Shown here: positions 1-64,000 of the stretch, in pieces
Layout of the letters: every line of letters begins with the position of its first letter
Numbering within the stretch: the stretch's first letter is position 1
Source of the DNA: Nitrospirota bacterium
GTDB lineage: Bacteria > Nitrospirota > Thermodesulfovibrionia > Thermodesulfovibrionales > JdFR-88
Length of the DNA stretch: 64,000 nucleotides
Assembly: GCA_021789215.1 (NCBI GenBank)
Contig: JAJYJS010000003.1
Coordinates: 49,828 to 113,827 of the forward strand
Direction: 5' to 3'
Position numbers and translations under genes: made by a program
The notes under the pieces: generated by a model
What the model was told of the DNA's origin: nothing
Seen by the model: the letters and a program-made list of their open reading frames with translations, nothing else
Databases searched by the model: none

Positions 1-119
1 GCCCCGCCAAGAAGCAGGGTTTGGGGTTCATCGGAGTAAATCCTTGTCCAGACGGCCCTGCCTTTGAGCGGCGGCAGGCCGGCAAAAGGGGTGGGGGCCA
101 GCTTTAAAAAACCCACTGC

Positions 120-587
120 CTAAGCCTTGCGCTTGCTCTCGAACAGTGTCTTCACTTCGTCCATAAGCTCGTTTATGTCCTTGAACTGCCTGTAAACGGA
201 GGCAAACCTCACGTAGGCCACCTTGTCCAGTTCCCTGAGGGCGTTCATCACTTCCTCTCCGACCACGCTGCTTGGGACCTCTTTCGCGCCCATCACAAGT
301 ATCGACCTCTCGATGGCGTTCACGACCTCCTCCCGCTGCTCCATCGGGACAGGCCTCTTCTCGCACGCCTTCTCAAGCCCGTGCAGTATCTTCTGCCTGT
401 CGAAGGGCTCCCGCCTGCCGTCCTTCTTCACGACAAGCGGCATCACCTCTTCTATTCTTTCATATGAGGTGAAGCGTTTTTCGCATTTCAGGCACTCGCG
501 GCGGCGGCGTATGACGTCGCCCTCCCTGCTCGTCCTTGAGTCTATGACCTTGTCTTCAATATGGCCGCAGAAGGGGCACTTCATCAA
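120..587 (-). CDS. nrdR: Transcriptional repressor NrdR (zinc ribbon + ATP-cone)
   Basis: 155-aa ORF. The N-terminal MKCPFCGH...[12 protein letters not shown] zinc ribbon followed by an ATP-cone-like region is the canonical NrdR layout. The start overlaps the glyA stop by 4 nt. Confidence 0.9.
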
Positions 588-1822
588 TAAACCGGGAAGC
601 GGTTTGTAAGCTCTTTCACCTTGCCGCGGATGGCCTTCAGTCTGTCCTCGTCATCCCTTGCGTTCAGGGCGTCGTCTATGTACTGGCCTATAAGCGCCAT
701 CTCCTGCTCGCCCATGCCACGGGTCGTAACGCACGGGGTGCCCAGCCTTATCCCGCTCGTGATGGTGGGAGGCTGGGGGTCGAAGGGTATGGTGTTTTTA
801 TTGACGGTGATGCCGGCCTTGTCGAGCGCCACCTCGGCGATTTTCCCGGTCAGCCCCTTGTTGGTGAGGTCTATGAGCACCAGGTGGTTGTCCGTGCCGC
901 CCGAAACCAGTTTGTAGCCCTTCGCCTTCAGCTCGCTGGCAAGTTTTTTGGCGTTCTTTACGACGTTGCCCTGATATTCCCTGAAACCAGGCTCAAGGGC
1001 CTCCTTCATTGCCACGGCCTTTGCCGCTATGACGTGCACGAGCGGCCCGCCCTGGATGCCCGGGAAGATCATCTTGTCTATGGCCTTTGCGTACTCCGCC
1101 TTGCACATGATAAGCCCGCCCCTGGGGCCGCGGAGGGTCTTGTGGGTAGTGGTCGTCACGAAGTCCGCGTAGGGCACTGGCGAGGGGTGCAGCCCGGCGG
1201 CGACAAGCCCCGCGATATGGGCGATGTCGGCAACCAGGTAAGCGCCCACCGAGTGCGCTATCGCATGGAACTTCTCGAAATCTATTGTGCGAGGGTACGC
1301 GCTTGCCCCGGAAAGTATGAGCCTCGGCCTGTGCTCCTCCGCAAGCCTCCTCACCTCGTCGTAGTCTATCTGTCCGGTCTCCCTGCTCACGCCATAAGCT
1401 ATCGTGTTGTAGTAGATGCCGGAAAAGTTCGCCGCCGCGCCGTGGCTCAGGTGCCCGCCGTGGCTCAGGCTCATGCCCAGGATGGTGTCATGCGGCTTCA
1501 AAAAAGCAAAGTAAATGGCCATGTTGGCCTGCGTGCCCGAATGGGGTTGAACATTCACGTGCTCCGCGCCAAAGAGCCGCTTTATCCTCTCGACTGCAAG
1601 CCCTTCTATCCGGTCCGCGAACTCGCAGCCGCCGTAATACCTCCTGCCGGGGTAGCCCTCCGCGTATTTGTTGGTGAACACCGAGCCCTGGGCCTCCATG
1701 ACAGCCCTGCTCGCATAGTTTTCCGACGCGATAAGGAGGAGCTTTTCGCGTTCGCGCTCCGCCTCCTGCTCTATCGCTTCAAAAACGTCCGGGTCCGAGT
1801 CCTTAAGCCTGCTGGTGAGCAT
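584..1822 (-). CDS. glyA: Serine hydroxymethyltransferase
   Basis: 412-aa ORF, full length, with the SHMT PLP-lysine motif [15 protein letters not shown] and ASENY / [11 protein letters not shown] motifs. Confidence 0.95.
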
Positions 1823-2270
1823 CTTTGCTTTTCTTTCCTTCTATATTGAAAATTTTATCCAGACGGAGCTTGTGCCTGCCGCCCTCGAAAGGCGTTTCGA
1901 GCCATATCTCCACAATCTCTCTGGCCATGACAGGGCCTATCATCCTGCCGCCAAGCACGAGTATGTTGGCGTCGTTGTGCTGTCTGCTCAAGCGCGCGCT
2001 CAAGGGTTCGCTGCAAAGGGCCGCCCTGATGCCCGCAAACTTGTTCGCCACTATGCTCATGCCTATGCCGGTGCCGCAGATGAGGATGCCCTTCTCGGCC
2101 TTCCCGCCCGCAACAAGCCCGGCGACCCGCTCCCCGTAGTCCGGGTAATCCACCGATTCCGGCCCGAATGGCCCCATATCGGTGAAATCCAGTCCTCTTT
2201 CCTTGAGGTAGGCTGTTATCTCCTGCTTGAGCGAAACCCCGGCGTGGTCCGAACCTATCGCAATCGTCAT
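1803..2270 (-). CDS. rpiB: Ribose-5-phosphate isomerase B
   Basis: 155-aa ORF with the RpiB/LacAB pattern [11 protein letters not shown]...[13 protein letters not shown]...LGGR. It overlaps the glyA start, so the operon is rpiB-glyA-nrdR. Confidence 0.9.
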
Positions 2271-2400
2271 GGTTTGTTATGATAAATGAGTTTAAAACCC
2301 TTAGTCAATGAGCCGGAAGAAGATTTTTTCCAGCTTGCACGCCCCTGATTGCCTGCCAACCGTTCAATACTTTTTAGTTTGCCGGATACATACATATGGT

Positions 2401-2430
2401 TTGACAAAAAAACCGGCCAAATTTTATATT
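2401..2430 (+). promoter_or_regulatory. Sigma70-like promoter candidate upstream of the glutamate synthase genes
   Basis: TTGACA at 2401-2406, an 18-nt spacer and TATATT at 2425-2430, about 58 nt upstream of the ATG at 2488. Confidence 0.35.
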
Positions 2431-2487
2431 AGAAAACGGCCCGCGGCTTACCATGCCGTCCGGCAAAAAACAGGAGGTTTTTCGCTT

Positions 2488-3597
2488 ATGTGCCGTCTTG
2501 CCGCGATTACGGCATCGGAGTATTTTTCGCCCCTGGAGAACGTATATGCCCTGGAAACGATGAAAGAGGGGCATGACGGCTCCGGAATGGGCCTTATGCT
2601 GAAGGACTTGGGAGGGTTCGCCGAACCCCTGAAGGAATACCCCGTGCTCTCGGGTATCTGCTCCAACGACGGCCTCAAGCGCATCGAGGACTACATGCTG
2701 GCGCAGGGCTTCCGTGAGGTCCACATGTGGAACCCGGTAATAAAGCCCCTGCCGGGTGTCGATAAAAAAGACTGTTATTTCGCCAAGTTTTACGACTACC
2801 CGGTCTCTTATAAAGAAAAACCCTGGAAAGAAAAGGAGCTTCTGCTCCTTGGCACCAGGCTTGCACTGAGAAGGATGGGAGAGAGCGACGAGTCCATAGT
2901 GGTCTTTTCCTTCTACCCCGATGTGATAACGCTCAAAGAAGTGGGGGACCCCCTCCAGCTTGCGGAGTATTTCGGTCTGGACAGGGATGGTCTCAAGGCC
3001 AGGATCGTGCTTGCCCAGGGGCGGCAGAACACCAACTATGCCATAAATCTCTATGCCTGCCATCCGTTCTTCATTCAGGGCTTCGGCACCATGACAAACG
3101 GCGAGAACACGGCATTTGTGCCGATAAGGGAATACCTGATGAGCCGGGGCTTTCAGGGCTACACCGGCTACCAGAGCGACAGCGAGGTCTTCACGCACAT
3201 CCTCCACTACACGGTAAACCGGCTGGGGTTCCCGCTCCCCTATTACAAGCATATAATAACCCCGCTTAAACGGCAGGAGATGGAGGGCAGGCCCGACAGG
3301 GATGCGCTTCTGCTTATGAGGCAGTCCATGAGGATGCTGGTCATCGACGGCCCAAACTGTGTTATCGGCTTCACCCCGGACGGGACGTGCTTCATGGTGC
3401 AGGACTCCAAAAAGCTCCGCCCCGGCGCGGTGGGCGGCAGGAAGGGCAAGTATGCGCTCATGTCCGAGGAGTGCGGCATAGACAAGGCCGTTCCCGAAAG
3501 GGACAGGTCGGAGGACATATTCCCGATGAAATACGACATGGTCATCGTGTCTCCGGGCGCGCAGGAGGTAAAGGTTTGGAACCAACTGAAAAACTAG
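2488..3597 (+). CDS. Glutamate synthase, class II (Ntn) glutamine amidotransferase domain protein (split GltB domain 1)
   Basis: The ORF track starts at 2308. The internal ATG at 2488 gives MCRLAAI (catalytic Cys2 of Ntn amidotransferases) and is preceded by AGGAGG at 2473-2478. The size is typical of archaeal-type GOGAT subunits. Confidence 0.8.
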   Translation: MCRLAAITASEYFSPLENVYALETMKEGHDGSGMGLMLKDLGGFAEPLKEYPVLSGICSNDGLKRIEDYMLAQGFREVHMWNPVIKPLPGVDKKDCYFAKFYDYPVSYKEKPWKEKELLLLGTRLALRRMGESDESIVVFSFYPDVITLKEVGDPLQLAEYFGLDRDGLKARIVLAQGRQNTNYAINLYACHPFFIQGFGTMTNGENTAFVPIREYLMSRGFQGYTGYQSDSEVFTHILHYTVNRLGFPLPYYKHIITPLKRQEMEGRPDRDALLLMRQSMRMLVIDGPNCVIGFTPDGTCFMVQDSKKLRPGAVGGRKGKYALMSEECGIDKAVPERDRSEDIFPMKYDMVIVSPGAQEVKVWNQLKN

Positions 3598-5237
3598 ACA
3601 AGAACCATCAGCTCACGCTGAAGGAGTTCCCATATACAATAAGCTGGCGCGACGACCGTTGCACCCGCTGCGGCCAGTGTACGGCCGTCTGCCCGGTGAA
3701 GGCCATCGTGCCCGACGTCCGGGTGGAGCGCGTTGTAAGCTCCGAGGGAAGCCTGCCAGCCCCGAAGGTCTCAAGAAGGGTCGTGCAGGTCGTAAGACAG
3801 GTAAACGACATAGACCGCTACTGCACGGGCTGCGCCATGTGCCAGCTCGTCTGCCCCAATGCGGCCATAGAGCCCGAGTTCAACCCTAGCCACAAGTTCC
3901 TCCACTTCAAGAACAAGGGCGGAGACGCATACAAGCGCGGCGGCAGGCGGAACGACCCCTCCCCCTCGACGCTCGACCAGCTGAAGTTCACCCGCATATC
4001 GATGCTCACGGACCCGGCGCTGGATGCCGGAAGGCACGAGTTCCACCTGAGGACCTTCCTTGGAAGGATTCTGCCCCCGGAGTCCCTGCCGCTCAAAGCC
4101 GAGGACGGCAGGCTGGTGGTCGACAGGAAATCCGATGTATTTGTCCCTCCCGTAAGGGAGATATACCCCATAATGATAGGCAGCATGTCCGTTGGCGCGC
4201 TCTCCCCGCCCATGTGGGAAGGGCTCGCGATGGGCGTGGCGTACCTGAACGAGGAGCTTGGCATGCCCGTTGTGATGTGCTCGGGCGAGGGCGGAATGCC
4301 CCCGAGGCTCCTCAAGTCGCGTTTCCTGAAATATTACGTCCTCCAGATAGCCTCAGGCTATTTCGGGTGGGACGAGATAGTCCGCGCGCTTCCCAGCATG
4401 GTGGAAGACCCCGCGGCCATAGAGATAAAGTACGGGCAGGGCGCAAAACCCGGCGACGGGGGGCTCCTGATGTCCTACAAGGTGCTCAAGCTCATATCGA
4501 GCATCAGGGGCGTGCCGATGATGGTTGACCTGGCCTCCCCGCCAACGCACCAGACCAAGTACTCCATCGAAGAGGCCGTGGCCAAGATGATACAGTCCAT
4601 GTCCATGGCATGGGGTTTCAGGGTGCCCGTTTACCCGAAGATATCGGGGACCAAAACGGCAAAGGCCGTCCTCAACAACCTCGCCAGGAACCCCTTTGCC
4701 GCGGCGCTCTCGATAGACGGTGAAGACGGCGGCACCGGGGCGGCCTACAACGTCTCGATGGACAAGATGGGCCACCCGATAGCCTCCAACATAAGGGAGT
4801 GCTACCTTGACCTGGTTAAGCAGGGCAAGCAGAATGAGCTGCCCCTGATAGCGGCAGGCGGCGTCGGGAAAAAGGGAAATCTCGCGGCGAACGCCGCCGC
4901 GCTCATAATGCTGGGGGCCTCCGCGGTCTCGATAGGCAAGTACCTCATGCAGTCCACCGCCGACTGCCTGGGAGACGAGAACAACCGCTGCAACCTCTGC
5001 AACACGGGCAGGTGCCCAAGGGGCATCACCACGCAGGACCCGAAACTTTACAGAAGGCTCGATTCCTCAAAGGTGGCCGAGAGGCTCGTTGACGTGTTCA
5101 GGGCCGCCGATACGGAACTCAAGAAGATATTCGCTCCCCTGGGCAGGAGCACGGAGCTGCCCATAGGCATGTCCGACGGCCTGAGCGTGGCCGACAAGGC
5201 CATTGCCGAAAGACTGGGTATAAGCTATGTCTGCTAA
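3576..5237 (+). CDS. Glutamate synthase FMN-binding domain protein with N-terminal 2x[4Fe-4S] ferredoxin domain (split GltB domain 2)
   Basis: CTRCGQCTAVCP and CTGCAMCQLVCP ferredoxin motifs are followed by GltS FMN-domain motifs (MSxGALS-like GSMSVGALSP, SGEGG, KYGQGAKPGDGG, GGTGAA). The start is inferred as TTG 3576, 7 nt after AGGAGG at 3563-3568. The ORF is open from 3387, so the start is uncertain. Confidence 0.8.
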   Translation: MEPTEKLDKNHQLTLKEFPYTISWRDDRCTRCGQCTAVCPVKAIVPDVRVERVVSSEGSLPAPKVSRRVVQVVRQVNDIDRYCTGCAMCQLVCPNAAIEPEFNPSHKFLHFKNKGGDAYKRGGRRNDPSPSTLDQLKFTRISMLTDPALDAGRHEFHLRTFLGRILPPESLPLKAEDGRLVVDRKSDVFVPPVREIYPIMIGSMSVGALSPPMWEGLAMGVAYLNEELGMPVVMCSGEGGMPPRLLKSRFLKYYVLQIASGYFGWDEIVRALPSMVEDPAAIEIKYGQGAKPGDGGLLMSYKVLKLISSIRGVPMMVDLASPPTHQTKYSIEEAVAKMIQSMSMAWGFRVPVYPKISGTKTAKAVLNNLARNPFAAALSIDGEDGGTGAAYNVSMDKMGHPIASNIRECYLDLVKQGKQNELPLIAAGGVGKKGNLAANAAALIMLGASAVSIGKYLMQSTADCLGDENNRCNLCNTGRCPRGITTQDPKLYRRLDSSKVAERLVDVFRAADTELKKIFAPLGRSTELPIGMSDGLSVADKAIAERLGISYVC

Positions 5238-7575
5238 GAAAGAAAAAACCATATACGGGAACATTGAAGGGCAAAGGGTCCCCTCCCGCATACTTGAGGA
5301 GCAGGTCCAGGAGGCCGTGAAAAACGGGGCCAGGGAACTGCACGTCGTGGCGGACGGCCAGCACGGCATAGGGGGCCGCATCTGGCCCCGCGAAAGCGCC
5401 GTGCGCCTTAGGGTCGAGGGCCCCGTGGGCCAGAGGCTTGGCAGCATGGGCATGGAGGGCACCGAGATAGTCGTCAATGGCGGCGTCTCCGACGACGTGG
5501 GCTGGATAAACTGCGGCGCAAGGATAACCGTGCTTGGCGACGTGACAAACGGCGCGCACAACGCGGCCGCCCAGGGCGTCCTTTACGTGCAGGGAAGCGC
5601 CGGGGCGCGCTCCGACACCCTCACGAAGCACAACCCGAGGTTCGCCCCCCCGCAGTCCTGGTATTTCAGGAACGTGGGGGACTCCTTCGCGGAGTTCAAG
5701 GCGGGCGGCATCTCGGTAATCTGCGGCGTGGAGCCCAGGAACCCGGACAACATACTTGGCTACCGTCCGTGCGTCGGCATGGTGGGCGGCGTCATATACT
5801 TCAGGGGGCCCATCCAGGGCTACAGCGCGGGCGACGTGAGGCTTGCGGAGCTTACCCCGGAGGACTGGCAATGGCTCAAGGACAACATGAAACCCTATCT
5901 GGAGGCCATCCAGCGCAAAGAATATTACAAGGAACTCACAAAAGACATAAACGACTGGCGCAAGTTCGTGGCCCATACCCCCCAGGAAAAAGCCAAACTC
6001 AAGAAAGTGAAGGTGGCCGTGGGGGATTTCGCAAAAGACGTCTGGGAGAAAGAGGTCGGCGAGGGCGGCATATTCGCCCCCTACCTGAACCACGAGCGGT
6101 CGCTCCTTCCCTACATAACGACGGGCGAAAACAGGCGCAACAAGCCCGTATGGGCCAACGGCAAATACAGCCCGCCCTGCGCCTACAACTGCCCCACGCA
6201 TATCCCGACCCACAAGCGGACTGCCCTTATAAGGGAAGGGAAGCTGATGGAGGCCCTGGAGCTTGTGCTGGAATACAGCCCGCTGCCGGCGACGGTCTGC
6301 GGCCAGATATGCCCCAACCTCTGCATGCAGAGCTGCACAAGGGGCATCATCATGGACTCCCCGCTCAGGATAAACCAGCTCGGAAGCCTTTCTCTTTCCG
6401 TGAAGGCGCCGAAACCCGCCAAAAAGACGGGCCACAGGATAGCCGTGATAGGCGGCGGCCCGGCCGGGCTCTCCGCGGCCTGGCAGCTCGCGCTGAAAGG
6501 CCATTCCGTTGACCTCTACGAGGCAGAGGAAAAGCTCGGCGGCAAGCTGGAGCTTTGCATACCGCGCGAAAGGCTCCCGCAGGCGGTGCTTTCCGCGGAG
6601 CTTGCAAGGTTCGGACAGTCCGGAGTGAAAATCCATCTGAAGAGCCGCATCGACCGGAAGAAGTTCGAGAAGATATACAAGGACCACGAGGCCGTCATAG
6701 TGGCCTGCGGGGCGCACCAGCCCAGGATGATAAAATTCGAGGGCTCCGAATCGGCTGTCTCCGCCTACGAGTTCCTGCGCGGGGTAAACACGGGCAAGAT
6801 GCCCTCCGTAAAGGGCAGGGACGTGGTTGTCATCGGCGCGGGCAACGTGGGCATGGATGCGGCCACGCAGGCGTTCCGCTGCGGCGCGGCCTCCGTTACC
6901 GCCGTTGACGTGCAGAAGCCCGCCGCCTTCGGCAAGGAAATGGAGACGGCCGCCGCGCTCGGCACGAAGATACTCTGGCCAAGGCTCACCCGGAAGTACG
7001 ACAGGAAGGCCGGGACCATATACTTCCAGGACGGCTCCACTCTGAAGGCCGATGCCGTTATCATTGCCATAGGCGAGACTCCCGTGGTGGATTTCCTGCC
7101 CGCGTCGATAGACCGCGACAAAAACGGCTGGGTGCGCGTGGACGAGCTTGGAAAGACCACAGACCCCAAAGTACTGGCCATAGGCGACGCCACGAGGCCC
7201 GGCCTTGTGACCCACGCGATAGGCCACGGCAGGGAAGCCGCCGATGTCATCCACTCCGGGCTGATGCACTACGACAGGATGCCCGAGGTAAAAAACCAGA
7301 TTCCCTATGAGCGCATAAAGACCGTCTATTACGAGGCGTGCAGGGGCAGCGAACCCGCGTATAACCCCGAAACGGACGCCAACAGGTGCCTGTCCTGCGC
7401 CTCCTGCCGGGACTGCCATATGTGCGAGAACGTCTGCTACTGGGGGGCCATCTCCAGGGTGGAAAAACCGGACGGCGGCTTCGAGTACGTGGTGGACGAC
7501 GAAAAATGCATCGGCTGCGGGTTCTGCGCTGGCATATGCCCATGCGGCATCTGGGAAATGACGGAAAACGTCTAA
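5227..7575 (+). CDS. Fusion protein: GltB GXGXG (domain 3) + GltD-like NAD(P)H/FAD oxidoreductase + C-terminal 2x[4Fe-4S] ferredoxin
   Basis: The N-terminus has repeated GXGXG-type beta-helix motifs (GQHGIGG, VNGGVSDDVGW, GDVTNGAHNAAAQG). The middle has the GltD Fe-S region (CGQICPNLCMQSCTRG) and a Rossmann motif (IAVIGGGPAGLSAA). The C-terminus has CLSCASCRDCHMCENVC and CIGCGFCAGICPC. The start overlaps the upstream stop by 11 nt. Confidence 0.8.
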   Translation: MSAKKEKTIYGNIEGQRVPSRILEEQVQEAVKNGARELHVVADGQHGIGGRIWPRESAVRLRVEGPVGQRLGSMGMEGTEIVVNGGVSDDVGWINCGARITVLGDVTNGAHNAAAQGVLYVQGSAGARSDTLTKHNPRFAPPQSWYFRNVGDSFAEFKAGGISVICGVEPRNPDNILGYRPCVGMVGGVIYFRGPIQGYSAGDVRLAELTPEDWQWLKDNMKPYLEAIQRKEYYKELTKDINDWRKFVAHTPQEKAKLKKVKVAVGDFAKDVWEKEVGEGGIFAPYLNHERSLLPYITTGENRRNKPVWANGKYSPPCAYNCPTHIPTHKRTALIREGKLMEALELVLEYSPLPATVCGQICPNLCMQSCTRGIIMDSPLRINQLGSLSLSVKAPKPAKKTGHRIAVIGGGPAGLSAAWQLALKGHSVDLYEAEEKLGGKLELCIPRERLPQAVLSAELARFGQSGVKIHLKSRIDRKKFEKIYKDHEAVIVACGAHQPRMIKFEGSESAVSAYEFLRGVNTGKMPSVKGRDVVVIGAGNVGMDAATQAFRCGAASVTAVDVQKPAAFGKEMETAAALGTKILWPRLTRKYDRKAGTIYFQDGSTLKADAVIIAIGETPVVDFLPASIDRDKNGWVRVDELGKTTDPKVLAIGDATRPGLVTHAIGHGREAADVIHSGLMHYDRMPEVKNQIPYERIKTVYYEACRGSEPAYNPETDANRCLSCASCRDCHMCENVCYWGAISRVEKPDGGFEYVVDDEKCIGCGFCAGICPCGIWEMTENV

Positions 7576-7623
7576 AACAACTTAAAATAAAACAAAAGAA
7601 GCAAAAACAAATAAAAACCAAAT

Positions 7624-7651
7624 AAAAAGGGGTCAGATTTGCCCCCTTTTT
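7624..7651. terminator. Bidirectional intrinsic terminator candidate between convergent genes
   Basis: aaaaaGGGGtcagatttgCCCCCttttt: a GC stem flanked by an A-run and a T-run, lying between the convergent genes ending at 7575 (+) and 7726 (-). Confidence 0.5.
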
Positions 7652-7680
7652 GAATCCCCCGTCTTTTTAAACCGCCTCTT

Positions 7681-7716
7681 TTCCCCTCGCCCTCCGGGAG
7701 AGGGGCAGGGATGAAG
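7681..7716. repeat. Small GC-rich palindromic element, family C, copy 1
   Basis: ttCCCCTCgccCTCCgGGAGaGGGGcagggatgaag. Its reverse complement shares tcatccc...gcccctctc-loop-ggag/gagg with the element at 26141-26198. Confidence 0.4.
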
Positions 7717-7725
7717 ACGTCTTTT

Positions 7726-9873
7726 TCAGTTGCCCGAACGTATCCCGCTGTCCAGGGCCTCTCTCACTGCAAGCAGAAGCTTGCCCCCGCTGAAAGGCTT
7801 TCTTAAAAAAACGGCCGGCTTGTGGTCCTCCGGGTCCGCGTTGAACCCCGTTATCGCGATTATCTTTGCCATCGGGTTCACCGCCGTTATTCCCTCTATC
7901 AGCTCCCTGCCGTTAAGGACCGGCATCAGCATATCGGTTATCACCAGGCTTATTTTGTTGTGGTTCTCCTGGTAAAGCCTCAGCCCCTGGACGGAGTTGT
8001 CCGTTGCAATCACCTTGAACCCCCTGGCCTTGAGGGTCTCCTTGATGAACTCCAGCACAGGGGATTCGTCGTCTATGGCGAGGATGGTCTCGTCGCCGGT
8101 CACCCATTCGCCTGAGGGCTCTTCCACCCGGCCCGGCCGGTCCGAAACCGGCAGGTACACATTGAAGACGGTCCCCTCGCCAAGCCTGCTACTCACGGTT
8201 ATGTAGCCCTTGTGCTCCTTTACTATGCCGTAAACCATCGCGAGGCCAAGCCCCGTGCCCTTGCCCTTCTCCTTGGTGGTGAAGAAGGGCTCGAATATGT
8301 GCGAGAGGTGCTCCTCCGCTATCCCCTTTCCGGTGTCCGAGACGGTGATGTTCACATAAGTGCCGCGCTCCACCTGGGCATCGATGGCGAGGCCCCTGGG
8401 GCCAAGCTCCATGAGAGATGTGCTTACCTTGAGGGTCCCTTTTTCGGGCATTGCGTCCCTCGCGTTTATTATCAGGTTCATTATCACCTGCTCCATTTGC
8501 GTCACGTCGCCCGACACGGCCGGGATGCGCTCCTCCAGGTTTTTTTCGATCTCTATGTGCGAGGGGATGAGCCTGGACATCATCTCAAGCGTGTCGTTTA
8601 TGACCTTGTTTATATCGAAGGGGACCGGCTCGAAATTTCCCCTCCTCGCGAAGCTGAGGAGCTTTGAGACCATCTGGGCGGCCTGCCGCGAGACCTTCTC
8701 TATGATCCTTACCTTGCTGAGGACGGACTCGCTTACGTCCTCCTGGTGGAGGATTATCTCCGCAAACCCCAGGATGGAGGTGAGGATGTTATTGAAGTCG
8801 TGCGCGATGCCGCCCGCAAGCTGGCCGATGGAGTCCATCTTCTGGGAATGCATCAGCTGGGCCTGCATCTTCTTCTTGTCCGTGATGTCGCGGCAGAAGG
8901 ACTGTATGAGCTTGTTGTCCTCCACCTCTATCAGTTTGGAAGTTACCTCAAGCGAGACCCTGCTGCCGTCCTTCCTGTAATGGGTGGTCTCGTAGAGGAG
9001 CGGCTCGCCTTTGATGACGCGGACCATTTTCTGGCTGAACCGCGTCCTGTCCTCGCCGGTCTCAAGCAGCGCGATATTGGTGCCGATAAGGGAGTTCCGG
9101 TCAAACCCGTGGATCTCACACAGCGCCCTGTTGAGGTTGAGGATGGTGCCTTTCGGGTCCGTGATAAGGATGCCGTCCTGCGCGTTCTCGAAAAGCGACC
9201 TGAACATTATCTCGGACTTGTTCATCTCCCTCGTCCGCTCCTCCACGAGCTGCTCCAGCCGCGTGGAATAGACCGCAAGCTGCTGCTTTTCCTTGTCGAG
9301 GTCGTACTGGAGACTGTACGTATTGATAAGGACCTTTTGACTCAGCGTGCGCCACACGAGAGCAATTATAAAGGTCGCAATAAAAAAAGCGTTGTTGCTC
9401 ACAAAAGCAGAATAGTTGGTAATTGTATCAAAAAAGTAAATGGGAACCAGGTAAATCAGGTAGATTAGACCCGCACAGACAAGCGATATTGTTAAATTTA
9501 ACGGGACAAACCCCAAAACGCAAATAACCAGCAGATTAAGTCCAGCGTAATAAGGTGAAGTATGCCCCCCCAGCCTCAGAATCATATATTCGATAACTGA
9601 GGCTGAAAGCACTACGGCAGTGACAATTACTGTGTAAACATTAGCCTTGTTTTTCCATTTCTTGAAAAAAAATTTGTTCCAGAAAAAAATGGAAATGAGG
9701 ACTGCGGTAATAGCCATCCTCAATACAAAAAAGTCGCCAAAATATTTTAGACTAACGAAATAGTCCATCAGCCCCAACATCAAAAACAGCACAGAACCCA
9801 GAATGAGAATAATATTGAACCAATAATATGTGAGATTCAGCAGGTGGTCTTTTATATACTCTTCTTTTCTCAT
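7726..9873 (-). CDS. Hybrid sensor histidine kinase (multi-TM sensor, PAS, HisKA, HATPase, receiver)
   Basis: 715-aa ORF with about 6 N-terminal hydrophobic helices and a PAS region. It has an H-box ([11 protein letters not shown]), an N-box ([10 protein letters not shown]), G-boxes ([15 protein letters not shown]) and a C-terminal receiver (ILAIDDE...VITDMLMP). Confidence 0.85.
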
Positions 9874-9891
9874 TTTACCCCGCCCGGCAGT

Positions 9892-11286
9892 CTAATTCTT
9901 CTGGAGAGTGTAAAAAATTATTACTCCTGAGCGGTCGCGGTCAATTTCAACACATTTTTCCGAAATCCCCGCTTTTTCAATCAATATTCTGCTTTCTTCT
10001 TCTGTCCGCTGATAAAAAGCGTTCCAGTCTACAAGCCAATGATAGTCCTGAGTTTCATACCGTCTGCAATCTTTAAACCCGGCAACAAGCTTCCCGCCGG
10101 GATTTAGCGTAAGATAGAGTGCTTTCAGCAGTCTTACAAGCACGTCGTCAGTTAAATAATCAAATAACCCTATGCTGTATATGATATCCTGCGACCCGAA
10201 TTCCTTGATATTCTTTTCATGGTTCACCATTCTCAATGCGTTATACTTGCGCATTTTGATTTGATGAACGATGTCGGTATACGAGAGCCTGTTTAACACA
10301 AAATCGATTGCATCGGAATCCAGGTCCACACAAGTCATTTCAGCTTCGGATTCTTTTATCCGGGGGGCAAGTTCAAACAGCTCTCTTGTTGACCCGCATG
10401 CGATGTTCAGAACTCTAGGTCCTTTCCTGGCCTCAAATTCCTTTTGCAGCATCCCCTTTATCCATGAAAGCCGCTCCCTGACCGCTTTTGCCAGTGTTGT
10501 TGAAAGAAAGTAGGAATCAAGCAGCCAACCGAGTCCTTCAGACAAAGGCATATTCCTGTAAATACCTTCCAGTATTTTGTAGTCACCAGGGTACCCTTTT
10601 GGCCATGTCCGGGCATGATTCATGAAATAGCTTTTTGAAAAAAACGGATTTGTTTTATTCCTAAATTCAACCTGTTTCCTTCTTAACAGGTCTTTGCAGT
10701 CCGCCAAAGTGTTTTCCACACTCCTAGCAAACTCAAAAAAAGCGCTTATTGCCTCGTACACTTTCCCCAGCAGAAAATCAGGATTTGATTTCCCTGATAA
10801 CAAGCCCTGCTCTGCATACGCAAGCCTCATATTGAATAAATCTATTTCCCTATCCAGATGGCAATCAATCTGCTCAAAAGCTTTCCTAAAGCTGTTTCCA
10901 ATTTCATTGGATCCTTCGAGATCGATATTACCGCTCTCTTTATCCAGATTGTTTCCGCAGAAATGGCAACTGGCATCTTCAACATGGTCTTTCATGAACT
11001 GCAACAGCATCGACTTGCCCTCGTCCCCCAGGTCGAGGAACTTCACCGCGACGCCGTTTTCCTCTTTCCTCAGCACCTTCCCCCGCACCTCCAGTTCGCC
11101 GTTTGGCAGCGGGGCCTTGAGCCTTACAATCGTGTTTTCGGGCAGCGAGAAGTCGGAATTTATGAATACCCCCCCGAGCCCCAGATTCGAGGTGATGGAA
11201 TTTTTCCGCAATCCCTTGCCATTGCCTTCGTCCACCGAAACCAACACCGGCAGCTGTGCCTTGCACCTGACATCCTGTCTGGCCAT
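9892..11286 (-). CDS. PilZ domain - class I SAM-dependent methyltransferase fusion protein
   Basis: The N-terminus has RQDVR (RxxxR) and NLGLGG (a D/NxSxxG-like variant), which are PilZ signatures. The C-terminus has methyltransferase motif I (VLNIACGSTRE) and an acidic motif (CVDLDSDAIDF). A GGAGAGGAG RBS precedes the ATG. The gene lies 18 nt upstream of the hybrid kinase gene on the same strand. Confidence 0.75.
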   Translation of the reverse strand: MARQDVRCKAQLPVLVSVDEGNGKGLRKNSITSNLGLGGVFINSDFSLPENTIVRLKAPLPNGELEVRGKVLRKEENGVAVKFLDLGDEGKSMLLQFMKDHVEDASCHFCGNNLDKESGNIDLEGSNEIGNSFRKAFEQIDCHLDREIDLFNMRLAYAEQGLLSGKSNPDFLLGKVYEAISAFFEFARSVENTLADCKDLLRRKQVEFRNKTNPFFSKSYFMNHARTWPKGYPGDYKILEGIYRNMPLSEGLGWLLDSYFLSTTLAKAVRERLSWIKGMLQKEFEARKGPRVLNIACGSTRELFELAPRIKESEAEMTCVDLDSDAIDFVLNRLSYTDIVHQIKMRKYNALRMVNHEKNIKEFGSQDIIYSIGLFDYLTDDVLVRLLKALYLTLNPGGKLVAGFKDCRRYETQDYHWLVDWNAFYQRTEEESRILIEKAGISEKCVEIDRDRSGVIIFYTLQKN

Positions 11287-11314
11287 CTTTCTCCTCTCCT
11301 TTTTATAAACTTTT

Positions 11315-11335
11315 CGGGTTATAAAAAATAACCCG
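11315..11335. promoter_or_regulatory. Perfect 8-bp inverted repeat (operator or 5'-UTR hairpin candidate)
   Basis: CGGGTTAT-aaaaa-ATAACCCG, 29-49 nt upstream of the PilZ-methyltransferase start, in the divergent intergenic region. Confidence 0.3.
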
Positions 11336-11470
11336 TTTGCAAATATAAGTCATAGAAAAAATTTTTACAACATTAAATTGAAATTTTAGCGTCAGAAGGC
11401 CAAAAAAAGACTTTTTGCGGGATGGAAACGGGGTTTGCCAATTCAGGGGGCGGGAGGTTATACTAGGTTC

Positions 11471-11689
11471 ATGCCGATATTCGAATATGTATGCAACAAG
11501 TGCCAGGGGGAGTTTGAAAAGCTGGTTTACTCCTCCACGAAGGTCATCTGCCCCAAATGCGGCTCTGATGACGTGAAGAAGAAGCTCTCCACCTTCGGGA
11601 TGAGCGGGCTGGCAACGCCCTTTTCAGGCGGCGGGCCGTCTTCCGGGTGCGGCTCCTGCAGCAAGTCCTCCTGCTCCGGCTGCCACTAG
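11471..11689 (+). CDS. FmdB-family zinc-ribbon protein
   Basis: MPIFEYVCNKCQGEFE...CPKCGSDDVKK is the CxxC...CxxC pattern of the FmdB/CxxC_CxxC_SSSS family, with a Gly/Ser/Cys tail. The internal ATG at 11471 was chosen because of the GGGAGG-like RBS just upstream. Confidence 0.7.
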   Translation: MPIFEYVCNKCQGEFEKLVYSSTKVICPKCGSDDVKKKLSTFGMSGLATPFSGGGPSSGCGSCSKSSCSGCH

Positions 11690-11716
11690 CAGGTTGCTGA
11701 AAAAGTCCTCATTTTG

Positions 11717-11804
11717 GTCATTGCGAGGAGCGCAAGCGACGAAGCAATCTCATAAGTAATCGATTTTTCTAAAGACGTGATTGCTTCGCTCCGCTCGCAA
11801 TGAC
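11717..11804. repeat. Palindromic intergenic element, family A, copy 1 (REP/MITE-like)
   Basis: GTCATTGCGAGgagcgcaagcGACGAAGCAATC ... GATTGCTTCGCtccgCTCGCAATGAC. The termini are the same as the element at 43865-43958. It lies between convergent genes. Confidence 0.7.
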
Positions 11805-11835
11805 AGTCGAAACAGTTTTTCAGCAGCCTGCTAGA

Positions 11836-13563
11836 CTACTTTATATACGCCTCGGTCACATACCTCAGCATCATGCGGTTCGTGTTGAAATAATAGGCGT
11901 TCTTGCCAATAGCGTTCTGCATCATTTTTATCCATGTGCGCCGGTTGCCGTAGAACATGGGAATGATTATCTCTTCCAGCTTCATGTAGAGGTCCTCCGC
12001 GTCCTGCTCGTCCCTTGCAGCGGGAGGCGTGTCCATCTCTTCGGAGGGGGCGGGGCCTATGGCCCAGCCGGTATAGCCCTCTATGTGCCCCTCAATCCAC
12101 CAGCCGTCCAGCACGCTGAAATTCATTACGCCGTTGTGCGCCGCTTTCATCCCGGAGGTGCCGGAGGCCTCCCTCGGCCTCTGCGGGGTGTTCATCCACA
12201 GGTCCACGCCAGAGACCATCTTCAGCGCCAGGTCCATGTCGTAATTTGGCAGGTAAACTATTTTCACCCTTCCCGCGAGCTTTTTTATGCACTCGAAGAC
12301 GTGCTTTATGACCAGCTTGCCGGGGATGTCCCTGGGGTGGGCCTTGCCCGCATAGATTATCTGGACCTTGCCGGAGGCGACCCTGGCAAGCCGCTCGATG
12401 TCCCTGAACAAGAGGTCGCCCCGTTTATAGGCCGTGGCCCTCCTTGCAAACCCGATGGTGAGGGTCTCGTAATCCATCCCGATGCCTGTCCGGCCGTTCA
12501 CGTAATCTATCAGAAGTTTTTTTGCGGCCATGTGGGCCTCCCAAAGCTCCTCCTCCGGCACCCTGCCGACCCTCACGAAAAGCTCCGGCTCGTTTGCCCA
12601 TCCGGGCATATATTTGTCAAAAACCTTTTTCATGCTGTCGCACGTCCACGTGAACGAATGCACGCCGTTGGTGATGGAGGAGAACTCGTAGCCGGGAAAC
12701 ATCCGCATGGAGACCTCCTTGTGCTTTTTCGCCACTCCATTGACGTACTCCGTCAGGTTCAGGGCAAGGTGCGTCATGTTCAGCTTCTCCTGCCCGCCCA
12801 GCTTCTTGAGCACCCTGAAGGGGATCATCTCGCCCAGCACCTGCTTTATCAGCTCGTAGGAGAACTTGTCGTGCCCGGCCTCCACGGGCGTATGCGTCGT
12901 AAAGACGCAGAGGTCCTTGACGCGCTCCACGTCCCAGATAAGGTCCTCGTCCCAGACGGCCTCGATGTCCCGCCTGTATTCTATCAGCAGCTCGATTGTA
13001 AGCAGGCTGGCGTGGCCCTCGTTCATGTGGTACTTCTTTATCTCGAAGCCCAGTTTGCGGAGCATCCTCACCCCGCCGATGCCGAGCACGGCCTCCTGCT
13101 TGAGCCGGTATTTGTCGTCCCCGCCGTAAAGAAATGAGGTGATATCGCGGTCTTCCGCGCTGTTTTCCGGCATGTCAGTGTCCAGGAACAGGATGGGCAC
13201 CTTGCCGCCCGTTACGCTCTGCTGGATATAGAGCCAGCACCGGATGGCCACCTGCCTGCCCTCCAGCTCCACATGGACGCGCTCGGGCAGGGGCTTCATG
13301 AAGCGCTCCGGCTGCCAGGGCGCGGGGGCTTCAGTCTGGCTGCCCTCGGCATCGAGCTTCTGCTCGAAATACCCCTTCTTACACAGCAGCGTCACCGCGA
13401 GCAGGGGTATCTTGAGGTCGGCAGCGGAGCGTATGGTATCCCCCGCAAGCACGCCCAGACCGCCGCTGTAGGTGTGCATGCCGTTTTGCACGCCTATTTC
13501 CATCGAGAAATAGGCGATTTTAGGTTCCTTCAGAAACTCCCAGAGGGAGGCTGCGGGCTCCAT
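11836..13563 (-). CDS. glgP: Alpha-glucan (glycogen/maltodextrin) phosphorylase, GT35 short form
   Basis: 575-aa ORF with the PLP-lysine region PREASGTSGMKAAHNGVMNFSVLDGWW and N-terminal GGLGVLAGD. Confidence 0.9.
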   Translation of the reverse strand: MEPAASLWEFLKEPKIAYFSMEIGVQNGMHTYSGGLGVLAGDTIRSAADLKIPLLAVTLLCKKGYFEQKLDAEGSQTEAPAPWQPERFMKPLPERVHVELEGRQVAIRCWLYIQQSVTGGKVPILFLDTDMPENSAEDRDITSFLYGGDDKYRLKQEAVLGIGGVRMLRKLGFEIKKYHMNEGHASLLTIELLIEYRRDIEAVWDEDLIWDVERVKDLCVFTTHTPVEAGHDKFSYELIKQVLGEMIPFRVLKKLGGQEKLNMTHLALNLTEYVNGVAKKHKEVSMRMFPGYEFSSITNGVHSFTWTCDSMKKVFDKYMPGWANEPELFVRVGRVPEEELWEAHMAAKKLLIDYVNGRTGIGMDYETLTIGFARRATAYKRGDLLFRDIERLARVASGKVQIIYAGKAHPRDIPGKLVIKHVFECIKKLAGRVKIVYLPNYDMDLALKMVSGVDLWMNTPQRPREASGTSGMKAAHNGVMNFSVLDGWWIEGHIEGYTGWAIGPAPSEEMDTPPAARDEQDAEDLYMKLEEIIIPMFYGNRRTWIKMMQNAIGKNAYYFNTNRMMLRYVTEAYIK

Positions 13564-13791
13564 GGCTCCTTAAATTCTAAGGCAATCGCGCGATATATAC
13601 AAGCCCCGGACTGGATTCTTCGGTCAAGCGCGGCCGCAAGGGGCGCATGGTCTGCGAGGGGGGGCGCGGGGGGCGAAGCCCCCGGCAGATAAAGGGCGGG
13701 CGGGACAAGAAAATGCCTTCCCCCGCCAAATCCAAACCATGACTTTGTGTTAAAATAGTGCAATCTTTTTCCAAAGAGAGGACTTTTAGCC

Positions 13792-14616
13792 ATGTTCAAT
13801 ATGAAAGCGGTGGAGCCCAGACAGCTGGACACCGGTTCCACATTCAAGTTCAGGTGCTACAAGGGGATATCCTGTTTCACCCGCTGCTGCTCCAATATCG
13901 ACATAATGCTCACCCCTTACGATGTCCTGAGGATGAAAAGGCGGCTCGGCATAAGCTCCGAGGAGTTCCTTGAGAAATACACCATCGTGCGGACGGACAA
14001 GAATTCCTCCCACCCTTATGCATATTTGAAGATGAACAACGACACGGAAAGGAAATGCCCCTTTGTTGTCGTCCCTGACGGCTGCACCATATACACGGAC
14101 AGGCCCGTAAGCTGCCGTTACTACCCCGTGGGGCAGGGCACCCTCAAGAAAAGGGACAACGAGGGAAAGATCGTCCACGAGGAGTTCTATTTCTTCGTGA
14201 AGGAGGCCCACTGCAAGGGCTACGAGGAACAGACCCAGTGGACGATAGGCTCCTGGAAGGACGACCAGGAGATAACCGTTTACGACAGCATGAACCGCGA
14301 GTGGAAAGAGCTCCTCATGCGCAGGAACCTGCCCAACCAGCCCATGCTGGACGACAAGAAAAGAATGCTGTTCTTCATGGCCAGCTACGACCTGGACAAG
14401 TTCCGCCGGTTCGTGCTGGACAGCCGCTTCCTCGACATCTTCGAGCTGCCAGGAGAGGAGGCCGAAGAGATAAAGACCTCGGAAGAGGCCCTGATGAAAC
14501 TCTCCTTCAAGTACCTTAAATTCATGCTGGGCATGGAGCAGGCCCTGAACGTAAAGCGGGAATTCATCAAAGGCAAGGACAAGCCCGCAGACCCCGCCAC
14601 CGAAAAGAAGGATTAA
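13792..14616 (+). CDS. YkgJ-family (CxxCxxCC) cysteine-cluster protein
   Basis: FRCYKGISCFTRCCSN...CPFVV..GCTIYTDRPVSCRYYP matches the putative Zn/Fe-chelating CxxCxxCC family pattern. The C-terminal extension is about 130 aa. Confidence 0.7.
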   Translation: MFNMKAVEPRQLDTGSTFKFRCYKGISCFTRCCSNIDIMLTPYDVLRMKRRLGISSEEFLEKYTIVRTDKNSSHPYAYLKMNNDTERKCPFVVVPDGCTIYTDRPVSCRYYPVGQGTLKKRDNEGKIVHEEFYFFVKEAHCKGYEEQTQWTIGSWKDDQEITVYDSMNREWKELLMRRNLPNQPMLDDKKRMLFFMASYDLDKFRRFVLDSRFLDIFELPGEEAEEIKTSEEALMKLSFKYLKFMLGMEQALNVKREFIKGKDKPADPATEKKD

Positions 14617-14914
14617 AAAAAATCCTCAACAGGGCCGCTGAACGCATTCCCGGCGGGGAAACCCGCCCATAATGTCTGGCACCCCAAAAAAAATTCCCTT
14701 TGCGGTTGCAGAGAACTTTTTTTGGGGGTGGGCTTCCCCCCTTGCATAATTCCAATATTGTATATCTCTTTTTTCAAATCTGTTATAATCAGCTAACACA
14801 ACCATAAGTTTCAATACCTCAGGGTGGAAAAAGCCGTGCAGGGCCCGGCAAGTTCCAAGGCGGACGATCAAGTTCGCAGGGGAATAATAAAAAAGCCCAT
14901 AACCAGGAGCGGCC

Positions 14915-15895
14915 ATGCAACAGAAAACATCGCAGTTGTATGACGAACAAGCGGCAGTGGCCTTTTACCAGGAGCGCTATGCCCGCGGTTATATGGATGA
15001 ATGGCCGGTTGAAAAGAAGCGAAGGGTCTTTGAACTCATCCGCGGTCTTGAGCTTCCGGACAAGGGCGAAGCCCTTGACTTTGGATGCGGCAACGGCGTA
15101 TTCACGGAAATTATCAGGCAGGCCCTGCCTCCGGGGTGGAAGGTATATGGCGCGGACATAAGCGGGACCGCCGTTGAGAACGCAAAAAAGCGTTATCCAA
15201 AGTGCACCTTCCTTGTGTCAGGCGGCGGGAAATTTTTAAAAACCGGGAGATTTGATTTTCTGTTTACGCATCATGTGCTCGAACACGTCTATGATCTGCC
15301 TAAGGTCCTTGACGAGATTAACGGCTGCCTGAAAGACAAGTCTGAGATGCTGCACATTTTACCCTGCGGCAATGAAGGCAGCTTTGAGCATGATATTTGC
15401 CTTTTGCGAAAAGACGGAATTAACCGGCATCTCGAGGACCGCTTTTTCTTTGAGGACGAGGGGCATGTGCGACGGCTGACCACAGAGCAGTTGAGCAAAC
15501 TTTGTGAAAACAGGGGGTTTGCCCTGGCAAAGGAGTGTTACAGCAATCAATACCACGGCTCCATCAACTGGATCACGCGGGATGGACCCGGTTTCATACG
15601 GAAGTTTACCGGCATATCCGCGGCCCTGGATGAAGAGGCCGAAGACAAACTCAGGAAATTGCGCCGCAGGCTGTTCTGTTTTTGGGCCTTGCGCTATCCG
15701 GCGATTTCCGTTGAAACCATATTGCGCAAAAAGGGCAGGACCGTCCGCGATTATTTTTCCCTGATGACTGGTTTGCCCCTTTATCCATTGGCAAAACCGG
15801 TCGATTCTTATCTGAAACGCAAGGCGTCTGATGAATGGGACAAAAGAAAAACAGAGCGGAACGGCAGCGAAATGTATGTCTTTTTCAAAAGATGA
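14915..15895 (+). CDS. Class I SAM-dependent methyltransferase
   Basis: Motif I ALDFGCGNGVFTE, then GADISGTAVENAK and FDFLFTHHVLEHV. One hand-counted 100-nt sample gave 46% GC, lower than the neighbouring genes. Confidence 0.75.
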   Translation: MQQKTSQLYDEQAAVAFYQERYARGYMDEWPVEKKRRVFELIRGLELPDKGEALDFGCGNGVFTEIIRQALPPGWKVYGADISGTAVENAKKRYPKCTFLVSGGGKFLKTGRFDFLFTHHVLEHVYDLPKVLDEINGCLKDKSEMLHILPCGNEGSFEHDICLLRKDGINRHLEDRFFFEDEGHVRRLTTEQLSKLCENRGFALAKECYSNQYHGSINWITRDGPGFIRKFTGISAALDEEAEDKLRKLRRRLFCFWALRYPAISVETILRKKGRTVRDYFSLMTGLPLYPLAKPVDSYLKRKASDEWDKRKTERNGSEMYVFFKR

Positions 15896-15911
15896 AAAAC
15901 AAAAAAGCCCT

Positions 15912-16277
15912 TTACGCGGTTTCCAGTTCTTTTTTTATCCAGTCCGCCACGGTTTCGTCTACAGGGTACATGCCCATTACATGATTTGCCCCTCCGGCCT
16001 TCACGGCGCCCCGGAGGAGGTCTTCGGGCGCGTCCTCTATATGGGCGATGCTTTTTGATGTGAGGTTGTAGGTCTTCATCACCATAAGCTCGGGTCTCGG
16101 CATATCCGGCATGTAATCGATGTAAAAAGAAAACCCCTGGATTTCCTTTATCAGCTCCTCCTGCCCTCCGCAGTTTGCGAAGCGGGGCTTGAAAAGCATC
16201 GCCGGGGTGAGGTCGAACCTCAGGTTGTCAATAAAAACCCTGTTTTTCCTGAGTCTTGCGATCTTGATGTCCAGCAT
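15912..16277 (-). CDS. Hypothetical protein (121 aa)
   Basis: Clean ORF tightly packed after the upstream gene (12-nt gap). I recognise no motif. Confidence 0.5.
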   Translation of the reverse strand: MLDIKIARLRKNRVFIDNLRFDLTPAMLFKPRFANCGGQEELIKEIQGFSFYIDYMPDMPRPELMVMKTYNLTSKSIAHIEDAPEDLLRGAVKAGGANHVMGMYPVDETVADWIKKELETA

Positions 16278-16289
16278 ATTTTTTTATTT

Positions 16290-16640
16290 CTAGGCTTTCC
16301 CGGACTGGCCCGATTCTTCCTTGAATTTCTGGATGGCGGCCTCTTCCACGTCCGCGAGCATTTCCTTTTTCGCGTCCTCCAGCACTTTAAGGGGCAGTTT
16401 CAGCTTTCTCGCAAGCTCCGGAAGCTCCATCCCGGCCATGAAGTGCACCTCGGCTATCATCACCTTCAGGGCGTCGCCCAGTATGGATTTTTTCAGGTCC
16501 CCGTCCTTGACATCGACAAGCCCCGCGGCCTGCTCGAAAGACATGCCCTGCTCCACGGCGCTCTTGATCCGCTTTATGGATTCCTCGTATATCCTGTCTG
16601 CCTCCGCCTGGGGCAGCCCTTCATACCACGCATCTGACAT
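16290..16640 (-). CDS. Hypothetical acidic helical protein (116 aa)
   Basis: ORF with coding-like composition, first gene of a two-gene unit downstream of the atp terminator. No family recognised. Confidence 0.5.
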   Translation of the reverse strand: MSDAWYEGLPQAEADRIYEESIKRIKSAVEQGMSFEQAAGLVDVKDGDLKKSILGDALKVMIAEVHFMAGMELPELARKLKLPLKVLEDAKKEMLADVEEAAIQKFKEESGQSGKA

Positions 16641-16703
16641 ATGTCTATGATACCATATAGCGTGGCAAGTCCAGAAATTTAAAATATTTATTCAGGTATT
16701 CCA

Positions 16704-16734
16704 AATGAAAAAGGGGGCTCTTTCGAGCCCCCTT
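16704..16734 (-). terminator. Intrinsic terminator after atpE
   Basis: On the minus strand, GGGGGCTCgaaaGAGCCCCC is followed by a T-run (TTTTTCATTT), 25 nt after the atpE stop. Confidence 0.65.
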
Positions 16735-16758
16735 CCTGTGTCTTGGGAACAGTATCTG

Positions 16759-17133
16759 CTACAGCTTGAACGGATTGACGAAGAAGACAATAAGCACGAC
16801 GACGAGGGCATAGATCGCAAGAGACTCGATCATGGCCAGACCGATGATGAGGGTCGTCGTGATTTTGCCTGAGGCCCCTGGGTTCCTCGCCACACCATCG
16901 CAAGCACCATTCAGGCCGAGTCCTTGACCTATGCCGGTTCCAAGGGCTGCGAGCCCTATGCCGATGGCGCATCCGAGGACGGCCATAGCATAGTAGCTGA
17001 TATTGGCGCTCTTGCCTGTGGCAGCGGCAGCGGCAGCAGCGTTAGAGCTGGCAGCATCTGCTGCAAAAGCGAGGGGTGCGACAAAAAGAAGCACCAGGGA
17101 GGCTAAAAGGATCACGGATATAAGTTTCTTCAT
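16759..17133 (-). CDS. atpE: F-type ATP synthase subunit c with signal-peptide-like N-terminal extension
   Basis: The internal ATG at 17133 is preceded by AGGAGG. The C-terminal 80 aa form a typical c hairpin (GIGQG...ARNP...MIESLAIYALVV). The N-terminal MKKLISVILLASLVLLFVAPLAFAADA looks like a signal peptide. Confidence 0.85.
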   Translation of the reverse strand: MKKLISVILLASLVLLFVAPLAFAADAASSNAAAAAAATGKSANISYYAMAVLGCAIGIGLAALGTGIGQGLGLNGACDGVARNPGASGKITTTLIIGLAMIESLAIYALVVVLIVFFVNPFKL

Positions 17134-17158
17134 GATCTTCCTCCTTTCTGTATGATAT

Positions 17159-17842
17159 CTAGTGGGCCTCTTCAACGGCGCCTGCAATATAGAGCGCCGA
17201 CAAGAGGGTAAAAACCAATGCCTGGACCACACTGACCAGCACGCCAAGCGCCAGTATGGCAGTCGGTATTACAAGCGGCACCAGAAGGCCCAGCACCAGC
17301 AGCAGCAAGTGCTTTGCGATCATGTTGCCGAAAAGCCTGACCGACAGGGTAAGCGGCCTAGCCAAATGGCTTATTACCTCGACGACAAACATAAGCATCA
17401 TGAGCGGCAGGGCCGCCAGGGAACGTATCGGCCCGAGGAAATGTTTTATGTAATGCAAGCCGTGGACCTTGAAGCCCCAGAACTGATAGATAAGAAAGAC
17501 AGGCACGGCCATCGAGGCCGTAGTGTTTATATTCGCCGTGGGAGCGAAGAACCCCGGTATCAGGCCGAAGCAGTTGCCCACCAGTATGTACAGGAAAAGC
17601 GTGCCTATGAGCGGGAAGAAAAACTCGCCCCACTTGTGCCCTATGTTGTCCACGGAGAGGTTGAGCATGGCCTCTCCCACTATCTCCATAAAATTCTGGA
17701 CACCCCTCGGCACAAGCGACATCGAGGCCCTGATAATGAGGGCCACTACAATAAGCACAACCGAGCTAAGCAGGGCAAAAGACACGTAAGTGGGGACCAC
17801 ATGCGGATTTATGATCAAATCCATAATGGTGGACTCTTCCAT
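17159..17842 (-). CDS. atpB: F-type ATP synthase subunit a
   Basis: 227-aa polytopic protein with the conserved LTLSVRLFGNMIAKH motif (essential Arg). Confidence 0.9.
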   Translation of the reverse strand: MEESTIMDLIINPHVVPTYVSFALLSSVVLIVVALIIRASMSLVPRGVQNFMEIVGEAMLNLSVDNIGHKWGEFFFPLIGTLFLYILVGNCFGLIPGFFAPTANINTTASMAVPVFLIYQFWGFKVHGLHYIKHFLGPIRSLAALPLMMLMFVVEVISHLARPLTLSVRLFGNMIAKHLLLLVLGLLVPLVIPTAILALGVLVSVVQALVFTLLSALYIAGAVEEAH

Positions 17843-17972
17843 TCCTTTTCGGCCTCCTTTTCTGGAAAAATTCGCCTTATCTTAATAGACCGCGGTAATA
17901 TTGTCAAGAATAGCTTTATAAATAAAATAAATATGTAGCTTGAGGGGATTTTAAAAGTCAGGTCTGATATTT

Positions 17973-18140
17973 TCAGGATTTTTTGGATGTCTTGGCGAAG
18001 AAACCCGATATCTTTCTTGTTACATTGCTGCCTTTGCAGTGGGGGCACTCTATCTTGGGGTTTGCGCCGTACTCCTTAAGCGAAAGGAAGACCAGAAAGT
18101 CCTTTTTGCAGTCCTTGCACTCATATTCGTATGCGGGCAT
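17973..18140 (-). CDS. FmdB-family zinc-ribbon protein
   Basis: MPAYEYECKDCKKDF...CPHCKGSNVTRK. The internal ATG at 18140 has an upstream GAGGGA RBS. The longer ORF (to 18371) has no coding-like N-terminus. Confidence 0.7.
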   Translation of the reverse strand: MPAYEYECKDCKKDFLVFLSLKEYGANPKIECPHCKGSNVTRKISGFFAKTSKKS

Positions 18141-18235
18141 TTTGTCCCTCCTGCCAGGCACAGGATTTTTTATTTTGTTTCCCTGCTTATAAGCTAGCGC
18201 ATTCCCAGGGGTTTGTGAAGACAGGCCCGCGAAAA

Positions 18236-20842
18236 ATGCTAATCTATATAAAATGGACATCAAATCCCCATCAATTGAAAACAGTCCTTGACATAAGCGG
18301 CGTTTCGGGGCTGACCGGCACGGAGGCCGAAAGGCGGCTCGGGAGGGAAGGCTACAACGAGCTGCCCGCATCGAGGAAGCGAACCCTCCTGCCCATCGCG
18401 CTGGAGGCCGTGAGAGAGCCCATGTTCCTGCTCCTCATCGCGGGCGGCGCAATCTACCTGCTGCTGGGCGACGTGCGCGAGGCGGCGATGCTGCTGGGCT
18501 TTGTGTTCGTGGTGCTTGGCATAACGCTCTACCAGGAGAGCAAGACCGAGCGCGCCCTCAGCGCCCTGAGGGACCTCTCAAGCCCCCGTGCGCTCGTGAT
18601 AAGGGACGGCATGCAGGTGAGGATACCCGGCCGCGAGGTCGTGCGCGGGGACGTGATGGTGCTCTCCGAGGGGGACCGCGTGCCCGCGGACGCGGTGCTC
18701 TTTTCCTGCATCAACCTCTCCGTTGACGAGTCCCTCCTTACGGGCGAGTCCGTCCCGGTGCGGAAGACCGCCTGCGAGGGGCCTTTTTTTGTGGAGATGG
18801 GCGCCCCGGGCGGAGAGGGACAGCCGTTTGTCTATTCCGGCACGCTCGTGGTGCAGGGATACGGACTTGCCCGGGTGGAGGCCGTCGGCCAGGCCACGCA
18901 GATGGGCAGGATAGGCAGGGCCCTTCAGTCCATCGGACCCGAAGAGACCCGTTTGCAGAAAGAGACCGGAAGGCTTGTAAAAAGGCTCGCCGCGGCGGGG
19001 CTTTCGCTCTGCGCGGTAATCGTCATAGTTTACGGCCTCACGAGGGGCAACTGGCTGAACGGCTTTCTGGCGGGCATCACACTGGCGATGGCCATCTTGC
19101 CGGAGGAGTTCCCCGTAGTGCTCACCGTCTTCCTTGCGCTTGGGGCATGGCGGATGTCCAGGAAGAAGGTGCTTACAAGGAAGGTGACCGCCGTGGAGAC
19201 GCTGGGCTCCGCGACCGTCCTGTGCGTGGACAAGACCGGGACGCTCACGCTCAACAGGATGACCGTACAAAAACTCTTTGCTGACGGCAAGTCCTTTGAC
19301 GCTGGCACTGTTGAGAAAAAAGCCCTGCCCGAGGAGTTCCACGGGCTTGTCGAGTTCGGCATTCTGGCAAGCCAGAAAAACCCCTTCGACCCGATGGAAA
19401 AGGCGCTCATAGAGCTTGGACAGGACACCCTCTCCCGCACGGAGCACCTGCATTACGACTGGAAGCTCGTCCAGGAATACCCCCTTTCCAGAGAGCTGCT
19501 TGCCATGTCCCGCGTCTGGAGGTCTCCTGACAAGAAAGACTACATAATCGCCGCAAAGGGCGCGCCGGAAGCCGTTGCGGACATCTGCCACATGGATGAG
19601 CGCCAGACGAAAGAGCTTTCGGAGTACGTGGACCGGATGGCAAAGGAGGGCCTCAGGGTCATAGGGGTCGCCAAATCGGAGTTCCAGCAGGCGGACCTTC
19701 CCCCCGGCCAGCACGAGTTCAGGTTCAGCTTCCTCGGCCTCATAGGGCTTGCGGACCCCGTGCGCCCCGGCGTGGACTCAGCCATCCGCGAATGCTTTGA
19801 CGCGGGCATAAGGGTGGTGATGATCACGGGGGATTATCCGGTCACTGCAAGAAACATCGCGGGGCAGATAGGGCTCAGGAACACTGAGGAGATAATAACC
19901 GGGCCGGAGCTTGACGGCCTGAGCGATGAAGAGCTCGAGCGGCGCATACGGGATGTGAACATCTTCTCGCGCGTGGTGCCGGAACAGAAGCTCCGGATAG
20001 TGAACGCGCTGAAGGCAAACGGCGAAGTCGTGGCCATGACCGGCGACGGCGTGAACGACGCCGCTGCCCTCAAGGCGGCAAACATCGGCATCGCCATGGG
20101 CGGCAGGGGGACCGACGTGGCGCGCGAGGCGGCCTCCATAGTGCTCCTGGAAGACGACTTCTCTTCCATGGTGCAGGGCGTAAGGATGGGCAGGCGCATA
20201 TTCGACAACCTTAAAAAGGCGATGGCCTACATACTTGCCATCCACGTGCCGATAGCGGGGATGTCTCTTCTGCCCGTGCTCTTCAACTGGCCGCTTGTGC
20301 TCCTGCCGGTGCATATAGTCTTCCTGGAGCTGATAATAGACCCGGCCTGCTCTGTCGTCTTCGAGGCGGAGCCGGAGGAGGCCGATGTGATGGCAAGGCC
20401 GCCGCGAAAAAAAATCGGGGAGCCGCTTTTCGGCAGGCGCACCGTCCTCTTCAGCCTCATCCAGGGGCTTAGCGTGCTGCTTATCGTCTTCGCCGTCTTT
20501 GCCGTGTCGCTCCTGCGCGGCGGGGACGTCGCCGACGCAAGGGCCTTGAGCTTCACAACCCTGATATTCGCCAACCTGGGACTAATCCTCACAAACCGCT
20601 CGTGGTCGCGCACGATAGTGCGCACGCTCACGGAGCCCAATGCCGCCCTCTGGTGGGTGGCCGGCGGGGCGGTCTTCTTCCTGGGGCTTGTCCTCTATGT
20701 GCCGGCGCTGAGGGAAGTCTTCCATTTCAGCAGGCTGCACGCGCCGGATATAGCGATAAGCCTCCTTGGAGGGGTCGTGAGCATACTGTGGTTCGAGTGG
20801 TTCAAGGCAATGGGCAGAGGGCGCAGGGCCCTGCGCCTCTAA
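18236..20842 (+). CDS. Cation-translocating P-type ATPase (P2-type, Ca2+/Mg2+-like)
   Basis: LTGESVP (TGES), CVDKTGTLTLN (phosphorylation site), MITGDYPVTA and TGDGVNDAAALKAANIGIAMG motifs, with 10 predicted TM helices. The start at ATG 18236 is inferred. The ORF is open from 18131. Confidence 0.9.
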   Translation: MLIYIKWTSNPHQLKTVLDISGVSGLTGTEAERRLGREGYNELPASRKRTLLPIALEAVREPMFLLLIAGGAIYLLLGDVREAAMLLGFVFVVLGITLYQESKTERALSALRDLSSPRALVIRDGMQVRIPGREVVRGDVMVLSEGDRVPADAVLFSCINLSVDESLLTGESVPVRKTACEGPFFVEMGAPGGEGQPFVYSGTLVVQGYGLARVEAVGQATQMGRIGRALQSIGPEETRLQKETGRLVKRLAAAGLSLCAVIVIVYGLTRGNWLNGFLAGITLAMAILPEEFPVVLTVFLALGAWRMSRKKVLTRKVTAVETLGSATVLCVDKTGTLTLNRMTVQKLFADGKSFDAGTVEKKALPEEFHGLVEFGILASQKNPFDPMEKALIELGQDTLSRTEHLHYDWKLVQEYPLSRELLAMSRVWRSPDKKDYIIAAKGAPEAVADICHMDERQTKELSEYVDRMAKEGLRVIGVAKSEFQQADLPPGQHEFRFSFLGLIGLADPVRPGVDSAIRECFDAGIRVVMITGDYPVTARNIAGQIGLRNTEEIITGPELDGLSDEELERRIRDVNIFSRVVPEQKLRIVNALKANGEVVAMTGDGVNDAAALKAANIGIAMGGRGTDVAREAASIVLLEDDFSSMVQGVRMGRRIFDNLKKAMAYILAIHVPIAGMSLLPVLFNWPLVLLPVHIVFLELIIDPACSVVFEAEPEEADVMARPPRKKIGEPLFGRRTVLFSLIQGLSVLLIVFAVFAVSLLRGGDVADARALSFTTLIFANLGLILTNRSWSRTIVRTLTEPNAALWWVAGGAVFFLGLVLYVPALREVFHFSRLHAPDIAISLLGGVVSILWFEWFKAMGRGRRALRL

Positions 20843-21501
20843 AGGCGTCCGCCCTCTGAAATCCGCTTCATGAGCAGGGGCCAGATGTCCGCCGCGGGCC
20901 TTTCGAAGATGTCCTCCGGGTCCGCATCGACGACGTGCCAGTCCCCCCTGGCTATCTCCCCTTCAAGCTGTTCCGCGGCCCATCCGGCGCAACCCGTATA
21001 AACCCGCACCGGGGCGTCCTGCACGTCTTTTTGCTCCAGCGTGGCCTGCTCGTGGCTCACATATACATCGCCGGAAACAGGGTATGTCTTTTCCGGCTTT
21101 ACGCGGGATTTTATCAGCACGAATATCTGGTGCTTCGCTACCGGCCCGCCAAAGTAAAGGGGCTGGTCGTGCTTCCTGAGCATTTCCACATCGGGCAGGA
21201 CCGCCGAGACCTTTATGTCCGTGGGGCGGTTAATGATCAACCCCATTACGCCCTGCGGGTCGAATTTCACGATGAGGATGACGCTCTGCTGGAACCGGGG
21301 GTCTTTTATCCCCCTGCCCGCGACAAGGAACTTCCCGGTGGAAGGTATGGCTTCCGGCAAAACGGGTTTTACCGGAATGCCGGGCTCCCTTATATACGCT
21401 AAAAACCGGCCTGCCCCGGCGGACGGAAAGACCTCCCCCGCCCTTGCCGCGCCGGGCAGGAGCGAAAGCAGAAAAAATATTATCAGCGCGGCCGCAGGCA
21501 T
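20839..21501 (-). CDS. YqgE/AlgH-family protein with N-terminal signal peptide
   Basis: GLIINRPT, YFGGPV and YTGCAGWAAEQLEGEIARGDW motifs of UPF0301/YqgE. The N-terminus MPAAALIIFFLLSLLPGAARA/GE looks cleavable. Confidence 0.75.
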   Translation of the reverse strand: MPAAALIIFFLLSLLPGAARAGEVFPSAGAGRFLAYIREPGIPVKPVLPEAIPSTGKFLVAGRGIKDPRFQQSVILIVKFDPQGVMGLIINRPTDIKVSAVLPDVEMLRKHDQPLYFGGPVAKHQIFVLIKSRVKPEKTYPVSGDVYVSHEQATLEQKDVQDAPVRVYTGCAGWAAEQLEGEIARGDWHVVDADPEDIFERPAADIWPLLMKRISEGGRL

Positions 21502-21502
21502 A

Positions 21503-22546
21503 TCAGTACACGCTCCACTGGCCGGGCAGGAACAGCCTCTCGTAGGTGAGCAGGGCGAACCTGTCGGTCATGCCCGCGATGAAATCGCAGACCACCCGGT
21601 GGGGGTTTGCCTTCTTGTCGAACGGGATGTCCTTGAAGACCTCGTCGAGATGGCCCAGGTAGTAATGATAGAGGTCCCCCAAAATCTTCTTTGCCTTGGT
21701 GAACTCCCCCTTGGTGACTTCGCTTTCGTAGACCCGCTCGTAGAGGAAATCCCTCAGCGCGTAGATGGCCGCAAGCACCTCATCGCTCATACGCAGCCCC
21801 TCCATGCCCCCCTGCCTCTTGCCCGTTTCGTAAATCAGGTCTTTCACCATCCTGTCTATCCGGGCCGAATGGCTGTCCCCTGTCACCCTGGATACCGGAT
21901 GGGGGATTTCGGATTTTTTCAGCACCTGTGCGCGCAGGGCGTCATCGAGGTCGTGGTTCAGGTACGCTATCGTATCCGACACCCTCACGACCTGTCCCTC
22001 CAGGGTAATCGCGGCCTCCTCCTCGTTTGCCGGGAGTATGTTGCCCTTGCCCTTGGAGTGCTTGATTATCCCGTCCCTCACCTCCAGCGTAAGGTTCAGC
22101 CCCTTGCCCTCGCGCTCAAGCACGTCCACGACGCGCAGGCTCTGCTCATAGTGCTCGAACCCTCCGGGGTGCAGCTCCCTCAATATGGCCTCCCCGGCGT
22201 GGCCGAAGGGCGTGTGGCCCAGGTCGTGCGCGAGCGCTATGGCCTCGGTCAGGTCCTCGTTGAGCCTCAGGGCGCGGGATATGGTGCGGGCTATCTGGCT
22301 TACCTCAAGCACATGGGTAAGGCGGGTGCGGTAATGGTCTCCTTTTGGGGCCAGGAAGACCTGGGTTTTGTGAATGAGCCTCCTGAACGCCTTCGAGTGG
22401 ATTATCCTGTCCCTGTCCCGCTGGAAGCACGTCCTGATATCGTCTTCCTTTTCTATCCGCTGCCTCCCGCGGCTTTTGGCGCTCAGGGCGGCCCCGGGGT
22501 GCAGTATCTGCCGTTCTATTTCCTCTGTCTGCTGCCTTATGCTCAT
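21503..22546 (-). CDS. dGTP triphosphohydrolase-like HD-domain phosphohydrolase
   Basis: [24 protein letters not shown] and [13 protein letters not shown] are typical of the Dgt-like family. The start overlaps the smc stop by 4 nt. Confidence 0.85.
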
Positions 22547-25500
22547 GCCTCGGCAAAACGCATGGAGATTATGCTGGAGACGCCGGGCTCCTGCATCGTC
22601 ACGCCGTAGATGTAATCGGCCACTTCCATCGTAATCCTGTTGTGGGTGATGACCACGAACTGCGTGGCCGATGAAAGCGTCTTCAGCATCTGGGCGAACT
22701 TTACCGTGTTGGACTCATCGAGCGCCGCGTCCGCCTCGTCCAGTATGCAGATAGGAGTGGGCTTTATAAGAAAGCTCGCAAAAAGCAGGCTCAGCGCCGT
22801 AAGGGATTTCTCGCCGCCCGACAGCAGGTGGATGTTCTGGAGCTTCTTGCCGGGGGGCTGGGCTATTATGTCTATGCCCGTTTCCAGGATGTTCTGCTCG
22901 TCGGTGAGCGTAAGCTCCGCCCTGCCGCCCCCGAAGAAGTCCACGAAGACCTCCGCGAACTTGTCCCTGAGGGCCTCGTAGGCGTCGCGGAGCATCTTCC
23001 GCGTGGAGGTGTTTATCTTTTTTATCGCCTCTTCAAGCTCGGCGATGGATTTTTCCAGGTCTTCCTTCTGTCCGGTCAGAAAACCGAAGCGCGTCTTCAG
23101 CTCCTCGTACTCCTCGATAGTGGCCAGGCTCACCGGGCCAAGCTCCGCTATTTTTTTCTTAAGCTCCGCTATCAGCTCCGTGTCGCCTTCCGCCGGGGGC
23201 TCCGCCTCATGCCCAGCTATGTCTATCTCATAGGTGGCGAGGATATTCGAGCGGAGGTTCTCGGCCGTCAACCGGAGTTCCGTTATCTTCACCTCGGTTT
23301 CCGCAATCGCATGGCCCAGGGAGTCTATCTCCTGCCTTAAGGCCTTTATCCGCTCCTCAAACGCCAGGAGCCCGCCCGAAAGCCCTTCAAGCTCCGAACG
23401 GCTCCGGCCTGCGGTCTCCTTCACGGCGTCTGACTTCCTGACTATCTCCCTCAGCGCGCCAAAAAGTATCTCGTGGTTTTCCTCTTTCTGCCTTATGGAC
23501 TCGCCGGTCTTTTGCCGCTCCACGCCGATCCTCTGGAGTCTCGAAAGGGTCTCTTCCTTGAGGGCGGCAAGCGAGGCCGCCTCCCTGCCGGCGTTTTCAA
23601 GCTTCTGTCTCAGGGAGTTAAGCTCCATCCGGGAATCGACCAGGGCGGTCCTTTCCGCCTCGAAGGCCGCCTTTTTCCCGGAAAGCTCCTCCTGAATCCC
23701 CGCTATCCTCCGCTCGCTTTCGGTCTTCCTCGCGGCGGAGGCGTCCTGCCTGTCCTTCTTCTCGGCAAGCAGGGCCTCAAGCTGTAAAAATTCCTTTTTA
23801 AGGTTCTCCTGCTCCAGCCGCAGATAGCCCGTTTTCTTCCTGATGCGCTCTATCTCCCCGCGGGCGCTTTCCATCGAATGGCCCAGGAGCGATATCTCCC
23901 GGTCCAGCTCGTGCGAACGCGCCTCGAGTGCCTTCAGGGCCTGTTCCTTCTCCGTTATTTGAGCGGAAACCCTTGCGGACTCCTCTTCCTGGGAGGCCAC
24001 CCTTGCCTTGAGCCCCCCGGCCTCTTTCTCAAGCTCTCTCAATTGCCTTTTCTTTGCAAGCAGCTCTTTGTTCTGCCCGCCCGAAAGGGTGCCCCTCGCG
24101 TCAAGCACCTCGCCGGAGAGGCTGACAAACGTATAACCATTGGCGCTGCGGGGGACATCGTCCAGTTCCCTTACGATATATGCGCCCTTGAGCAGGGCTT
24201 TTACCATGCCCTCATACCGGGGCTCCGCCTTGATGAAATCCATCGCCCTGCCCAAAACACCCTCCGGCATATTTTCCGGGGTCCCGTTTGAATCCAGGTC
24301 GGCCGGTATAAAAAAGGCCCTTTCTATCTCCTTGCCCCTTAAAGTCTTGAGCGCTTTTAATGCCTCTTCGCGGCTCTGGGCGATAAACCCTCCGGCAAGC
24401 CCCCTGAGCACGGCCTCAATCGCCTTTTCGTATTCGGGCGCGGCCTCCATCACGTCGGAGAGGCCCTTTTTTATATGCAGGTCCTCCAGTCCCAGAAGTT
24501 CCTTCGTTACCGGGTCCAGCAGTATCTCGCGGAGGGATTCGGCGCGGGAGAGGGCCGACGCCAGCGCCTCGCGCCCGCGGGCAATCCCGCCCCGGAGTCC
24601 CTCCAGGCTGGTCTTGAGGGCTTGAAGCTCCGCCGAAAGGGCCTCTTTTTCCCCCTTAAGCCTCGCCGAGCCTTCGCTTTTCTCCTTTATCGAGGCCTGG
24701 AGGCCCGCCAGTGAAGTCTCCCGTTCCGTGAGGGCCTTTTCCTCGGACCCTATTTCCGCGGCAAGGGACTCTTCCTTTCTCCCGAGCCCGCTCAGGGCCT
24801 GCTCGGCCCTGCCTATCTCCCCGGCATGGGAGCTGACCTCCTCGCTGATGCGGAAAAGTTCCTTCCTTGCCGCCTCGATCTCTCCCTCCATCTCCTCTAT
24901 CGCCTGTCTTGAGGCAGCGAGCGCTCCGTTTTTCTCGCGCAGGGCGTCTTCGCAGGAGGAAATGCGGTTTGAAAGGCCTTCGCGCTCCGCCCGCAGCTCT
25001 TCAACGCGGGCCTGGGAGCTGCTTATCCTTGCGTTCAACTCCTTTTCATCGTGGTCAAGGCGTATGAGGTTCTGTTTGAGGGCCTCTTTTTCCGTGTCGG
25101 AGACGGCCATCTCCCTCTCTTTTTCCGCTATGGCCCGTTCAAGCCCCTGAAGCTCTTCCTGGAGGACGCCCAGGGCCTTTTCCTTGTCGACTATTATGAT
25201 GCGCCTCTGAGTGTGCTCGTTTTCGACCCCGGAGAGTTCGCCCCGGAGGGCGGCGTCCTTCTCCTTGAGGGCGGCAAAAAATTCCGTCTCAAGCTCCGCG
25301 AGCCTTCCGGTCTGCTCGACCCAGTTTTTCCTCGCCTGTCTCAGCTCAAGCCCTTTCAGCTCCTCGATGATTTTTTTGTACCGTTCGGCCTTTTTCGCCT
25401 GCCTGTCCAGGGAGTTTATCTGGCGTTTTACCTCGCTTATTATGTCGGTGAGCCTCTGGAGATTGAGCCTTGAGGACTCGAGCTTGTTTTCGGCTTCCGC

Positions 25501-26016
25501 ACGCCTCACCTTGTATTTGACGACGCCCGCGACCTCCTCGATGAGGAAACGCCTTTCTTCGGGCTTTGAGTTTATGATGCGGGATATGTTTTCCTGCTCG
25601 AAAATGGCATAGCTCTTAAGCTCAAGCCCCGTGTCCAGGAACAGGTTTTTTATGTCCTTCAGGCGGCAGGCGCTCCGGTTTATCATGTAGTCGCTTTCGC
25701 CGGAGCGGTAGAGCCTCCTTGTGACCAGGGCCTGGCCGTTCTCCGAGCCGCCGTTTAGCCCGCTGACGGTCATCGAGACCTCGGCCATCCCCTTTGGCTT
25801 CTTGCTCTGGGAGCCGTCGAAGACGACCTCTATCATCTTGTCCCCGCGCAGGCTCTTTGCGCTCTGCTCGCCCAGCACCCACTTGAAGGAGTCCACCACG
25901 TTGCTCTTGCCGCACCCATTGGGGCCCACAATGCAGGTTATCCCCTTGTGCAGGTCGAAAGTGGTCTTTTCCGCGAACGACTTGAAACCTATGAGTTCAA
26001 TCTTTTCTACGCGCAT
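22543..26016 (-). CDS. smc: Chromosome partition protein Smc
   Basis: 1157-aa ORF with Walker A (GPNGCGKSN), long coiled coils around a hinge, the signature [16 protein letters not shown] and Walker B ([10 protein letters not shown]). Confidence 0.95.
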
Positions 26017-26140
26017 GGTTGTTTTTCATTCAGAATGGACGGGATTAGTATAGCCGGAGAGCACGGGGAAAAACAAGGAGCGGGGACACCAAAAGCCTGT
26101 TTTTAGAAAGGAAAAAGTTTAAAAAACATCGAAGCAGTCT

Positions 26141-26198
26141 ACCTCATCCCCCTCACCCCCGCCCCTCTCAATGGGGAGAGGAGTTTTTTTAAGAGGGG
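26141..26198. repeat. Small GC-rich palindromic element, family C, copy 2 (opposite orientation)
   Basis: cctcatccccctcacccccgccCCTCTCaatgggGAGAGGagttttttt. It is related to the reverse complement of 7681-7716. Confidence 0.4.
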
Positions 26199-26261
26199 AT
26201 GCGGATGTCGTCTCCGGGAAACAGGATGAGGAAAAACATAATAAGGAGATGGCGTGCCGTC

Positions 26262-26549
26262 TTATGCAGCCGTTATCTCGCCCGCCTCTTTCCCGCCTGC
26301 TTCCAGCTCCTGCGCCTGCTCCTCGTCAAATCTCAGAAGCATGGCCTGGAACTCCCCCACATGGGTCTTTTCCTCCTTTGCGACGCCCAGCATGACCTTT
26401 TTCAGGTCTATGTCCTCGGTCACGGAGGCTATCTGCTCGTAGAGGTTTATGGCATCGAGTTCCGCCATTATGGCAAGCCTCAGCATCTCCCTGTCGGTCA
26501 ACTCCCTGTTCTGCAAGTCGGAGGCGGCAAATGGCAGCAGGGAAAACAT
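26262..26549 (-). CDS. Two-helix half-ferritin (rubrerythrin/EncFtn-like) protein
   Basis: 95-aa ORF. MAELDAINLYEQ ... AKEEKTHVGEF gives the E...ExxH diiron-ligand spacing seen in encapsulated-ferritin-type half-ferritins. Confidence 0.6.
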   Translation of the reverse strand: MFSLLPFAASDLQNRELTDREMLRLAIMAELDAINLYEQIASVTEDIDLKKVMLGVAKEEKTHVGEFQAMLLRFDEEQAQELEAGGKEAGEITAA

Positions 26550-26666
26550 TTTCCTGGCAACCTCCTTTCCTTTTCTAAAAGTCTATACGATTCCGGTTAA
26601 AAATCCATTCCTGTTTGAAATACAGAGAGATATGACAAAAACCCTTTTCTGATAAGATAATTGACG

Positions 26667-27890
26667 ATGAGAAGGGCGGTCGTAACGGGCATTGGCGCGG
26701 TAACCCCGGTTGGCGGCACTATGGCTCGCGCGTGGGAGGCTGTAAAGCGCGGGGAGTGCGGCATCGGCCCCATAACGCGTTTTGATGCCTCGGGGCTTAA
26801 ATGGAGTGTTGCCGGAGAGATCAAAAATTCTTTTGACGCAAGCGCATTTCTGGCCCCGAAAGAGGCAAGGCGGGCCGACCCGTTTTCCGTTTACGCCGCG
26901 GCCTCCGCGATAATGGCCTTGGAGGACGCGGGCCTCCGCCCTCCTGTCGAGGGGCAGGTGATAGCCGGCACAAGCCGGGGCGCCGCAACCCTGATGGAAG
27001 CCGCCTTTTTTTCAGAATGCAAAAAACTTCCCCCTTTTTTCATGCCCTCTTCCGCCGCGGGGATGGCCGCCTCCCTTATAGCGAGAAAGCTTGGGCTAAG
27101 GGGCGGGGCTGCCGGGATTTCAAGCGCCTGCGCCTCCGGCCTGCAAGCCCTGGGTGAGGCGTTCAGGCTCGTAAGGCACGGGCTTGCCGGTCTGGTAATC
27201 GCCTGCGGGGCCGATGCCCCGGTAACCAGGCTCTGCGTCGAGGGCTACGGCAGGGCAGGGGCGCTCTCCAGAAGCAATATAAAAAACCCCAAAGAGGCCA
27301 GCAGGCCCTTTCACCCGGAAAGGGACGGGTTCGTGCTGTCGGAGGGGGCCTGTTCGCTCGTCGTTGAGGAATACGGGAGGGCCGCGCGGAGGGGGGCCCA
27401 AATCTATGGGGAGATAGCCGGGTACGGCCAGGGCATCGACCCCTCCCATGAGACAAGGCCGTCCCCGCCGGGCTGGGCCCGGACTATTTCCGCCGCGCTC
27501 CGGGATGCGGGAGTTGAAGACACCGGGCTCATAATCCCCCATGCGGCATCGACCGTCCTTGGGGACGCGGCTGAAGAGGAGGCGATCTTTACGGCGCTGG
27601 GCAAAACAGCCGCCCGGAAAATCCCGGCATTTCCCGTAAAGGCCTTGACGGGGCATATGCTTGCGGCATCGGGGCCGTTCGAGGCCGCAATAGCCCTGAT
27701 GTGCATGAAAGAAGGGATTGTCCCGCCAAATTATTACCTGAAAGAGGCCCGCATGAAAGAGGCCCCGCCGGGGCTGAATCTTGGCGGGGGAATTTTTTTA
27801 AAAACAGCCCGGCCCGGCTCCGCCCTTGTGAACGCCTTTGGCTTCGGGGGTTTCAGCGCCTCGGTCGTCCTTTACAGCGCCCGCTCGTAA
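26667..27890 (+). CDS. Beta-ketoacyl-ACP synthase II-like condensing enzyme (divergent FabF paralogue)
   Basis: RRAVVTGIGAVTPVG N-terminus and a Cys-His-His triad context (SSACASG, HAASTVLGD, GHMLAASG). The start could be TTG 26661 or ATG 26667. Confidence 0.85.
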   Translation: MRRAVVTGIGAVTPVGGTMARAWEAVKRGECGIGPITRFDASGLKWSVAGEIKNSFDASAFLAPKEARRADPFSVYAAASAIMALEDAGLRPPVEGQVIAGTSRGAATLMEAAFFSECKKLPPFFMPSSAAGMAASLIARKLGLRGGAAGISSACASGLQALGEAFRLVRHGLAGLVIACGADAPVTRLCVEGYGRAGALSRSNIKNPKEASRPFHPERDGFVLSEGACSLVVEEYGRAARRGAQIYGEIAGYGQGIDPSHETRPSPPGWARTISAALRDAGVEDTGLIIPHAASTVLGDAAEEEAIFTALGKTAARKIPAFPVKALTGHMLAASGPFEAAIALMCMKEGIVPPNYYLKEARMKEAPPGLNLGGGIFLKTARPGSALVNAFGFGGFSASVVLYSARS

Positions 27891-28933
27891 ATCCTGTACC
27901 TCTTGTAGACCTCGCCGCCTATCATCTGCGAGATATAGATAATGGGAAGGTTGTCTTCCAGTATCCAGGAGAACTCTATGCGTTTGTATTTATTTCCAAA
28001 GCCCTTTATGCCTTTAAAGCCTTCCCTTATCATGAGGGCCTCGACGCCCCTGTTGCGCCATCCGCTGTCCACGCCAAGGAGCATGAGCCTCAGGGAGTCT
28101 ATCTTTCCCGAGTGGTAGAGCGCCTTTAAAATGGAGACCGGGCCTATCCGCCCCCCCATCTTTCTGAGCACGTGATTGAAATCCGGCACTATCCCCAGAA
28201 ACCCCACGGGTTTTTCCCCGGCCTGGGCTATAATGGTCAGCTCCGGCACAAGGACGCCCTTGAGCTTCTTGGCCATGTCGTCCACCTCCTCCACGGTTAT
28301 CGGGATAAAACCCCAGTTGTCCTTCCATGAGGAGTTATAGACGTCCTTGAAGACCGTAAGCTCCGAATGGAGGTTCTTTTTTTCGAGGAGCCTCGCGGTC
28401 ACGCCCTTTCTCTCAGCGATTGCGGCCACGCGCTCCACCTTCTCCGGAAGCGGCAGGGCCATGTCCCTGATGTATGCAAGAAGATCCTTTGACTTGGCCA
28501 TCCCGCAGGCCGCCATCAGCTCGTTGTAATATGGCGGGTTGTAGGGGGTCATGAGCATCGGCGGGTCCTTGAAGTTTTCGAGCAGGAACCCGCATTCCTC
28601 GTTGGTGGAGAAATTCATCGGCCCCCGCATGACGGAAAGGCCGGATTTTTTAAGCTCGCTGGCTGCGGCCTCGAGCAGGAGCCGGGCCGCCGCGGGGTCG
28701 TTCACGGATTCGTAAAAGCCGAAGAAACCGGCCCTGTCGTCATGGTATTTGAGATGGGCGTGGTTCACGATGGATGCCACCCGGCCAAGGGTTTTACCGC
28801 CGTCCCTGAGCAGGAAAAACCTGACCTGGGCCGTCCTGAAGAAGGGGTTTTTGCCCGGCGTAAACATCTTTTTCTGCTCGATTACGGGCAGGGGGCTGAA
28901 ATTGGGGTCGCCCCCGTAAAGCTCAAAGGGCAC
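27872..28933 (-). CDS. GNAT-like acyltransferase family protein (two-domain, about 350 aa)
   Basis: The C-terminal VDSGWRNRGVEALMI resembles the GNAT acyl-CoA-binding motif A. The last gene of the SDR/alpha-oxoamine synthase operon. Its 3' end overlaps the convergent KAS gene by 19 nt. Confidence 0.5.
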   Translation of the reverse strand: MPFELYGGDPNFSPLPVIEQKKMFTPGKNPFFRTAQVRFFLLRDGGKTLGRVASIVNHAHLKYHDDRAGFFGFYESVNDPAAARLLLEAAASELKKSGLSVMRGPMNFSTNEECGFLLENFKDPPMLMTPYNPPYYNELMAACGMAKSKDLLAYIRDMALPLPEKVERVAAIAERKGVTARLLEKKNLHSELTVFKDVYNSSWKDNWGFIPITVEEVDDMAKKLKGVLVPELTIIAQAGEKPVGFLGIVPDFNHVLRKMGGRIGPVSILKALYHSGKIDSLRLMLLGVDSGWRNRGVEALMIREGFKGIKGFGNKYKRIEFSWILEDNLPIIYISQMIGGEVYKRYRIYERAL

Positions 28934-29006
28934 CCGGATGAACTCGTTCAGCTCCCGGCGGGATTTTACCTCAATGGTTTCCAGTGTTTTCCAGACCTCT
29001 TCCCGC

Positions 29007-30233
29007 TCAGGAGATAATGCCCAGGGACTTGCCGACCTTGCTGAACGCGTTCAGGACGGTCTCAAGGTGCTCGTCGGTATGCGTGGCCATGTAGCTCGTC
29101 CTGATAAGGGCCTTGCCGTTTGGCACCGCGGGGCTCACCGCCACGTTTGCGAAAACGCCCTCTTCCTGGAGCATCATCGCCATCCTGAATGCGGTCTCGT
29201 TCTCGCCGACCATGACGGGGACTATGGGCGTTTCGGTGGGGCCTATCTCGAAGCCCATGTCCTTGAAGCCCTTTATCATCCGCCTGGTTATCTCCCGCAG
29301 GCGGACGAGCCTTTCGGGCTCGCGCTCGATAATGTCGAGGGCGGCGCTCACGGCCGCAACCGAGGCCGGAGGCGGGCTCGCGCTGAATATCAGCGCGCGC
29401 GCGAAGTGCTTTATATAGTGGATGGTGTTTTCGGAGCCGGCGATAAACCCGCCGATTGAGGCCAGAGACTTGGAATAGGTGCCCATTATGAGGTCCACCT
29501 CGTTTTCAAGCCCGAAGTGTTCCGCCGTACCGCGCCCGGTCTTGCCCAGCACGCCTATGCCGTGCGCGTCGTCCACCATCAGCCTCGCGCCGTACCTGTG
29601 GGTGACCTCCAGTATCCCGGGCAGCTTCGCTATGTCGCCTTCCATGCTGAAAACGCCGTCTATGACGACCAGGGCCGGGGTCCCGGCGCTCCCCGAAAGC
29701 ACGCGCTCAAGGTCGGCCACGTCGTTGTGCCTGAACTTCTTGACCTCCCCGTGCGAGAGCCTGCATCCGTCTATGATGCTGGCATGGTCCATCTTGTCTA
29801 TGACGACCATGTCGTCCTTGCCTATGAGGGAGGAGATTACGCCCAGGTTGACCTGGAAGCCGGTCGAGAAGACCAGGGCAGCCTCCTTCCGCATGAAACG
29901 GGCGAGTTTCTCCTCAAGCGCCACATGGATGTCCAGCGTCCCGTTAAGGAAACGGGACCCGGCGCACCCGGTGCCGTATTTCTTTACCGCCTCTATGGCG
30001 GCCTCCTTGACTTTAGGGTGATTGGTAAGCCCCAGGTAATTGTTTGAGCCCACCATTATCATGCGCTTTCCGTTCATGTACACCACGGGGTCCTGGGCGC
30101 TTTCTATCGTGCGGAAATAAGGATAAAGGCCGGCTTCCATGACCTCTCTGGCTTTAGTGAACCGTCTGCACTTCTCGAACAAGTCCTGGCGCTTTATAGC
30201 CATTGATGAATCCTGTACCAGTCTGCTGTCCAC
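29007..30233 (-). CDS. PLP-dependent alpha-oxoamine synthase (serine palmitoyltransferase / BioF / KBL family)
   Basis: [31 protein letters not shown] and [13 protein letters not shown] (PLP lysine) motifs. An alternative start at 30203 gives MAIKRQ. Confidence 0.85.
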
Positions 30234-31180
30234 TTTATTCCTTCCTTTAAGGTGATTTTAGGCATAAAACCGATCTCCCTGCCTGCCCTGCGCGAATCGC
30301 AGGTCCAGTTGCTGTATTTGAGTTCCCGTATTTTATCACGGTTTATTATCCCTGAGCCTTTTTTGTCCAGCCTGGACACCCCCGCGATGACAGGCATCAT
30401 GAATTTCGGCACCGGTATCCTGACGGGCCTTTGCTGCTGTCTGCCCGGCGAAAACACCTCCGAAATGGCAAAGGCTATCTCCTTGTTCGTATACACCCTG
30501 CCGTCCGAGAGAAAAAAGACCTTCCCCGGCGCCTCCGGCGAGACGGCCGCCGCGATTATGCCGGAAACGAGGTCGTCCACATATATCAGGGAGAACCTGC
30601 TCTCCCCGAGATACGGGTAAACCCCTTTCTTCAGGTACCTGAACAGCTGATAGAAATCCCTGTCCCGCGGGCCGTATACGGCCGGGGGCCTGATTATGAC
30701 CACGGGCAGCCTGGCGGCGTACTCGAGGACCGCCTTCTCACCCATGAGCTTGCTTTTGCCGTATTCGGAGACGGGATGGGGCTCCTTCTCCTCCGTGACG
30801 GGGTTGCCGTTCATGGAAGGCCCCGCAGCCGAAAGGCTGCTCAGATACACGAACCTCATCAGGCCGGTCTTTCCCGCTTCCTCATCCGCCGCCTGTATGA
30901 GGTTCTCCGTCCCCTGTGCGTTGACCCTGAAAAAATCGTCCTCTGACCGGGCCTTGGTGAGCCCCGCCAGGTGGAATATCCAGTCCACCCCGCGGACGGC
31001 GGCCGAAAGGGATTGCCTGTCCTCGCAGTCCCCCTGGCACAGGCCCACATTCAGGCCCTCGAGCCAGCGCAGACCCGATGTCTTCCTTACCAGGCAACGC
31101 ACATTATGGCCCTGTTTCAGAAGCTCCGCCGCCAGATGGCTGCCGATGAACCCGGTAGCTCCCGTAACTAAGGCGTTCAT
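30194..31180 (-). CDS. NAD(P)-dependent extended SDR (epimerase/dehydratase-family reductase)
   Basis: [12 protein letters not shown] Rossmann motif and a YGKSK (YxxxK) catalytic motif. It overlaps the downstream alpha-oxoamine synthase gene. Confidence 0.85.
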
Positions 31181-31236
31181 AAGTGAATATTTTGAGGATT
31201 TATGACGAAACTGTCAACTTGAAAAGCAGGGCGCTC

Positions 31237-32070
31237 TTATTGTCCTTCAAGTCTCCTGATGCGCTCTTCGATGGGCGGATGCGTGCTAAAGAGGTTCATG
31301 AGGCTCCGGCCCCTGAACGGGTTCACTATGAACATATGCGCGGTGGCCGCGTTGGCCTGCATGGGGATGGCCTTGGAGGCGTAGCCCAGCTTCCTGAGCG
31401 CGTTTGAGAGGTATCGGGGGTTGCCCGCCAGTTCCGCCCCGCTGGAGTCCGCCGAATACTCCCTGGCCCTGGATATGGCCATCTGAATGATCAGCGCTAT
31501 TATCGGCGCGAGTATCATCATGAGGATGGCGCCAACCGGGTTGCCCTCGTCGCTGTCCCTCCTGCCCCCGCCGAATATCATCGCCCACTGGGCCATGTTC
31601 GCCAGATAGCTTATGGCCCCGGCGATAACGGCCGCCACGGAGCTTATGAGTATATCCCTGTGCTTTACATGGGAAAGTTCATGGCCGATAACGCCCGAAA
31701 GCTCTTCCGGGGTAAGCAGCCTCATTATGCCCTGGGTCACGGCCACGGCCGCGTGCCGGGGGTTCCTGCCCGTCGCGAACGCATTGGGCTGTTCCTGCGG
31801 GATTATGTAAACCCTGGGCATGGGCAGCCCGGCCTTCATCGACAGCCTCCTGACTATCCCGTACAGCTCCGGCGCCTCCGCCTCCGTAACCTCCTGGGCT
31901 CTGTACATCCTGAGCACCATCTTGTCGCTGAACCAGTAAGCGAACGCGTTCATGCCGAGCGCTATTATGAAGGCGAACGTCATCCCCTGCTGGCCGCCAA
32001 GCATCCTCCCCACAAAAACAAAGAACGCGGTCAGCCCCGCAAGGAGAACCGCGGTTTTAAATCCGTTCAT
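31237..32070 (-). CDS. htpX: Zinc metalloprotease HtpX (M48)
   Basis: 277-aa ORF with TM helices, the [10 protein letters not shown] zinc motif and a C-terminal [10 protein letters not shown]. Confidence 0.9.
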
Positions 32071-32165
32071 TTTCTCTCAAGCCTCCTGTTATGAAGGCAA
32101 AAAACAACTTGTTTCTCCGCTTTTTTGCCTTCCATATTCTAGATTAACTCAGGGGGGAAGGATTT

Positions 32166-32519
32166 TCAAGACACGCCCGAGAGTATTTTCTCCAGTTCCT
32201 CGAGCCTGAAGGGCTTTCTGAGGACCATTATGCCCTCGCCCTTGTATTTTTCGGCCAGTTCCTGCGTAACGTAGGCCGAGCAAATCACCACTTTTGGGAC
32301 CTTGCGGTCAGTGATTTCACCCAATCTGCTTATCAAGGTGGAGCCATCTTCCTCAGGCATTCTCAGGTCAGTGAACATTAAGTCGAACTCCCCGCCGCCC
32401 AGCGCGGAGAGCGCTTCCTTACCGCTCGAAACAGATATTACCTTATGTCCCCAGCGCGTCAGGGCCCTCTCAAGAAACCATCTTACGAGCTGCTCGTCAT
32501 CGACGATAAGGATATTCAT
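32166..32519 (-). CDS. Single-domain response regulator (CheY-like receiver)
   Basis: MNILIVDDEQLV...FDLMFTDLRMPEEDG...LRKPF, a receiver domain only. Confidence 0.85.
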   Translation of the reverse strand: MNILIVDDEQLVRWFLERALTRWGHKVISVSSGKEALSALGGGEFDLMFTDLRMPEEDGSTLISRLGEITDRKVPKVVICSAYVTQELAEKYKGEGIMVLRKPFRLEELEKILSGVS

Positions 32520-32564
32520 GGCATCCCCCTCGGCAATTCTAAAGCAAAAAACATGCCAATAAGA

Positions 32565-33959
32565 CTAGGCCTCTTTTTCGGGCAGGAAGCCGAACTTCAG
32601 CATCCTGTACCGGAGGGTGTCCCTGGTAAGATTGAGCAGCCTGGCCGCCTTGGTCTGGTTGCCCTTGGTGTTGTCCAGCGCCTGTCTTATCAATTCCTTT
32701 TCGACCTCTTCTATGTCAAGGCCGCTTATGGGCAGTTTTATGTCCACGAGTTTCTGCCCGCCGAACTTGAGCTCCTTGTCGCAGAGCTCCATCGGCAGGT
32801 GCTCCGGGAGGATAAGCTCCTCGTTTTCCAGTATCATGGCCCTCTCTATCACGTTCTTTATCTCTCTTACGTTTCCAGGCCAGTGGTAATCCATGAAGAG
32901 CTTTTCGGTCTCCCTGGCGAGGCCCTTGACGCTTTTCCTGAACTCGCGGTTGAAGACGTCTATGAAATATTTGGCCAGCAGGAGGATATCTTCCTTTCTT
33001 TCCCTGAGCGGGGGGAGGCTTATGGGGATGACCTTGAGCCTGTAGTACAGGTCTTCCCTGAAATTGCTGTTTTTGACCTCCTCCTCAAGCACCTTGTTCG
33101 TGGCCGCCACTATGCGGAGGTCCACGTCTATGTCCTTTATGCCGCCCACCCTCTTGAAGGACTTGTTCTCGATCACCTTGAGCAGCTTGGCCTGGGTGCT
33201 CAGCTTCATGTCGGCTATTTCATCCAGGTATATGGTGCCGCTGTCGGCAAGCTCGAAGAGCCCCTTCTTCATGCTCTTTGCGTCCGTGAAGGCGCCTTTT
33301 TCGTACCCGAAAAGCTCGCTTTCTATCAGGGTTTCAGGCAGCGCCGTGCAGTTTATCTCTATGAAGGGCTTTTCAAGACGCGCGCTCTGGTAATGTATGA
33401 CCTTTGCCACCAGGTCCTTGCCGGTGCCGCTTTCGCCTTGCAGGAGGACCGTCGAGGCGTCGCTCCTGGCGACCTTTTCTATCAGCTCGAATATCTTCTT
33501 CATCGCCGGGGACTGGCCGATGATGCTGTCGAAGCCGTACTTGGAGCTGAGCTGGGAGCGGAACTGCGAGACCTCTTTTCTGAGGGAGCAGGTCTCAAGC
33601 GCCTTGTCGAGGATGATCTTGAGCTTGTCCATGTTGAAGGGCTTTTCCACGAAGTCGTAGGCGCCAAGCTTTATTGTCTTCACCGCGGTCTGGACGTCGC
33701 CGAAGGCCGTTATCATTATGACGATGGCGTCCTTGTTCATCTCCTTTATGCCTTCCAGCACGGTGATGCCGGAGATGTCGGGGAGGTGGATGTCCAGCAG
33801 GGTTATGTCGGGCGAGTCCTCCTTGAAGAAGGAAAGGCCCTCAAGCCCTTTTTCGGATGTGATGACGGAATACCCGTCCTTGGAGAGGTTCTGTTCGAGC
33901 GACCACCTGAGTAGCTTCTCATCGTCTATGACGAGTACTTTTGCCTTAGCCATGTTCAT
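32565..33959 (-). CDS. Sigma54-dependent response regulator (NtrC family)
   Basis: Receiver domain (VLVIDDE...LLDIHLPD), AAA+ domain with GESGTGKD and a GAFTDA loop (GAFTGA variant), and a C-terminal Fis-type HTH (KAARLLNLTRDTLRYRMLKFG). Confidence 0.9.
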   Translation of the reverse strand: MNMAKAKVLVIDDEKLLRWSLEQNLSKDGYSVITSEKGLEGLSFFKEDSPDITLLDIHLPDISGITVLEGIKEMNKDAIVIMITAFGDVQTAVKTIKLGAYDFVEKPFNMDKLKIILDKALETCSLRKEVSQFRSQLSSKYGFDSIIGQSPAMKKIFELIEKVARSDASTVLLQGESGTGKDLVAKVIHYQSARLEKPFIEINCTALPETLIESELFGYEKGAFTDAKSMKKGLFELADSGTIYLDEIADMKLSTQAKLLKVIENKSFKRVGGIKDIDVDLRIVAATNKVLEEEVKNSNFREDLYYRLKVIPISLPPLRERKEDILLLAKYFIDVFNREFRKSVKGLARETEKLFMDYHWPGNVREIKNVIERAMILENEELILPEHLPMELCDKELKFGGQKLVDIKLPISGLDIEEVEKELIRQALDNTKGNQTKAARLLNLTRDTLRYRMLKFGFLPEKEA

Positions 33960-35382
33960 TCAATAATGACTGATATGGAATTATAACACGAAAGGTGCAT
34001 CCCAAACCCGGCCGGTTGTCAACCTCTATGCTGCCCCCGTGCCGCTCCACTATGCCCTTGCTGATGGCAAGCCCGAGCCCCGTCCCGGAGTGCTTCGTCG
34101 TGAAGAACGGCTTGAAGATGTTATCGTACGCATCAGGCGAAATGCCCATGCCCGTGTCGGTCAGCGAGACCCTTACGCCGTAGTCGTCCGCATTGGCGTC
34201 TATGCTCAGGATGCCCCCGCCGGGCATGGAATGCAGGGCATTGAGCATTATGTTCAGAAAGACCTGCTGCATCTGTTCGGGGTCCACCTCCACAGGCACA
34301 AGGCTGTTTGCCGCGGGCATCCTTATCTCGACGCCCTGGACCTCCGCCTGCTTGCTTATAAGCCTGAGAGCGCGCTCCAGGACCGGGATGATGTCCGTTT
34401 TCACCAGCCTCAGCGCGGCCGGACGCGCGAAGGTGAGCAGGTTTCTTATGGACTGGTCAAGCCGGTCTATCTCTCTCAGTATCTCCTTTATTATTTCCCT
34501 TCTCGTGTCGTTCGGCGGGATGTCTTCCGCAAACACCTGTATGGCCCCGCTGATGCCGGCCAGCGGGTTTTTTATCTCGTGCGCCACGGCTGCGGCAAGC
34601 TCCCCCAGGGAGGCCATCTTCTCCATCTTCTTCACGGTATCCAGGTGACAGGTCTCCAGGTCCCTCCTTATCTCCTCGAAACGGGAAAAGGCCCTGTTCA
34701 GCCCGCCGGAGAGCGTCCTGAACTCTCCGGGGCCCTCATCCCTGAACCTTACGCTGAAGTCCCCGCTGGAGGCCCTGCCGGCCGCCTTCGAAAGGGACAG
34801 GAGGGGCCTCATTACAAACCGTCTGTAAAACATCCAGAACGGGACAAAAAGCAGCAGGAAGCTTGCGAAGAATGAAACGGCAAGGTTTGTCCTCAGGGCT
34901 GAGAGCCTGTTCAGGTTCTCCCTGCCGGACAGTCCGATATTAAGGACGGAGAGCGTCCCGTCCTCCCTGCCGTGGCACCTCTGGCAGGGCTTCCCGTTAT
35001 ACAGGGGCGTGAAAAGGGACACCGGCAGGCCGGTCCTGCGGCTGTAATAAAACCTCGTCTCATCGGGCGATACCTTTATGATGGAGTTTATTTCGGAAGG
35101 GTTGGCGGACGCCCTGATGATGCCGTCAGGGCCGATGAGCCTCATCGCGGAGACCTCGTCAGTCAGCTGGCTGGCTATGTAGCCGCCCGATTCGCCGCCC
35201 TTGCCTTCCAGCATGAGGCTGATGAGGCCGTTCTTGACTATCTCGGCGGTGAACTTCAGCCTGCCCGCGTTTTCCCTGGCCTGGTCCTCCTTGAGGACCA
35301 GGTACTGCCTGTAATGGACCGCTCCCAGGACTGCCAGGAGCACTCCGGCCAGGACAAGCGAATGCCTGAGTTGAAGGCCCAC
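33946..35382 (-). CDS. Sensor histidine kinase with periplasmic CXXCH (c-type heme) sensor domain
   Basis: TM1, an approximately 140-aa periplasmic domain containing PCQRCHG, TM2, a HAMP-like linker, an H-box (AVAHEIKNPL), then NIMLNALHSM, DTGMGI and GTGLGLAISKGIV. It overlaps the NtrC gene by 14 nt. Confidence 0.85.
   Translation of the reverse strand: MGLQLRHSLVLAGVLLAVLGAVHYRQYLVLKEDQARENAGRLKFTAEIVKNGLISLMLEGKGGESGGYIASQLTDEVSAMRLIGPDGIIRASANPSEINSIIKVSPDETRFYYSRRTGLPVSLFTPLYNGKPCQRCHGREDGTLSVLNIGLSGRENLNRLSALRTNLAVSFFASFLLLFVPFWMFYRRFVMRPLLSLSKAAGRASSGDFSVRFRDEGPGEFRTLSGGLNRAFSRFEEIRRDLETCHLDTVKKMEKMASLGELAAAVAHEIKNPLAGISGAIQVFAEDIPPNDTRREIIKEILREIDRLDQSIRNLLTFARPAALRLVKTDIIPVLERALRLISKQAEVQGVEIRMPAANSLVPVEVDPEQMQQVFLNIMLNALHSMPGGGILSIDANADDYGVRVSLTDTGMGISPDAYDNIFKPFFTTKHSGTGLGLAISKGIVERHGGSIEVDNRPGLGCTFRVIIPYQSLLNEHG
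34972..34986 (-). other. CXXCH heme c attachment motif (CQRCH) inside the kinase periplasmic domain
   Basis: The reverse complement of 34972-34986 is tgccagaggtgccac, which encodes C-Q-R-C-H. It lies between the two TM helices. Confidence 0.7.
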
Positions 35383-35401
35383 GGGGCCGCGCTCCTTCTT
35401 G

Positions 35402-36484
35402 CTATTGGCTTCCGTAAGAATGCAGGCCGCTCAGGAGCAGATTGACCCCCAGGTACGTGAATATGACCGCCACGAACCCGAACACGGCGACAACCGAGAT
35501 CTTGTGCCCCCTCCATCCCCTGAGAAGACGCGCGTGCAGATAGAACGCGTAAACGAACCACGTGATAAGGGACCAGGTCTCCTTGGGATCCCAGCTCCAG
35601 TAAACGCCCCACGCCTGGTCGGCCCAGATTGCGCCGAATATGAGCCCGCCCAGCGTGAATATCGGGAACCCGACCGCTATGCTCTTGTAGGTTATCTCGT
35701 CGAGCATCACGGGGGAGAGCTTGAACGTCTCGATTACGCCTTTCAGCCTGGAGCCGCTCAGCCACACGAGGAAAACAAGCAGCGCCGTCCCGGCGTAGCT
35801 CATCAACTGGACAAACCCTGAGCTGTTCCTGAACGTGCTCTTGAAGAGATAGCTCTTTATGAACGCGTCGGGCTTCATCCCGACCCCGTATCTAACCCAG
35901 TCTATACCCATGGCCAGGAGGACGGCCGCGAATATGCCAAGGGCCGCGGTCCAGAATATGTAGGAGCCTTCATTGCGCTTGTCCGTGGAGGATATCAGAT
36001 ACATGAGCGCCGTGCTGAAGGAAAGCGCGAACATCGAATACGAAATGAAGCTCATCATCACGTGCGCCAGCAGCCAGTTGCTCTGGAGCGCGGGCACCAG
36101 CGGCTGTATCCCCGTGGACATGCCCGAAAGGTTTATGAACGCGAGCGCCAGGACCGCTATGGGCGTCACGAACGCGCCGAAGGAGCGGTTCTTGTATTTG
36201 AACTCTATTATGAGATAGCCCAATATCAGGCACCAGACAAAAAATATCAGGGATTCGTAAAGGTTGGTGAGCGGGACCGAACGCAGGATCCCCATCCCCG
36301 AAAGCTGATAAAATTCCTTCCACCGGAGCAGTATCGCCACCGTCTGGGAGGCAAAGCCGAATATCGTGATGCCCGTCGCGGACAGCCCAATGCCGTTTTT
36401 CCTGAAGGCGATATAGCTCACATAAGCCACCATCGCCAGGATATATGCCACAGTGGAAAGGCCGAAAAACAACGAGCTTTCCAT
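35402..36484 (-). CDS. ccsA: Cytochrome c biogenesis protein CcsA/ResC (System II heme handling)
   Basis: Polytopic protein with the WWD motif region WGVYWSWDPKETWSLITW. The TAATG junction overlaps the resB stop by 1 nt. Confidence 0.9.
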   Translation of the reverse strand: MESSLFFGLSTVAYILAMVAYVSYIAFRKNGIGLSATGITIFGFASQTVAILLRWKEFYQLSGMGILRSVPLTNLYESLIFFVWCLILGYLIIEFKYKNRSFGAFVTPIAVLALAFINLSGMSTGIQPLVPALQSNWLLAHVMMSFISYSMFALSFSTALMYLISSTDKRNEGSYIFWTAALGIFAAVLLAMGIDWVRYGVGMKPDAFIKSYLFKSTFRNSSGFVQLMSYAGTALLVFLVWLSGSRLKGVIETFKLSPVMLDEITYKSIAVGFPIFTLGGLIFGAIWADQAWGVYWSWDPKETWSLITWFVYAFYLHARLLRGWRGHKISVVAVFGFVAVIFTYLGVNLLLSGLHSYGSQ

Positions 36485-38052
36485 TATTTGCTTACCTCCT
36501 TGGTGAGAAGTGCGGTTTTTAGTTGTTCTATCTGCCTTTCGAAGGCGCTCTTGTTCTTGTTCGACGATGCCGCCACCGTGATCCTCGAACCGCCTTTATC
36601 CTGTGCCACCCTGACCCATATCTTCCTGTGGCTTACGAAAAACGCCACGAAAAGCCCGAGAGCAAGCGTTATGCACCCGAAATAGACCACCCATACCCCC
36701 GGGTCTTTCCTGGCCTGCACCCCCGTGTACCTGACGCCCCAGAAATCGGTGAGCCCCACTATGTTGCCGTCCGGGAGCTGCCAGGATTCCGGATACCGTT
36801 TGGCTATCCATTTGGTCGCCGTCCTGCCGTCGGGGAATTTCAGCGACACCTTTATGGCCGGGTTGGTCATCATCGGGGAGTAGGTGTACGGGTTTCCGGC
36901 CTCGTCAAAGTTGAGGGCCGGGTTGAACTCGTCAATCTTGCCGGTTATGCCCGTGCCGGGTATCGTGAAGCTGTCTCCCACCTTGAGCCGTTCAACATCG
37001 CTCGCGCCTTTTGCGGACTTCAGCTCAAGCACGGCCACGCCGCCCGAGGTGTCCGGCAGCACGCCGTAGCTGGACTGGTAAAAGGTGACGCCCTTGTATT
37101 TGAGCGGCTCGTTCACCTCTATCCATTTGCTGAGGACGGGCTTGCCGCCGTCAAAAACCGTGAGATGGCTCTTGTAGGCCTTGGGCATATCGCTGTTCGG
37201 ATAATAATCGACATCGAACTGGTCGCATCTGACGGCAAAGCCAAGCGGCACGATGCCCAGGTGCCTGAGCCTGCGGGTGAGCGCAGGCACGCTCACGCCA
37301 AGTTCCTTCGCAACCTGTCCCACGTCGCCCTGCGCGCTGTCCATGATGTCCAGCAGCTTGTTTCTCTCGTCGAATTCCGCCTGGGACGATATCCCCGTAT
37401 TGGCATATACAAGGTTGGTCGCAAGGCCCTCGGGTATGTTCACAAAACCCTTGAACCCGAAGAAGATGCCTATCACCGCGCCAAGCATGATTACCACTAT
37501 GCTGAAGTGGGTTATATACACGCCGAGCCTGCTCCAGGCGTGCTTCTGCGCGTAGAACTGGAAGCCCCCTTCCTCGTCCTCCCGTGCGGCGTTAAACCCG
37601 ATGCCCCTGATCGAGGACAGGACGCTTTCACGGAGCGCCGCGGGTTTTGCCTTTACCGCAAGCTCGGCCTTTATGGGCATGTTCCTGAACGCATCCGGCG
37701 GCAGGGGCCTTACCGGCGTCCTCACGACGCGCCAGATGCCGGGGAACCTGTCAATCGAGCAGATAATCAGGTTTACAGCGAAGAGGACCAGGAGGAGCAG
37801 GAACCACCACGAGCGGTACATGTTCATGAAGCCAAGCGTATCCAGGACCTTGTAGGCGGTGGGCGCAAGCCCGTCGCCAAAGATGCTCCCAAGCACCTTG
37901 AGGTTCTTTTCCGGGGCAGCCTGCTGCTCTACAACCGTGCCGACAATGGAGGTCAGGGCTATGAGCGAAAATACGATTATCGCCAGTTTGATGGAAGCAA
38001 GAAAAGACCATATCCTGTCGGACAGGCTTTTTTGCTTTTGCTGGTTCTCCAA
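36484..38052 (-). CDS. resB: Cytochrome c biogenesis protein ResB/CcsB (System II)
   Basis: 522-aa ORF with ResB topology: two N-terminal TM helices, a third TM helix, a large periplasmic domain and a C-terminal TM helix. It sits immediately upstream of ccsA. Confidence 0.85.
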   Translation of the reverse strand: MENQQKQKSLSDRIWSFLASIKLAIIVFSLIALTSIVGTVVEQQAAPEKNLKVLGSIFGDGLAPTAYKVLDTLGFMNMYRSWWFLLLLVLFAVNLIICSIDRFPGIWRVVRTPVRPLPPDAFRNMPIKAELAVKAKPAALRESVLSSIRGIGFNAAREDEEGGFQFYAQKHAWSRLGVYITHFSIVVIMLGAVIGIFFGFKGFVNIPEGLATNLVYANTGISSQAEFDERNKLLDIMDSAQGDVGQVAKELGVSVPALTRRLRHLGIVPLGFAVRCDQFDVDYYPNSDMPKAYKSHLTVFDGGKPVLSKWIEVNEPLKYKGVTFYQSSYGVLPDTSGGVAVLELKSAKGASDVERLKVGDSFTIPGTGITGKIDEFNPALNFDEAGNPYTYSPMMTNPAIKVSLKFPDGRTATKWIAKRYPESWQLPDGNIVGLTDFWGVRYTGVQARKDPGVWVVYFGCITLALGLFVAFFVSHRKIWVRVAQDKGGSRITVAASSNKNKSAFERQIEQLKTALLTKEVSK

Positions 38053-38130
38053 AATGCACTCCTTTCGGGCTGAAAAAACTCCCCTCCGAAACCAATAATT
38101 ATGATAATATTTTTATTTTCCAAATAGCAA

Positions 38131-38673
38131 TTAACGCAGCTCGCATGACGCGGACGGCCGCCCGCCGCGGGATTTTCCCCTGGACGGCTTTCCTTCAGTC
38201 AAAACCACGGGCCTGTCGCGCTCCGCGTCCACTATGCAGAAAAACCCGAACGGAGCATCTCCGGGGTTTAACAGCTGGTGCGGCTGGCCGGGAGCTATAT
38301 ATATGGCGTCCATCGGGCCGACCTCGTACCTTTTTTTTCCAAGCCGCACCTCGCCCGTCCCGTTGGCCACGATAACCACATGCTCGTGCGCGTGGGTCTC
38401 GAAACTGGTAAACCCGCCGGGGGCCAGCTCGAAATACCTCAGGTGGAATTTTGTCCGCTCCCCCTTCCCGCCCGCCACAAGCAGGTGCCTTGAGGCGCTT
38501 GCCCAGTGCTCGCCCTTCCCGGCCAGCTTGTACCTAGCGGGCCTTACACCCCTCCAGGAGAAATCCCCCCTGTGCCGGATTACCCTGCTCGCCGGGTTTT
38601 TTGTTTTTCCGCCTTTTTCGCCTTTATTTTTGTTTTCCATGCCTCTTTTCATGTGCCGAAGATTATAACGCAT
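38131..38673 (-). CDS. Cupin-domain protein
   Basis: FETHAHEHVVIVANGTGEV...IYIAPGQPHQL is a two-motif cupin signature. The Lys/Gly-rich N-terminus makes the start uncertain. Confidence 0.7.
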   Translation of the reverse strand: MRYNLRHMKRGMENKNKGEKGGKTKNPASRVIRHRGDFSWRGVRPARYKLAGKGEHWASASRHLLVAGGKGERTKFHLRYFELAPGGFTSFETHAHEHVVIVANGTGEVRLGKKRYEVGPMDAIYIAPGQPHQLLNPGDAPFGFFCIVDAERDRPVVLTEGKPSRGKSRGGRPSASCELR

Positions 38674-39695
38674 TTAAGCGAGTCCCGCGCCTCCGCCGAC
38701 AGCCTGTACGCCATGGGCGTTTCCCCGATGCCGAACTTGTGGGTGACGGCCATCTCCGCCCGGACATGGCCTGCCGCTATCATATCGAGCGCCCTTTGGG
38801 TTTCCACCGGGCCCGTCGAATAACTTGGGATAAGCGCTATCTCCCTGAAATAGACCAAATTGGGGTCGATTACAAGCTTTTCCCCGGGTTTGGCCGGGGT
38901 GAAGAGGATTACCTTCCCGCCTTCCGCGGCGGACCTGACGGCGGTCTCCATCGCGCTTGCGCTGTTTGGCCCGGATATCACGATGTCTGCCCCGCGCCCC
39001 CCGGTAAGCTTCAACAGCTCCTGAACAAGGTCTCTTTTTTCCTCCCCGGGAAAAACCTCTATCACCTCGTCCGCGCCAAGCTCCCTGGCCTTGTTCAGCC
39101 TCCAGGGCACCATGTCCGCCCCGATGATCCGTCCTGCGCCCATCGCCTTAAGCGCAAGGATGTGGAGAGCGCCCATCACGCCGAGTCCTATTACGAAAGC
39201 CGTGCGCCCGGAAACAGGCCCAACCTTGCCAAGCCCTTTCAGCACGCAGCCCAGGGGCTCCATGAGCGCGCCGTCCTCGAACGATATGCCGTCGGGCAGC
39301 CTGCGCGTGTCGTTTTTCAGGTTCAGGGCGGGTATGAGTATGTATTCGGCTATGCCGCCGGGGATTATCGAAGACGCCTTCCATGCGGGGCAATGGACGT
39401 GCTCTCCCCTCAGGCAGAACGGGCATGAGGCATCCAGACAGGGGGCATGGTGATGGACGGCAACCCTGTCGCCCTCCCTGAAATTCTTTACTCCCGGACC
39501 GGTCTTTACGATTATCCCCGCGGGTTCGTGCCCCAGCACCAGCGGGGCCTTTTTTTCTATGTACCAGGGCATCACGTCGCCCGAACAGATGCCCGAGGCC
39601 ATCGTCTTCATCAGGGCCTCTCCCGGCCCCGGCTCAGGCACGGGCATTTCCTCCACGCGGATGTCGTTAAAGCTGTAAAGCCTGGCCGCTTTCAT
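38649..39695 (-). CDS. Zinc-dependent alcohol/polyol dehydrogenase (MDR family)
   Basis: GICSGDV...VLGHEPAG zinc site and a GLGVMG Rossmann motif, 348 aa. Confidence 0.85.
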   Translation of the reverse strand: MKAARLYSFNDIRVEEMPVPEPGPGEALMKTMASGICSGDVMPWYIEKKAPLVLGHEPAGIIVKTGPGVKNFREGDRVAVHHHAPCLDASCPFCLRGEHVHCPAWKASSIIPGGIAEYILIPALNLKNDTRRLPDGISFEDGALMEPLGCVLKGLGKVGPVSGRTAFVIGLGVMGALHILALKAMGAGRIIGADMVPWRLNKARELGADEVIEVFPGEEKRDLVQELLKLTGGRGADIVISGPNSASAMETAVRSAAEGGKVILFTPAKPGEKLVIDPNLVYFREIALIPSYSTGPVETQRALDMIAAGHVRAEMAVTHKFGIGETPMAYRLSAEARDSLKCVIIFGT

Positions 39696-40717
39696 CGGCG
39701 GGGGTCTATGACGTACTTGATGCCGTCTCCGGCGGAAAGTTTCCTGAGCGCCTCTTCGGTCTCCTCCAGCGGATAAACGCCGGAGATGAGCGGCTTCACA
39801 TCGACCCCGCCGCTTTCGAGAAGCCCGAATGCCTCCCTGACATCGCGCGGACAGAAGTGAAACGACGCCATCAGCGCAAGCTCGTCATAATGGATGCGTT
39901 CAGCAAGGTACTGGACAGGCGTGCCCTTTTTGAGCCCGCCAAAGAGCATCACGGAGCCGCCCCGCCTCACATGGTCAGGAGCAGACTCCCAAACCTCCCT
40001 GCGCCCGGTGCATTCAATCGCATAGTCCACACCGCCCGGAGAGAATTCCTTTACTGCCCGGGCAAGCCCGTCCGGTTTTGTTGCAGCGTCCGCACCCAGC
40101 CGCCGGGCAAGCGCGAGCCTCTCTTCCTCAAGGGCGCAGACCGCGGCCCGGAGCCCCCCGGCCTTCAATAATATGAGGTGCAGGAGGCCTATCGGCCCCG
40201 CGCCAAAAATCAATGCGGTCTTTTTCGCTTTATCCTTTATCGCCAGCCTGTTCACGCCGTGGACAACACAGCTTAAGGGCTCAAGGAACGCGGCCTCCCC
40301 GAAAGAGAGTTTTTTTGGCTTTATGAAGGTGTTATCCCTTACAACGCGGGCCGGAAGGAGCAGATATTCGCCGAACGCGCCAAGCACCTTGGTCTCCATG
40401 ATGTTTTCGCACAGGTTATAAAAGCCCCGGCGGCAATAGGCACAGCTCCGGCAGGGGGCCGTGTGCACGGCCATTATCCCGTCACCCTCCCTGAACCGCC
40501 TGACGCCGGGGCCGGCCTGGGCCACAACACCAGAGAACTCGTGCCCGAAGGGGCCTGGCATCGGGATGAGCTTATGCCCCCTCAGGTATGCCTTCAGGTC
40601 CGTCCCGCAGGTAAGCGCGGCGCTGACTTTTACGAGCAATTCCCCTTTGGCGGGGGAGGGCAGCCCGGTCTCTTTCATGCCGGTGCGTCCGGGTCCTATA
40701 AGCCAGACTTGCCGCAT
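39692..40717 (-). CDS. Zinc-dependent alcohol dehydrogenase (MDR family), second paralogue
   Basis: LTCGTDLK, GHEFSG, CRSCAYCRRGFYNLC (structural Zn) and GAGPIGLL motifs. The start at ATG 40717 avoids overlap with the upstream small ORF. Confidence 0.8.
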   Translation of the reverse strand: MRQVWLIGPGRTGMKETGLPSPAKGELLVKVSAALTCGTDLKAYLRGHKLIPMPGPFGHEFSGVVAQAGPGVRRFREGDGIMAVHTAPCRSCAYCRRGFYNLCENIMETKVLGAFGEYLLLPARVVRDNTFIKPKKLSFGEAAFLEPLSCVVHGVNRLAIKDKAKKTALIFGAGPIGLLHLILLKAGGLRAAVCALEEERLALARRLGADAATKPDGLARAVKEFSPGGVDYAIECTGRREVWESAPDHVRRGGSVMLFGGLKKGTPVQYLAERIHYDELALMASFHFCPRDVREAFGLLESGGVDVKPLISGVYPLEETEEALRKLSAGDGIKYVIDPRR

Positions 40718-40727
40718 CGGGGCGTAT

Positions 40728-40976
40728 CTAGAAGACCAGCTTGCCGCCTGATATCTGGCCAAGCACGGCGGCGGCAACAAAAAAGGGGATGTATCTGTAG
40801 TCCAGATGGGAAAGCGTCCTGCCCAGGAAGATGAACGGTATCGGCAGGTGTATGTACAGGAACCACTTGAAGGAGAGTTTCCTCACCCTGGTCCTGAAGT
40901 GGCCAAAAGGGATGTTGAGCATGTATGTAAGGACGAAAAGCCCCAGCACAAGGGCGATTCTGGGCATGAGGTCCAT
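40728..40976 (-). CDS. Small integral membrane protein (82 aa, hypothetical)
   Basis: Three hydrophobic segments. It is positioned as the first gene of the ADH/ADH/cupin unit. No family recognised. Confidence 0.45.
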   Translation of the reverse strand: MDLMPRIALVLGLFVLTYMLNIPFGHFRTRVRKLSFKWFLYIHLPIPFIFLGRTLSHLDYRYIPFFVAAAVLGQISGGKLVF

Positions 40977-41012
40977 GTCTAAAATTAACGCAAACCGGAA
41001 ATGGCTGTCAAA

Positions 41013-43802
41013 CTAGTCCAGGAGCTCCCTTATCTTTCCGGCGAGCGCGGCGGGCATTATGGGCTTGTTTAAAAAAGCCGTGCCCGGTTCAATTGCGCCC
41101 TCAAGCAGTATCGCCCCATCGGCGTACCCGGACATGAAGATGACCTTCATGCCGGGCCTCTTTTCCTTTATGCTTTTTGCCAGCTGCCTGCCGTTCATGC
41201 CGGGCATTACAATGTCGGTGAGGAGGAGGTCTATGCAACCCTTGTGGGAACCTGATATGTTCAACGCCTCCTCGCTGCCTGCCGCCTCAAGGACATTATA
41301 GCCAAGCGGCCTCAGCAGCTCCCCCATAAGCTCGCGTATCGAGGGCTCGTCCTCGGCCACTAAAATGGTCTCGGTCCCGCCGGGAAGTGCAAGCTGCGGT
41401 TTCTGCGGGGCGTTTTCGATATTGAGGTGCGACACGGGCAGGTATATCTTGAACGTGGTCCCCTTGCCGGGTTCGCTGTAAACGTATATATAGCCGTTAT
41501 GCTGTTTTACAATCCCGTAAACTGTGGCAAGTCCGAGCCCGGTCCCCTTGCCCAGCTCCTTTGTCGTGAAGAAAGGCTCGAATATCCTCCCGCGGACCTC
41601 GGGGCTCATGCCCTCGCCCGTGTCGGTGATGGAGAGCATCACGTACTTGCCCGGTTTCGGGATTCCGTTGTGCCTCTGCGCGTAATGGACGTCCATCTCC
41701 ACGTCGGCGGTCTCGATGACCAGTTTCCCGCCGGAGGGCATCGCGTCCCTGGCGTTTACCGCGATGTTCATGAGTATCTGCTCAACCTGGACGGGGTCCG
41801 CCGTGACGTTCTCCACGGGAGAGCCCGTGTTCAGTTCGAGTTTTATGTCCTCGCCTATTATGCGGGTGAGCATCTTGCCCATGTTTTCTATGACGGTGTT
41901 GAGGTTTATGGTCTTCATCTCAAGCACCTGCTTGCGGCTGAAGGCCAGGAGCTGTTTCGTAAGCAGGGCGGCCCTTTCTCCGGCTTCCTTTATTATCGTC
42001 ACCTTTTCCAGCATCGGGTGGCCCTGGGGCAGGTTCATCATGACAAGCTCGCTGTAGCCCAGTATCGCGCAGAGTATGTTGTTGAAGTCGTGCGCTATGC
42101 CGCCGACCAGCCTCCCTACGGACTCCATTTTCTGCGACTGGATGAGCTGGTTCTGGAGGTTCTGCTGCTCCTGCTCGAATTTCTTCCGCGCCGTCAGGTC
42201 CCTGACAACATGGACAATGCCCAGCAGGTTGTTGTTCCTGTCGAACCTGGGGAGGGCCTTTATTTCGAGGTGTTTCCCGAGGGAGGGCTCGTAAATCTCA
42301 ACCGTTTCAGGCCCCCCGGACATAATCGCCTTATGGTTGGGGCACTCGGATATGGGGGCGTTTGTGCCATGGAAAAGCTCATGGCACTTGTATTTTGTGA
42401 TCTCTTCCAGGCTCTTGCCGAGCAGTTCCCCGGCGGCCCTGTTGGCCCGCACAACCCGGAAGTTCAGGTCGTTTATGGTTATGGCCTCGTTTATCGAGTT
42501 GAACGAATCCTCCCATTCCTGCTTGGCCTGGACAAGCAGGTCCTGCATCTTCCTCATGCCGGTGATGTTCATTACCATGCCGTTTAGTATCTCGCCGTCC
42601 AGCGCGGCATAAAGAAGGGCATAAACCGTCTTGCCGGACTTTGAAACAAGCTCTATCTCCAGGTTTTCGATCTTGCCGTCCCTGAGCAGGCCCTTTATCA
42701 TCTCCGACCTCTTGACGGGGTCTTTGTAAAAGCTCTGGACGCTCCTGGCAAGGACCTCTTCGACCGAATGTTCGAGCATACCCGCCATAGCCCTGTTGGC
42801 ATAGAGGAAATCCCCTTCGACCGTTGTCCTGTAAACGCCCACGAGGGAGTTGTCAACCAGGTCCCGGTATTTCTTCTCGGACTGCCTGAGGGCCTCTTCA
42901 GTATTTTTACGGTCCGTGATGTCCCGCACTATCTCTATTCCCGCCATTATCCGGCCCGAACGGTCTTTAAGCGGCGAGGCGGTTGTCTCGAATTTCCTCA
43001 CGCCCCTGCTGGTGACAGCCACCCTTTCGGCCTGGTGGATGCCCCCGTCTTTAAGGGACATCTCAACCGGACAGCCGGGGCAGACACTGTTTCTATGCTG
43101 ATATGCCCTGTAGCAGTACTCTCCGGCATGGTCGCCAATGCGGCTTTTATGTATCTGGTTCTGGAACAATATCTTGAATTCCGTATCCTGAATGCTGAGC
43201 CCGTCGCCCAGGGCCGCCAGTATCGAATCGGACCTTGACCTTTCCTGCTCAACCCGCGATATCGCCGCCCGGAGGGCCTCTTCTATCTCTTTGTACCGGG
43301 TAATGTCCCGCACCATCTCGATCGCGGCGATTATACCCCCGGCGGCGTCCCTTATCGGGGAGGCTATGACCTCTATGTAGACAGTTGACCCGTCTTTGTT
43401 CACCATGGTTTCGCGCCTGTGGGTGGCGCCGTCAGCAAAGACAAGCGGCAGAAGGCAGCCTTCGCACACATTTTCCCTCTGCTGGTAAGCCCTGTAGCAG
43501 TGCTCGCCTATGTGGCTGCCGTTTATGTTTTTGTGGGATTGGTTCTGGTAGAGGATGTGGAAATCCCTGTCCTGCACGGTTATGCCGTCGGCCACGGCGG
43601 CAAAGACGGCCTCAAGCAGGCCTTTTTCCTCGTCCAGTTCCTTGCGCGGGGCCTCAACACGGGCCTGAGGGCCGGTTTCACCATCCGCGGGACTTTTTCT
43701 TTCAAGCTCCGCTATCCGGCGCTTCAGGGCCTCCAGCTCGCCTATTAATTGTTCTCTGGACTTGTCCTTGTATTCCATGCCCTGTAAAAAGCAAAAACCC
43801 AT
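41013..43802 (-). CDS. Multi-PAS hybrid sensor histidine kinase with receiver domain
   Basis: 929-aa ORF with a coiled-coil N-terminus and four or more PAS-like modules. It has an H-box ([14 protein letters not shown]), then NIAVNARDAM, DTGEGM, GTGLGLATVYGIV and a C-terminal receiver (ILVAEDE...LLLTDIVMPGMNG). Confidence 0.85.
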   Translation of the reverse strand: MGFCFLQGMEYKDKSREQLIGELEALKRRIAELERKSPADGETGPQARVEAPRKELDEEKGLLEAVFAAVADGITVQDRDFHILYQNQSHKNINGSHIGEHCYRAYQQRENVCEGCLLPLVFADGATHRRETMVNKDGSTVYIEVIASPIRDAAGGIIAAIEMVRDITRYKEIEEALRAAISRVEQERSRSDSILAALGDGLSIQDTEFKILFQNQIHKSRIGDHAGEYCYRAYQHRNSVCPGCPVEMSLKDGGIHQAERVAVTSRGVRKFETTASPLKDRSGRIMAGIEIVRDITDRKNTEEALRQSEKKYRDLVDNSLVGVYRTTVEGDFLYANRAMAGMLEHSVEEVLARSVQSFYKDPVKRSEMIKGLLRDGKIENLEIELVSKSGKTVYALLYAALDGEILNGMVMNITGMRKMQDLLVQAKQEWEDSFNSINEAITINDLNFRVVRANRAAGELLGKSLEEITKYKCHELFHGTNAPISECPNHKAIMSGGPETVEIYEPSLGKHLEIKALPRFDRNNNLLGIVHVVRDLTARKKFEQEQQNLQNQLIQSQKMESVGRLVGGIAHDFNNILCAILGYSELVMMNLPQGHPMLEKVTIIKEAGERAALLTKQLLAFSRKQVLEMKTINLNTVIENMGKMLTRIIGEDIKLELNTGSPVENVTADPVQVEQILMNIAVNARDAMPSGGKLVIETADVEMDVHYAQRHNGIPKPGKYVMLSITDTGEGMSPEVRGRIFEPFFTTKELGKGTGLGLATVYGIVKQHNGYIYVYSEPGKGTTFKIYLPVSHLNIENAPQKPQLALPGGTETILVAEDEPSIRELMGELLRPLGYNVLEAAGSEEALNISGSHKGCIDLLLTDIVMPGMNGRQLAKSIKEKRPGMKVIFMSGYADGAILLEGAIEPGTAFLNKPIMPAALAGKIRELLD

Positions 43803-43864
43803 ATCCGCGCACTAATTATAAACTTTTTCCTTTTTAATTTTCACGCCTGCTGAATAATTGTGAT

Positions 43865-43958
43865 GTCATTGCGAGCAATGAATATTGCGAAGCAATCCCC
43901 ATTCAGGTTTTAATCAAGAAAGACGAGATTGCTTCGGGATAAGACCCCTCGCAATGAC
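43865..43958. repeat. Palindromic intergenic element, family A, copy 2
   Basis: GTCATTGCGAGcaatgaatattGCGAAGCAATC ... GATTGCTTCGggataagaccCCTCGCAATGAC. The termini are the same as at 11717-11804. Confidence 0.7.
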
Positions 43959-44052
43959 GAATAAAATAAGCTCCACGCAATGACTTTAAAGGAGTTTTTT
44001 TCAGCATTCTTTTTGAGAGGGGGCGAAAATTCCGCTGTGATAAGATTTACTC

Positions 44053-45267
44053 ATGATAACGGTGGAACAGCTTGGCGGAAGGCCCGTATGGGAAGAGTAT
44101 GCCGAGGCGGCCGAGAGGAAGGGTATTGGCCATCCGGACACCATCACGGACAGCATCTGCGAGGCCGTTTCAATCGCGCTCTCAAAAGAATACCTCAGCT
44201 CGGCGGGAAGGATACTGCACTACAACATAGACAAGGGGCTGTTGTCCGCCGGAACGGCCCGGAAGGATTTCCGTGGCGGGAAGGTGCTTAAGCCCATGCG
44301 CCTTTACATAGGCGACAGGGCGACATTCGAGTTCATGGGCAAAAAAATCCCGGTCCGGGAGGTCGCGGCCGGAGCCGCCAGAAAATGGATATCGGAGAAC
44401 CTGCGCTTCGTGGAGCCGGAACGCCACGTGCGCTGCAACGTGGTGCTCGCGCCGGGCTCCGCCCAACTGGCGAAGATATACACGAATGGGTCCGGCGTTC
44501 CGGCGGCAAACGACACCTCAGCCGCAACCGGATACTGGCCGCTTTCCCCCACCGAAGAGATGGTGCTTGCACTCGAAAAATACCTCAATTCAAAGGCCTT
44601 CAAAAACCGCTTCCCCGAAACCGGCGAAGACGTCAAGGTGATGGGCCTGAGGGAGGGCAGGCAGCTTTCCCTTACGGTCGCCATGCCGCTTGTGGACAGG
44701 TTCATACGCACGGAGGCCGAATATTTCGAGAGGAAACAGACGGTGCTTGAGATGATGGAAAGGTTCGTTGCGGCCCGCAACAGGGGCGCTTTCGATGACG
44801 TGCTGCTCTATTTCAACAGCCTCGACGAAAGGGGAAAGGGGCTTGCGGGCATATACCTGAGCGTGCTGGGCACCTCGGCCGAGGACGCCGACAGCGGCCA
44901 GGCAGGGCGCGGCAACAGGGTGAACGGGCTCATAAGCTTCTGCCGCCCCCAGGGGATGGAGGCCGCCGCCGGCAAAAACCCGAAAAGCCACGTGGGGAAG
45001 ATATATAACGTGCTCTCCTATAAGCTGGCCAGGAGGATTTACGAGGAAGTGGAGGGGCTGTCGGAGGCCTGCGTGCTGCTTGTCAGCAGGATAGGGCTTC
45101 CGGTAAACAGTCCGCCATTGGTTTCCGCCAGACTGAGGCTCAAAAAGGGCGTCCGCATCGGCGATGTCTCAGGCCCGGCGAGGGAGATAATCGAGGAAGA
45201 GCTTTCGGCGAAAAAGATTTCGTCCTTCACGCGGGAGCTTGCGCGGGGCAAATACAGCGTGTGCTAA
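44053..45267 (+). CDS. Archaeal-type S-adenosylmethionine synthetase (methionine adenosyltransferase)
   Basis: The protein is collinear with the archaeal MAT family as I remember it (M. jannaschii type): ERKGIGHPD, ANDTS, GEDVKVMGLREG, LGTSAEDADSGQAGRGNRVNGLI, MEAAAGKNPKSHVGKIYN. It lacks the bacterial MetK motifs. Confidence 0.85.
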   Translation: MITVEQLGGRPVWEEYAEAAERKGIGHPDTITDSICEAVSIALSKEYLSSAGRILHYNIDKGLLSAGTARKDFRGGKVLKPMRLYIGDRATFEFMGKKIPVREVAAGAARKWISENLRFVEPERHVRCNVVLAPGSAQLAKIYTNGSGVPAANDTSAATGYWPLSPTEEMVLALEKYLNSKAFKNRFPETGEDVKVMGLREGRQLSLTVAMPLVDRFIRTEAEYFERKQTVLEMMERFVAARNRGAFDDVLLYFNSLDERGKGLAGIYLSVLGTSAEDADSGQAGRGNRVNGLISFCRPQGMEAAAGKNPKSHVGKIYNVLSYKLARRIYEEVEGLSEACVLLVSRIGLPVNSPPLVSARLRLKKGVRIGDVSGPAREIIEEELSAKKISSFTRELARGKYSVC

Positions 45268-45653
45268 TAAACCGGCTGCCGCGAGAGCAGGGCAACAGCC
45301 CTTCTCTGCGCCTTTGTCCAGATAAGGCTTCCGCCAAACGCGAGCGCAAAGACCAGCACCAGTTTCACTATCAGAAGGTCCGTCCTTGAATGCCCCACGG
45401 CCGCCGCCCACTCATAGGAATGGAACATGAGCACCCTGGGTATGCCGCCAATCAGTATCCAGTAGAGGGAAATTCTTGCCAGTCGGGTCGTGTTCGCATG
45501 GAACCGGCTGAAATAAGCGGCCGATTCGGGGGACCAGTCCGCCTCGAAATGCCTTACGGCGGCCCACATCGCCACCCCGCTTGCCGCAAGCAGGGCCGCG
45601 GCGGCGTCATGAAGGAAGTTGCTCGCTATCAGCGCGACGATTAACAAACCCAT
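45264..45653 (-). CDS. Hypothetical 4-TM membrane protein
   Basis: 129-aa ORF with four hydrophobic helices and several conserved-looking His residues. It is convergent with the MAT gene (4-nt overlap). Confidence 0.5.
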   Translation of the reverse strand: MGLLIVALIASNFLHDAAAALLAASGVAMWAAVRHFEADWSPESAAYFSRFHANTTRLARISLYWILIGGIPRVLMFHSYEWAAAVGHSRTDLLIVKLVLVFALAFGGSLIWTKAQRRAVALLSRQPVY

Positions 45654-45747
45654 TTGTAATCTTATTATAAACGAAAAGGGGCCGCACGGGCCTCATTACA
45701 AAATAGGGCCGCATTGCGTGTATAATAAACGGCAGGGCTAAAGAAGA

Positions 45748-46746
45748 ATGTTCAGAAGATCCTCTTTATTTTTCTTTTTTTGCATGATCATTGCGGCCTT
45801 GGCGCTGGTTTCCTGCTCGCCGCCCCCCGTGGAGAAGCCCCCGGACCTCTGCTGGCCTTTCCCTCCGCAAAAACCGAGGATAAAGTTCGTTGACCTCGTA
45901 ATCGGCAGCCAGGACGCCACGGGCATAAGGGAGGGCAAGTTCAGCCGGATATTCTTTGGCGACGAGGGCGACATAAGGTTCTCCAAACCGGCCTTTGTGG
46001 CGTACAAGGACGGGGCAATGTATGTGACCGACATCAGGTCCCTGCACATCTTCGACTTCAAAAGGAAAAAATACATCGCGGCGGGAACGGACGTCCTGAT
46101 AACGCCGACCGGCGTGGCTGCGAATAACGAGGGGCAGGTGTTTGTAGGGGACTCTTCAAGAAAGGTTGTTTATATATTCAGCAGGCATGGCAGGCTGCTG
46201 GCCTCATTCGGAAGGTTCCAGTCCCCGTCGGGGATCGCGGTGGACGAAGCGAGACAGCACCTGATTGTGGCGGACGCAAAGGCGGACGACATCCAGGTCT
46301 TTGATTTCAAGGGCAACCTGCTGTTCAAATTCGGCAAGCGCGGGAAGGAAAAAGGCGAATTCAACATGCCCTACGGGGTGGCTGTGGACTCCAAAGGCAA
46401 TATCTGCGTCGTGGATTCCGGCAATTTCCGGGTCCAGATATTCGACAGCACAGGCAAGTTCATAAGCACGTTCGGCCATGTCGGCATAAACCCCGGCACA
46501 TTCGCCAGGCCCAAGGGTATCGCCCTGGATTCCGAGGGCCATATATACGTAGTCGATTCGGCCTTCGGCAATTTCCAGATATTTGACGAGCAGGGCAGGG
46601 TTTACCTTGTCGTAGGCTCCAACGGGTATGATGCCGGGCAGTTCCAGCTCCCCTTCGGCATCGCCATAAACTCCAGCGACATGATCTTCGTCGTTGACCA
46701 GGTGAACCGCAGGATCCAGGAGTTTCAATACCTCAAAGGGCACTGA
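45748..46746 (+). CDS. NHL-repeat beta-propeller lipoprotein
   Basis: Lipobox LALVS-C. There are five to six repeats of the NHL pattern (e.g. PSGIAVDEARQHLIVADAKADDIQVFD, PYGVAVDSKGNICVVDSGNFRVQIFD, PKGIALDSEGHIYVVDSAFGNFQIFD). A TATAAT lies at 45721-45726 upstream. Confidence 0.8.
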   Translation: MFRRSSLFFFFCMIIAALALVSCSPPPVEKPPDLCWPFPPQKPRIKFVDLVIGSQDATGIREGKFSRIFFGDEGDIRFSKPAFVAYKDGAMYVTDIRSLHIFDFKRKKYIAAGTDVLITPTGVAANNEGQVFVGDSSRKVVYIFSRHGRLLASFGRFQSPSGIAVDEARQHLIVADAKADDIQVFDFKGNLLFKFGKRGKEKGEFNMPYGVAVDSKGNICVVDSGNFRVQIFDSTGKFISTFGHVGINPGTFARPKGIALDSEGHIYVVDSAFGNFQIFDEQGRVYLVVGSNGYDAGQFQLPFGIAINSSDMIFVVDQVNRRIQEFQYLKGH

Positions 46747-46758
46747 AGCCCAAAGACT

Positions 46759-46787
46759 TTGACTTGTCTTGCCTTTATACCTACAAT
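46759..46787 (+). promoter_or_regulatory. Sigma70-type promoter of the tetraheme cytochrome gene
   Basis: TTGACT (46759-46764), a 17-nt spacer and TACAAT (46782-46787). An AAGGAGG RBS lies about 8 nt before the ATG at 46843. Confidence 0.5.
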
Positions 46788-46842
46788 TTGAGTATATTTT
46801 CCTTCCAGTATCAAAAAAAACCGAAAAAGGAGGGTTTTCCGC

Positions 46843-47421
46843 ATGAAAGCCGCAAAAAAGTTTTTTTTGCTCGCCGCTTTTTTCCTCATGATGCCGGTCG
46901 TGGCCTATGGCGCCGGCGCGCATGACGCCCTTAAGTGCACCGGGTGCCACTCGATGCACGACGCAAAGGGCGACGTCATTTTCGCTGTAAAGCCAAATAC
47001 GGGCACCAACCCGGACACCAAACAGCCTTATGAAGGTGTGACATCCCTTTGCCTTGGCTGCCATGAAACATCCGAGCACGGCGGTTTCGGCATCCTGCCC
47101 ATCTCCGCCCACAAGAGCCATCCTTTCGGCGTGGTCCCTAACCCGAGGATAGCCAAGGTGCCAGCCGAGCTGCTCAGGAACGGCAGGCTCGAATGCGTAA
47201 GCTGCCACGAGCCTCACCCGTCCAACAGCAATTACAAATATCTCCGCGTGGACACCAAAAAGCTGGGCATGGAGACCTTCTGCGCCGTCTGCCATCCCGA
47301 CAGGACGGACGCCTCCACAAAGGACGTAAAAATATTCGGCTTCGACAAGGGAGAGCAGGGGCCCGCGCAGGGAGCGGCACCAAAGCCCAAAGCCGCCCCC
47401 AAAGCAAAAACAACCAAATAG
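46843..47421 (+). CDS. Tetraheme cytochrome c with Lys/Pro/Ala-rich C-terminal tail
   Basis: Signal peptide (..VVAYG/AGA) and 4 CXXCH motifs (CTGCH, CLGCH, CVSCH, CAVCH). The C-terminal tail is GPAQGAAPKPKAAPKAKTTK. Confidence 0.85.
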   Translation: MKAAKKFFLLAAFFLMMPVVAYGAGAHDALKCTGCHSMHDAKGDVIFAVKPNTGTNPDTKQPYEGVTSLCLGCHETSEHGGFGILPISAHKSHPFGVVPNPRIAKVPAELLRNGRLECVSCHEPHPSNSNYKYLRVDTKKLGMETFCAVCHPDRTDASTKDVKIFGFDKGEQGPAQGAAPKPKAAPKAKTTK

Positions 47422-47449
47422 CTGATTCAAGAATAAAATATTAAAAAAC

Positions 47450-47481
47450 CCCTTCCCGAATCGGGAAGGGGTTTTTTTTCT
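47450..47481 (+). terminator. Intrinsic terminator after the tetraheme gene
   Basis: CCCCTTCCCGaatCGGGAAGGGG followed by a T9 run. Confidence 0.75.
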
Positions 47482-47583
47482 TTACTGCCCGGGACCGGGC
47501 AACTCCATCCCTCTGGACAGCGTTCAGGAAAGGAATGGAAAAATGCTGGCTGAAATGGTATATAATAGTAGCAATTTTTACTC

Positions 47584-50028
47584 ATGGATAAATTCATGAA
47601 GCACGCTTGCATGGTTGTCCTTGCGGCCGTCCTCCTGCTGGGGGCGGCGGGTATTTCTCGGGCGGAAGACGTAGATTGCCTGAGCTGCCACAAGGACATG
47701 GCCACGGGGAAGGACGTGCACCCCGCCGTATCCATGGGATGCACATCCTGCCACACCGGCGTGGACGCGACCCAGTTCCCGCACAAGTTCCAGGGCGACA
47801 AAGGTCTTTCAGCCGAGCCGCCGGATCTCTGCTTCGGCTGCCATGACAAGTCCAAGTTCACAGGCAAGGACGTTCACGCCCCCGTAAAAATGGGCATGTG
47901 CACGGCCTGCCATAACCCGCACAGGTCTGACAACAGAAAACTCCTTGTCTCGCTTCCACCGGACCTCTGCTTCGGCTGCCACAACAAGGAAAAGCTCACG
48001 GGCAAGCATATGGTGCACCCCCCGGTGGCCCAGGGGATGTGCACAAGCTGCCACAACCCCCATGCCTCCAATAACCCGAAGCTCCTCCTGGCGGAACCCC
48101 CGGACCTCTGCTTCAACTGCCACGACAAGGCGAAATTCAGCAAAAAAGACGTCCATCCGCCTGTTGCGGCGGGTATGTGCACAAGCTGCCACACCCCCCA
48201 TACAAGCGATAATAAGAGATTGCTGCTTGCGGAGCCGCCAAAGCTCTGCTTTACATGCCATGACGAGAAGAATTTTTCCGGCAAGGCCCATCAGCATCCG
48301 CCTGTTGCGGCGGGCATGTGCACCTCCTGCCATAACCCGCATTCAAGCGATAACGATAAGCTCCTGGCCGAGGCACCCCCGGCCCTGTGTTTCAACTGCC
48401 ATGATTCGAGCAAGTTCACCAAGGGCAAGAGCGTCCATCCGCCTGTTGCCGCCGGGATGTGCACAAACTGCCACGAGCCGCACCAGTCCGGACAGGACAA
48501 ACTCCTGAAGGCGGAGCCGCCGGAGCTCTGCTGGAACTGCCACGATAAAAACAGCCTAATGGCTGGCAAATTCCCGCACCCTCCGTTCGAGGCCGGGATG
48601 TGCCTGTCGTGCCACCAGCCGCACCGGTCGGATTCCGGAAAGCTGCTCGTCAAAGAGCCGCCGGAGCTGTGTTACGACTGCCACGACAAGTCCATGATGA
48701 AGGGCAAGGACCTTCACCCGCCCGTTGCCGCCGGGATGTGCACAAGCTGCCACAGCCCCCATGCGGGGAAGGCCCCCAAGGCGCTCCTTGAGGAGCCTCC
48801 GGCCCTCTGCTTTGGCTGCCATGACAAGGCCCAATTCTCGAAAAAGGACGTACATGCTCCCGTTGCCGCCGGGATGTGCACGAAATGCCACTTCCCGCAT
48901 GCGGGGGACTCAGACAAGCTGCTCAGGGCGGAGCCGCCAAAGCTCTGCTTCACCTGCCACGACAAAAACAAGTTTTCGGGCAAAAAGGATATTCACCCCC
49001 CGGTTGAGGCCGGGATGTGCACGACCTGCCATAACCCGCATTCAAGCGATACAAACAGGCTGCTGGCAAGCAATACGCCGGACCTCTGCTTCAATTGCCA
49101 CGACAAGAGCAAATTCACGATCGGCAATGCCGCGGCCAACGGGCCTTCCATTCATCCGCCCGTTGCCGCAGGGCTCTGCACCGGCTGCCACCAGCCGCAC
49201 CAGTCCGATACGGAAAAGCTGCTGAGGGCAGAGCCCCCGGACCTCTGCTTCAGATGCCATGACAAGAACATCATTATGGGCGGCAAGCACAAGCACCCGC
49301 CGGTCGAGGCCGGGATGTGCCTTTCCTGCCATCAGCCGCACAAGTCTGATGTCGCCAGAAAGCTCCTGGTGAAGAACCCTCCGGAGCTTTGTCTGGACTG
49401 CCATGACAAGGCGCTTGTTTCCGGCAAGAAGGACGTGCACCCGCCGGTTGCCGCGGGTCTTTGCACCTCCTGCCATAACCCGCACTCTTCGGCTTATCCC
49501 AAAATGCTGGTGCGGGATGTGCCCGAGCTGTGCTTTAAATGCCATGAAAAGGGCAAATTCACGGACATGAGGAGGATACACGGCCCGGCCAAGATAGGCA
49601 TGTGCCTTTTCTGCCACCAGCCGCACCAGTCGGAAAACAAGGGGCTCCTTCAAAAACCTGTGCCAGCGCTGTGCTTTACCTGCCACAGGCAGTCGCAGTT
49701 CACGCCGAGCCACCCGCATCCGCCGGTGCAGCAGGGCAAGTGCCTTGAGTGCCACGTGAAGCACTCCTCAAGGTATGCCTTCCTGTTGCAGAGGCCTGGA
49801 AACGAGACCTGCCGGAAATGCCACGCCGATATCTTCAACGGCCCCCACGCCGTTATGGTCATCGGCACAGGCCACCCGCTGAGCGGGCCGCGCGATCCCA
49901 GGAGACCGAACAGGCGGTTTGGATGCGCCAGCTGCCATAACCCGCACGGCTCCGAGAGCATGAAGATATTCAGGTACAAGGTCAAAAAAGACCCGTATGA
50001 GCTGTGCATCAACTGCCATCCAAAATAG
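47584..50028 (+). CDS. 33-heme (33 x CXXCH) multiheme cytochrome c composed of tandem doubled-CXXCH modules
   Basis: 814-aa ORF with a signal peptide (..GISRA/ED). I counted 33 CXXCH motifs by hand. There are 14 tandem 46-47-aa units between a 2-heme N-cap and a 3-heme C-cap. A TATAAT-like box at 47560-47565 lies upstream. Confidence 0.9.
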   Translation: MDKFMKHACMVVLAAVLLLGAAGISRAEDVDCLSCHKDMATGKDVHPAVSMGCTSCHTGVDATQFPHKFQGDKGLSAEPPDLCFGCHDKSKFTGKDVHAPVKMGMCTACHNPHRSDNRKLLVSLPPDLCFGCHNKEKLTGKHMVHPPVAQGMCTSCHNPHASNNPKLLLAEPPDLCFNCHDKAKFSKKDVHPPVAAGMCTSCHTPHTSDNKRLLLAEPPKLCFTCHDEKNFSGKAHQHPPVAAGMCTSCHNPHSSDNDKLLAEAPPALCFNCHDSSKFTKGKSVHPPVAAGMCTNCHEPHQSGQDKLLKAEPPELCWNCHDKNSLMAGKFPHPPFEAGMCLSCHQPHRSDSGKLLVKEPPELCYDCHDKSMMKGKDLHPPVAAGMCTSCHSPHAGKAPKALLEEPPALCFGCHDKAQFSKKDVHAPVAAGMCTKCHFPHAGDSDKLLRAEPPKLCFTCHDKNKFSGKKDIHPPVEAGMCTTCHNPHSSDTNRLLASNTPDLCFNCHDKSKFTIGNAAANGPSIHPPVAAGLCTGCHQPHQSDTEKLLRAEPPDLCFRCHDKNIIMGGKHKHPPVEAGMCLSCHQPHKSDVARKLLVKNPPELCLDCHDKALVSGKKDVHPPVAAGLCTSCHNPHSSAYPKMLVRDVPELCFKCHEKGKFTDMRRIHGPAKIGMCLFCHQPHQSENKGLLQKPVPALCFTCHRQSQFTPSHPHPPVQQGKCLECHVKHSSRYAFLLQRPGNETCRKCHADIFNGPHAVMVIGTGHPLSGPRDPRRPNRRFGCASCHNPHGSESMKIFRYKVKKDPYELCINCHPK
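47815..49755 (+). repeat. Intragenic tandem repeat array (about 138-141-nt period, 14 units) encoding the doubled-CXXCH modules
   Basis: The 15-mer ccggacctctgcttc recurs exactly at 47959, 48100, 49078 and 49237, with one mismatch at 47821. It occurs again at 50291 and 50430 in the downstream paralogue. Confidence 0.85.
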
Positions 50029-50071
50029 ACTGGTCCACTTTTCAATGCAATTGCAAAAGGAGTTTTGAGAG

Positions 50072-50794
50072 ATGAGGATTTCAGCTGTTGTGGTCATTTT
50101 CATGACACTCTGCCTTGCGGGGGTCTCCCGCGCGGCGGAGGTCGACTGCGTTTCATGCCACAAGGATTTGACCGAGGGGAAGACCGTCCACCCGGCCGTG
50201 ATGATGGGTTGCGCCGTCTGCCACACAGGCGTGGACGCAACCAAGGTGCCCCACAAGTTCACCGGCAAGCTGGGTCTGGCCGCTGAGCCGCCGGACCTCT
50301 GCTTCAATTGCCATAAGCGCGAGGACTTTATCGCCGCTGACGTCCACCCTCCGGTGAGCATGGGCATGTGCACCTCCTGCCATAACCCCCACAGGTCAGA
50401 CCAGCCGAAACTCCTCATAGCGCCAATACCGGACCTCTGCTTCAACTGCCATGAAAAGCAGGAGTTCACTAAAAAAGACGTCCACGCGCCGGTCAAGGCC
50501 GGCCAATGCCTGAAATGCCATATGCCGCATGTCAGCCCGAATTCCAAGCTGCTCCAGAAAAAGGGCGTCTTCCTGTGCAGGCAATGTCATGCTAACATTG
50601 AGAGGCAGGTCCATGTTGTAGCGGGTTTCTCCTCCGCGGGCCATCCGCTCAAGGGCAAACAGGACCCCCTCAGGAAGGGCAAGCCTTTTGAATGCCTGAG
50701 TTGCCACGTGCCGCATTCCTCGGACTGGGGAAGGCTGTTCAGGTACAAGGCCAACGATGCATTCGGTTTGTGCAACTACTGTCATAAATTTTAG
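50072..50794 (+). CDS. Nonaheme cytochrome c, short paralogue of the 33-heme protein
   Basis: Signal peptide (..GVSRA/AE) and 9 CXXCH motifs. The N-cap and C-cap align with those of the 33-heme protein, with only 2 internal doubled units. An AAGGAG RBS is present, and the gene starts 43 nt after the upstream stop. Confidence 0.9.
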   Translation: MRISAVVVIFMTLCLAGVSRAAEVDCVSCHKDLTEGKTVHPAVMMGCAVCHTGVDATKVPHKFTGKLGLAAEPPDLCFNCHKREDFIAADVHPPVSMGMCTSCHNPHRSDQPKLLIAPIPDLCFNCHEKQEFTKKDVHAPVKAGQCLKCHMPHVSPNSKLLQKKGVFLCRQCHANIERQVHVVAGFSSAGHPLKGKQDPLRKGKPFECLSCHVPHSSDWGRLFRYKANDAFGLCNYCHKF

Positions 50795-50808
50795 TTTTTA
50801 GGGAAGGT

Positions 50809-51330
50809 ATGACCTCACTGAAGGTCTTTTTCTTATCGGCGGCGATGGCTTTTGCCGTGTTTTGCTCCGGGACGGCCATGGCCGCCGGCAAGACGGATTT
50901 CGAGCTTGGCGTGGCGGGCGGGGCAAGCCTGAACGGCATCAAGACCACCCAGTTCATGGTGCTTGGGGCTTGGTCGCGGACCCTGTATCCGGACCTGCTG
51001 CTGAGGGCGGAGCCGACTTTTGAGGTGCTCTCCTCTGATGAAAACACCCTGTATGTGGGCGGGGCATCCCTTGTACTGAGGGCGCTCGCCCCGTACAAGA
51101 CCGTTACGCCGTTCGTTGACATGGGGGCCGGGCTGAACGCCACGTCTTCCAGCCATTTCGATAACCGGAGGCTTGGAGGGGATTTCCTCTTCGACCTGGT
51201 TCTGGGAGGCGGCGTCATCGTCAAGGACTTCAGCATCTCCTACCGGTACAGGCACCTCTCGAACGCTGGCATATTCAAGCTGAACGAGGGCGCGGACTCC
51301 TTCTACATACTCCTGGGCTACAGGCTCTGA
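50809..51330 (+). CDS. Small outer-membrane beta-barrel protein, PagL/acyloxyacyl-hydrolase-like
   Basis: Signal peptide (..GTAMA/AG) and an alternating amphipathic strand pattern. YRYRHLSNAG resembles the His-x-Ser motif of lipid A deacylase PagL-family barrels. The gene starts 14 nt after the 9-heme gene. Confidence 0.6.
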   Translation: MTSLKVFFLSAAMAFAVFCSGTAMAAGKTDFELGVAGGASLNGIKTTQFMVLGAWSRTLYPDLLLRAEPTFEVLSSDENTLYVGGASLVLRALAPYKTVTPFVDMGAGLNATSSSHFDNRRLGGDFLFDLVLGGGVIVKDFSISYRYRHLSNAGIFKLNEGADSFYILLGYRL

Positions 51331-51428
51331 GAACCGCCGCCCGTGGCCAGTCCCTTTAGGTTATAATAATCGAAACAAAACAGTTGAAAATTCATTTATA
51401 AAACATTTCATTGGGAGGTCTTTCCGTA

Positions 51429-52595
51429 ATGGTTAAGGTCGAGATGTCCTCAAGGGTGCGCCATCTTCCGCCCTATCTTTTCGCCGAGATAGACAGGCTC
51501 AAGCAGGAGGAGCTGAAAAAAGGCGTCGACATAATAGACCTGAGCATAGGCGACCCCGATATCCCCACGTCTTCCCATATAGTTGAATCACTGAGGAAGG
51601 CCGCGGGCAACAGCAGAAACCATCGTTATCCGTCCTATGAGGGGCTGCTTTCATTCAGGCAGGCGGTTGCGGACTGGTATAGAAAGCGCTTCGGAGTGGG
51701 GCTTGACGCAGGCTCCGAGGTGCTTTCGCTGATAGGCTCCAAGGAGGGCATAGGGCATATACCGCTTGCCTTCGTGGAGGGCGGGGATGTTGTGCTCTAT
51801 TCTTCTCCGGGTTATCCGGTCTATCCCGTGGGCACCATGTTTGCCGGTGCGGAAGGCCATCCGATGCCGCTTTTTGAGAAAAACGGCTTTCTGCCCGATT
51901 TCAGCGCCATACCCGCGGATATCCTTAAAAGGGCGAAACTGATGTTCATAAACTATCCCAACAACCCGACTTCGGCATCGGCTGGAAAGGATTTTTTCAG
52001 CCAGGTGGTGGAGTTCGCAAACAGGCACAACATAATAGTCTGCCATGACGCGGCCTATTCGGAGATTTACTATGACGGCAAAAGGCCCGCCAGCTTCCTG
52101 GAGGCTCCGGGGGCAAAGGAGGTTGGCATAGAGTTCCACTCCCTTTCAAAGACTTATAACATGACCGGCTGGAGGCTCGGGTTCGCCGTGGGGCACAGAG
52201 ATGTCATTGCCGGGCTTGGGAAGGTGAAGTCCAACCTGGACTCCGGCGTGTTCCAGGCCGTTCAGGAGGCGGGCATCACCGCGCTCGAAACCGGCGACGA
52301 TGTCCTTTCCGGCATCAGGGACACCTACCAGCAGAGGAGGGACGCGCTCTATGAGGGCCTGAAGGGCATAGGCCTCCACGCGATAAAGCCCGAGGCAACA
52401 TTCTATCTCTGGACGAAATGCCCTGAGGGTTTTGACTCCAGGGGGTTTGCAAGGCATATCCTCGAAAAATCCGGCGTGCTGGCCACCCCCGGCGTGGGCT
52501 TTGGCGCCCCCGGCGAGGGCTATATCCGCTTCGCCCTGACGGTAGATGTCAAAAGGATAAAAGAGGCCGTCGAGCGGATAAGAAAAGCCATATGA
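51429..52595 (+). CDS. dapL: LL-diaminopimelate aminotransferase-like class I aminotransferase
   Basis: HLPPYLFAEIDRLK, IIDLSIGDPD, YPNNPT and SLSKTYNMTGWRLG (PLP lysine) motifs. The ATG at 51429 lies behind a GGGAGG RBS. Confidence 0.7.
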   Translation: MVKVEMSSRVRHLPPYLFAEIDRLKQEELKKGVDIIDLSIGDPDIPTSSHIVESLRKAAGNSRNHRYPSYEGLLSFRQAVADWYRKRFGVGLDAGSEVLSLIGSKEGIGHIPLAFVEGGDVVLYSSPGYPVYPVGTMFAGAEGHPMPLFEKNGFLPDFSAIPADILKRAKLMFINYPNNPTSASAGKDFFSQVVEFANRHNIIVCHDAAYSEIYYDGKRPASFLEAPGAKEVGIEFHSLSKTYNMTGWRLGFAVGHRDVIAGLGKVKSNLDSGVFQAVQEAGITALETGDDVLSGIRDTYQQRRDALYEGLKGIGLHAIKPEATFYLWTKCPEGFDSRGFARHILEKSGVLATPGVGFGAPGEGYIRFALTVDVKRIKEAVERIRKAI

Positions 52596-52659
52596 ATCAC
52601 CTGCGGCTAGCCGTAGAGTATCCAAACTATTGAAACCTGTAATATTGATGCCTGTACTT

Positions 52660-52742
52660 GTCATTCCGGGCTTGACCCGGAATCCAGCGGCTTTATTTGC
52701 TTTTTGGGAAAGCCACTGGATACCGGCTTCCGCCGGCATGAC
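52660..52742. repeat. Composite palindromic intergenic element, family B, full copy
   Basis: GTCATTCCGGGcttgaCCCGGAATccagcggctttatttgctttttgggaaagccactggataCCGGCttccGCCGGcATGAC. It has nested hairpins and GTCAT/ATGAC termini. Confidence 0.7.
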
Positions 52743-52812
52743 ATACAAACCGCAAACATCAATGAACCCTGTGGCAAGCTGCAGGGGAATTTTAAGTTAA
52801 ATTTTGTTCTTC

Positions 52813-53271
52813 ATGGCGCTTGCCTCTATCGGGATAGGCTCCAACCTTGGCGGCAAAAAGGCAAACTGCCTTCGCGCGCTCCAGTTGCTCAAGGCAAAGG
52901 GCATCCAGATAAAAGCGGTCTCATCAGCCTGGGACACAAAACCCTGGGGCAGGCAAGAGCAGCCGGACTTCGTCAACATGGCGGCCGTTATCGAAACCGG
53001 CCTCAGCCCTGCCGGGCTTCTTGAAAAACTCCTGGAGACGGAAAACGAGATGGGGCGGGTCAGGACGGAGCGCTGGGGGCCCCGGATAATAGACCTGGAC
53101 CTGCTGCTCTACGGTGATGAGGTAATAGACACTCCCGCGCTCAAGGTCCCCCATCCCCTCATGCAGGAAAGGGAGTTCGTGCTGAGGCCGCTTGCGGAGA
53201 TAGCGCCGGACGCGGTGCATCCGGTGCTAAAAAAAACCATAAGAGAGCTGTTGGAGGCGCTGCGCGACTAG
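52813..53271 (+). CDS. folK: 2-amino-4-hydroxy-6-hydroxymethyldihydropteridine diphosphokinase (HPPK)
   Basis: IGIGSNLG, PDFVNMAA, ERWGPRIIDLDLLLYG, PHPLMQEREFVLRPL motifs. Confidence 0.85.
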   Translation: MALASIGIGSNLGGKKANCLRALQLLKAKGIQIKAVSSAWDTKPWGRQEQPDFVNMAAVIETGLSPAGLLEKLLETENEMGRVRTERWGPRIIDLDLLLYGDEVIDTPALKVPHPLMQEREFVLRPLAEIAPDAVHPVLKKTIRELLEALRD

Positions 53272-53299
53272 TGTAGGACCCGCCTCAAAATTGCTCTTT

Positions 53300-53361
53300 C
53301 CATCAGCGGCTTATTTGCCTTTTTGGGAAAGTCACTGGATGCCGGCTCCCGCCGGTATGAC
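53300..53361. repeat. Family B element, 5'-truncated copy, same orientation
   Basis: ccatcagcggcttatttgcctttttgggaaagtcactggatGCCGGctcccGCCGGtATGAC. It aligns with 52683-52742 with a few substitutions or indels. Confidence 0.7.
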
Positions 53362-53396
53362 AGACTTTCAACTAAATACCGGTTTTGAGATAAGTT

Positions 53397-55802
53397 CTAA
53401 TCCTTTTCCGCAACCTTCCCGATGCCCACTATCCTGTCGCCCTCTTCCAGGTCCATGAGCTTGACCCCCTGGGTGTTCCTGCCGATGATGGATATCCCCT
53501 CGGCGGGCATCCTTATGGTCTTTCCGGACTGGGTTATGAGCATCACCTCATCCTCGTCCCGCACTTTCATGAGCCCGACGGCGTTGCCGCCCTTGTCGGT
53601 GACCTTTATCGAGATAACGCCTTTGCCGCCCCTGCCCTGCACGGGATAGTCCTCTATGCGGGAGCGCTTGCCGAGTCCCTTTTCCGTTATGGTGAGGAGG
53701 AGGTTTTTCTCCTCCACCATGTCGGCGGAGACTACCTCGTCGTCCTTTGTGAGCCTTATGCCTATGACCCCCTTTGCCGTCCTGCCCATCGGACGCACGT
53801 CCTCCTCGTTAAATCTTATCGAAAGGCCCTTCATCGTGCCGATTATGAGGTCGTTCGTGCCGGAGGTGCGCTTCACGGAGATAAGCTCGTCTGCCTCGTC
53901 GAGCGAGATGGCGATTATGCCTTTCCCGCGCGGGTTGCTGTATTCGGAAAGCGGGGTCTTCTTTACGGTGCCTTTCTTGGTAAAGAAGACGAGGTTGCCT
54001 TCCTTGAACTCCCTTACGGGAAGCGCGGTGCTCACACGCTCGCCCTCAGAAAGCGCAAGCAGGTTCACAATGGCCTTGCCCTTGGCCGCCCTCCCGGCCT
54101 CCGGTATCTGGTAAATCTTGAGCCAGTAGAGCCTGCCCAGGTTTGTGAAGAAGAGCATGTAGTCGTGAGTGGAGCCTATGAAGAGCTGCTCCACGTAGTC
54201 CTCCTCGCGCGTCTCCATGCCGATAAGTCCCTTGCCGCCCCTGCGCTGGCTGCGGTAGGCCGATATGGGGTTGCGCTTTATGTAGCCGTTGTGGGATATG
54301 GTGATGACCATCTCCTCCTCGGAGATGAGGTCTTCCATCGTGATGTCCTTCGTGGCCTGGGTTATGTCCGTGCGCCGCTCGTCGCTGTATTTCTCTTTTA
54401 TCTCAAGGAGCTCCTCCTTGATAATCTGTTTCTGGAGCGTCTCGCTGGCAAGGATGTCCTTAAGGTGCGCTATCTCACGTAACGTCTCCTCGTACTCCAA
54501 GATTATCTTCTCGCGCTCAAGGCCGGTGAGCCGCTGCAATTTCATGTCGAGGATGGCCTGCGCCTGTATCTCCGTCATGGAGTAATTTTCCATGAGGCCC
54601 TGCCTGGCCTCCTCCGGGTTCCCGGCGGCGCGGATGAGGGCTATTACCTCGTCAAGGTGCTCGATGGCTATCTTGAGCCCTTCGAGTATGTGGGCCCTCT
54701 CCTCGGCCTTCTTCAGCTCGAACCGGGTGCGCCGGATGACAACGTCCCGCCTGTGCTGGAGGAAGTAGTTCAGCATCCTCTTAAGGCTCAGCACGCGCGG
54801 CTGCCCGCCCACCAGCGAGAGCATGATTACGCCGAAGGTGGACTCCATCTGCGTGTGCTTGTAGAGGTTATTGAGCACCACCTCGGACATCTCCCCGCGC
54901 TTCAGTTCCACTACTATGCGGATGCCGTCCCTGTCGGACTCGTCCCTCAGGTCCGACACGCCCTCGATGCGTTTTTCGCGCACAAGTTCCGCTATCTTCT
55001 TTATGAGGCTGGACTTGTTCACCTGATAAGGTATCTCGGTGATGATTATGTTCTCGCCGCCCTTGTGCTCCCTCTCGATGCGGGCCTTCGCCCTGACCCT
55101 TATGAGCCCCCTGCCGTTTGTGTAGGCGTTCACTATGCCCTCTGTGCCATGTATCACGCCCCCGGTGGGGAAGTCCGGCCCCTTGATGGCCGTCAAGAGT
55201 TCCGGCACCTGCACGTCCGGGTTTTCAAGCACCATCACAAGCCCGTCCACGACCTCCGCAAGGTTATGGGGCGGAATGTTGGTGGCCATGCCCACGGCTA
55301 TGCCTGCCGAGCCGTTTACAAGCAGGTTCGGCACCCTTGTGGGCAGAACGGCCGGTTCGGTCGTGGTCTCGTCGAAGTTCGGGATGAAATCGACCGTGTC
55401 TTTATCTATGTCCCTTAAAAGCTCCTCGGCTATCTTTGAAAGCCTGGCCTCTGTGTACCTGTATGCGGCGGCGGGGTCTCCGTCTATGGAGCCGTAGTTG
55501 CCCTGGCCGTCTATCAATGGGGCGCGCATGTTGAAGTCCTGCGCCAGCCTGACCATCGCGTCGTAAACGGCGGAGTCGCCGTGCGGGTGATATTTTTTCA
55601 GCACCTCGCCCACGACACCGGCGGATTTGGAGTACTTGCGGTTGGGCAGGAGGCCCTCCCGGAACATGGCGTAGAGGATCCTTCTCTGAACGGGTTTGAG
55701 GCCGTCCCTTACCTCTGGCAGCGCACGCCCGATGATCACGCTCATGGCGTAATCGAGATAAGAGACCTTCATCTCCTCTTCTATGTTTACCTGCATCTTC
55801 AT
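53397..55802 (-). CDS. gyrA: DNA gyrase subunit A
   Basis: 801-aa ORF with [29 protein letters not shown], the active-site Tyr context [11 protein letters not shown] and C-terminal beta-pinwheel repeats. Confidence 0.95.
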
Positions 55803-55906
55803 GAGAAATCCCCCTTAAAAAATAAAGGACAGCACTAAACTATGTATTTTAACATATTTTTTGGGGCCGGGCCTGGTTAAGGGGAGGAAAAAACAGGCTG
55901 CTGACC

Positions 55907-56905
55907 TTAGAAGGGTTTTATGGTGAAAGTGAACCTGGACACCCCGCCGTGGCCGTCGCTGGCCAGGACGGTTACAGTGGTATCGTCCTTGAGGCCGGGG
56001 GGCGCCTTCCATGTTATCAGCCCCCTGGCGGGGTCGATGGTCATGCCCCTGGGCGCCGACTCAAGCGAATAGGTCAGTGTATCGCCATCCGGGTCGGTGG
56101 CGTTCGCCTGGCCCACGTATTCCGTGCCGTTGAAGGACATCTCGACCCGGGGGCTGAACATCGGCGGCATGTTGGCTATCTTCCTTTCAAGAATGACGGG
56201 CTGGCCGCAGTCCTGCCCGTTGCAGGCGGTTATCCTTACCTTTATCTCATCGTTTCTTTTGACGGGCATGTCCAGCCTGCTTTTGTTTCCCGCAGGCGTC
56301 CCGTTTACCGTCCACTCGTAAACGATTTCGGCCCCGCTGTCAGCCGCGGCGTCGACATAGAGTTTATTGTCGCCGGGCTTGAAGACCTCCGGCATCAGCT
56401 TCACGCTCCTGACCTCGGGGGGCGCGTCCTCGACCGTTACGGGACCGGACTTGACCTCGACGCCGTTTATTTTGGCGACTGCCTGGACAACGTCGCCTTT
56501 TAGTGCGCCGGAGGTGTCAAATTCATTAGGCGTGGAGACCGGCCTTTCAATACCGTTTACATACCAGGTAATGTTGGCAATGCCTGGCGCGTTGAACCCC
56601 TGGCAGATTACGTGCAGTTTGGAGTTCCTGTAAGCCCTCTGTGGGATTATCTCGATGGCGTAGCCGCCGCTCGCGGCCTGGGACGAGTTGGCGGAAGCGG
56701 CGGGAACGGTTTCTTGCTTCTGGACTGCCGTGGCCGCCGTCTGGTCCGTGGCGTTCTCACCGGAACGGAACGCGAAGACCATAAGCACTATGGCGCCCAA
56801 CGCGCACGCCACGGCGAGCGCGGGCAACAAGACCCCTTTTTTCCTCAGCCCCCTTAAGACGGCGGTCAGCGATTTTATTTTATCTGAAAGCTCTTCCATA
56901 TCCAT
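55907..56905 (-). CDS. Membrane-anchored protein with Ig/cadherin-like extracytoplasmic domains
   Basis: N-terminal TM anchor (LLPALAVACALGAIVLMVFAF). The C-terminal domain ATDPDGDTLTYSLESAPRGMTIDPARGLITWKAP matches the 'putative Ig'/dystroglycan-cadherin-like pattern. It is the last gene of the minor-pilin operon. Confidence 0.6.
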   Translation of the reverse strand: MDMEELSDKIKSLTAVLRGLRKKGVLLPALAVACALGAIVLMVFAFRSGENATDQTAATAVQKQETVPAASANSSQAASGGYAIEIIPQRAYRNSKLHVICQGFNAPGIANITWYVNGIERPVSTPNEFDTSGALKGDVVQAVAKINGVEVKSGPVTVEDAPPEVRSVKLMPEVFKPGDNKLYVDAAADSGAEIVYEWTVNGTPAGNKSRLDMPVKRNDEIKVRITACNGQDCGQPVILERKIANMPPMFSPRVEMSFNGTEYVGQANATDPDGDTLTYSLESAPRGMTIDPARGLITWKAPPGLKDDTTVTVLASDGHGGVSRFTFTIKPF

Positions 56906-56931
56906 GAGTCCGGCCTCCCCTCTCTTCAGCC

Positions 56932-57519
56932 TCAGTATTCATAAATCACGGAAAGCCTGGAGCGTTCGGACGGGTTCGTCTGGCTTTGCGAAAGCACCTC
57001 CATCGTATACACGGAAGGCCTGCTTGCAACCGGGACATCCCCGGTGTTCGACGAGACGACGCCGGTCTTGACCAGCCCGGGGACGCCGCCCGTATTCCCG
57101 GCGATGGTGTCCACAACCTTCGTATAAACCCTGTAATTGCCCAGGTCCACGCTCATGTCGTATGTAGCGTTATCTGTTGAATTGATTATCCAGGACTTGC
57201 TGGATGCCCCGCAGCCTGCGGGCCAGTTTGCCGTGGAGTTTACCAGCTTGGCCGCCAGGCAGGCGTTGTTGGGAATGGTCTCGTTCACATTATTAAGCGT
57301 GGCGGCGCCGCCGCTGGCTATCAGCTGGGTTGCCGCCGACACGCCGCCCATCCCGGCCTCCAGGACGTTGGAGTACCGCCCCTGCATTCCGGCGACCTGC
57401 GTGCCGGTGAGGGTCATGTAAATGAGGGCGGACATCATCATCAGGGCCACGGCGGAAAGCAAAAGCACTATGACAAGGGCTATGCCGGACTCGTCTTTTA
57501 TGACTTTCGTGAATTTCAT
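56932..57519 (-). CDS. PilX/GspK-like minor pseudopilin (no Glu5)
   Basis: MKFTKVIKDESG/IALVIVLLLSAVALMMMSALIY: a hydrophobic N-terminal helix without Glu at +5, as in PilX/GspK-type subunits. The start lies 2 nt after the upstream stop. Confidence 0.6.
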   Translation of the reverse strand: MKFTKVIKDESGIALVIVLLLSAVALMMMSALIYMTLTGTQVAGMQGRYSNVLEAGMGGVSAATQLIASGGAATLNNVNETIPNNACLAAKLVNSTANWPAGCGASSKSWIINSTDNATYDMSVDLGNYRVYTKVVDTIAGNTGGVPGLVKTGVVSSNTGDVPVASRPSVYTMEVLSQSQTNPSERSRLSVIYEY

Positions 57520-57521
57520 GC

Positions 57522-58595
57522 CTACCTCAGGTTCAACGGCTTTTCCACAAGCGTATACACCTTCCACCTGTAGTTCAGTTGGTCTGCTGCAAGGGTGTAG
57601 GCATCGCCTGGCGCGCGCCCGTCACCGAACTCCCCGTCGCCCGTAATCGGGTTCGGAGATGTGTAGGAGGGGTCCATCTGGCCCTCCTGGGCCACGATGT
57701 AAACCCGCACCTCCCTCACCTGCTGCCTTATCGTGGCGGCGGAAAAGGCCGATATGTCATTTGACCATGTATCGACGGCCCCGTCGCCGTTGGTGTCAAG
57801 CCCGAATATCACCTGCATGTCGGCCACGCAGTCCAGGAGCGGGTAATAGGTATAACCCCCGTCTGACTGGTTGACGGCCGCTTTTACAAGCTCGCCCGTG
57901 TTGGGGGCGCACCTGTTGGGCACCGCCACGGCCGCGCCCGTTATGAAATAGTCCGCCCTGTTGAAGGGCATCCGCAGGTCGTTGTTTTTCGACACCCCGT
58001 AGACTATGTTCACCTGCGAGCTGTCCGCGGGGGCGAACCCCGACGTGCTGTTGTACATTGTAAAAAAGGCCCCGCCGCTTGCCACCAGCGATGTAGTGTT
58101 ATCGATGGTGGAAAGGACTATGACCCTGTCCGTGGGGTTAAGTTGCTCGCTCGCCACGTCCCACGCCGGTTTTACGTCGCCAACGGAGAGCGTCGCCGAT
58201 TTTCCGGCGGCGTCGTCGTTTACGGCCACGGAGAGGGACTTTATGACAAGGTAATCCGAATTATTGAGCCCCGAAGCCGAGTCGTTCAGGGAAAAGACGG
58301 CTCGGGGCGGATTGGCAGTGGAGTCGTTGGTGCCCACCGGGCCAGTGGCCGCTTCGGCGTAATTCACTCCGGCGGGTATCGCCGCGGGCAGGCCGTATCC
58401 TGCCGCCTGGGTGTCCTTTCTCAGGTACTCAAGCCCTATCACGCCCTCCACGTTGCTTTCGGCCACCCTGCTTTCCTGCTTGAACTGGGTCAGCAGCTTG
58501 GCGAAGATCGTGGTAGTGGCCGTTATCGCTATGAGCGATATGACCATCGTGACCATAAGTTCGATAAGCGTGAAACCGTCTTCCCTTTTTACCAT
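57522..58595 (-). CDS. PilW/GspJ-like type IV minor pilin
   Basis: Prepilin leader MVKREDG/FTLIELMVTMVISLIAI with Glu5. The size (357 aa) fits PilW-like subunits. Confidence 0.7.
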   Translation of the reverse strand: MVKREDGFTLIELMVTMVISLIAITATTTIFAKLLTQFKQESRVAESNVEGVIGLEYLRKDTQAAGYGLPAAIPAGVNYAEAATGPVGTNDSTANPPRAVFSLNDSASGLNNSDYLVIKSLSVAVNDDAAGKSATLSVGDVKPAWDVASEQLNPTDRVIVLSTIDNTTSLVASGGAFFTMYNSTSGFAPADSSQVNIVYGVSKNNDLRMPFNRADYFITGAAVAVPNRCAPNTGELVKAAVNQSDGGYTYYPLLDCVADMQVIFGLDTNGDGAVDTWSNDISAFSAATIRQQVREVRVYIVAQEGQMDPSYTSPNPITGDGEFGDGRAPGDAYTLAADQLNYRWKVYTLVEKPLNLR

Positions 58596-58600
58596 TTCCC

Positions 58601-58990
58601 TTATGATGACGTCCCCGGCCTTCTTATTATCGTCGATACCGCATGCGAGTAGTTCCGCCCCTTCCAGGTCCAAAACACAGTGATTGTCACCTGCTTGTTG
58701 TCCGGGGCGGCATCGAGGTTTACCACGGTGGTGTTCACGGAAAAAGGCACGGTCATGTTCCTGAAGCTCCTGTCCACTACGACGGGGCCTCCGCTCGCCA
58801 CATTATTGAAAAGCGTGTTCCTGGCGTCATTCATGTCCATTGCGCCTATTTTTATGGCCTCGTTGCGGAGCATGTTGCTGACGTTGGTGTCCAGCGACAG
58901 GAGGGATGTCTGCAAAAGGGCCATGAAGACGAAAAGGAACAGGGCCATCGCGATGAGGACCTCCACAAGCGATACGCCTTTCCTGTCCAA
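58601..58990 (-). CDS. PilV/GspI-like type IV minor pilin
   Basis: The inferred TTG start at 58990 gives the leader MDRKG/VSLVEVLIAMALFLF with Glu5. The ORF is open to 59056 but would then overlap the upstream gene. Confidence 0.65.
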   Translation of the reverse strand: MDRKGVSLVEVLIAMALFLFVFMALLQTSLLSLDTNVSNMLRNEAIKIGAMDMNDARNTLFNNVASGGPVVVDRSFRNMTVPFSVNTTVVNLDAAPDNKQVTITVFWTWKGRNYSHAVSTIIRRPGTSS

Positions 58991-58997
58991 CGGCTTT

Positions 58998-59492
58998 CTA
59001 ATTCGGCACACAGTTCGCTCCGTCCCAGGACCCAAGCGATATCCTCGTCGGGGCAAGCACCACGCAGTTCAGCTCGGGAGCGGTCAGTGATTTGAGATGT
59101 ATATAGGTGGCGCCGGACAGGAGCCCCTCGCTGTCGATATCTATCCAGGCCAGGTCGCTTTCCATCGTAAGCTGGTTTGAAAGCGCAACCCTTTTCAGGC
59201 GTGTGTCCGGGAAGCCAGGGGCGTTGAGGGCGTTGTCCCCGTCGGGGGCGGGGGCGTTATCGACAAAAATGTTATATGTATTATTTGCCATCCTTATGAA
59301 ATACATCCTCTTCCCGGTCACGGCCTGTTCCCTCGCCCTCATCAAGTCGGAGTACAGCTGTTTCACCTGAGACTCCGCCCTGTATTTGTCAATCCAGCCG
59401 TTGAAGCTCAGCGCTGAGGCGGCCAGTACGGCTATTATCGCCAGCACGACTACAAGTTCTATGAGGCCCACGCCATCACTGCGCGCCAGCAA
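58998..59492 (-). CDS. FimT/GspH-like type IV minor pilin
   Basis: Leader MLARSDG/VGLIELVVVLAIIAVLA with Glu5. It is 164 aa with a GspH-like body. Confidence 0.65.
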   Translation of the reverse strand: MLARSDGVGLIELVVVLAIIAVLAASALSFNGWIDKYRAESQVKQLYSDLMRAREQAVTGKRMYFIRMANNTYNIFVDNAPAPDGDNALNAPGFPDTRLKRVALSNQLTMESDLAWIDIDSEGLLSGATYIHLKSLTAPELNCVVLAPTRISLGSWDGANCVPN

Positions 59493-59495
59493 CTT

Positions 59496-62400
59496 CTATT
59501 TCTCCTCCCTGACGTGTATTATCCTCTTCACGGGCGGAGGCGACGTGAAGAGCGAAAGCCCCTGGGCCGTCGGCGGCACGCCCTCGATCGAGGCCGACCT
59601 CCTGCCGCCCTCCCCGGTAAAGGCGTTGGACAGGTTGAGCTGCTGTATGCTGCCCGTGGAGACCTGGAGCAGCGCCGTGCCCTTCACATACCCGCTGGGG
59701 GCCGCCCCGGAGTCGTACTTCACCGCCCACAGGAAGCTGTTTCCGCCGACGCCGCACGGGTAACTGACGGGGTCGTAAGGCTTGTACGAGGTGAAATACA
59801 CTACCCCGGTTGTCGATGCAAGCGGGTCCGTAATTATCCTTTCCGCGCCGTACGCATGCGAGACGCCGTCTGCGCCGACGTAAGTCCCCGCCGGGTCAAG
59901 GTTTATGTACCAGCCGTTGCCGTTGGCGTTGCCCGCCCCGGAGGACGTGTCCACCCATCCCAGGCTGCCTGTCCCGCTTAAGGGGGCCGGACAGTTGAAA
60001 AGCCCCGTGTTCGGGTTCTTGCTGAAAAGCGCCTTGTTATCGATATAACACGGGTCGGCAATGCCGAAGATGTTCCGCTGGCCGGAGGGGTCATCCATAC
60101 CGCCCGATGTGGAATAATAAAACCTGCCCGTGCCGAAATAGAGCCACAGCTTTTTTGTGCTGTTGTTCTGGAGCCTTGCGACACTGGCCGTCACCGGCCC
60201 GATGCCGTTTATCACCTGGCTGTAAACCCAACTGCTGTTGTCGGTGTCGGAGGGGGTTATGTTCTCGTTCGTAAGTATCCTTCCGGCGCCGCCAGCCGTC
60301 CATGCATAATTGGGGCTTGTGCCGGTCCTTGCAACGTACCCGCCATAGATGGCGTCGTCCTGGTAGTCGAGGTCGGAATCGTTTGTGGCGTTGAACAGGT
60401 CGCCGGAGAAGGCATACGGTATGCCCGTATCGATGGTTTTAAGCAGCGTGCCCGTTGCCAGGTCCAGCACGAAATACTTCAGGTTCTGGTTGGAGCGCGC
60501 AAGGAATTGGCGGTTGGTCGTGTCCATGGGGCCGGTCGGCCCGGAGCCGAAGACCACAAACCACCGGCCGTTCTTTGCCGGGACGGGGTTGCCGGTAAGC
60601 GGGTCCCTGGCGCTTTCCCGGACAACAGCGGGACCGCTGGTGGCAAAGCCCAGCCCGGGGTTGGTGAACTCCCATAAAAGGACAGGGTTGTTTTCGTCCG
60701 TTACGTCAAGGGCGAAGTACTCGGACCACCCGACAGGGCTGCCGCCGACGGTAGTGGGCGTTGTCACGCAATCGGCGCAGCCGTTGCTCGTATTGGTGGA
60801 CGAGCAGCAGCTCGTGCTCGAACTGCTTGCGCCGCCAAGGCGCATGCCGCCTATGAGTATCGTCCGCCAACTGCTGCCGTCAGCAGGCTTGTCGCAGTCC
60901 CAGTAGTTGGTGCTTGTACACCCAGCCGGCCTTCCGATGCTGGCGTCAAAGACGTAAGGGGTCAGGTCAACCGTATAATTATGGCAATAATCGGGGTCGG
61001 CGATATACCCCAGGTACGGCAAGGCGTTTTTGGGGATGAAGGCCCATCGCTCCGAACCCAGGCCCGACCCCGTAAGCCGCGCTTTCAGATTTGGGGTATT
61101 CGGGTTGTTTTCGGTCGCAAGGTCTCCCAGGTTGAAGGCGTGCAGCATCCCGTCATTTGCCCCGGCGTAGACAGTCCCCCGGCCTGTATAAATAGACGAA
61201 TTTATGAAGGCCCCGTATGTGGTGTCCTTATAAGTAGTGTCGTAATGGCCGAGAGGCACCCAGGAGACGATCCTCGGGGTTGAATCGAGGACATCGCCAA
61301 GCTTCCAGACGTGCGTGTACTCATCGGTGCCGTTTACGATCATCGAGACCGTCCGCGACCTGTAAAGGTTGTTGCCGGACGCGTCAACCACGTTGCTGAG
61401 GTCGGCCCCCTGGGTCCATTGAATGAGATTTGACGCCCCGTTGGCAATCCCCGCCGTCTGGAGATAGGGGTCCAGGGTGGAGGCGTTGGCCGTGCTGAAT
61501 GGGATAAGGGTCTGCCCGTCGATTGCCGTATAAATCGTCCTTGTCGACGGGTCCCTCTGCCATAGCTGGAAACCGGCCTCCCAAAGGTTGGAAAGATTTT
61601 CAAACGTGATGTCCGGGTTGATTAAGCTCCCTTTCGTCCCGTCGCTGTTCGAGGGCCACCTGTGGGCCATGGTGCGGCCGTGCGTCGTATCGAAATAAAG
61701 CTGAGTGAAATCGTCATCCGTCAATACAAGCTGGTCGTCCTGCACCGTGTCTTCCAGGATGGAGCTGTTGTTGAAGAACGGGTCCACATAATACCAGAGG
61801 TTCTGGAGCGAGCCGGTCCAGTCTATTACGTCGTTTATAAAGCTGCGCTTCGGATAAAAAACGGCCTGGACAAGGTTTGCGCCGCAGCCCTCGCCTGAGG
61901 CGAGCACCGACGCGGCCGTCCCGGAAGAGGCCCTCTTGAGCATGCCCGAAAACGCGCTGGTCAGCGCGGTTTCAAGGTCCTGCCCCTGGGCGGCCTCGAA
62001 GTAGTTGTCCGGCTGGTCGTCCCCGCTTGTGCTCCATTCGGCCTCAACGCCAGGCGTAGGTATTCTGTCCCCGTTGATGTCCTGGAACCCTCCGTTTATG
62101 GATGCGAACTTGAGCAGCGTGGAGCCCTGCCCGAAGGCAAAAACGGTGTAGAGCGAAAGGGTGTGAGGGCCGCCGCCATATGTCGGCGTCAGGTCGGGGC
62201 GCAAATCGTTGTTCCCGTCGTGCATCCAGAGGGCCACGTCCTCGAGGCCCGCCGCGGCGTTGCCCGCATATGGCGGGTATGTGCACGTCCCCCCCCAGTT
62301 TGACGCCTGGTAGGTGGCCAGGGTGGAAGGGCATGTGCCGCCATAATAGGAGGGAGGGCGGCCGTCCGAGCACATTGCGGGACAGTTCCCGGTTAAGTCA

Positions 62401-63605
62401 CCGTTGCTTAAAGAACCCGTATTGGCGCAGTTGAAAGGCGACCCCCTGGTTGCGGCGTAGTTTAGAAGGTTGGCGGGCAGAGAACCATCCTCGCACGACT
62501 CGCCATCGGTAATCAACAAGACATAGTTTTGGGAACAGGAAGGATAGGATGTCTGTCCGCCACTGCCGTAATTATACGGGTCCTTGTTGCTGCTTGTCGG
62601 ATAAGTGCCGCCGTAATAGTTGGGCCCAGGCCCGGAGGGGAACTGAGAAAAAACACCCCCGCCCTGGGTCTGCTGGGCAAAGTAGCCGGCCACCTCGAAA
62701 AGCGCCTCGGCCAGGGGGGTATTGGCGGTAGGTTTGGCCGTGTTTATCTGGTTGATAACGGAATTGAGGACACCTCCCCCCACGTACTGGATGACCGAAG
62801 CCCCGTCACCGTTTCTGCTTTTGGAGGGGGGCTGGTTAAACGGCGTGCCGTAAGTCGCCAGACCCACCCTTGCCTTTGCCCCGACAAGGTTCTGGAGCAC
62901 GCCCGCCACCGGCACGGGCACACGGACCTTGACGTTAAAAGTCACAGAGCTCCACGTGGTCTTTCCGCTCTTGGTCGTCTTCTGCAGGGTGCTGAATTGG
63001 CCGTAGGAACTGACAAGCGACGTGAAATTGACATCGATATTTGAAGGGGTATAAATGCCGGCGCTTGCTATCTGCTTGTAGGCCCCTCTCGATGCCCCGT
63101 CGAGGCCCAGCCCGACAAGCCTGTCATAATTGGTCCCTTCCCCGGAATCGATCAATCCGCCCGTCAGGGCCTTCTTGATTATGTCCATTCTCCTCATCGT
63201 AAGCCAGTTCAGGAAATTGCCGTCCCAGTAAGAGCTGCCCGGGTTCGCAGGGTACTGGGTTTTGCTGGCGTATGCGTAAAACCTGTTGTTGCCGTTGTTG
63301 GCGCCATATGCATACCAGGAGCCCGGGTCGAAGTATCCATAATAGGTCTTCGTGGGATCAAACCCCGTGCAGGGGGTGCTGGAATCTGAACAATCGTTGT
63401 TGACGCCGTCTGTATAGGCAAAATCGTACATGCTGCCGGAATTGTCCAGAAGTATCATTATATTGGGCGCGACGTTCTGGACGACATACGGGGGCATGTC
63501 GCAGTAATCATTTATCGAGGCCGCCCGCGCGGAGGAAAAAAAGGCCGCGTTCATCAAAAAAGCGATGGCAGCCAGCGCGACAAGATGTTTCAGCGGATGT
63601 CTCAT
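59496..63605 (-). CDS. pilY1: PilY1-like pilus tip adhesin with N-terminal vWA (MIDAS) region and C-terminal beta-propeller
   Basis: Signal peptide (..FFSSARA/AS), the MIDAS motif ILLDNSGSM, GNFLNWLTMRRMD, the PilY1 hallmark YAGANDGMLHAFN and an acidic Ca-site-like NDSDLDYQDD. The start at ATG 63605 (GAGGT RBS) is preferred over 63638. Confidence 0.85.
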   Translation of the reverse strand: MRHPLKHLVALAAIAFLMNAAFFSSARAASINDYCDMPPYVVQNVAPNIMILLDNSGSMYDFAYTDGVNNDCSDSSTPCTGFDPTKTYYGYFDPGSWYAYGANNGNNRFYAYASKTQYPANPGSSYWDGNFLNWLTMRRMDIIKKALTGGLIDSGEGTNYDRLVGLGLDGASRGAYKQIASAGIYTPSNIDVNFTSLVSSYGQFSTLQKTTKSGKTTWSSVTFNVKVRVPVPVAGVLQNLVGAKARVGLATYGTPFNQPPSKSRNGDGASVIQYVGGGVLNSVINQINTAKPTANTPLAEALFEVAGYFAQQTQGGGVFSQFPSGPGPNYYGGTYPTSSNKDPYNYGSGGQTSYPSCSQNYVLLITDGESCEDGSLPANLLNYAATRGSPFNCANTGSLSNGDLTGNCPAMCSDGRPPSYYGGTCPSTLATYQASNWGGTCTYPPYAGNAAAGLEDVALWMHDGNNDLRPDLTPTYGGGPHTLSLYTVFAFGQGSTLLKFASINGGFQDINGDRIPTPGVEAEWSTSGDDQPDNYFEAAQGQDLETALTSAFSGMLKRASSGTAASVLASGEGCGANLVQAVFYPKRSFINDVIDWTGSLQNLWYYVDPFFNNSSILEDTVQDDQLVLTDDDFTQLYFDTTHGRTMAHRWPSNSDGTKGSLINPDITFENLSNLWEAGFQLWQRDPSTRTIYTAIDGQTLIPFSTANASTLDPYLQTAGIANGASNLIQWTQGADLSNVVDASGNNLYRSRTVSMIVNGTDEYTHVWKLGDVLDSTPRIVSWVPLGHYDTTYKDTTYGAFINSSIYTGRGTVYAGANDGMLHAFNLGDLATENNPNTPNLKARLTGSGLGSERWAFIPKNALPYLGYIADPDYCHNYTVDLTPYVFDASIGRPAGCTSTNYWDCDKPADGSSWRTILIGGMRLGGASSSSTSCCSSTNTSNGCADCVTTPTTVGGSPVGWSEYFALDVTDENNPVLLWEFTNPGLGFATSGPAVVRESARDPLTGNPVPAKNGRWFVVFGSGPTGPMDTTNRQFLARSNQNLKYFVLDLATGTLLKTIDTGIPYAFSGDLFNATNDSDLDYQDDAIYGGYVARTGTSPNYAWTAGGAGRILTNENITPSDTDNSSWVYSQVINGIGPVTASVARLQNNSTKKLWLYFGTGRFYYSTSGGMDDPSGQRNIFGIADPCYIDNKALFSKNPNTGLFNCPAPLSGTGSLGWVDTSSGAGNANGNGWYINLDPAGTYVGADGVSHAYGAERIITDPLASTTGVVYFTSYKPYDPVSYPCGVGGNSFLWAVKYDSGAAPSGYVKGTALLQVSTGSIQQLNLSNAFTGEGGRRSASIEGVPPTAQGLSLFTSPPPVKRIIHVREEK

Positions 63606-63615
63606 TGCAAATACC

Positions 63616-63969
63616 TCATTGGACCCCCAGATGTTCATATACGATAATGCCGCTCAGGACAGGGCCCCGGAAAAAAAGCTTGACGCCCCTTCCCCTTATC
63701 AGGTGATTTGTCCCTATGGGCCTGCCTTGTTCATCATGGATGGGGACGCCCGCAAACATATAATAATTGCCGTTTACGCGCACGGCCTGCGGGGTGACAT
63801 CCTCTATCGCCCCCACGACCATCGTCACTCTATCCCTGTCTTCCTGGTACTGATACGTCCGGGCCGGGCCTGCGTTCCTCCTGATGCGCGCATAGGCATT
63901 GGGGAATGCAAAGGATAAAATGGCCGCCATACAGGCCAGGACAAAAACCGCTTTGCGGGTCAGCTCCAT
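63616..63969 (-). CDS. Small secreted hypothetical protein (117 aa)
   Basis: Signal peptide (VFVLACMAAILSFAFPNAYA/R) and an AGGAGG upstream of the ATG. It lies directly upstream of pilY1. Confidence 0.45.
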   Translation of the reverse strand: MELTRKAVFVLACMAAILSFAFPNAYARIRRNAGPARTYQYQEDRDRVTMVVGAIEDVTPQAVRVNGNYYMFAGVPIHDEQGRPIGTNHLIRGRGVKLFFRGPVLSGIIVYEHLGVQ

Positions 63970-64000
63970 ATGTCCGCCGTCCTCCTTTCGCGCAAATCCA

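Follow-up and report, generated by a model that had tools for sequence, protein, structure and literature searches.

Five consecutive genes on the same strand, at positions 45748-51330 of the analyzed 64-kb stretch of DNA (the window), encode an NHL lipoprotein, three cytochromes with 4, 33, and 9 haem sites (c4, c33, and c9), and a PagL-type barrel, as read from the sequence. The host genome is that of a sulfate-reducer-like Nitrospirota. The locus raises the question of whether the five genes form one functional unit, as the first-pass annotation had supposed, and what such a unit would do at the cell envelope. We favor, with moderate confidence, a reading in which two separable things lie side by side, i.e. 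a four-gene NHL-c4-long-short cassette with a putative role in electron transfer and a PagL gene that belongs to the dapL neighborhood.

Gene content and transcription signals of the locus

The first gene (45748-46746, + strand) encodes a six-bladed beta-propeller lipoprotein of 332 aa (Pfam NHL, E=4e-32; DUF5128 six-bladed propeller). Its sequence contains the lipobox L-V-S-C23 with Ser at position +2, a residue of the outer-membrane type, and the N-terminal motif P37-FPPQKPRI-45, which marks a cytochrome-associated subfamily with PxPPxxPRI. Promoter-like sites precede the gene at 45641-45726 (+ strand), namely a -35/-10 pair TTAACA-16-TATTAT at 45641-45668, found in a consensus scan, and the previously annotated TATAAT box at 45721-45726, read directly; both are consensus matches only.

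The c4 gene (46843-47421, + strand) encodes a tetrahaem cytochrome of 192 aa with a Sec signal peptide and four CXXCH motifs. H27, H39, H93, H125, and the four CXXCH motifs are invariant in the family alignment, and the Pro/Ala/Lys tail, which ends in ...APKPKAAPKAKTTK in the window, is variable. The gene is framed by a promoter-like site, TTGACT-17-TACAAT (46759-46787, + strand; 10 of 12 consensus positions), and by an intrinsic terminator (47443-47477, + strand), the inverted repeat I2, with a perfect, 100% complementary stem of 16-17 bp followed by a T-run; a promoter and a terminator of its own had been claimed for this gene, and both signals are present.

A comparison of the c4 family profile with the PDB returned OmcS (6ef8, E=1.6e-5) as the sole match, with all four haem motifs in matching order, and hhalign gave 97.6% with the OmcE-like family A4 across haems 3-4. 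The ligand order H-D-x-L, CxxCHxxH, CxxCH, HP, CxxCHxxH, CxxCH is common to c4, OmcE, and 9yuq. As the AlphaFold model of c4 is poor (pLDDT 59), the evidence for a likeness to OmcS and OmcE consists of weak sequence and profile matches, in part attributable to the haem motifs. With this proviso, c4 is predicted to be a tetrahaem cytochrome remotely like OmcS/OmcE, with a transcript of its own.

The two following cytochromes also have Sec signal peptides. c33 (47584-50028, + strand; 814 aa) is an MtrA/DmsE-type protein with 33 CXXCH motifs (Paired_CXXCH_1, E=1e-219, 16 copies). It contains about 14 units in tandem, each about 47 aa long and with two haem sites (LxAEPPxLCFxCHDK...HPPVAAGMCTSCHNPH), and the DNA repeats have a period of 138-141 nt and 60-80% identity. 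c9 (50072-50794, + strand; 240 aa, nine CXXCH; Paired_CXXCH_1, E=4e-43) matches the MtrA chain 6r2q_A (E=9e-16) and is a paralogue of c33 that has the same modules at its N and C termini but a smaller number of repeats (blastp, 51% over the full length). The signal peptides of all three cytochromes are plain, a lipobox being absent from each. The CXXCH motifs sum to 46, and neither CX3CH nor CX4CH sites were found.

The fifth gene (50809-51330, + strand) encodes a PagL-family outer-membrane protein of 173 aa (PF09411, E=7e-18), predicted to form an eight-stranded barrel. The best fold match of its model is PagL 2erv (TM 0.74-0.88, rmsd 1.9 A), a structure that the sequence matches as well. H149-x-S151 aligns with the catalytic His126/Ser128 of Pseudomonas aeruginosa PagL, and the triad His149/Ser151/Asp163 is conserved in all homologues. 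The gap between the stop codon of c9 and the start codon of this gene is 14 nt long and contains no terminator. The first-pass annotation had thus located the genes, the 46 haem sites, the HxS motif, and this short gap correctly.

It had also missed neither a porin nor a quinol dehydrogenase: Pfam and NCBIfam scans of the 44 ORFs of the window revealed neither a porin nor a protein of the NapC/NrfH, ImcH, or CbcL type, and both functions are likewise absent from the cassettes of the contigs L010 and L118 described below. Elsewhere in the 64 kb, no ORF contains more than one CXXCH motif, and the cassette of the window includes neither a prolyl isomerase nor channel genes. The left flank (44053-45653) consists of an archaeal-type SAM synthetase gene (44053-45267, + strand) and a small membrane ORF (45264-45653, - strand), and the right flank (51411-53271, + strand) of genes for LL-diaminopimelate aminotransferase (dapL, 51411-52595) and HPPK (52804-53271).

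Recurrence of the NHL-cytochrome cassette

The cassette is found in some Thermodesulfovibrionia-like Nitrospirota. Its gene order recurs in three other Nitrospirota contigs (L010, L118, and L119), headed in each by an NHL orthologue with 52-57% identity. Complete cassettes are available from the window, L010, and L118 (n=3), a small sample of close relatives. The haem numbers are 21, 33, or 45 for the long and 9 or 17 for the short cytochrome; the c33 orthologues have 21 (L118), 45 (L010), and at least 18 haems (L119, gene incomplete). The two-haem units of 47 residues in c33 and c9 vary in number between genomes. Pro/Ala/Lys-rich linkers and tails are present, and the c9 orthologue of L118 (60% identical) is fused to an N-terminal AMIN domain (E=1.7e-15). 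Domains of the AMIN type are periplasmic and occur, for example, in AmiC and PilQ. The genes dsrMKJOP-dsrC-dsrEFH abut the cassette in L010, L118, and L119; a tblastn search with the DsrMKJOP proteins gave no match in the 64-kb window.

The association was also quantified in a metagenome survey, in which an NHL gene was counted as cytochrome-adjacent when a cytochrome with at least four haems was encoded inside 1 kb. This was the case for 17 of the 20 NHL proteins with the N-terminal motif, compared with 8 of 32 motif-less proteins (Fisher p=4e-5) and none of 34 long NHL proteins. The link between NHL propellers and paired-CXXCH polymer cytochromes is therefore real. The PagL HMM had no match in the 105 surveyed cytochrome and NHL loci.

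A wider type of cluster was found in metagenomic loci such as L113, with genes for a 16-haem MtrA-like protein, NHL, an OmcE-like tetrahaem protein, a PPIase, an unannotated 611-aa ORF (possibly a barrel), NHL, and an 11-haem protein. The OmcE-like tetrahaem family of these clusters matches OmcE 7tfs (E=8e-8) and 9yuq (E=4e-11). The position after NHL is taken by c4 in the window and by OmcE-like genes in other clusters. Orthologues of c4 stand alone, without an NHL or MtrA-like neighbor, in six of the nine contexts examined, so that c4 is perhaps not specific to the cassette; for this gene, too, the idea of a five-gene unit is weakened. Natural head-to-tail fusions of two and three c4 units also occur (P0255, P0251).

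The PagL gene and the putative role of the cassette

That all five genes act together, with the barrel anchoring the cytochromes or remodeling lipid A locally, appears improbable. The 14-nt gap without a terminator speaks for it, as does L118, where PagL again follows the short cytochrome (9-nt gap) despite an identity of only 38% to the PagL of the window. Of the three complete cassettes, two (window and L118) thus have PagL 9-14 nt after the short cytochrome, which is above the expectation for random neighbors, and a lineage-specific link may exist. However, PagL is kept beside dapL in four cassette-free relatives (L006-L009; 47-55% PagL identity). In three of them (L007-L009) the order is metK-small ORF-PagL-dapL-HPPK, the SAM synthetase/small ORF flank directly abutting PagL, and in L008 PagL overlaps metK. 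The dapL/HPPK flank lies 3' of PagL in the window and in L007, L008, and L009, and the cassette is followed by it in the window and in L010; in L118 dapL alone is visible downstream because the locus ends there. Moreover, L010 has the cassette and lacks PagL, and the survey loci contain none. Cassette-linked PagLs do not group (47-64% identity of the window PagL to unlinked copies, 38% to the L118 copy), and PagL similarity tracks genome relatedness, not cassette presence. Fold and catalytic His/Ser/Asp are unchanged and standard in linked and unlinked copies alike, and a cytochrome cannot fit inside an eight-stranded barrel. The barrel, previously proposed as a component, is thus probably not one; more likely it is an ordinary lipid A deacylase of the dapL neighborhood and a bystander of the cassette. 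Its gene is probably co-transcribed with the cytochromes merely through its position, as read-through into PagL would arise only because the cassette sits upstream.

For the four-gene cassette, sequence and gene order suggest the following mechanism. The Sec-exported 33- and 9-haem proteins would form a periplasmic haem wire of bridging length, and the outer-membrane-anchored NHL lipoprotein would dock it or help to assemble it on the periplasmic side of the outer membrane. c4 may be an abundant periplasmic partner or a polymerizing end piece. Together, these proteins would take up or discharge electrons by connecting redox complexes of the inner membrane with the envelope or surface of the cell; DsrMKJOP, encoded next door in three relatives, is a candidate partner. 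A route across the outer membrane is not encoded in the cassette; without a porin in the 64 kb, an extracellular role would need a further partner or route.

Two alternatives concern the function of the cassette. It might be purely periplasmic, serving as an electron store (capacitor) or as a bridge from the inner membrane to a periplasmic reductase in a sulfate or sulfur reducer. The plain signal peptides of the cytochromes, the absence of a porin from cassette and window, the AMIN fusion, the Pro/Ala/Lys-rich segments, and the adjacent dsr genes of the relatives would all fit. We nevertheless regard it as rather unlikely, as homologous cluster types hold OmcE-like filament cytochromes, large possible-barrel ORFs, and 11-haem proteins, and the +2 residue of the partner lipoprotein NHL is of the outer-membrane type. 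A tentative place is given to the idea that c4 is the functional center, a miniature OmcS/OmcE-type filament subunit that NHL and MtrA-like proteins assemble or charge, as proposed for the osc cluster. The OmcS and OmcE-like matches, the shared ligand order, the covalent dimers and trimers, the position after NHL, and a strong promoter-like site plus terminator, as for an abundant structural subunit, are compatible with it. Yet most c4 contexts lack NHL or MtrA-like neighbors, prolyl isomerase and channel genes are absent, the predicted structure cannot be relied on, and the matches cover short segments in which haem motifs abound. The same gene-level features would also be expected of a PpcA- or STC-type carrier, small and abundant in the periplasm.

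Comparison with known systems

The PagL protein shares with P. aeruginosa PagL (PDB 2erv) the Pfam match, the eight-stranded fold, and the catalytic His-x-Ser. In contrast, Glu140 of the triad is replaced by Asp in all Nitrospirota homologues, and the protein is only about 18% identical in sequence to 2erv; deacylase activity is predicted.

c33 and c9 resemble the MtrCAB, MtoAB, and PCC3 conduits in being MtrA/DmsE-type proteins with doubled CXXCH. PCC3 includes long periplasmic versions with 21-27 haems, judged able to span the periplasm (PMC10734462). Unlike these conduits, neither the cassette nor the 64 kb encodes an MtrB-like or large porin or an MtrC/OmcA-type surface cytochrome. c4 has weak homology to the N-terminal half of OmcS and resembles OmcE-like proteins at haems 3-4; it is much shorter, having 192 aa compared with 407 aa for OmcS and 232 aa for OmcE.

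The combination had been put forward as possibly undescribed, but clusters of NHL and multihaem genes have been reported from Desulfovibrio ferrophilus IS5, as Uet, and as Geobacter osc. In D. ferrophilus, genes for NHL propellers adjoin those for multihaem cytochromes, MtrA-like ones among them, and no porin accompanies them; a scaffold role was proposed for the propellers, and the outer-membrane fraction contained MtrA-like proteins with 12 and 14 haems (PMC5815863). Likened by gene description, its clusters DFE_0448-0451 and DFE_0461-0465 (PMC5815863, PMC9769857) also belong to a sulfate reducer, have an NHL gene adjoining genes for 12-/14-haem MtrA-like periplasmic cytochromes and further cytochromes, and have no reported porin. 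They differ from the locus in phylum and in haem number (33 and 9 here). Their additional cytochromes include the predicted extracellular DFE_450 and DFE_464; the small tetrahaem protein here is OmcS/OmcE-like.

The Uet cluster of Candidatus Tenderia electrophaga and Gallionella (bioRxiv 10.1101/2022.05.06.490989; PMC10734462), matched by the metagenomic locus L113, likewise combines NHL repeat proteins (UetH/I), a tetrahaem protein (UetA), and doubled-CXXCH multihaem cytochromes in one conserved block. The osc (omcS-companion) cluster of G. sulfurreducens, as cited in PMC13194489, comprises a filament-type cytochrome, the beta-propeller-like OscD, and periplasmic cytochromes; counterparts of its OscH prolyl isomerase and its channel-like OscEFG genes are missing here. 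In many described NHL-multihaem clusters there are also genes for a prolyl isomerase and for a large barrel, both absent here. The cassette is a compact, porin-less relative of these NHL-containing multihaem clusters, a kind of cluster that, in other bacteria, has already been tied to the exchange of electrons with solids.

Gene content of the locus

ORF listing, translation and Pfam/NCBIfam scans confirmed that the locus consists of five consecutive genes on the same strand with 46 haem sites in three cytochromes, as described in the first-pass annotation. The first gene (45748-46746, +) encodes a 332 aa protein with NHL repeats (E=4e-32), whose signal peptide ends in a lipobox (LVSC23), in keeping with its earlier designation as a lipoprotein. 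It is followed by the genes for the tetrahaem cytochrome c4 (46843-47421, +; 192 aa, 4 CXXCH motifs), which carries the tail APKPKAAPKAKTTK, and for two larger cytochromes, c33 (47584-50028, +; 814 aa, 33 CXXCH) and c9 (50072-50794, +; 240 aa, 9 CXXCH), both with Sec signal peptides and without a lipobox. These four genes are referred to here as the cassette. The fifth gene (50809-51330, +; 173 aa) encodes the small barrel. The annotated expression signals are also all present, i.e. a TATAAT box 22 nt 5′ of the NHL start, a promoter-like site (10/12) and a perfect 16-17 bp hairpin terminator for the c4 gene, and a terminator-free gap of 14 nt between c9 and the barrel gene.

Apart from c4, c33 and c9, the 64 kb contain no ORF with two or more CXXCH motifs. 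The claim that no porin or quinol dehydrogenase lies nearby held for the 44 window ORFs scanned with Pfam/NCBIfam, among which neither a porin nor a multihaem quinol dehydrogenase was found. The scanned ORFs include housekeeping genes, ResB/CcsA, sensor kinases, and a type IV pilus cluster; dsrMKJOP and other dsr genes are absent from the window.

The System II cytochrome c biogenesis genes for CcsA and ResB (35402-38052, -) lie about 8 kb upstream and are part of a conserved backbone that also occurs in the cassette-free relatives L007 and L008. An archaeal-type SAM synthetase gene (44053-45267, +; PF01941, NF003363) is shared by every related Nitrospirota locus that was examined. A type IV pilus minor-pilin cluster (55907-63969, -) begins about 4.6 kb 3′ of the locus, past dapL, HPPK, and gyrA; it encodes pilins with N-methylation motifs, a PilW-like protein, an Ig-domain protein, and a protein of 1380 aa that matches PilY1 weakly and below the threshold. 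A 408-aa antisense ORF across the NHL and c4 genes (46204-47430, -) is almost certainly not a real gene, given how many conserved homologues the NHL and c4 genes have. The DNA of the NHL linker "EKPPDLCW" (45822-45853) shares 66-81% identity over 32 nt with the start of the c33/c9 repeats, "AEPPDLCF" (e.g. 48081-48112). The Cys of this linker is not kept in the NHL orthologues of the cassette-bearing loci L010 and L118, and the likeness may be due to chance.

NHL propeller, cassette and barrel gene in other genomes

An alignment of four NHL orthologues was used as the query for a metagenome scan, which returned 80 loci. For NHL ORFs of up to 500 aa, 25 of 52 have a cytochrome with at least four haems within 1 kb, and 20 of these cytochromes are MtrA-like; the corresponding value for long NHL proteins (>500 aa) is 0 of 34. 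The cytochrome-adjacent NHL genes are set apart from the others by the N-terminal motif P-x-P-P-x2-3-[PA]-R-[IV] (PFPPQKPRI in the window). Cytochrome adjacency was found for 17 of the 20 motif-bearing genes, compared with 8 of the 32 motif-less genes (Fisher p=4e-5), and the three exceptions with the motif come from short contigs or contig ends. The PxPPxxPRI motif can thus serve as a simple marker for a cytochrome-associated NHL subfamily. A listing of NHL orthologues with this motif, at 45% identity or more, contained more than 100 proteins. An NHL gene adjoins an MtrA-like multihaem gene in the window as well as in six other loci (L010, L118, L119, L014, L034, and L039).

The most common architecture (e.g. 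L113, L063, and L073) comprises genes for a 16-haem MtrA-like cytochrome, an NHL protein, a tetrahaem cytochrome of about 310 aa, a SurA-like prolyl isomerase, an ORF of 611-689 aa, a second NHL protein, and an 11-haem cytochrome. The 611-689 aa ORFs have no Pfam matches; the copy in L113 ends with a C-terminal Phe, and this aromatic terminus suggests that these proteins are possibly barrels.

The cassette itself recurs in three loci. A c9 scan of the genome collection located L010 (Nitrospirae bacterium JdFR-86), with the order dsrJOP...dsrEFH, NHL (55% identity), c4 (58%), a 45-haem and a 17-haem cytochrome, a cNMP/TPR gene (-), dapL, and HPPK. L118 and L119 were located via NHL orthologues. 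In L118, dsrMKJOP-dsrC...dsrEFH are followed by NHL, c4, a 21-haem cytochrome, a 461-aa protein, and PagL, the latter two separated by 9 nt, and then by an efflux pump, other genes, and dapL. L119 begins in the same way, and the contig end falls inside a cytochrome with at least 18 haems. The order NHL-c4-long-short is therefore conserved, with haem numbers that vary (21/33/45 and 9/17), so that the length of the MtrA-type wire differs among relatives from 21 to 45 haems. Neither the L010 nor the L118 cassette contains a porin. The position upstream of dapL, which the cassette occupies in both L010 and L118, favours an old location with later losses. Terminal repeats that would mark a mobile insertion were looked for and not found: no direct or inverted repeats lie around 45654-50808, and the base composition is unremarkable.

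Genes for dsrMKJOP, dsrC, ferredoxin, tusA, and dsrEFH were observed directly beside the cassette in all three loci (L010:144-4528, L118:1406-9825, and L119:1700-9813). DsrMKJOP, a quinone-interacting membrane complex whose DsrJ subunit is a periplasmic trihaem protein, is therefore a candidate inner-membrane partner.

The barrel is predicted to be a PagL-type lipid A deacylase. It scores 65.5 bits against PF09411 (Pfam; cut-off 23, E=7e-18) and matches the PagL structure 2erv with phmmer (E=2.4e-5). The AlphaFold model (pLDDT 83.5) has eight strands, and its best Foldseek matches are 2erv_A/B (TM 0.74-0.88, rmsd 1.9 Å). The catalytic triad of the P. aeruginosa enzyme is reported in the PagL structure paper to be His126, Ser128, and Glu140. 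His149 and Ser151 of the barrel align with the former two and Asp163 with Glu140; the Asp is a conservative replacement shared by the whole family, and His-x-Ser is kept in all copies.

The first-pass annotation had regarded this small barrel as a member of the unit, which is probably not the case. Four Nitrospirota contigs with the closest barrel homologues (L006-L009; 47-55% identity) retain the backbone of the window, with flanking proteins that are 55-79% identical. The full backbone, ccsA-resB-cupin-ADH-ADH-small ORF-(regulator)-SAM synthetase-small membrane ORF(-)-PagL-dapL-HPPK, is complete in L007 and mostly present in L008 and L009, and L006 has only the ADH, cupin, SAM synthetase, and PagL genes. 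None of the four contigs has matches to NHL, c4, c33, or c9. PagL is therefore a resident of the neighbourhood, and the NHL-plus-cytochrome block is its variable part. In addition, the window PagL is 47-64% identical to unlinked copies, but only 38% to the L118 copy, so that PagL goes with the genome rather than with the cassette.

Of the three complete cassettes, two have PagL and one, L010, does not. The opposite extreme, that PagL never accompanies the cassette, is ruled out by the order NHL-c4-21-haem-9-haem-PagL in L118. A PagL profile built from nine homologues had no match in the 80 loci of the NHL scan or in 25 c9-related loci. Thus, of the co-occurrence proposed earlier, the link between NHL protein and cytochromes stood (17 of 20 motif-bearing genes; L010, L118, and L119), but that with PagL did not (none in 105 loci, and cassette-free in four genomes). 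The barrel probably adjoins the propeller-cytochrome unit by synteny, following the dapL neighbourhood. This calls for caution, as the seeming partner is a conserved neighbour and provides no evidence for a new outer-membrane mechanism.

The cytochromes

Paired_CXXCH_1 domains (Pfam) were found in 16 copies in c33 (E=1e-219) and in four copies in c9, and c9 matches the MtrA chain 6r2q_A (E=9e-16). With TIGR03508 (MtrA/DmsE decahaem), c9 reaches 88 bits at a cut-off of 192, and c33 exceeds the cut-off only through the summing of nine repeated partial matches; with 33 and 9 haems, neither is a full-length ten-haem protein of this family. The two are paralogues with N- and C-terminal modules in common (51% identity across c9), and c33 has about 12 extra 47-aa two-haem units. 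The 141-nt DNA repeat units of c33 are only 60-80% identical, so that a recent expansion was rejected and the array is regarded as old; Tandem Repeats Finder detected no array. The ten haems of MtrA reportedly span roughly 8 nm in the MtrCAB structure, and scaling from this value suggests about 25 nm for 33 haems, roughly the width of the periplasm. Periplasmic cytochromes with 21-27 haems have been judged able to span the periplasm by length (PMC10734462). The c9 scan also revealed, in other phyla, a 1559-aa Acidobacteriota ORF with 61 CXXCH and an Elusimicrobia ORF with 36 CXXCH (L020:11187-15866; L011:7259-9568), and 33 haems are therefore not exceptional.

The c9 orthologue in L118 (13345-14730; 461 aa overall) consists of an N-terminal AMIN domain (E=1.7e-15), a repetitive Pro/Ala/Lys/Glu linker, APPKAETPAPAKVE, and a 9-haem module that is 60% identical to c9. 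AMIN domains are periplasmic, with cell-wall association in AmiC and PilQ. The sequence of the L118 protein suggests a cell-wall-tethered periplasmic cytochrome, and the fusion points to a periplasmic location of c33/c9-type cytochromes; the window c9 has no AMIN extension.

The c4 protein represents a conserved tetrahaem family in at least two phyla, with 50-63% identity between Nitrospirota and an Anaeromyxobacter. Four CXXCH motifs and His27, His39, His93, and His125 are invariant, which suffices for four bis-His haems; the Pro/Ala/Lys tail varies, and some members lack it. An exhaustive library search with the c4 profile gave 412 representatives at E<=1e-3. Against the PDB, the only match was OmcS (weak, E=1.6e-5), whose motifs 1-4 align with the four motifs of c4 in order, CxGCHxMH being common to both. 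The ~310-aa tetrahaem family of the L113-type clusters matches OmcE 7tfs (E=8e-8) and 9yuq (E=4e-11), and hhalign aligned c4 with this family (97.6% over 44 columns, haems 3-4); the link to OmcE is thus indirect, a direct match of c4 to 7tfs not being found. By inspection, c4, OmcE, and 9yuq have the order H-D-x-L, CxxCHxxH, CxxCH, HP, CxxCHxxH, CxxCH in common. Taken together, these comparisons suggest a remote likeness of the c4 family to OmcS/OmcE. The AlphaFold2 model of c4 (44-sequence alignment) was too poor for interpretation (pLDDT 59, pTM 0.42).

Head-to-tail c4 units occur in two natural proteins, P0255 (339 aa; two units, 8 CXXCH) and P0251 (471 aa; three units, 12 CXXCH), which would fit with units stacking end to end. 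Other long matches to the profile, such as P0302 (24 haems), lack the NYKYLR signature and were rejected as true tandems; they probably reflect shared doubled-CXXCH ancestry. Orthologues of c4 stand alone in six other contexts with unrelated neighbourhoods, including GCA_014874185.1, an assembly that also has PagL but no cassette, and this counts against a dedicated cassette role for c4. The protein may form filaments as a subunit or serve as an abundant carrier in the periplasm. In L039:3905-8411 (PMT_2 family) and, in Anaeromyxobacter, L004:8428-11318 (GtrA_DPMS_TM), small OmcE-like/c4-like tetrahaem genes have as partners large genes for glycosyltransferase-like membrane proteins, a hint that some of these cytochromes may be glycosylated.

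Interpretation and known systems

The best reading of the locus is a compact porin-less variant of known NHL-associated multihaem clusters, to which PagL is adjacent by synteny. A periplasmic haem wire would be docked at the outer membrane by the NHL lipoprotein and would exchange electrons with inner-membrane complexes, with DsrMKJOP as the obvious candidate in the relatives; c4 might act as a carrier or as a polymerising end piece. A more far-reaching view is that some Thermodesulfovibrionia-like Nitrospirota have a minimal porin-less electron kit for the whole envelope, composed of the outer-membrane-anchored NHL protein, an MtrA-type wire of 21-45 haems, a polymerising mini OmcS/OmcE-like tetrahaem cytochrome, and a co-transcribed PagL that thins lipid A locally so that the assembly reaches the surface. 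We consider this view very improbable; if true, it would mean an outer-membrane route without a porin sheath. In the preferred reading as a variant cluster, the locus represents a reduced version, with only four genes, in uncultured Nitrospirota that resemble sulfate reducers, and the question of how porin-less haem wires get outside is now posed on a defined minimal gene set. NHL-multihaem clusters are coming to be seen as a widespread alternative to classic porin-cytochrome conduits, or as a complement to them, with component mechanisms that are so far putative.

With respect to individual components, c33 and c9 resemble MtrA/DmsE in their doubled-CXXCH domains and MtrA similarity, but the adjacent MtrB-type porin of MtrAB-type conduits is missing from the cassette and the 64-kb window. 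The barrel agrees with PagL (2erv) in Pfam score, 8-strand fold, and alignment of the His/Ser/acidic residues.

The combination had been considered possibly undescribed, but NHL-cytochrome clusters are already known from Desulfovibrio ferrophilus and as the Uet and osc clusters. Shen et al. 2025 are said to describe OscD as propeller-like and OscH as a prolyl isomerase. For the Geobacter osc cluster around omcS, roles in nanowire folding (OscH), secretion (OscEFG), and morphology (OscD) have been proposed (PMC13194489, citing Shen et al. 2025). The Uet cluster of Tenderia and Gallionella comprises a tetrahaem UetA, isomerase UetB, barrel UetC, NHL proteins UetH/I, and 11-haem UetJ (PMC10734462; bioRxiv 10.1101/2022.05.06.490989), a gene set that corresponds to the L113-type metagenomic clusters. 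The window cassette has the NHL beta-propeller protein in common with Uet and osc. In contrast, the prolyl isomerase (UetB/OscH) is missing, with no Rotamase/SurA domain in the cassette or window and one in L113, and so is the large barrel or channel (UetC/OscEFG), the sole barrel of the window being the 8-stranded PagL. In D. ferrophilus IS5, NHL propellers adjoin MtrA-like 12-/14-haem cytochromes, with no porin reported. The authors proposed that these propellers stabilise a cytochrome complex of the outer membrane through which electrons are taken up from solids (PMC5815863, PMC9769857). Judged by this published description, the cassette resembles this type in having an NHL gene that adjoins an MtrA-like cytochrome gene, an arrangement that is conserved across genomes.

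What the first reader, a model, noticed from the sequence alone, without database searches (positions are those of the whole stretch)
47584..50794. Tandem long and short paralogues (33 vs 9 hemes) share end caps and differ only in repeat number
The 9-heme protein encoded 43 nt downstream has the same N-cap. Compare AAEVDCVSCHKDLTEGKTVHPAVMMGCAVCHTGVDATKVPHKF with AEDVDCLSCHKDMATGKDVHPAVSMGCTSCHTGVDATQFPHKF. It also has the same C-cap (C..CHA....H......GHPL.G..DP.R....F.C.SCH.PH.S.....FRYK......LC..CH), but only 2 internal units instead of 14. The arithmetic is 2+4+3 = 9 and 2+28+3 = 33. The exact 15-mer ccggacctctgcttc occurs 4 times in the long gene and 2 times in the short one. The array is therefore a substrate for unequal recombination. 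This looks like a length-tunable module, with two 'rulers' of different length expressed from one operon. It may also be a hotspot for population-level repeat-number variation.
Basis: seen in the sequence. Interest (0 to 1): 0.7.

Follow-up and report, generated by a model that had tools for sequence, protein, structure and literature searches.

The report
Paired long and short heme wires
Two neighbouring genes in an uncultured Nitrospirota bacterium encode electron-carrying 'heme wire' proteins with matching ends but 33 versus 9 hemes; the length difference is real, old and stable, so this is not an actively changing repeat.

Summary
ORF 47584-50028 (814 aa, 33 CxxCH) and ORF 50072-50794 (240 aa, 9 CxxCH) lie 43 nt apart. 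Both are built as an N-cap (2 hemes), n di-heme units (14 vs 2) and a C-cap (3 hemes). The 15-mer occurs 4+2 times. Both are Paired_CXXCH_1 proteins. The closest solved relative of the short one is MtrA (6R2Q).

Related Nitrospirota loci carry the same NHL-propeller / long / short cluster, some at the same genomic position. Their heme counts differ: long 19-45, short 9-17, nearly always 2+2n+3. So length has been tuned between lineages by duplication of internal units. In this genome a 5-unit (10-heme) block was duplicated.

The array is not a present-day recombination hotspot:
- Units are only 47-77% identical in DNA, and the longest exact repeat is 27 nt.
- Fourfold sites between the duplicated blocks are near saturation.
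- Three other assemblies that span or nearly span the array are collinear with the window, with no indels.
- A species whose long protein is only 57% identical also has 33+9.

The C-caps separate long and short partners into distinct groups, so the gene pair is ancient.

The likely role is part of a periplasmic or extracellular electron conduit. This is inferred, not shown. I rate it a new variant of a known kind.

The parts
45264..45653 (-). 129-aa hydrophobic ORF, divergently oriented. Probably a small membrane protein; membership of the cluster is uncertain.
   Evidence: ORF. No Pfam or NCBIfam hit. A homologue sits at the same place in L009. Transmembrane character was judged by eye only.
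45748..46746 (+). NHL-repeat beta-propeller with a lipoprotein-type signal (…LALVSC). It is the near-constant partner of the capped cytochromes.
   Evidence: PF01436 NHL, E 4e-32. An NHL homologue flanks all ten tandem pairs and most single-copy loci. Upstream DNA is missing or not examined for some later loci, e.g. L089.
46843..47421 (+). Secreted tetraheme cytochrome (192 aa) with a Lys/Pro/Ala-rich tail. Its N-terminal part resembles OmcS weakly.
   Evidence: 4 CxxCH. Best PDB sequence match is OmcS 6EF8, whole-sequence E 1.7e-4 but best single stretch only E 0.18. Homologues lie upstream of the long gene in L009, L010, L012 and L022, and one is cut at the contig end in L089.
47443..47477 (+). 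Strong intrinsic-terminator-like hairpin (16-bp stem, then a T run) between the tetraheme gene and L.
   Evidence: sequence. Conservation in other loci could not be established.
47584..50028 (+). L: 814-aa, 33-heme Paired_CXXCH_1 cytochrome with a Sec-type signal peptide.
   Evidence: The identical protein is encoded in independent assemblies.
47584..47805 (+). L signal peptide plus N-cap (hemes 1-2).
   Evidence: 69% identical to the S N-cap, E 2e-21.
47806..49785 (+). L array: 14 di-heme units of 46-53 aa (138-159 nt, all multiples of 3).
48085..48783 (+). Block A: units 3-7 (10 hemes), first copy of an old 5-unit duplication.
   Evidence: Units i and i+5 are best or near-best partners at 69-74% aa. 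The blocks are 72% identical in aa and in nt. Several exact 20-27-mers recur at 699-nt spacing.
48784..49506 (+). Block B: units 8-12 (10 hemes), second copy.
   Evidence: Same as for block A.
49507..50025 (+). Constant C-terminal module of long partners: units 13 ('HGP' type) and 14 ('CH-RxS-F' type) plus the 3-heme C-cap, 7 hemes in all.
   Evidence: Units 13 and 14 best match the last two units of most other long partners compared, whereas internal units do not. In alignment A3 of 11 long partners, mean column identity is 62%.
50072..50794 (+). S: 240-aa, 9-heme paralogue with a signal peptide and an AAAGGAG Shine-Dalgarno sequence 8 nt upstream. N-cap 50072-50275, two units 50276-50551, C-cap 50552-50791.
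   Evidence: Profile match to MtrA 6R2Q_A, E 1.3e-20. AlphaFold2 model pLDDT 92.8. Foldseek top hit 6r2q_A, TM 0.53.
50809..51330 (+). PagL-like small outer-membrane beta-barrel (173 aa), starting 14 nt after S.
   Evidence: PF09411, E 6.8e-18. Found in the same position in L009, L019 and L020.

Best explanation
L and S are an ancient tandem pair of secreted, MtrA-type linear heme wires.

Architecture. Each protein is an N-terminal connector (2 hemes), a run of di-heme Paired_CXXCH units, and a C-terminal connector (3 hemes). There are enough histidines for both axial positions of every heme to be His (inferred from counts). In long partners the last two units are also constant.

How length changes. 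Length changes when internal units, or blocks of units, are duplicated in frame. In this lineage one 5-unit (10-heme) block was duplicated long ago. The resulting 33-heme length has since been kept.

Gene cluster. The pair belongs to a conserved Nitrospirota (Thermodesulfovibrionia-type) cluster: NHL lipoprotein, OmcS-like tetraheme, L, S, PagL-like barrel.

Proposed role (inferred, not shown). The cluster is part of a periplasmic or extracellular electron-transfer route. Using the published rule of about 27 hemes per 200 Å, L is about 24 nm long, enough to bridge a periplasm. S is about 7 nm, the MtrA size class. The shared caps are the docking ends, so wires of two lengths can plug into the same partners.
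For: Shown:
- Architecture and cap homology.
- Family assignment: PF09699 with 16 and 4 stretches, and TIGR01905. The S family matches MtrA 6R2Q_A by sequence profile at E 1.3e-20. A pLDDT 92.8 model gives Foldseek probability 1.00 and TM 0.53 over 230 columns.
- His count is 71 for 33 hemes in L and 18 for 9 hemes in S, enough for bis-His ligation.
- Real sequence: collinear in three other assemblies that span or nearly span the array.
- Ancient pair: in the C-cap tree all short partners form one clade separate from the long partners. The order long-then-short on one strand holds in all 10 tandem loci.
- Internal growth zone: units 13 and 14 have positional counterparts in most other long partners compared. 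Units 2-11 of L best match units of L itself.
- Block duplication: period-5 signal, 699-nt spaced exact matches, 72% aa and nt identity with fourfold sites at 44% vs 33% random.
- Length conserved within lineages but different between them. Positional orthology comes from the flanking aminotransferase and folK genes.
- The C-cap holds more invariant non-ligand residues (about 12 in 80 aa) than the units (about 6 in 92 aa) in alignment A1, as expected for a docking or special site.

Inferred:
- Length. Edwards et al. report a linear relation between heme number and length, with about 27 hemes needed for about 200 Å of periplasm (PMC7096707).
- Role. The same gene combination (MtoA-like cytochrome, OmcE-like or tetraheme cytochrome, NHL proteins) occurs in proposed electron-transfer clusters. 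Examples are uet in Ca. Tenderia (bioRxiv 10.1101/2022.05.06.490989), Geoalkalibacter (PMC12016550) and D. ferrophilus (PMC9769857).
Against: - No porin of MtrB size and no quinol dehydrogenase is conserved within about 8 kb in any of ten tandem loci. Neither the way across the outer membrane nor the electron source is visible.
- Localisation is not known beyond the signal peptides.
- Deleting NHL-associated cytochrome clusters in D. ferrophilus did not impair Fe(III) oxide reduction (PMC9769857). The physiological role of such clusters is therefore unproven.
- The length estimate is an extrapolation. The model coordinates could not be measured, and L itself was not modelled.
- The long partner ranges from 19 to 45 hemes (about 14-33 nm). 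That is wider than a single fixed periplasmic gap would predict.
Confidence: 0.6

Rival explanations
1. Contingency-type locus. The array is a present-day hotspot of unequal recombination, so that cells in one population carry different repeat numbers.
For: - Units are in frame (138-159 nt) and share short exact stretches up to 27 nt, including the 15-mer six times.
- Block copies within one genome (72% in the window, 63.5% in L089) are more alike than same-position units between the two genomes (62.7% and 55.6%). This could reflect past gene conversion.
- N-caps of L and S cluster by genome in L007 and L019/L020.
- In JdFR-86 the 45-heme array has units up to 95% identical and a 77-nt exact repeat.
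Against: - Unit DNA identity is 47-77% and TRF finds no array.
- Synonymous sites between blocks are near saturation.
- There are no indels in three other assemblies that span or nearly span the array.
- 33+9, 21+9 and 19+13 are each conserved between separate species.
Confidence: 0.05
2. Assembly artefact. The 33-heme gene is a chimeric or mis-joined assembly of repeats.
For: Two public assemblies break inside the L gene, at window positions 49628 and 49501.
Against: - Three other assemblies span or nearly span the array and give a collinear sequence. Two encode the identical 814-aa protein, and the third starts 80 nt into the gene with one mismatch.
- No exact repeat exceeds 27 nt, so the k-mers used in short-read assembly resolve the array.
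- A 57%-identical orthologue has the same 14-unit layout.
Confidence: 0.02
3. Outer-membrane conduit plus extracellular wire. S acts like MtrA and crosses the outer membrane, while L (like the variable extracellular cytochrome of PCC3) projects from the cell surface. It may connect to filaments of the OmcS-like tetraheme.
For: - S is of MtrA size and fold.
- In PCC3 the extracellular cytochrome varies from 10 to 35 hemes (PMC10734462).
- The tetraheme resembles OmcS weakly and is followed by a strong terminator, as expected for an abundant subunit.
- A pseudopilin gene follows the cluster in L008, and minor-pilin/PilY1-like genes lie 5 kb away in the window.
Against: - No large porin lies in or near the cluster. 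The only barrel is a PagL-like protein of 173 aa.
- The OmcS similarity is weak (E 1.7e-4; best stretch 0.18).
Confidence: 0.2
4. Electron storage. The many hemes serve as a periplasmic capacitor, and length has no geometric meaning.
For: A capacitor role has been proposed for large multiheme cytochromes (PMC10734462). Total heme content differs widely between lineages, from 28 to 62 per pair.
Against: - The caps are conserved and distinct.
- The 2+2n+3 rule holds almost without exception.
- Counts are conserved over deep divergence, and a 42-heme count is fixed in a sister family.
These features point to selection on a defined architecture, not on bulk heme.
Confidence: 0.13

Closest known systems
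MtrA / MtoA / PioA / DmsE decaheme cytochromes (TIGR03508; structure 6R2Q chain A)
   Same: Built from the same Paired_CXXCH di-heme units. It is the best solved sequence match to the S family (E 1.3e-20) and the best fold match (TM 0.53). The S C-cap region aligns with the C-terminal hemes of MtrA.
   Different: - 9 or 33 hemes instead of 10.
- S scores 88 bits against the family cut-off of 192.
- Distinct conserved caps (GHP…DPxR…FxCxSCHxPHxS…RY).
- No MtrB-type porin gene next to it.
uet cluster of Ca. Tenderia electrophaga (UetJ undecaheme, UetA tetraheme, UetH/I NHL proteins)
   Same: A rod-like cytochrome with a doubled-CXXCH motif sits together with a tetraheme cytochrome and NHL propellers. 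11-heme members of the capped family exist. A related NHL / cytochrome / 9-heme module occurs in a betaproteobacterial Aquincola MAG.
   Different: - The window has none of the uet genes for a PPIase, triheme c7 proteins, a cupredoxin or a UetC-type barrel.
- Here the wire gene is duplicated into a long and a short copy.
PCC3 predicted porin-cytochrome complex of iron oxidisers (periplasmic 21-27 hemes; extracellular 10-35 hemes)
   Same: Two long, linear multiheme cytochromes are encoded side by side. Heme number varies between genomes. A periplasm-spanning role has been proposed (PMC10734462; PMC7096707).
   Different: [quoted passage not shown] No shared-cap architecture or 2+2n+3 rule has been described for PCC3.
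GSU1996-type modular 'nanowire' cytochromes of Geobacter (c7-type triheme repeats)
   Same: Both follow the principle of a rod made from tandem copies of a small multiheme module. This comparison rests on my own knowledge and was not tested here.
   Different: The repeat unit is different: triheme c7 domains there, di-heme Paired_CXXCH units here.
42-heme Paired_CXXCH cytochromes and their 26+16 split form
   Same: They are the closest long relatives of L by score (30-36% identity) and are also followed by NHL genes. Heme count is strongly fixed: 69 of the 120 best hits have exactly 42. In one clade the wire is encoded as a tandem long-plus-short pair.
   Different: - There the pair is a collinear split of one wire. 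The 26-heme protein maps to hemes 1-26 and the 16-heme protein to hemes 27-42.
- In the window, S has its own copy of the N-cap, and L and S do not map in a unique register on the 42-heme protein.

Membership tests
Paired_CXXCH_1 (PF09699 / TIGR01905) | About 41-residue domain with two CXXCH motifs, present in several copies and scoring above the curated cut-off. | tested here: met
   L scores 710 bits with 16 stretches and S 145 bits with 4 stretches, against a cut-off of 20.6. TIGR01905 scores are 657 and 134 bits against 25.2.
DmsE/MtrA decaheme family (TIGR03508) | Whole-protein score above the curated cut-off (192.2 bits) for a single ~258-position match. | tested here: not met
   S scores 88.2 bits. 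L reaches 518 bits only by summing 9 partial stretches.
DmsE/MtrA decaheme family (TIGR03508) | Ten hemes. | tested here: not met
   9 and 33 CxxCH.
DmsE/MtrA decaheme family (TIGR03508) | MtrA-like elongated fold. | tested here: met
   The model of S has pLDDT 92.8. Foldseek's top hit is 6r2q_A at E 2.2e-6, TM 0.53/0.48 over 230 columns.
DmsE/MtrA decaheme family (TIGR03508) | Adjacent MtrB/DmsF-type large beta-barrel gene. | tested here: not met
   No conserved large barrel lies within about 8 kb in ten tandem loci. The only barrel is a 173-aa PagL-like protein.
GSU2203 family decaheme (NF041028) | Score above 325 bits as one full-length match. | tested here: not met
   S scores 68 bits. L scores 345.8 bits, but from 8 partial stretches.
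uet cluster (UetA-J) | A rod-like doubled-CXXCH cytochrome together with NHL proteins and a tetraheme cytochrome. | tested here: met
   NHL at 45748-46746, tetraheme at 46843-47421, then L and S. Definition.
uet cluster (UetA-J) | PPIase UetB, barrel UetC, three c7 trihemes and cupredoxin UetF in the cluster. | tested here: not met
   None lie between 44053 and 52595. A SurA-like PPIase is present only in the different L008-type locus.
uet cluster (UetA-J) | Sequence homology of S or L to UetJ. | not testable with these tools
   The UetJ sequence is not in any accessible collection, and NCBI marks it a pseudogene.
PCC3 | Porin plus a conserved inner-membrane protein encoded with two long cytochromes. 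| tested here: not met
   No porin is conserved. The 129-aa membrane ORF occurs in only 2 loci.
OmcS/OmcE filament cytochromes (tetraheme gene only) | Sequence or fold homology to OmcS/OmcE, and inter-subunit His ligation. | tested here: inconclusive
   OmcS 6EF8 scores E 1.7e-4 for the whole sequence, but the best stretch is only E 0.18. No model was made.

The most novel reading that the evidence does not exclude
The capped Paired_CXXCH proteins may be natural molecular rulers. The caps would be fixed connectors that dock to the same partners (NHL propeller, OmcS-like tetraheme, or each other). The number of di-heme units would be selected to match a physical distance.

On this reading one operon supplies a wire of about 7 nm and a wire of about 24 nm with interchangeable ends. 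The same logic would explain the invariant 42-heme wires in other phyla and their 26+16 split form. It may also be no accident that 33+9 and 29+13 both total 42. In that case L and S would join head to tail into a 42-heme conduit.
Probability: 0.2. Interest if true: 0.7.

Novelty: new variant of a known kind. Interest (0 to 1): 0.4.

Why it matters
- Extending one shared scaffold by two hemes at a time gives a natural length series: 9, 11, 13 … 33, 45 hemes.
- That series could be used to test how electron flux depends on wire length.
- It could show which residues make the docking ends.
- It could show whether very long cytochromes really bridge the periplasm, an idea proposed for iron oxidisers but untested.
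- It places a conserved, porin-less, NHL-associated electron-transfer cluster in uncultured Thermodesulfovibrionia-type Nitrospirota, common in subsurface and sediment metagenomes.
- For annotation, the long gene is easily lost. It has no Pfam record in the public gene table, and some assemblies break inside it.

Tried and rejected
- AlphaFold2 on S with a 19-sequence alignment failed (pLDDT 43). A 120-sequence alignment worked.
- Model coordinates are not exposed to scripts, so the rise per heme could not be measured.
- Protein searches with L and with its C-terminal 173 aa did not return L itself or its close orthologues. The first returned mainly distant proteins of about 1050 aa, and the second only 42 candidates.
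- The exhaustive representative search was dominated by long repeat proteins. It showed only that the superfamily is large (2074 clusters at E ≤ 1e-10).
- I tested whether L+S is a split of the 42-heme family. The 26+16 pairs map collinearly, but L and S map in many registers equally well. I therefore treat 33+9 = 42 as unexplained or coincidental.
- Conservation of the terminator after the tetraheme gene in other loci was inconclusive, because the start codons of the long genes are uncertain.
- Rfam found nothing above threshold in 44000-53500.
- Tandem Repeats Finder found no array.
- I found no description of this cluster in Nitrospirota in the searched literature.
- Convergent origin of the two genes is rejected. 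The caps match specifically and the units share codon-level identity.


Full report
**Observation.** The region holds two same-strand ORFs. L is 47584-50028 (814 aa) and S is 50072-50794 (240 aa), separated by 43 nt. L has 33 CxxCH motifs and S has 9. Neither has a variant motif, and inside the arrays the motifs are 23-24 residues apart.

Cutting before every odd motif shows the same plan in both:
- a signal peptide and an N-cap with 2 hemes;
- di-heme units of 46-53 aa, 14 in L and 2 in S;
- a C-cap with 3 hemes.

The caps are specific counterparts. The S N-cap hits L 27-74 at 69% identity (E 2e-21), with the next best place at E 6e-5. The S C-cap hits L 735-812 at 46% identity (E 9e-16), with the next best at E 3e-6.

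The 15-mer occurs exactly as stated, six times, against none in shuffles. It encodes PDLCF. Six of seven PDLCF motifs use identical codons, against about 0.8 expected from codon usage.

**Is the sequence real?** The identical 814-aa protein is encoded on contigs from Logan SRR33270670 and ENA ERZ27233565. ENA ERZ27237587 covers all but the first 80 nt of the gene. All three are collinear with the window, with no indels and at most one mismatch. Two further assemblies break inside L, but what they hold is collinear with no indels. No exact repeat in the two genes exceeds 27 nt. An assembly artefact is very unlikely.

**What the proteins are.**
- Both are Paired_CXXCH_1 proteins: PF09699 with 16 and 4 stretches, and TIGR01905.
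- A profile of 19 nine-heme homologues finds MtrA of the Shewanella Mtr complex (6R2Q chain A) at E 1.3e-20.
- An AlphaFold2 model of S built on 120 homologues is confident (pLDDT 92.8). Its only significant Foldseek match is 6r2q_A (TM 0.53 over 230 columns).
- Histidine counts (71 in L, 18 in S) allow bis-His ligation of every heme.
- They are not members of the decaheme family proper. S scores 88 bits against a cut-off of 192, the heme number is not ten, and there is no MtrB-type porin gene.

**Surroundings.** The cluster is bounded upstream by SAM synthetase (44053-45267) and, on the opposite strand, a 129-aa hydrophobic ORF. It is bounded downstream by an aminotransferase, folK and gyrA. 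Its genes are:
- an NHL-repeat lipoprotein (45748-46746);
- a secreted tetraheme cytochrome (46843-47421) whose N-terminal part weakly resembles OmcS (E 1.7e-4);
- a strong terminator-like hairpin (47443-47477);
- L, then S with a good Shine-Dalgarno sequence;
- 14 nt later, a PagL-like small outer-membrane barrel (50809-51330).

System II cytochrome c biogenesis genes (ResB and CcsA, 35402-38052) lie about 8 kb upstream. The short protein is named in NCBI as coming from a Nitrospiraceae MAG.

**Related loci.** A scan of species-representative genomes with the nine-heme profile gave 79 loci, nearly all Nitrospirota/Thermodesulfovibrionales MAGs. With cap HMMs, 85 proteins carry both caps. Their heme counts are:

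| Hemes | 9 | 11 | 13 | 15 | 17 | 19 | 21 | 23 | 29 | 33 | 45 |
|---|---|---|---|---|---|---|---|---|---|---|---|
| Proteins | 24 | 7 | 13 | 19 | 5 | 4 | 6 | 2 | 1 | 1 | 1 |

Only two proteins have even counts, so the rule 2+2n+3 is general.

Ten loci have a long gene directly followed by a short one on the same strand:

| Locus | Long + short |
|---|---|
| Window | 33+9 |
| L007 | 23+9 |
| L009, L010, L012 | 21+9 |
| L013 | 29+13 |
| L019, L020 | 19+13 |
| L022 | 45+17 |
| L032 | 23+13 |

Contig look-ups and a metagenome scan add L089 (33+9), L088 (19+9) and L097 (27+11).

An NHL gene flanks the pair in all ten loci. The tetraheme and the PagL-like gene are frequent. The same aminotransferase and folK genes follow in the window, L019, L020 and L022, and the aminotransferase also follows in L007 and L089. 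These are positional orthologues. No large barrel or quinol dehydrogenase is conserved nearby.

**Age of the pair.** In a tree of C-caps all short partners form one clade, and the long partners fall outside it. L and S therefore diverged before these lineages split. N-caps sometimes group by genome (L007; L019/L020, where the last 33 residues differ at two positions). This suggests either gene conversion between the tandem genes or co-evolution with a shared partner.

**How the array grew.**
- Within L, unit i and unit i+5 are best or near-best partners for i = 3-7, at 69-74% aa identity.
- Several exact 20-27-mers recur at 699-nt spacing.
- Aligned as blocks, units 3-7 and 8-12 are 72% identical in both protein and DNA. 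Fourfold-degenerate sites are 44% identical, against 33% expected at random.
- One 10-heme block was therefore duplicated long ago.
- Compared with other long partners, units 13 and 14 usually best match the last two units, and unit 1 often best matches the first. Units 2-11 best match other units of L itself.
- The middle is thus a lineage-specific growth zone. The last two units plus the cap form a constant 7-heme module (alignment A3).
- In the 45-heme protein of JdFR-86 the middle units are up to 95% identical in DNA, with a 77-nt exact repeat. Expansion is more recent there.

**Stability.**
- L089, whose aminotransferase is 74% and whose L is 57% identical to the window's, has the same 14-unit layout. 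The two L proteins align collinearly over 817 columns with 11 gap positions. The distinctive 'LCW' units sit at positions 6 and 11 in L089; the window has one at 6, and its unit 11 is LCF.
- Block copies within each genome (72% and 63.5%) are more alike than same-position units between genomes (62.7% and 55.6%; cross-position 57%). This fits an ancestral duplication followed by some homogenisation. Two parallel duplications cannot be excluded.
- L010 and L012 (64% identical) both have 21+9. L019 and L020 both have 19+13.
- Together with the invariant assemblies, a unit DNA identity of 47-77% and the failure of Tandem Repeats Finder to see any array, this argues against a present-day hotspot.

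**Mechanism.** The following is shown:
- a secreted, MtrA-like, probably all bis-His wire family with fixed ends and a variable middle;
- an ancient long/short pair;
- constant association with an NHL lipoprotein.

The following is inferred:
- Using the published linear relation (about 27 hemes for about 200 Å; PMC7096707), S is about 7 nm and L about 24 nm. L is therefore long enough to bridge a periplasm. Long partners in other lineages would span about 14-33 nm.
- The C-cap holds roughly twice the density of invariant non-ligand residues of the units. It aligns with the C-terminal hemes of MtrA. This is consistent with a docking end.
- The gene combination matches proposed electron-transfer clusters elsewhere: uet in Ca. 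Tenderia, a Geoalkalibacter locus with MtoA-like, OmcE-like and two NHL proteins, and NHL-linked cytochrome clusters in D. ferrophilus.
- Against a firm functional claim: no porin or quinol oxidase is linked, and deleting the D. ferrophilus clusters did not impair Fe(III) oxide reduction.

**Comparison and novelty.** Long linear cytochromes with variable heme numbers are known from PCC3, with 10-35 hemes and a proposed periplasm-spanning subunit. What appears undescribed is:
- the capped 2+2n+3 architecture;
- the conserved tandem long/short pair in Nitrospirota;
- the internal growth zone with a constant 7-heme C-terminal module.

I rate this a new variant of a known kind, of moderate interest. 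The dynamic 'hotspot' reading is not supported for this genome.

Noticed in passing
P0121-P0240 (hits to L); loci L117, L134, L136, L144, L162, L166, L145, L147, L167: A widespread sister family in Zixibacteria, Krumholzibacteria, Gemmatimonadota, Latescibacterota and others. 69 of the 120 best hits to L have exactly 42 CxxCH motifs. One clade encodes tandem 26+16 pairs followed by an NHL gene. The 26-heme protein maps to hemes 1-26 of a 42-heme protein and the 16-heme protein to hemes 27-42, so a 42-heme wire is split in two.
   Followed up: partly
window 47584-50794; L013; L089: The pair totals are 33+9 = 42 and 29+13 = 42, the same as the fixed count of the sister family. Other pairs total 28-62, and L and S do not map in a unique register on 42-heme proteins. 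It may be coincidence.
   Followed up: partly
window 47443-47477: A very strong hairpin (16-bp stem) with an A run before it and a T run after it follows the tetraheme gene. It could terminate transcription in both directions and set a high tetraheme-to-wire transcript ratio.
   Followed up: partly
L022 6417-9545 (MAG Nitrospirae bacterium JdFR-86): A 45-heme long partner has 44-aa units that are up to 95% identical in DNA and a 77-nt exact repeat. This is a much younger expansion than in the window, and a better candidate for copy-number variation or assembly collapse.
   Followed up: partly
L008, L011, L014, L016, L017, L021; L071 (Aquincola MAG): A second locus type has the order (PPIase) NHL, tetraheme with a 'TKHNLS' N-terminus, heptaheme, capped 9/11-heme, NHL. 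In L071 the tetraheme and heptaheme are fused into one 11-heme protein. In L008 a GspG-like pseudopilin gene follows.
   Followed up: no
window 35402-38052 (-): System II cytochrome c biogenesis genes (ResB 522 aa, CcsA 360 aa) lie next to a HAMP histidine kinase, about 8 kb upstream of the cytochrome cluster.
   Followed up: no
window 55907-63638 (-): A cluster of type IV pilus minor-pilin-like genes (N_methyl, PilW), a 1380-aa protein with a weak PilY1 match, and an Ig-domain protein lies 5 kb downstream of the cytochromes, beyond gyrA.
   Followed up: no
window 47584-50028: The long protein has no precomputed Pfam record in the public gene table ('-'). Two protein searches did not retrieve it, although it is on record by exact look-up. 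Very repetitive cytochromes may be under-represented in word-indexed searches.
   Followed up: no
L007, L013, L022, L032 (gene directly after S, opposite strand): A 290-342-aa protein, with a cNMP_binding domain in L007, replaces the PagL-like gene next to the short partner in four tandem loci. It may be a Crp/Fnr-type regulator of the cluster.
   Followed up: no
window 47800-50600 (-): Many long ORFs on the opposite strand overlap L and S, for example 49042-49764 and 49768-50547. They are by-products of the repetitive, GC-rich coding sequence and have no support as genes.
   Followed up: no
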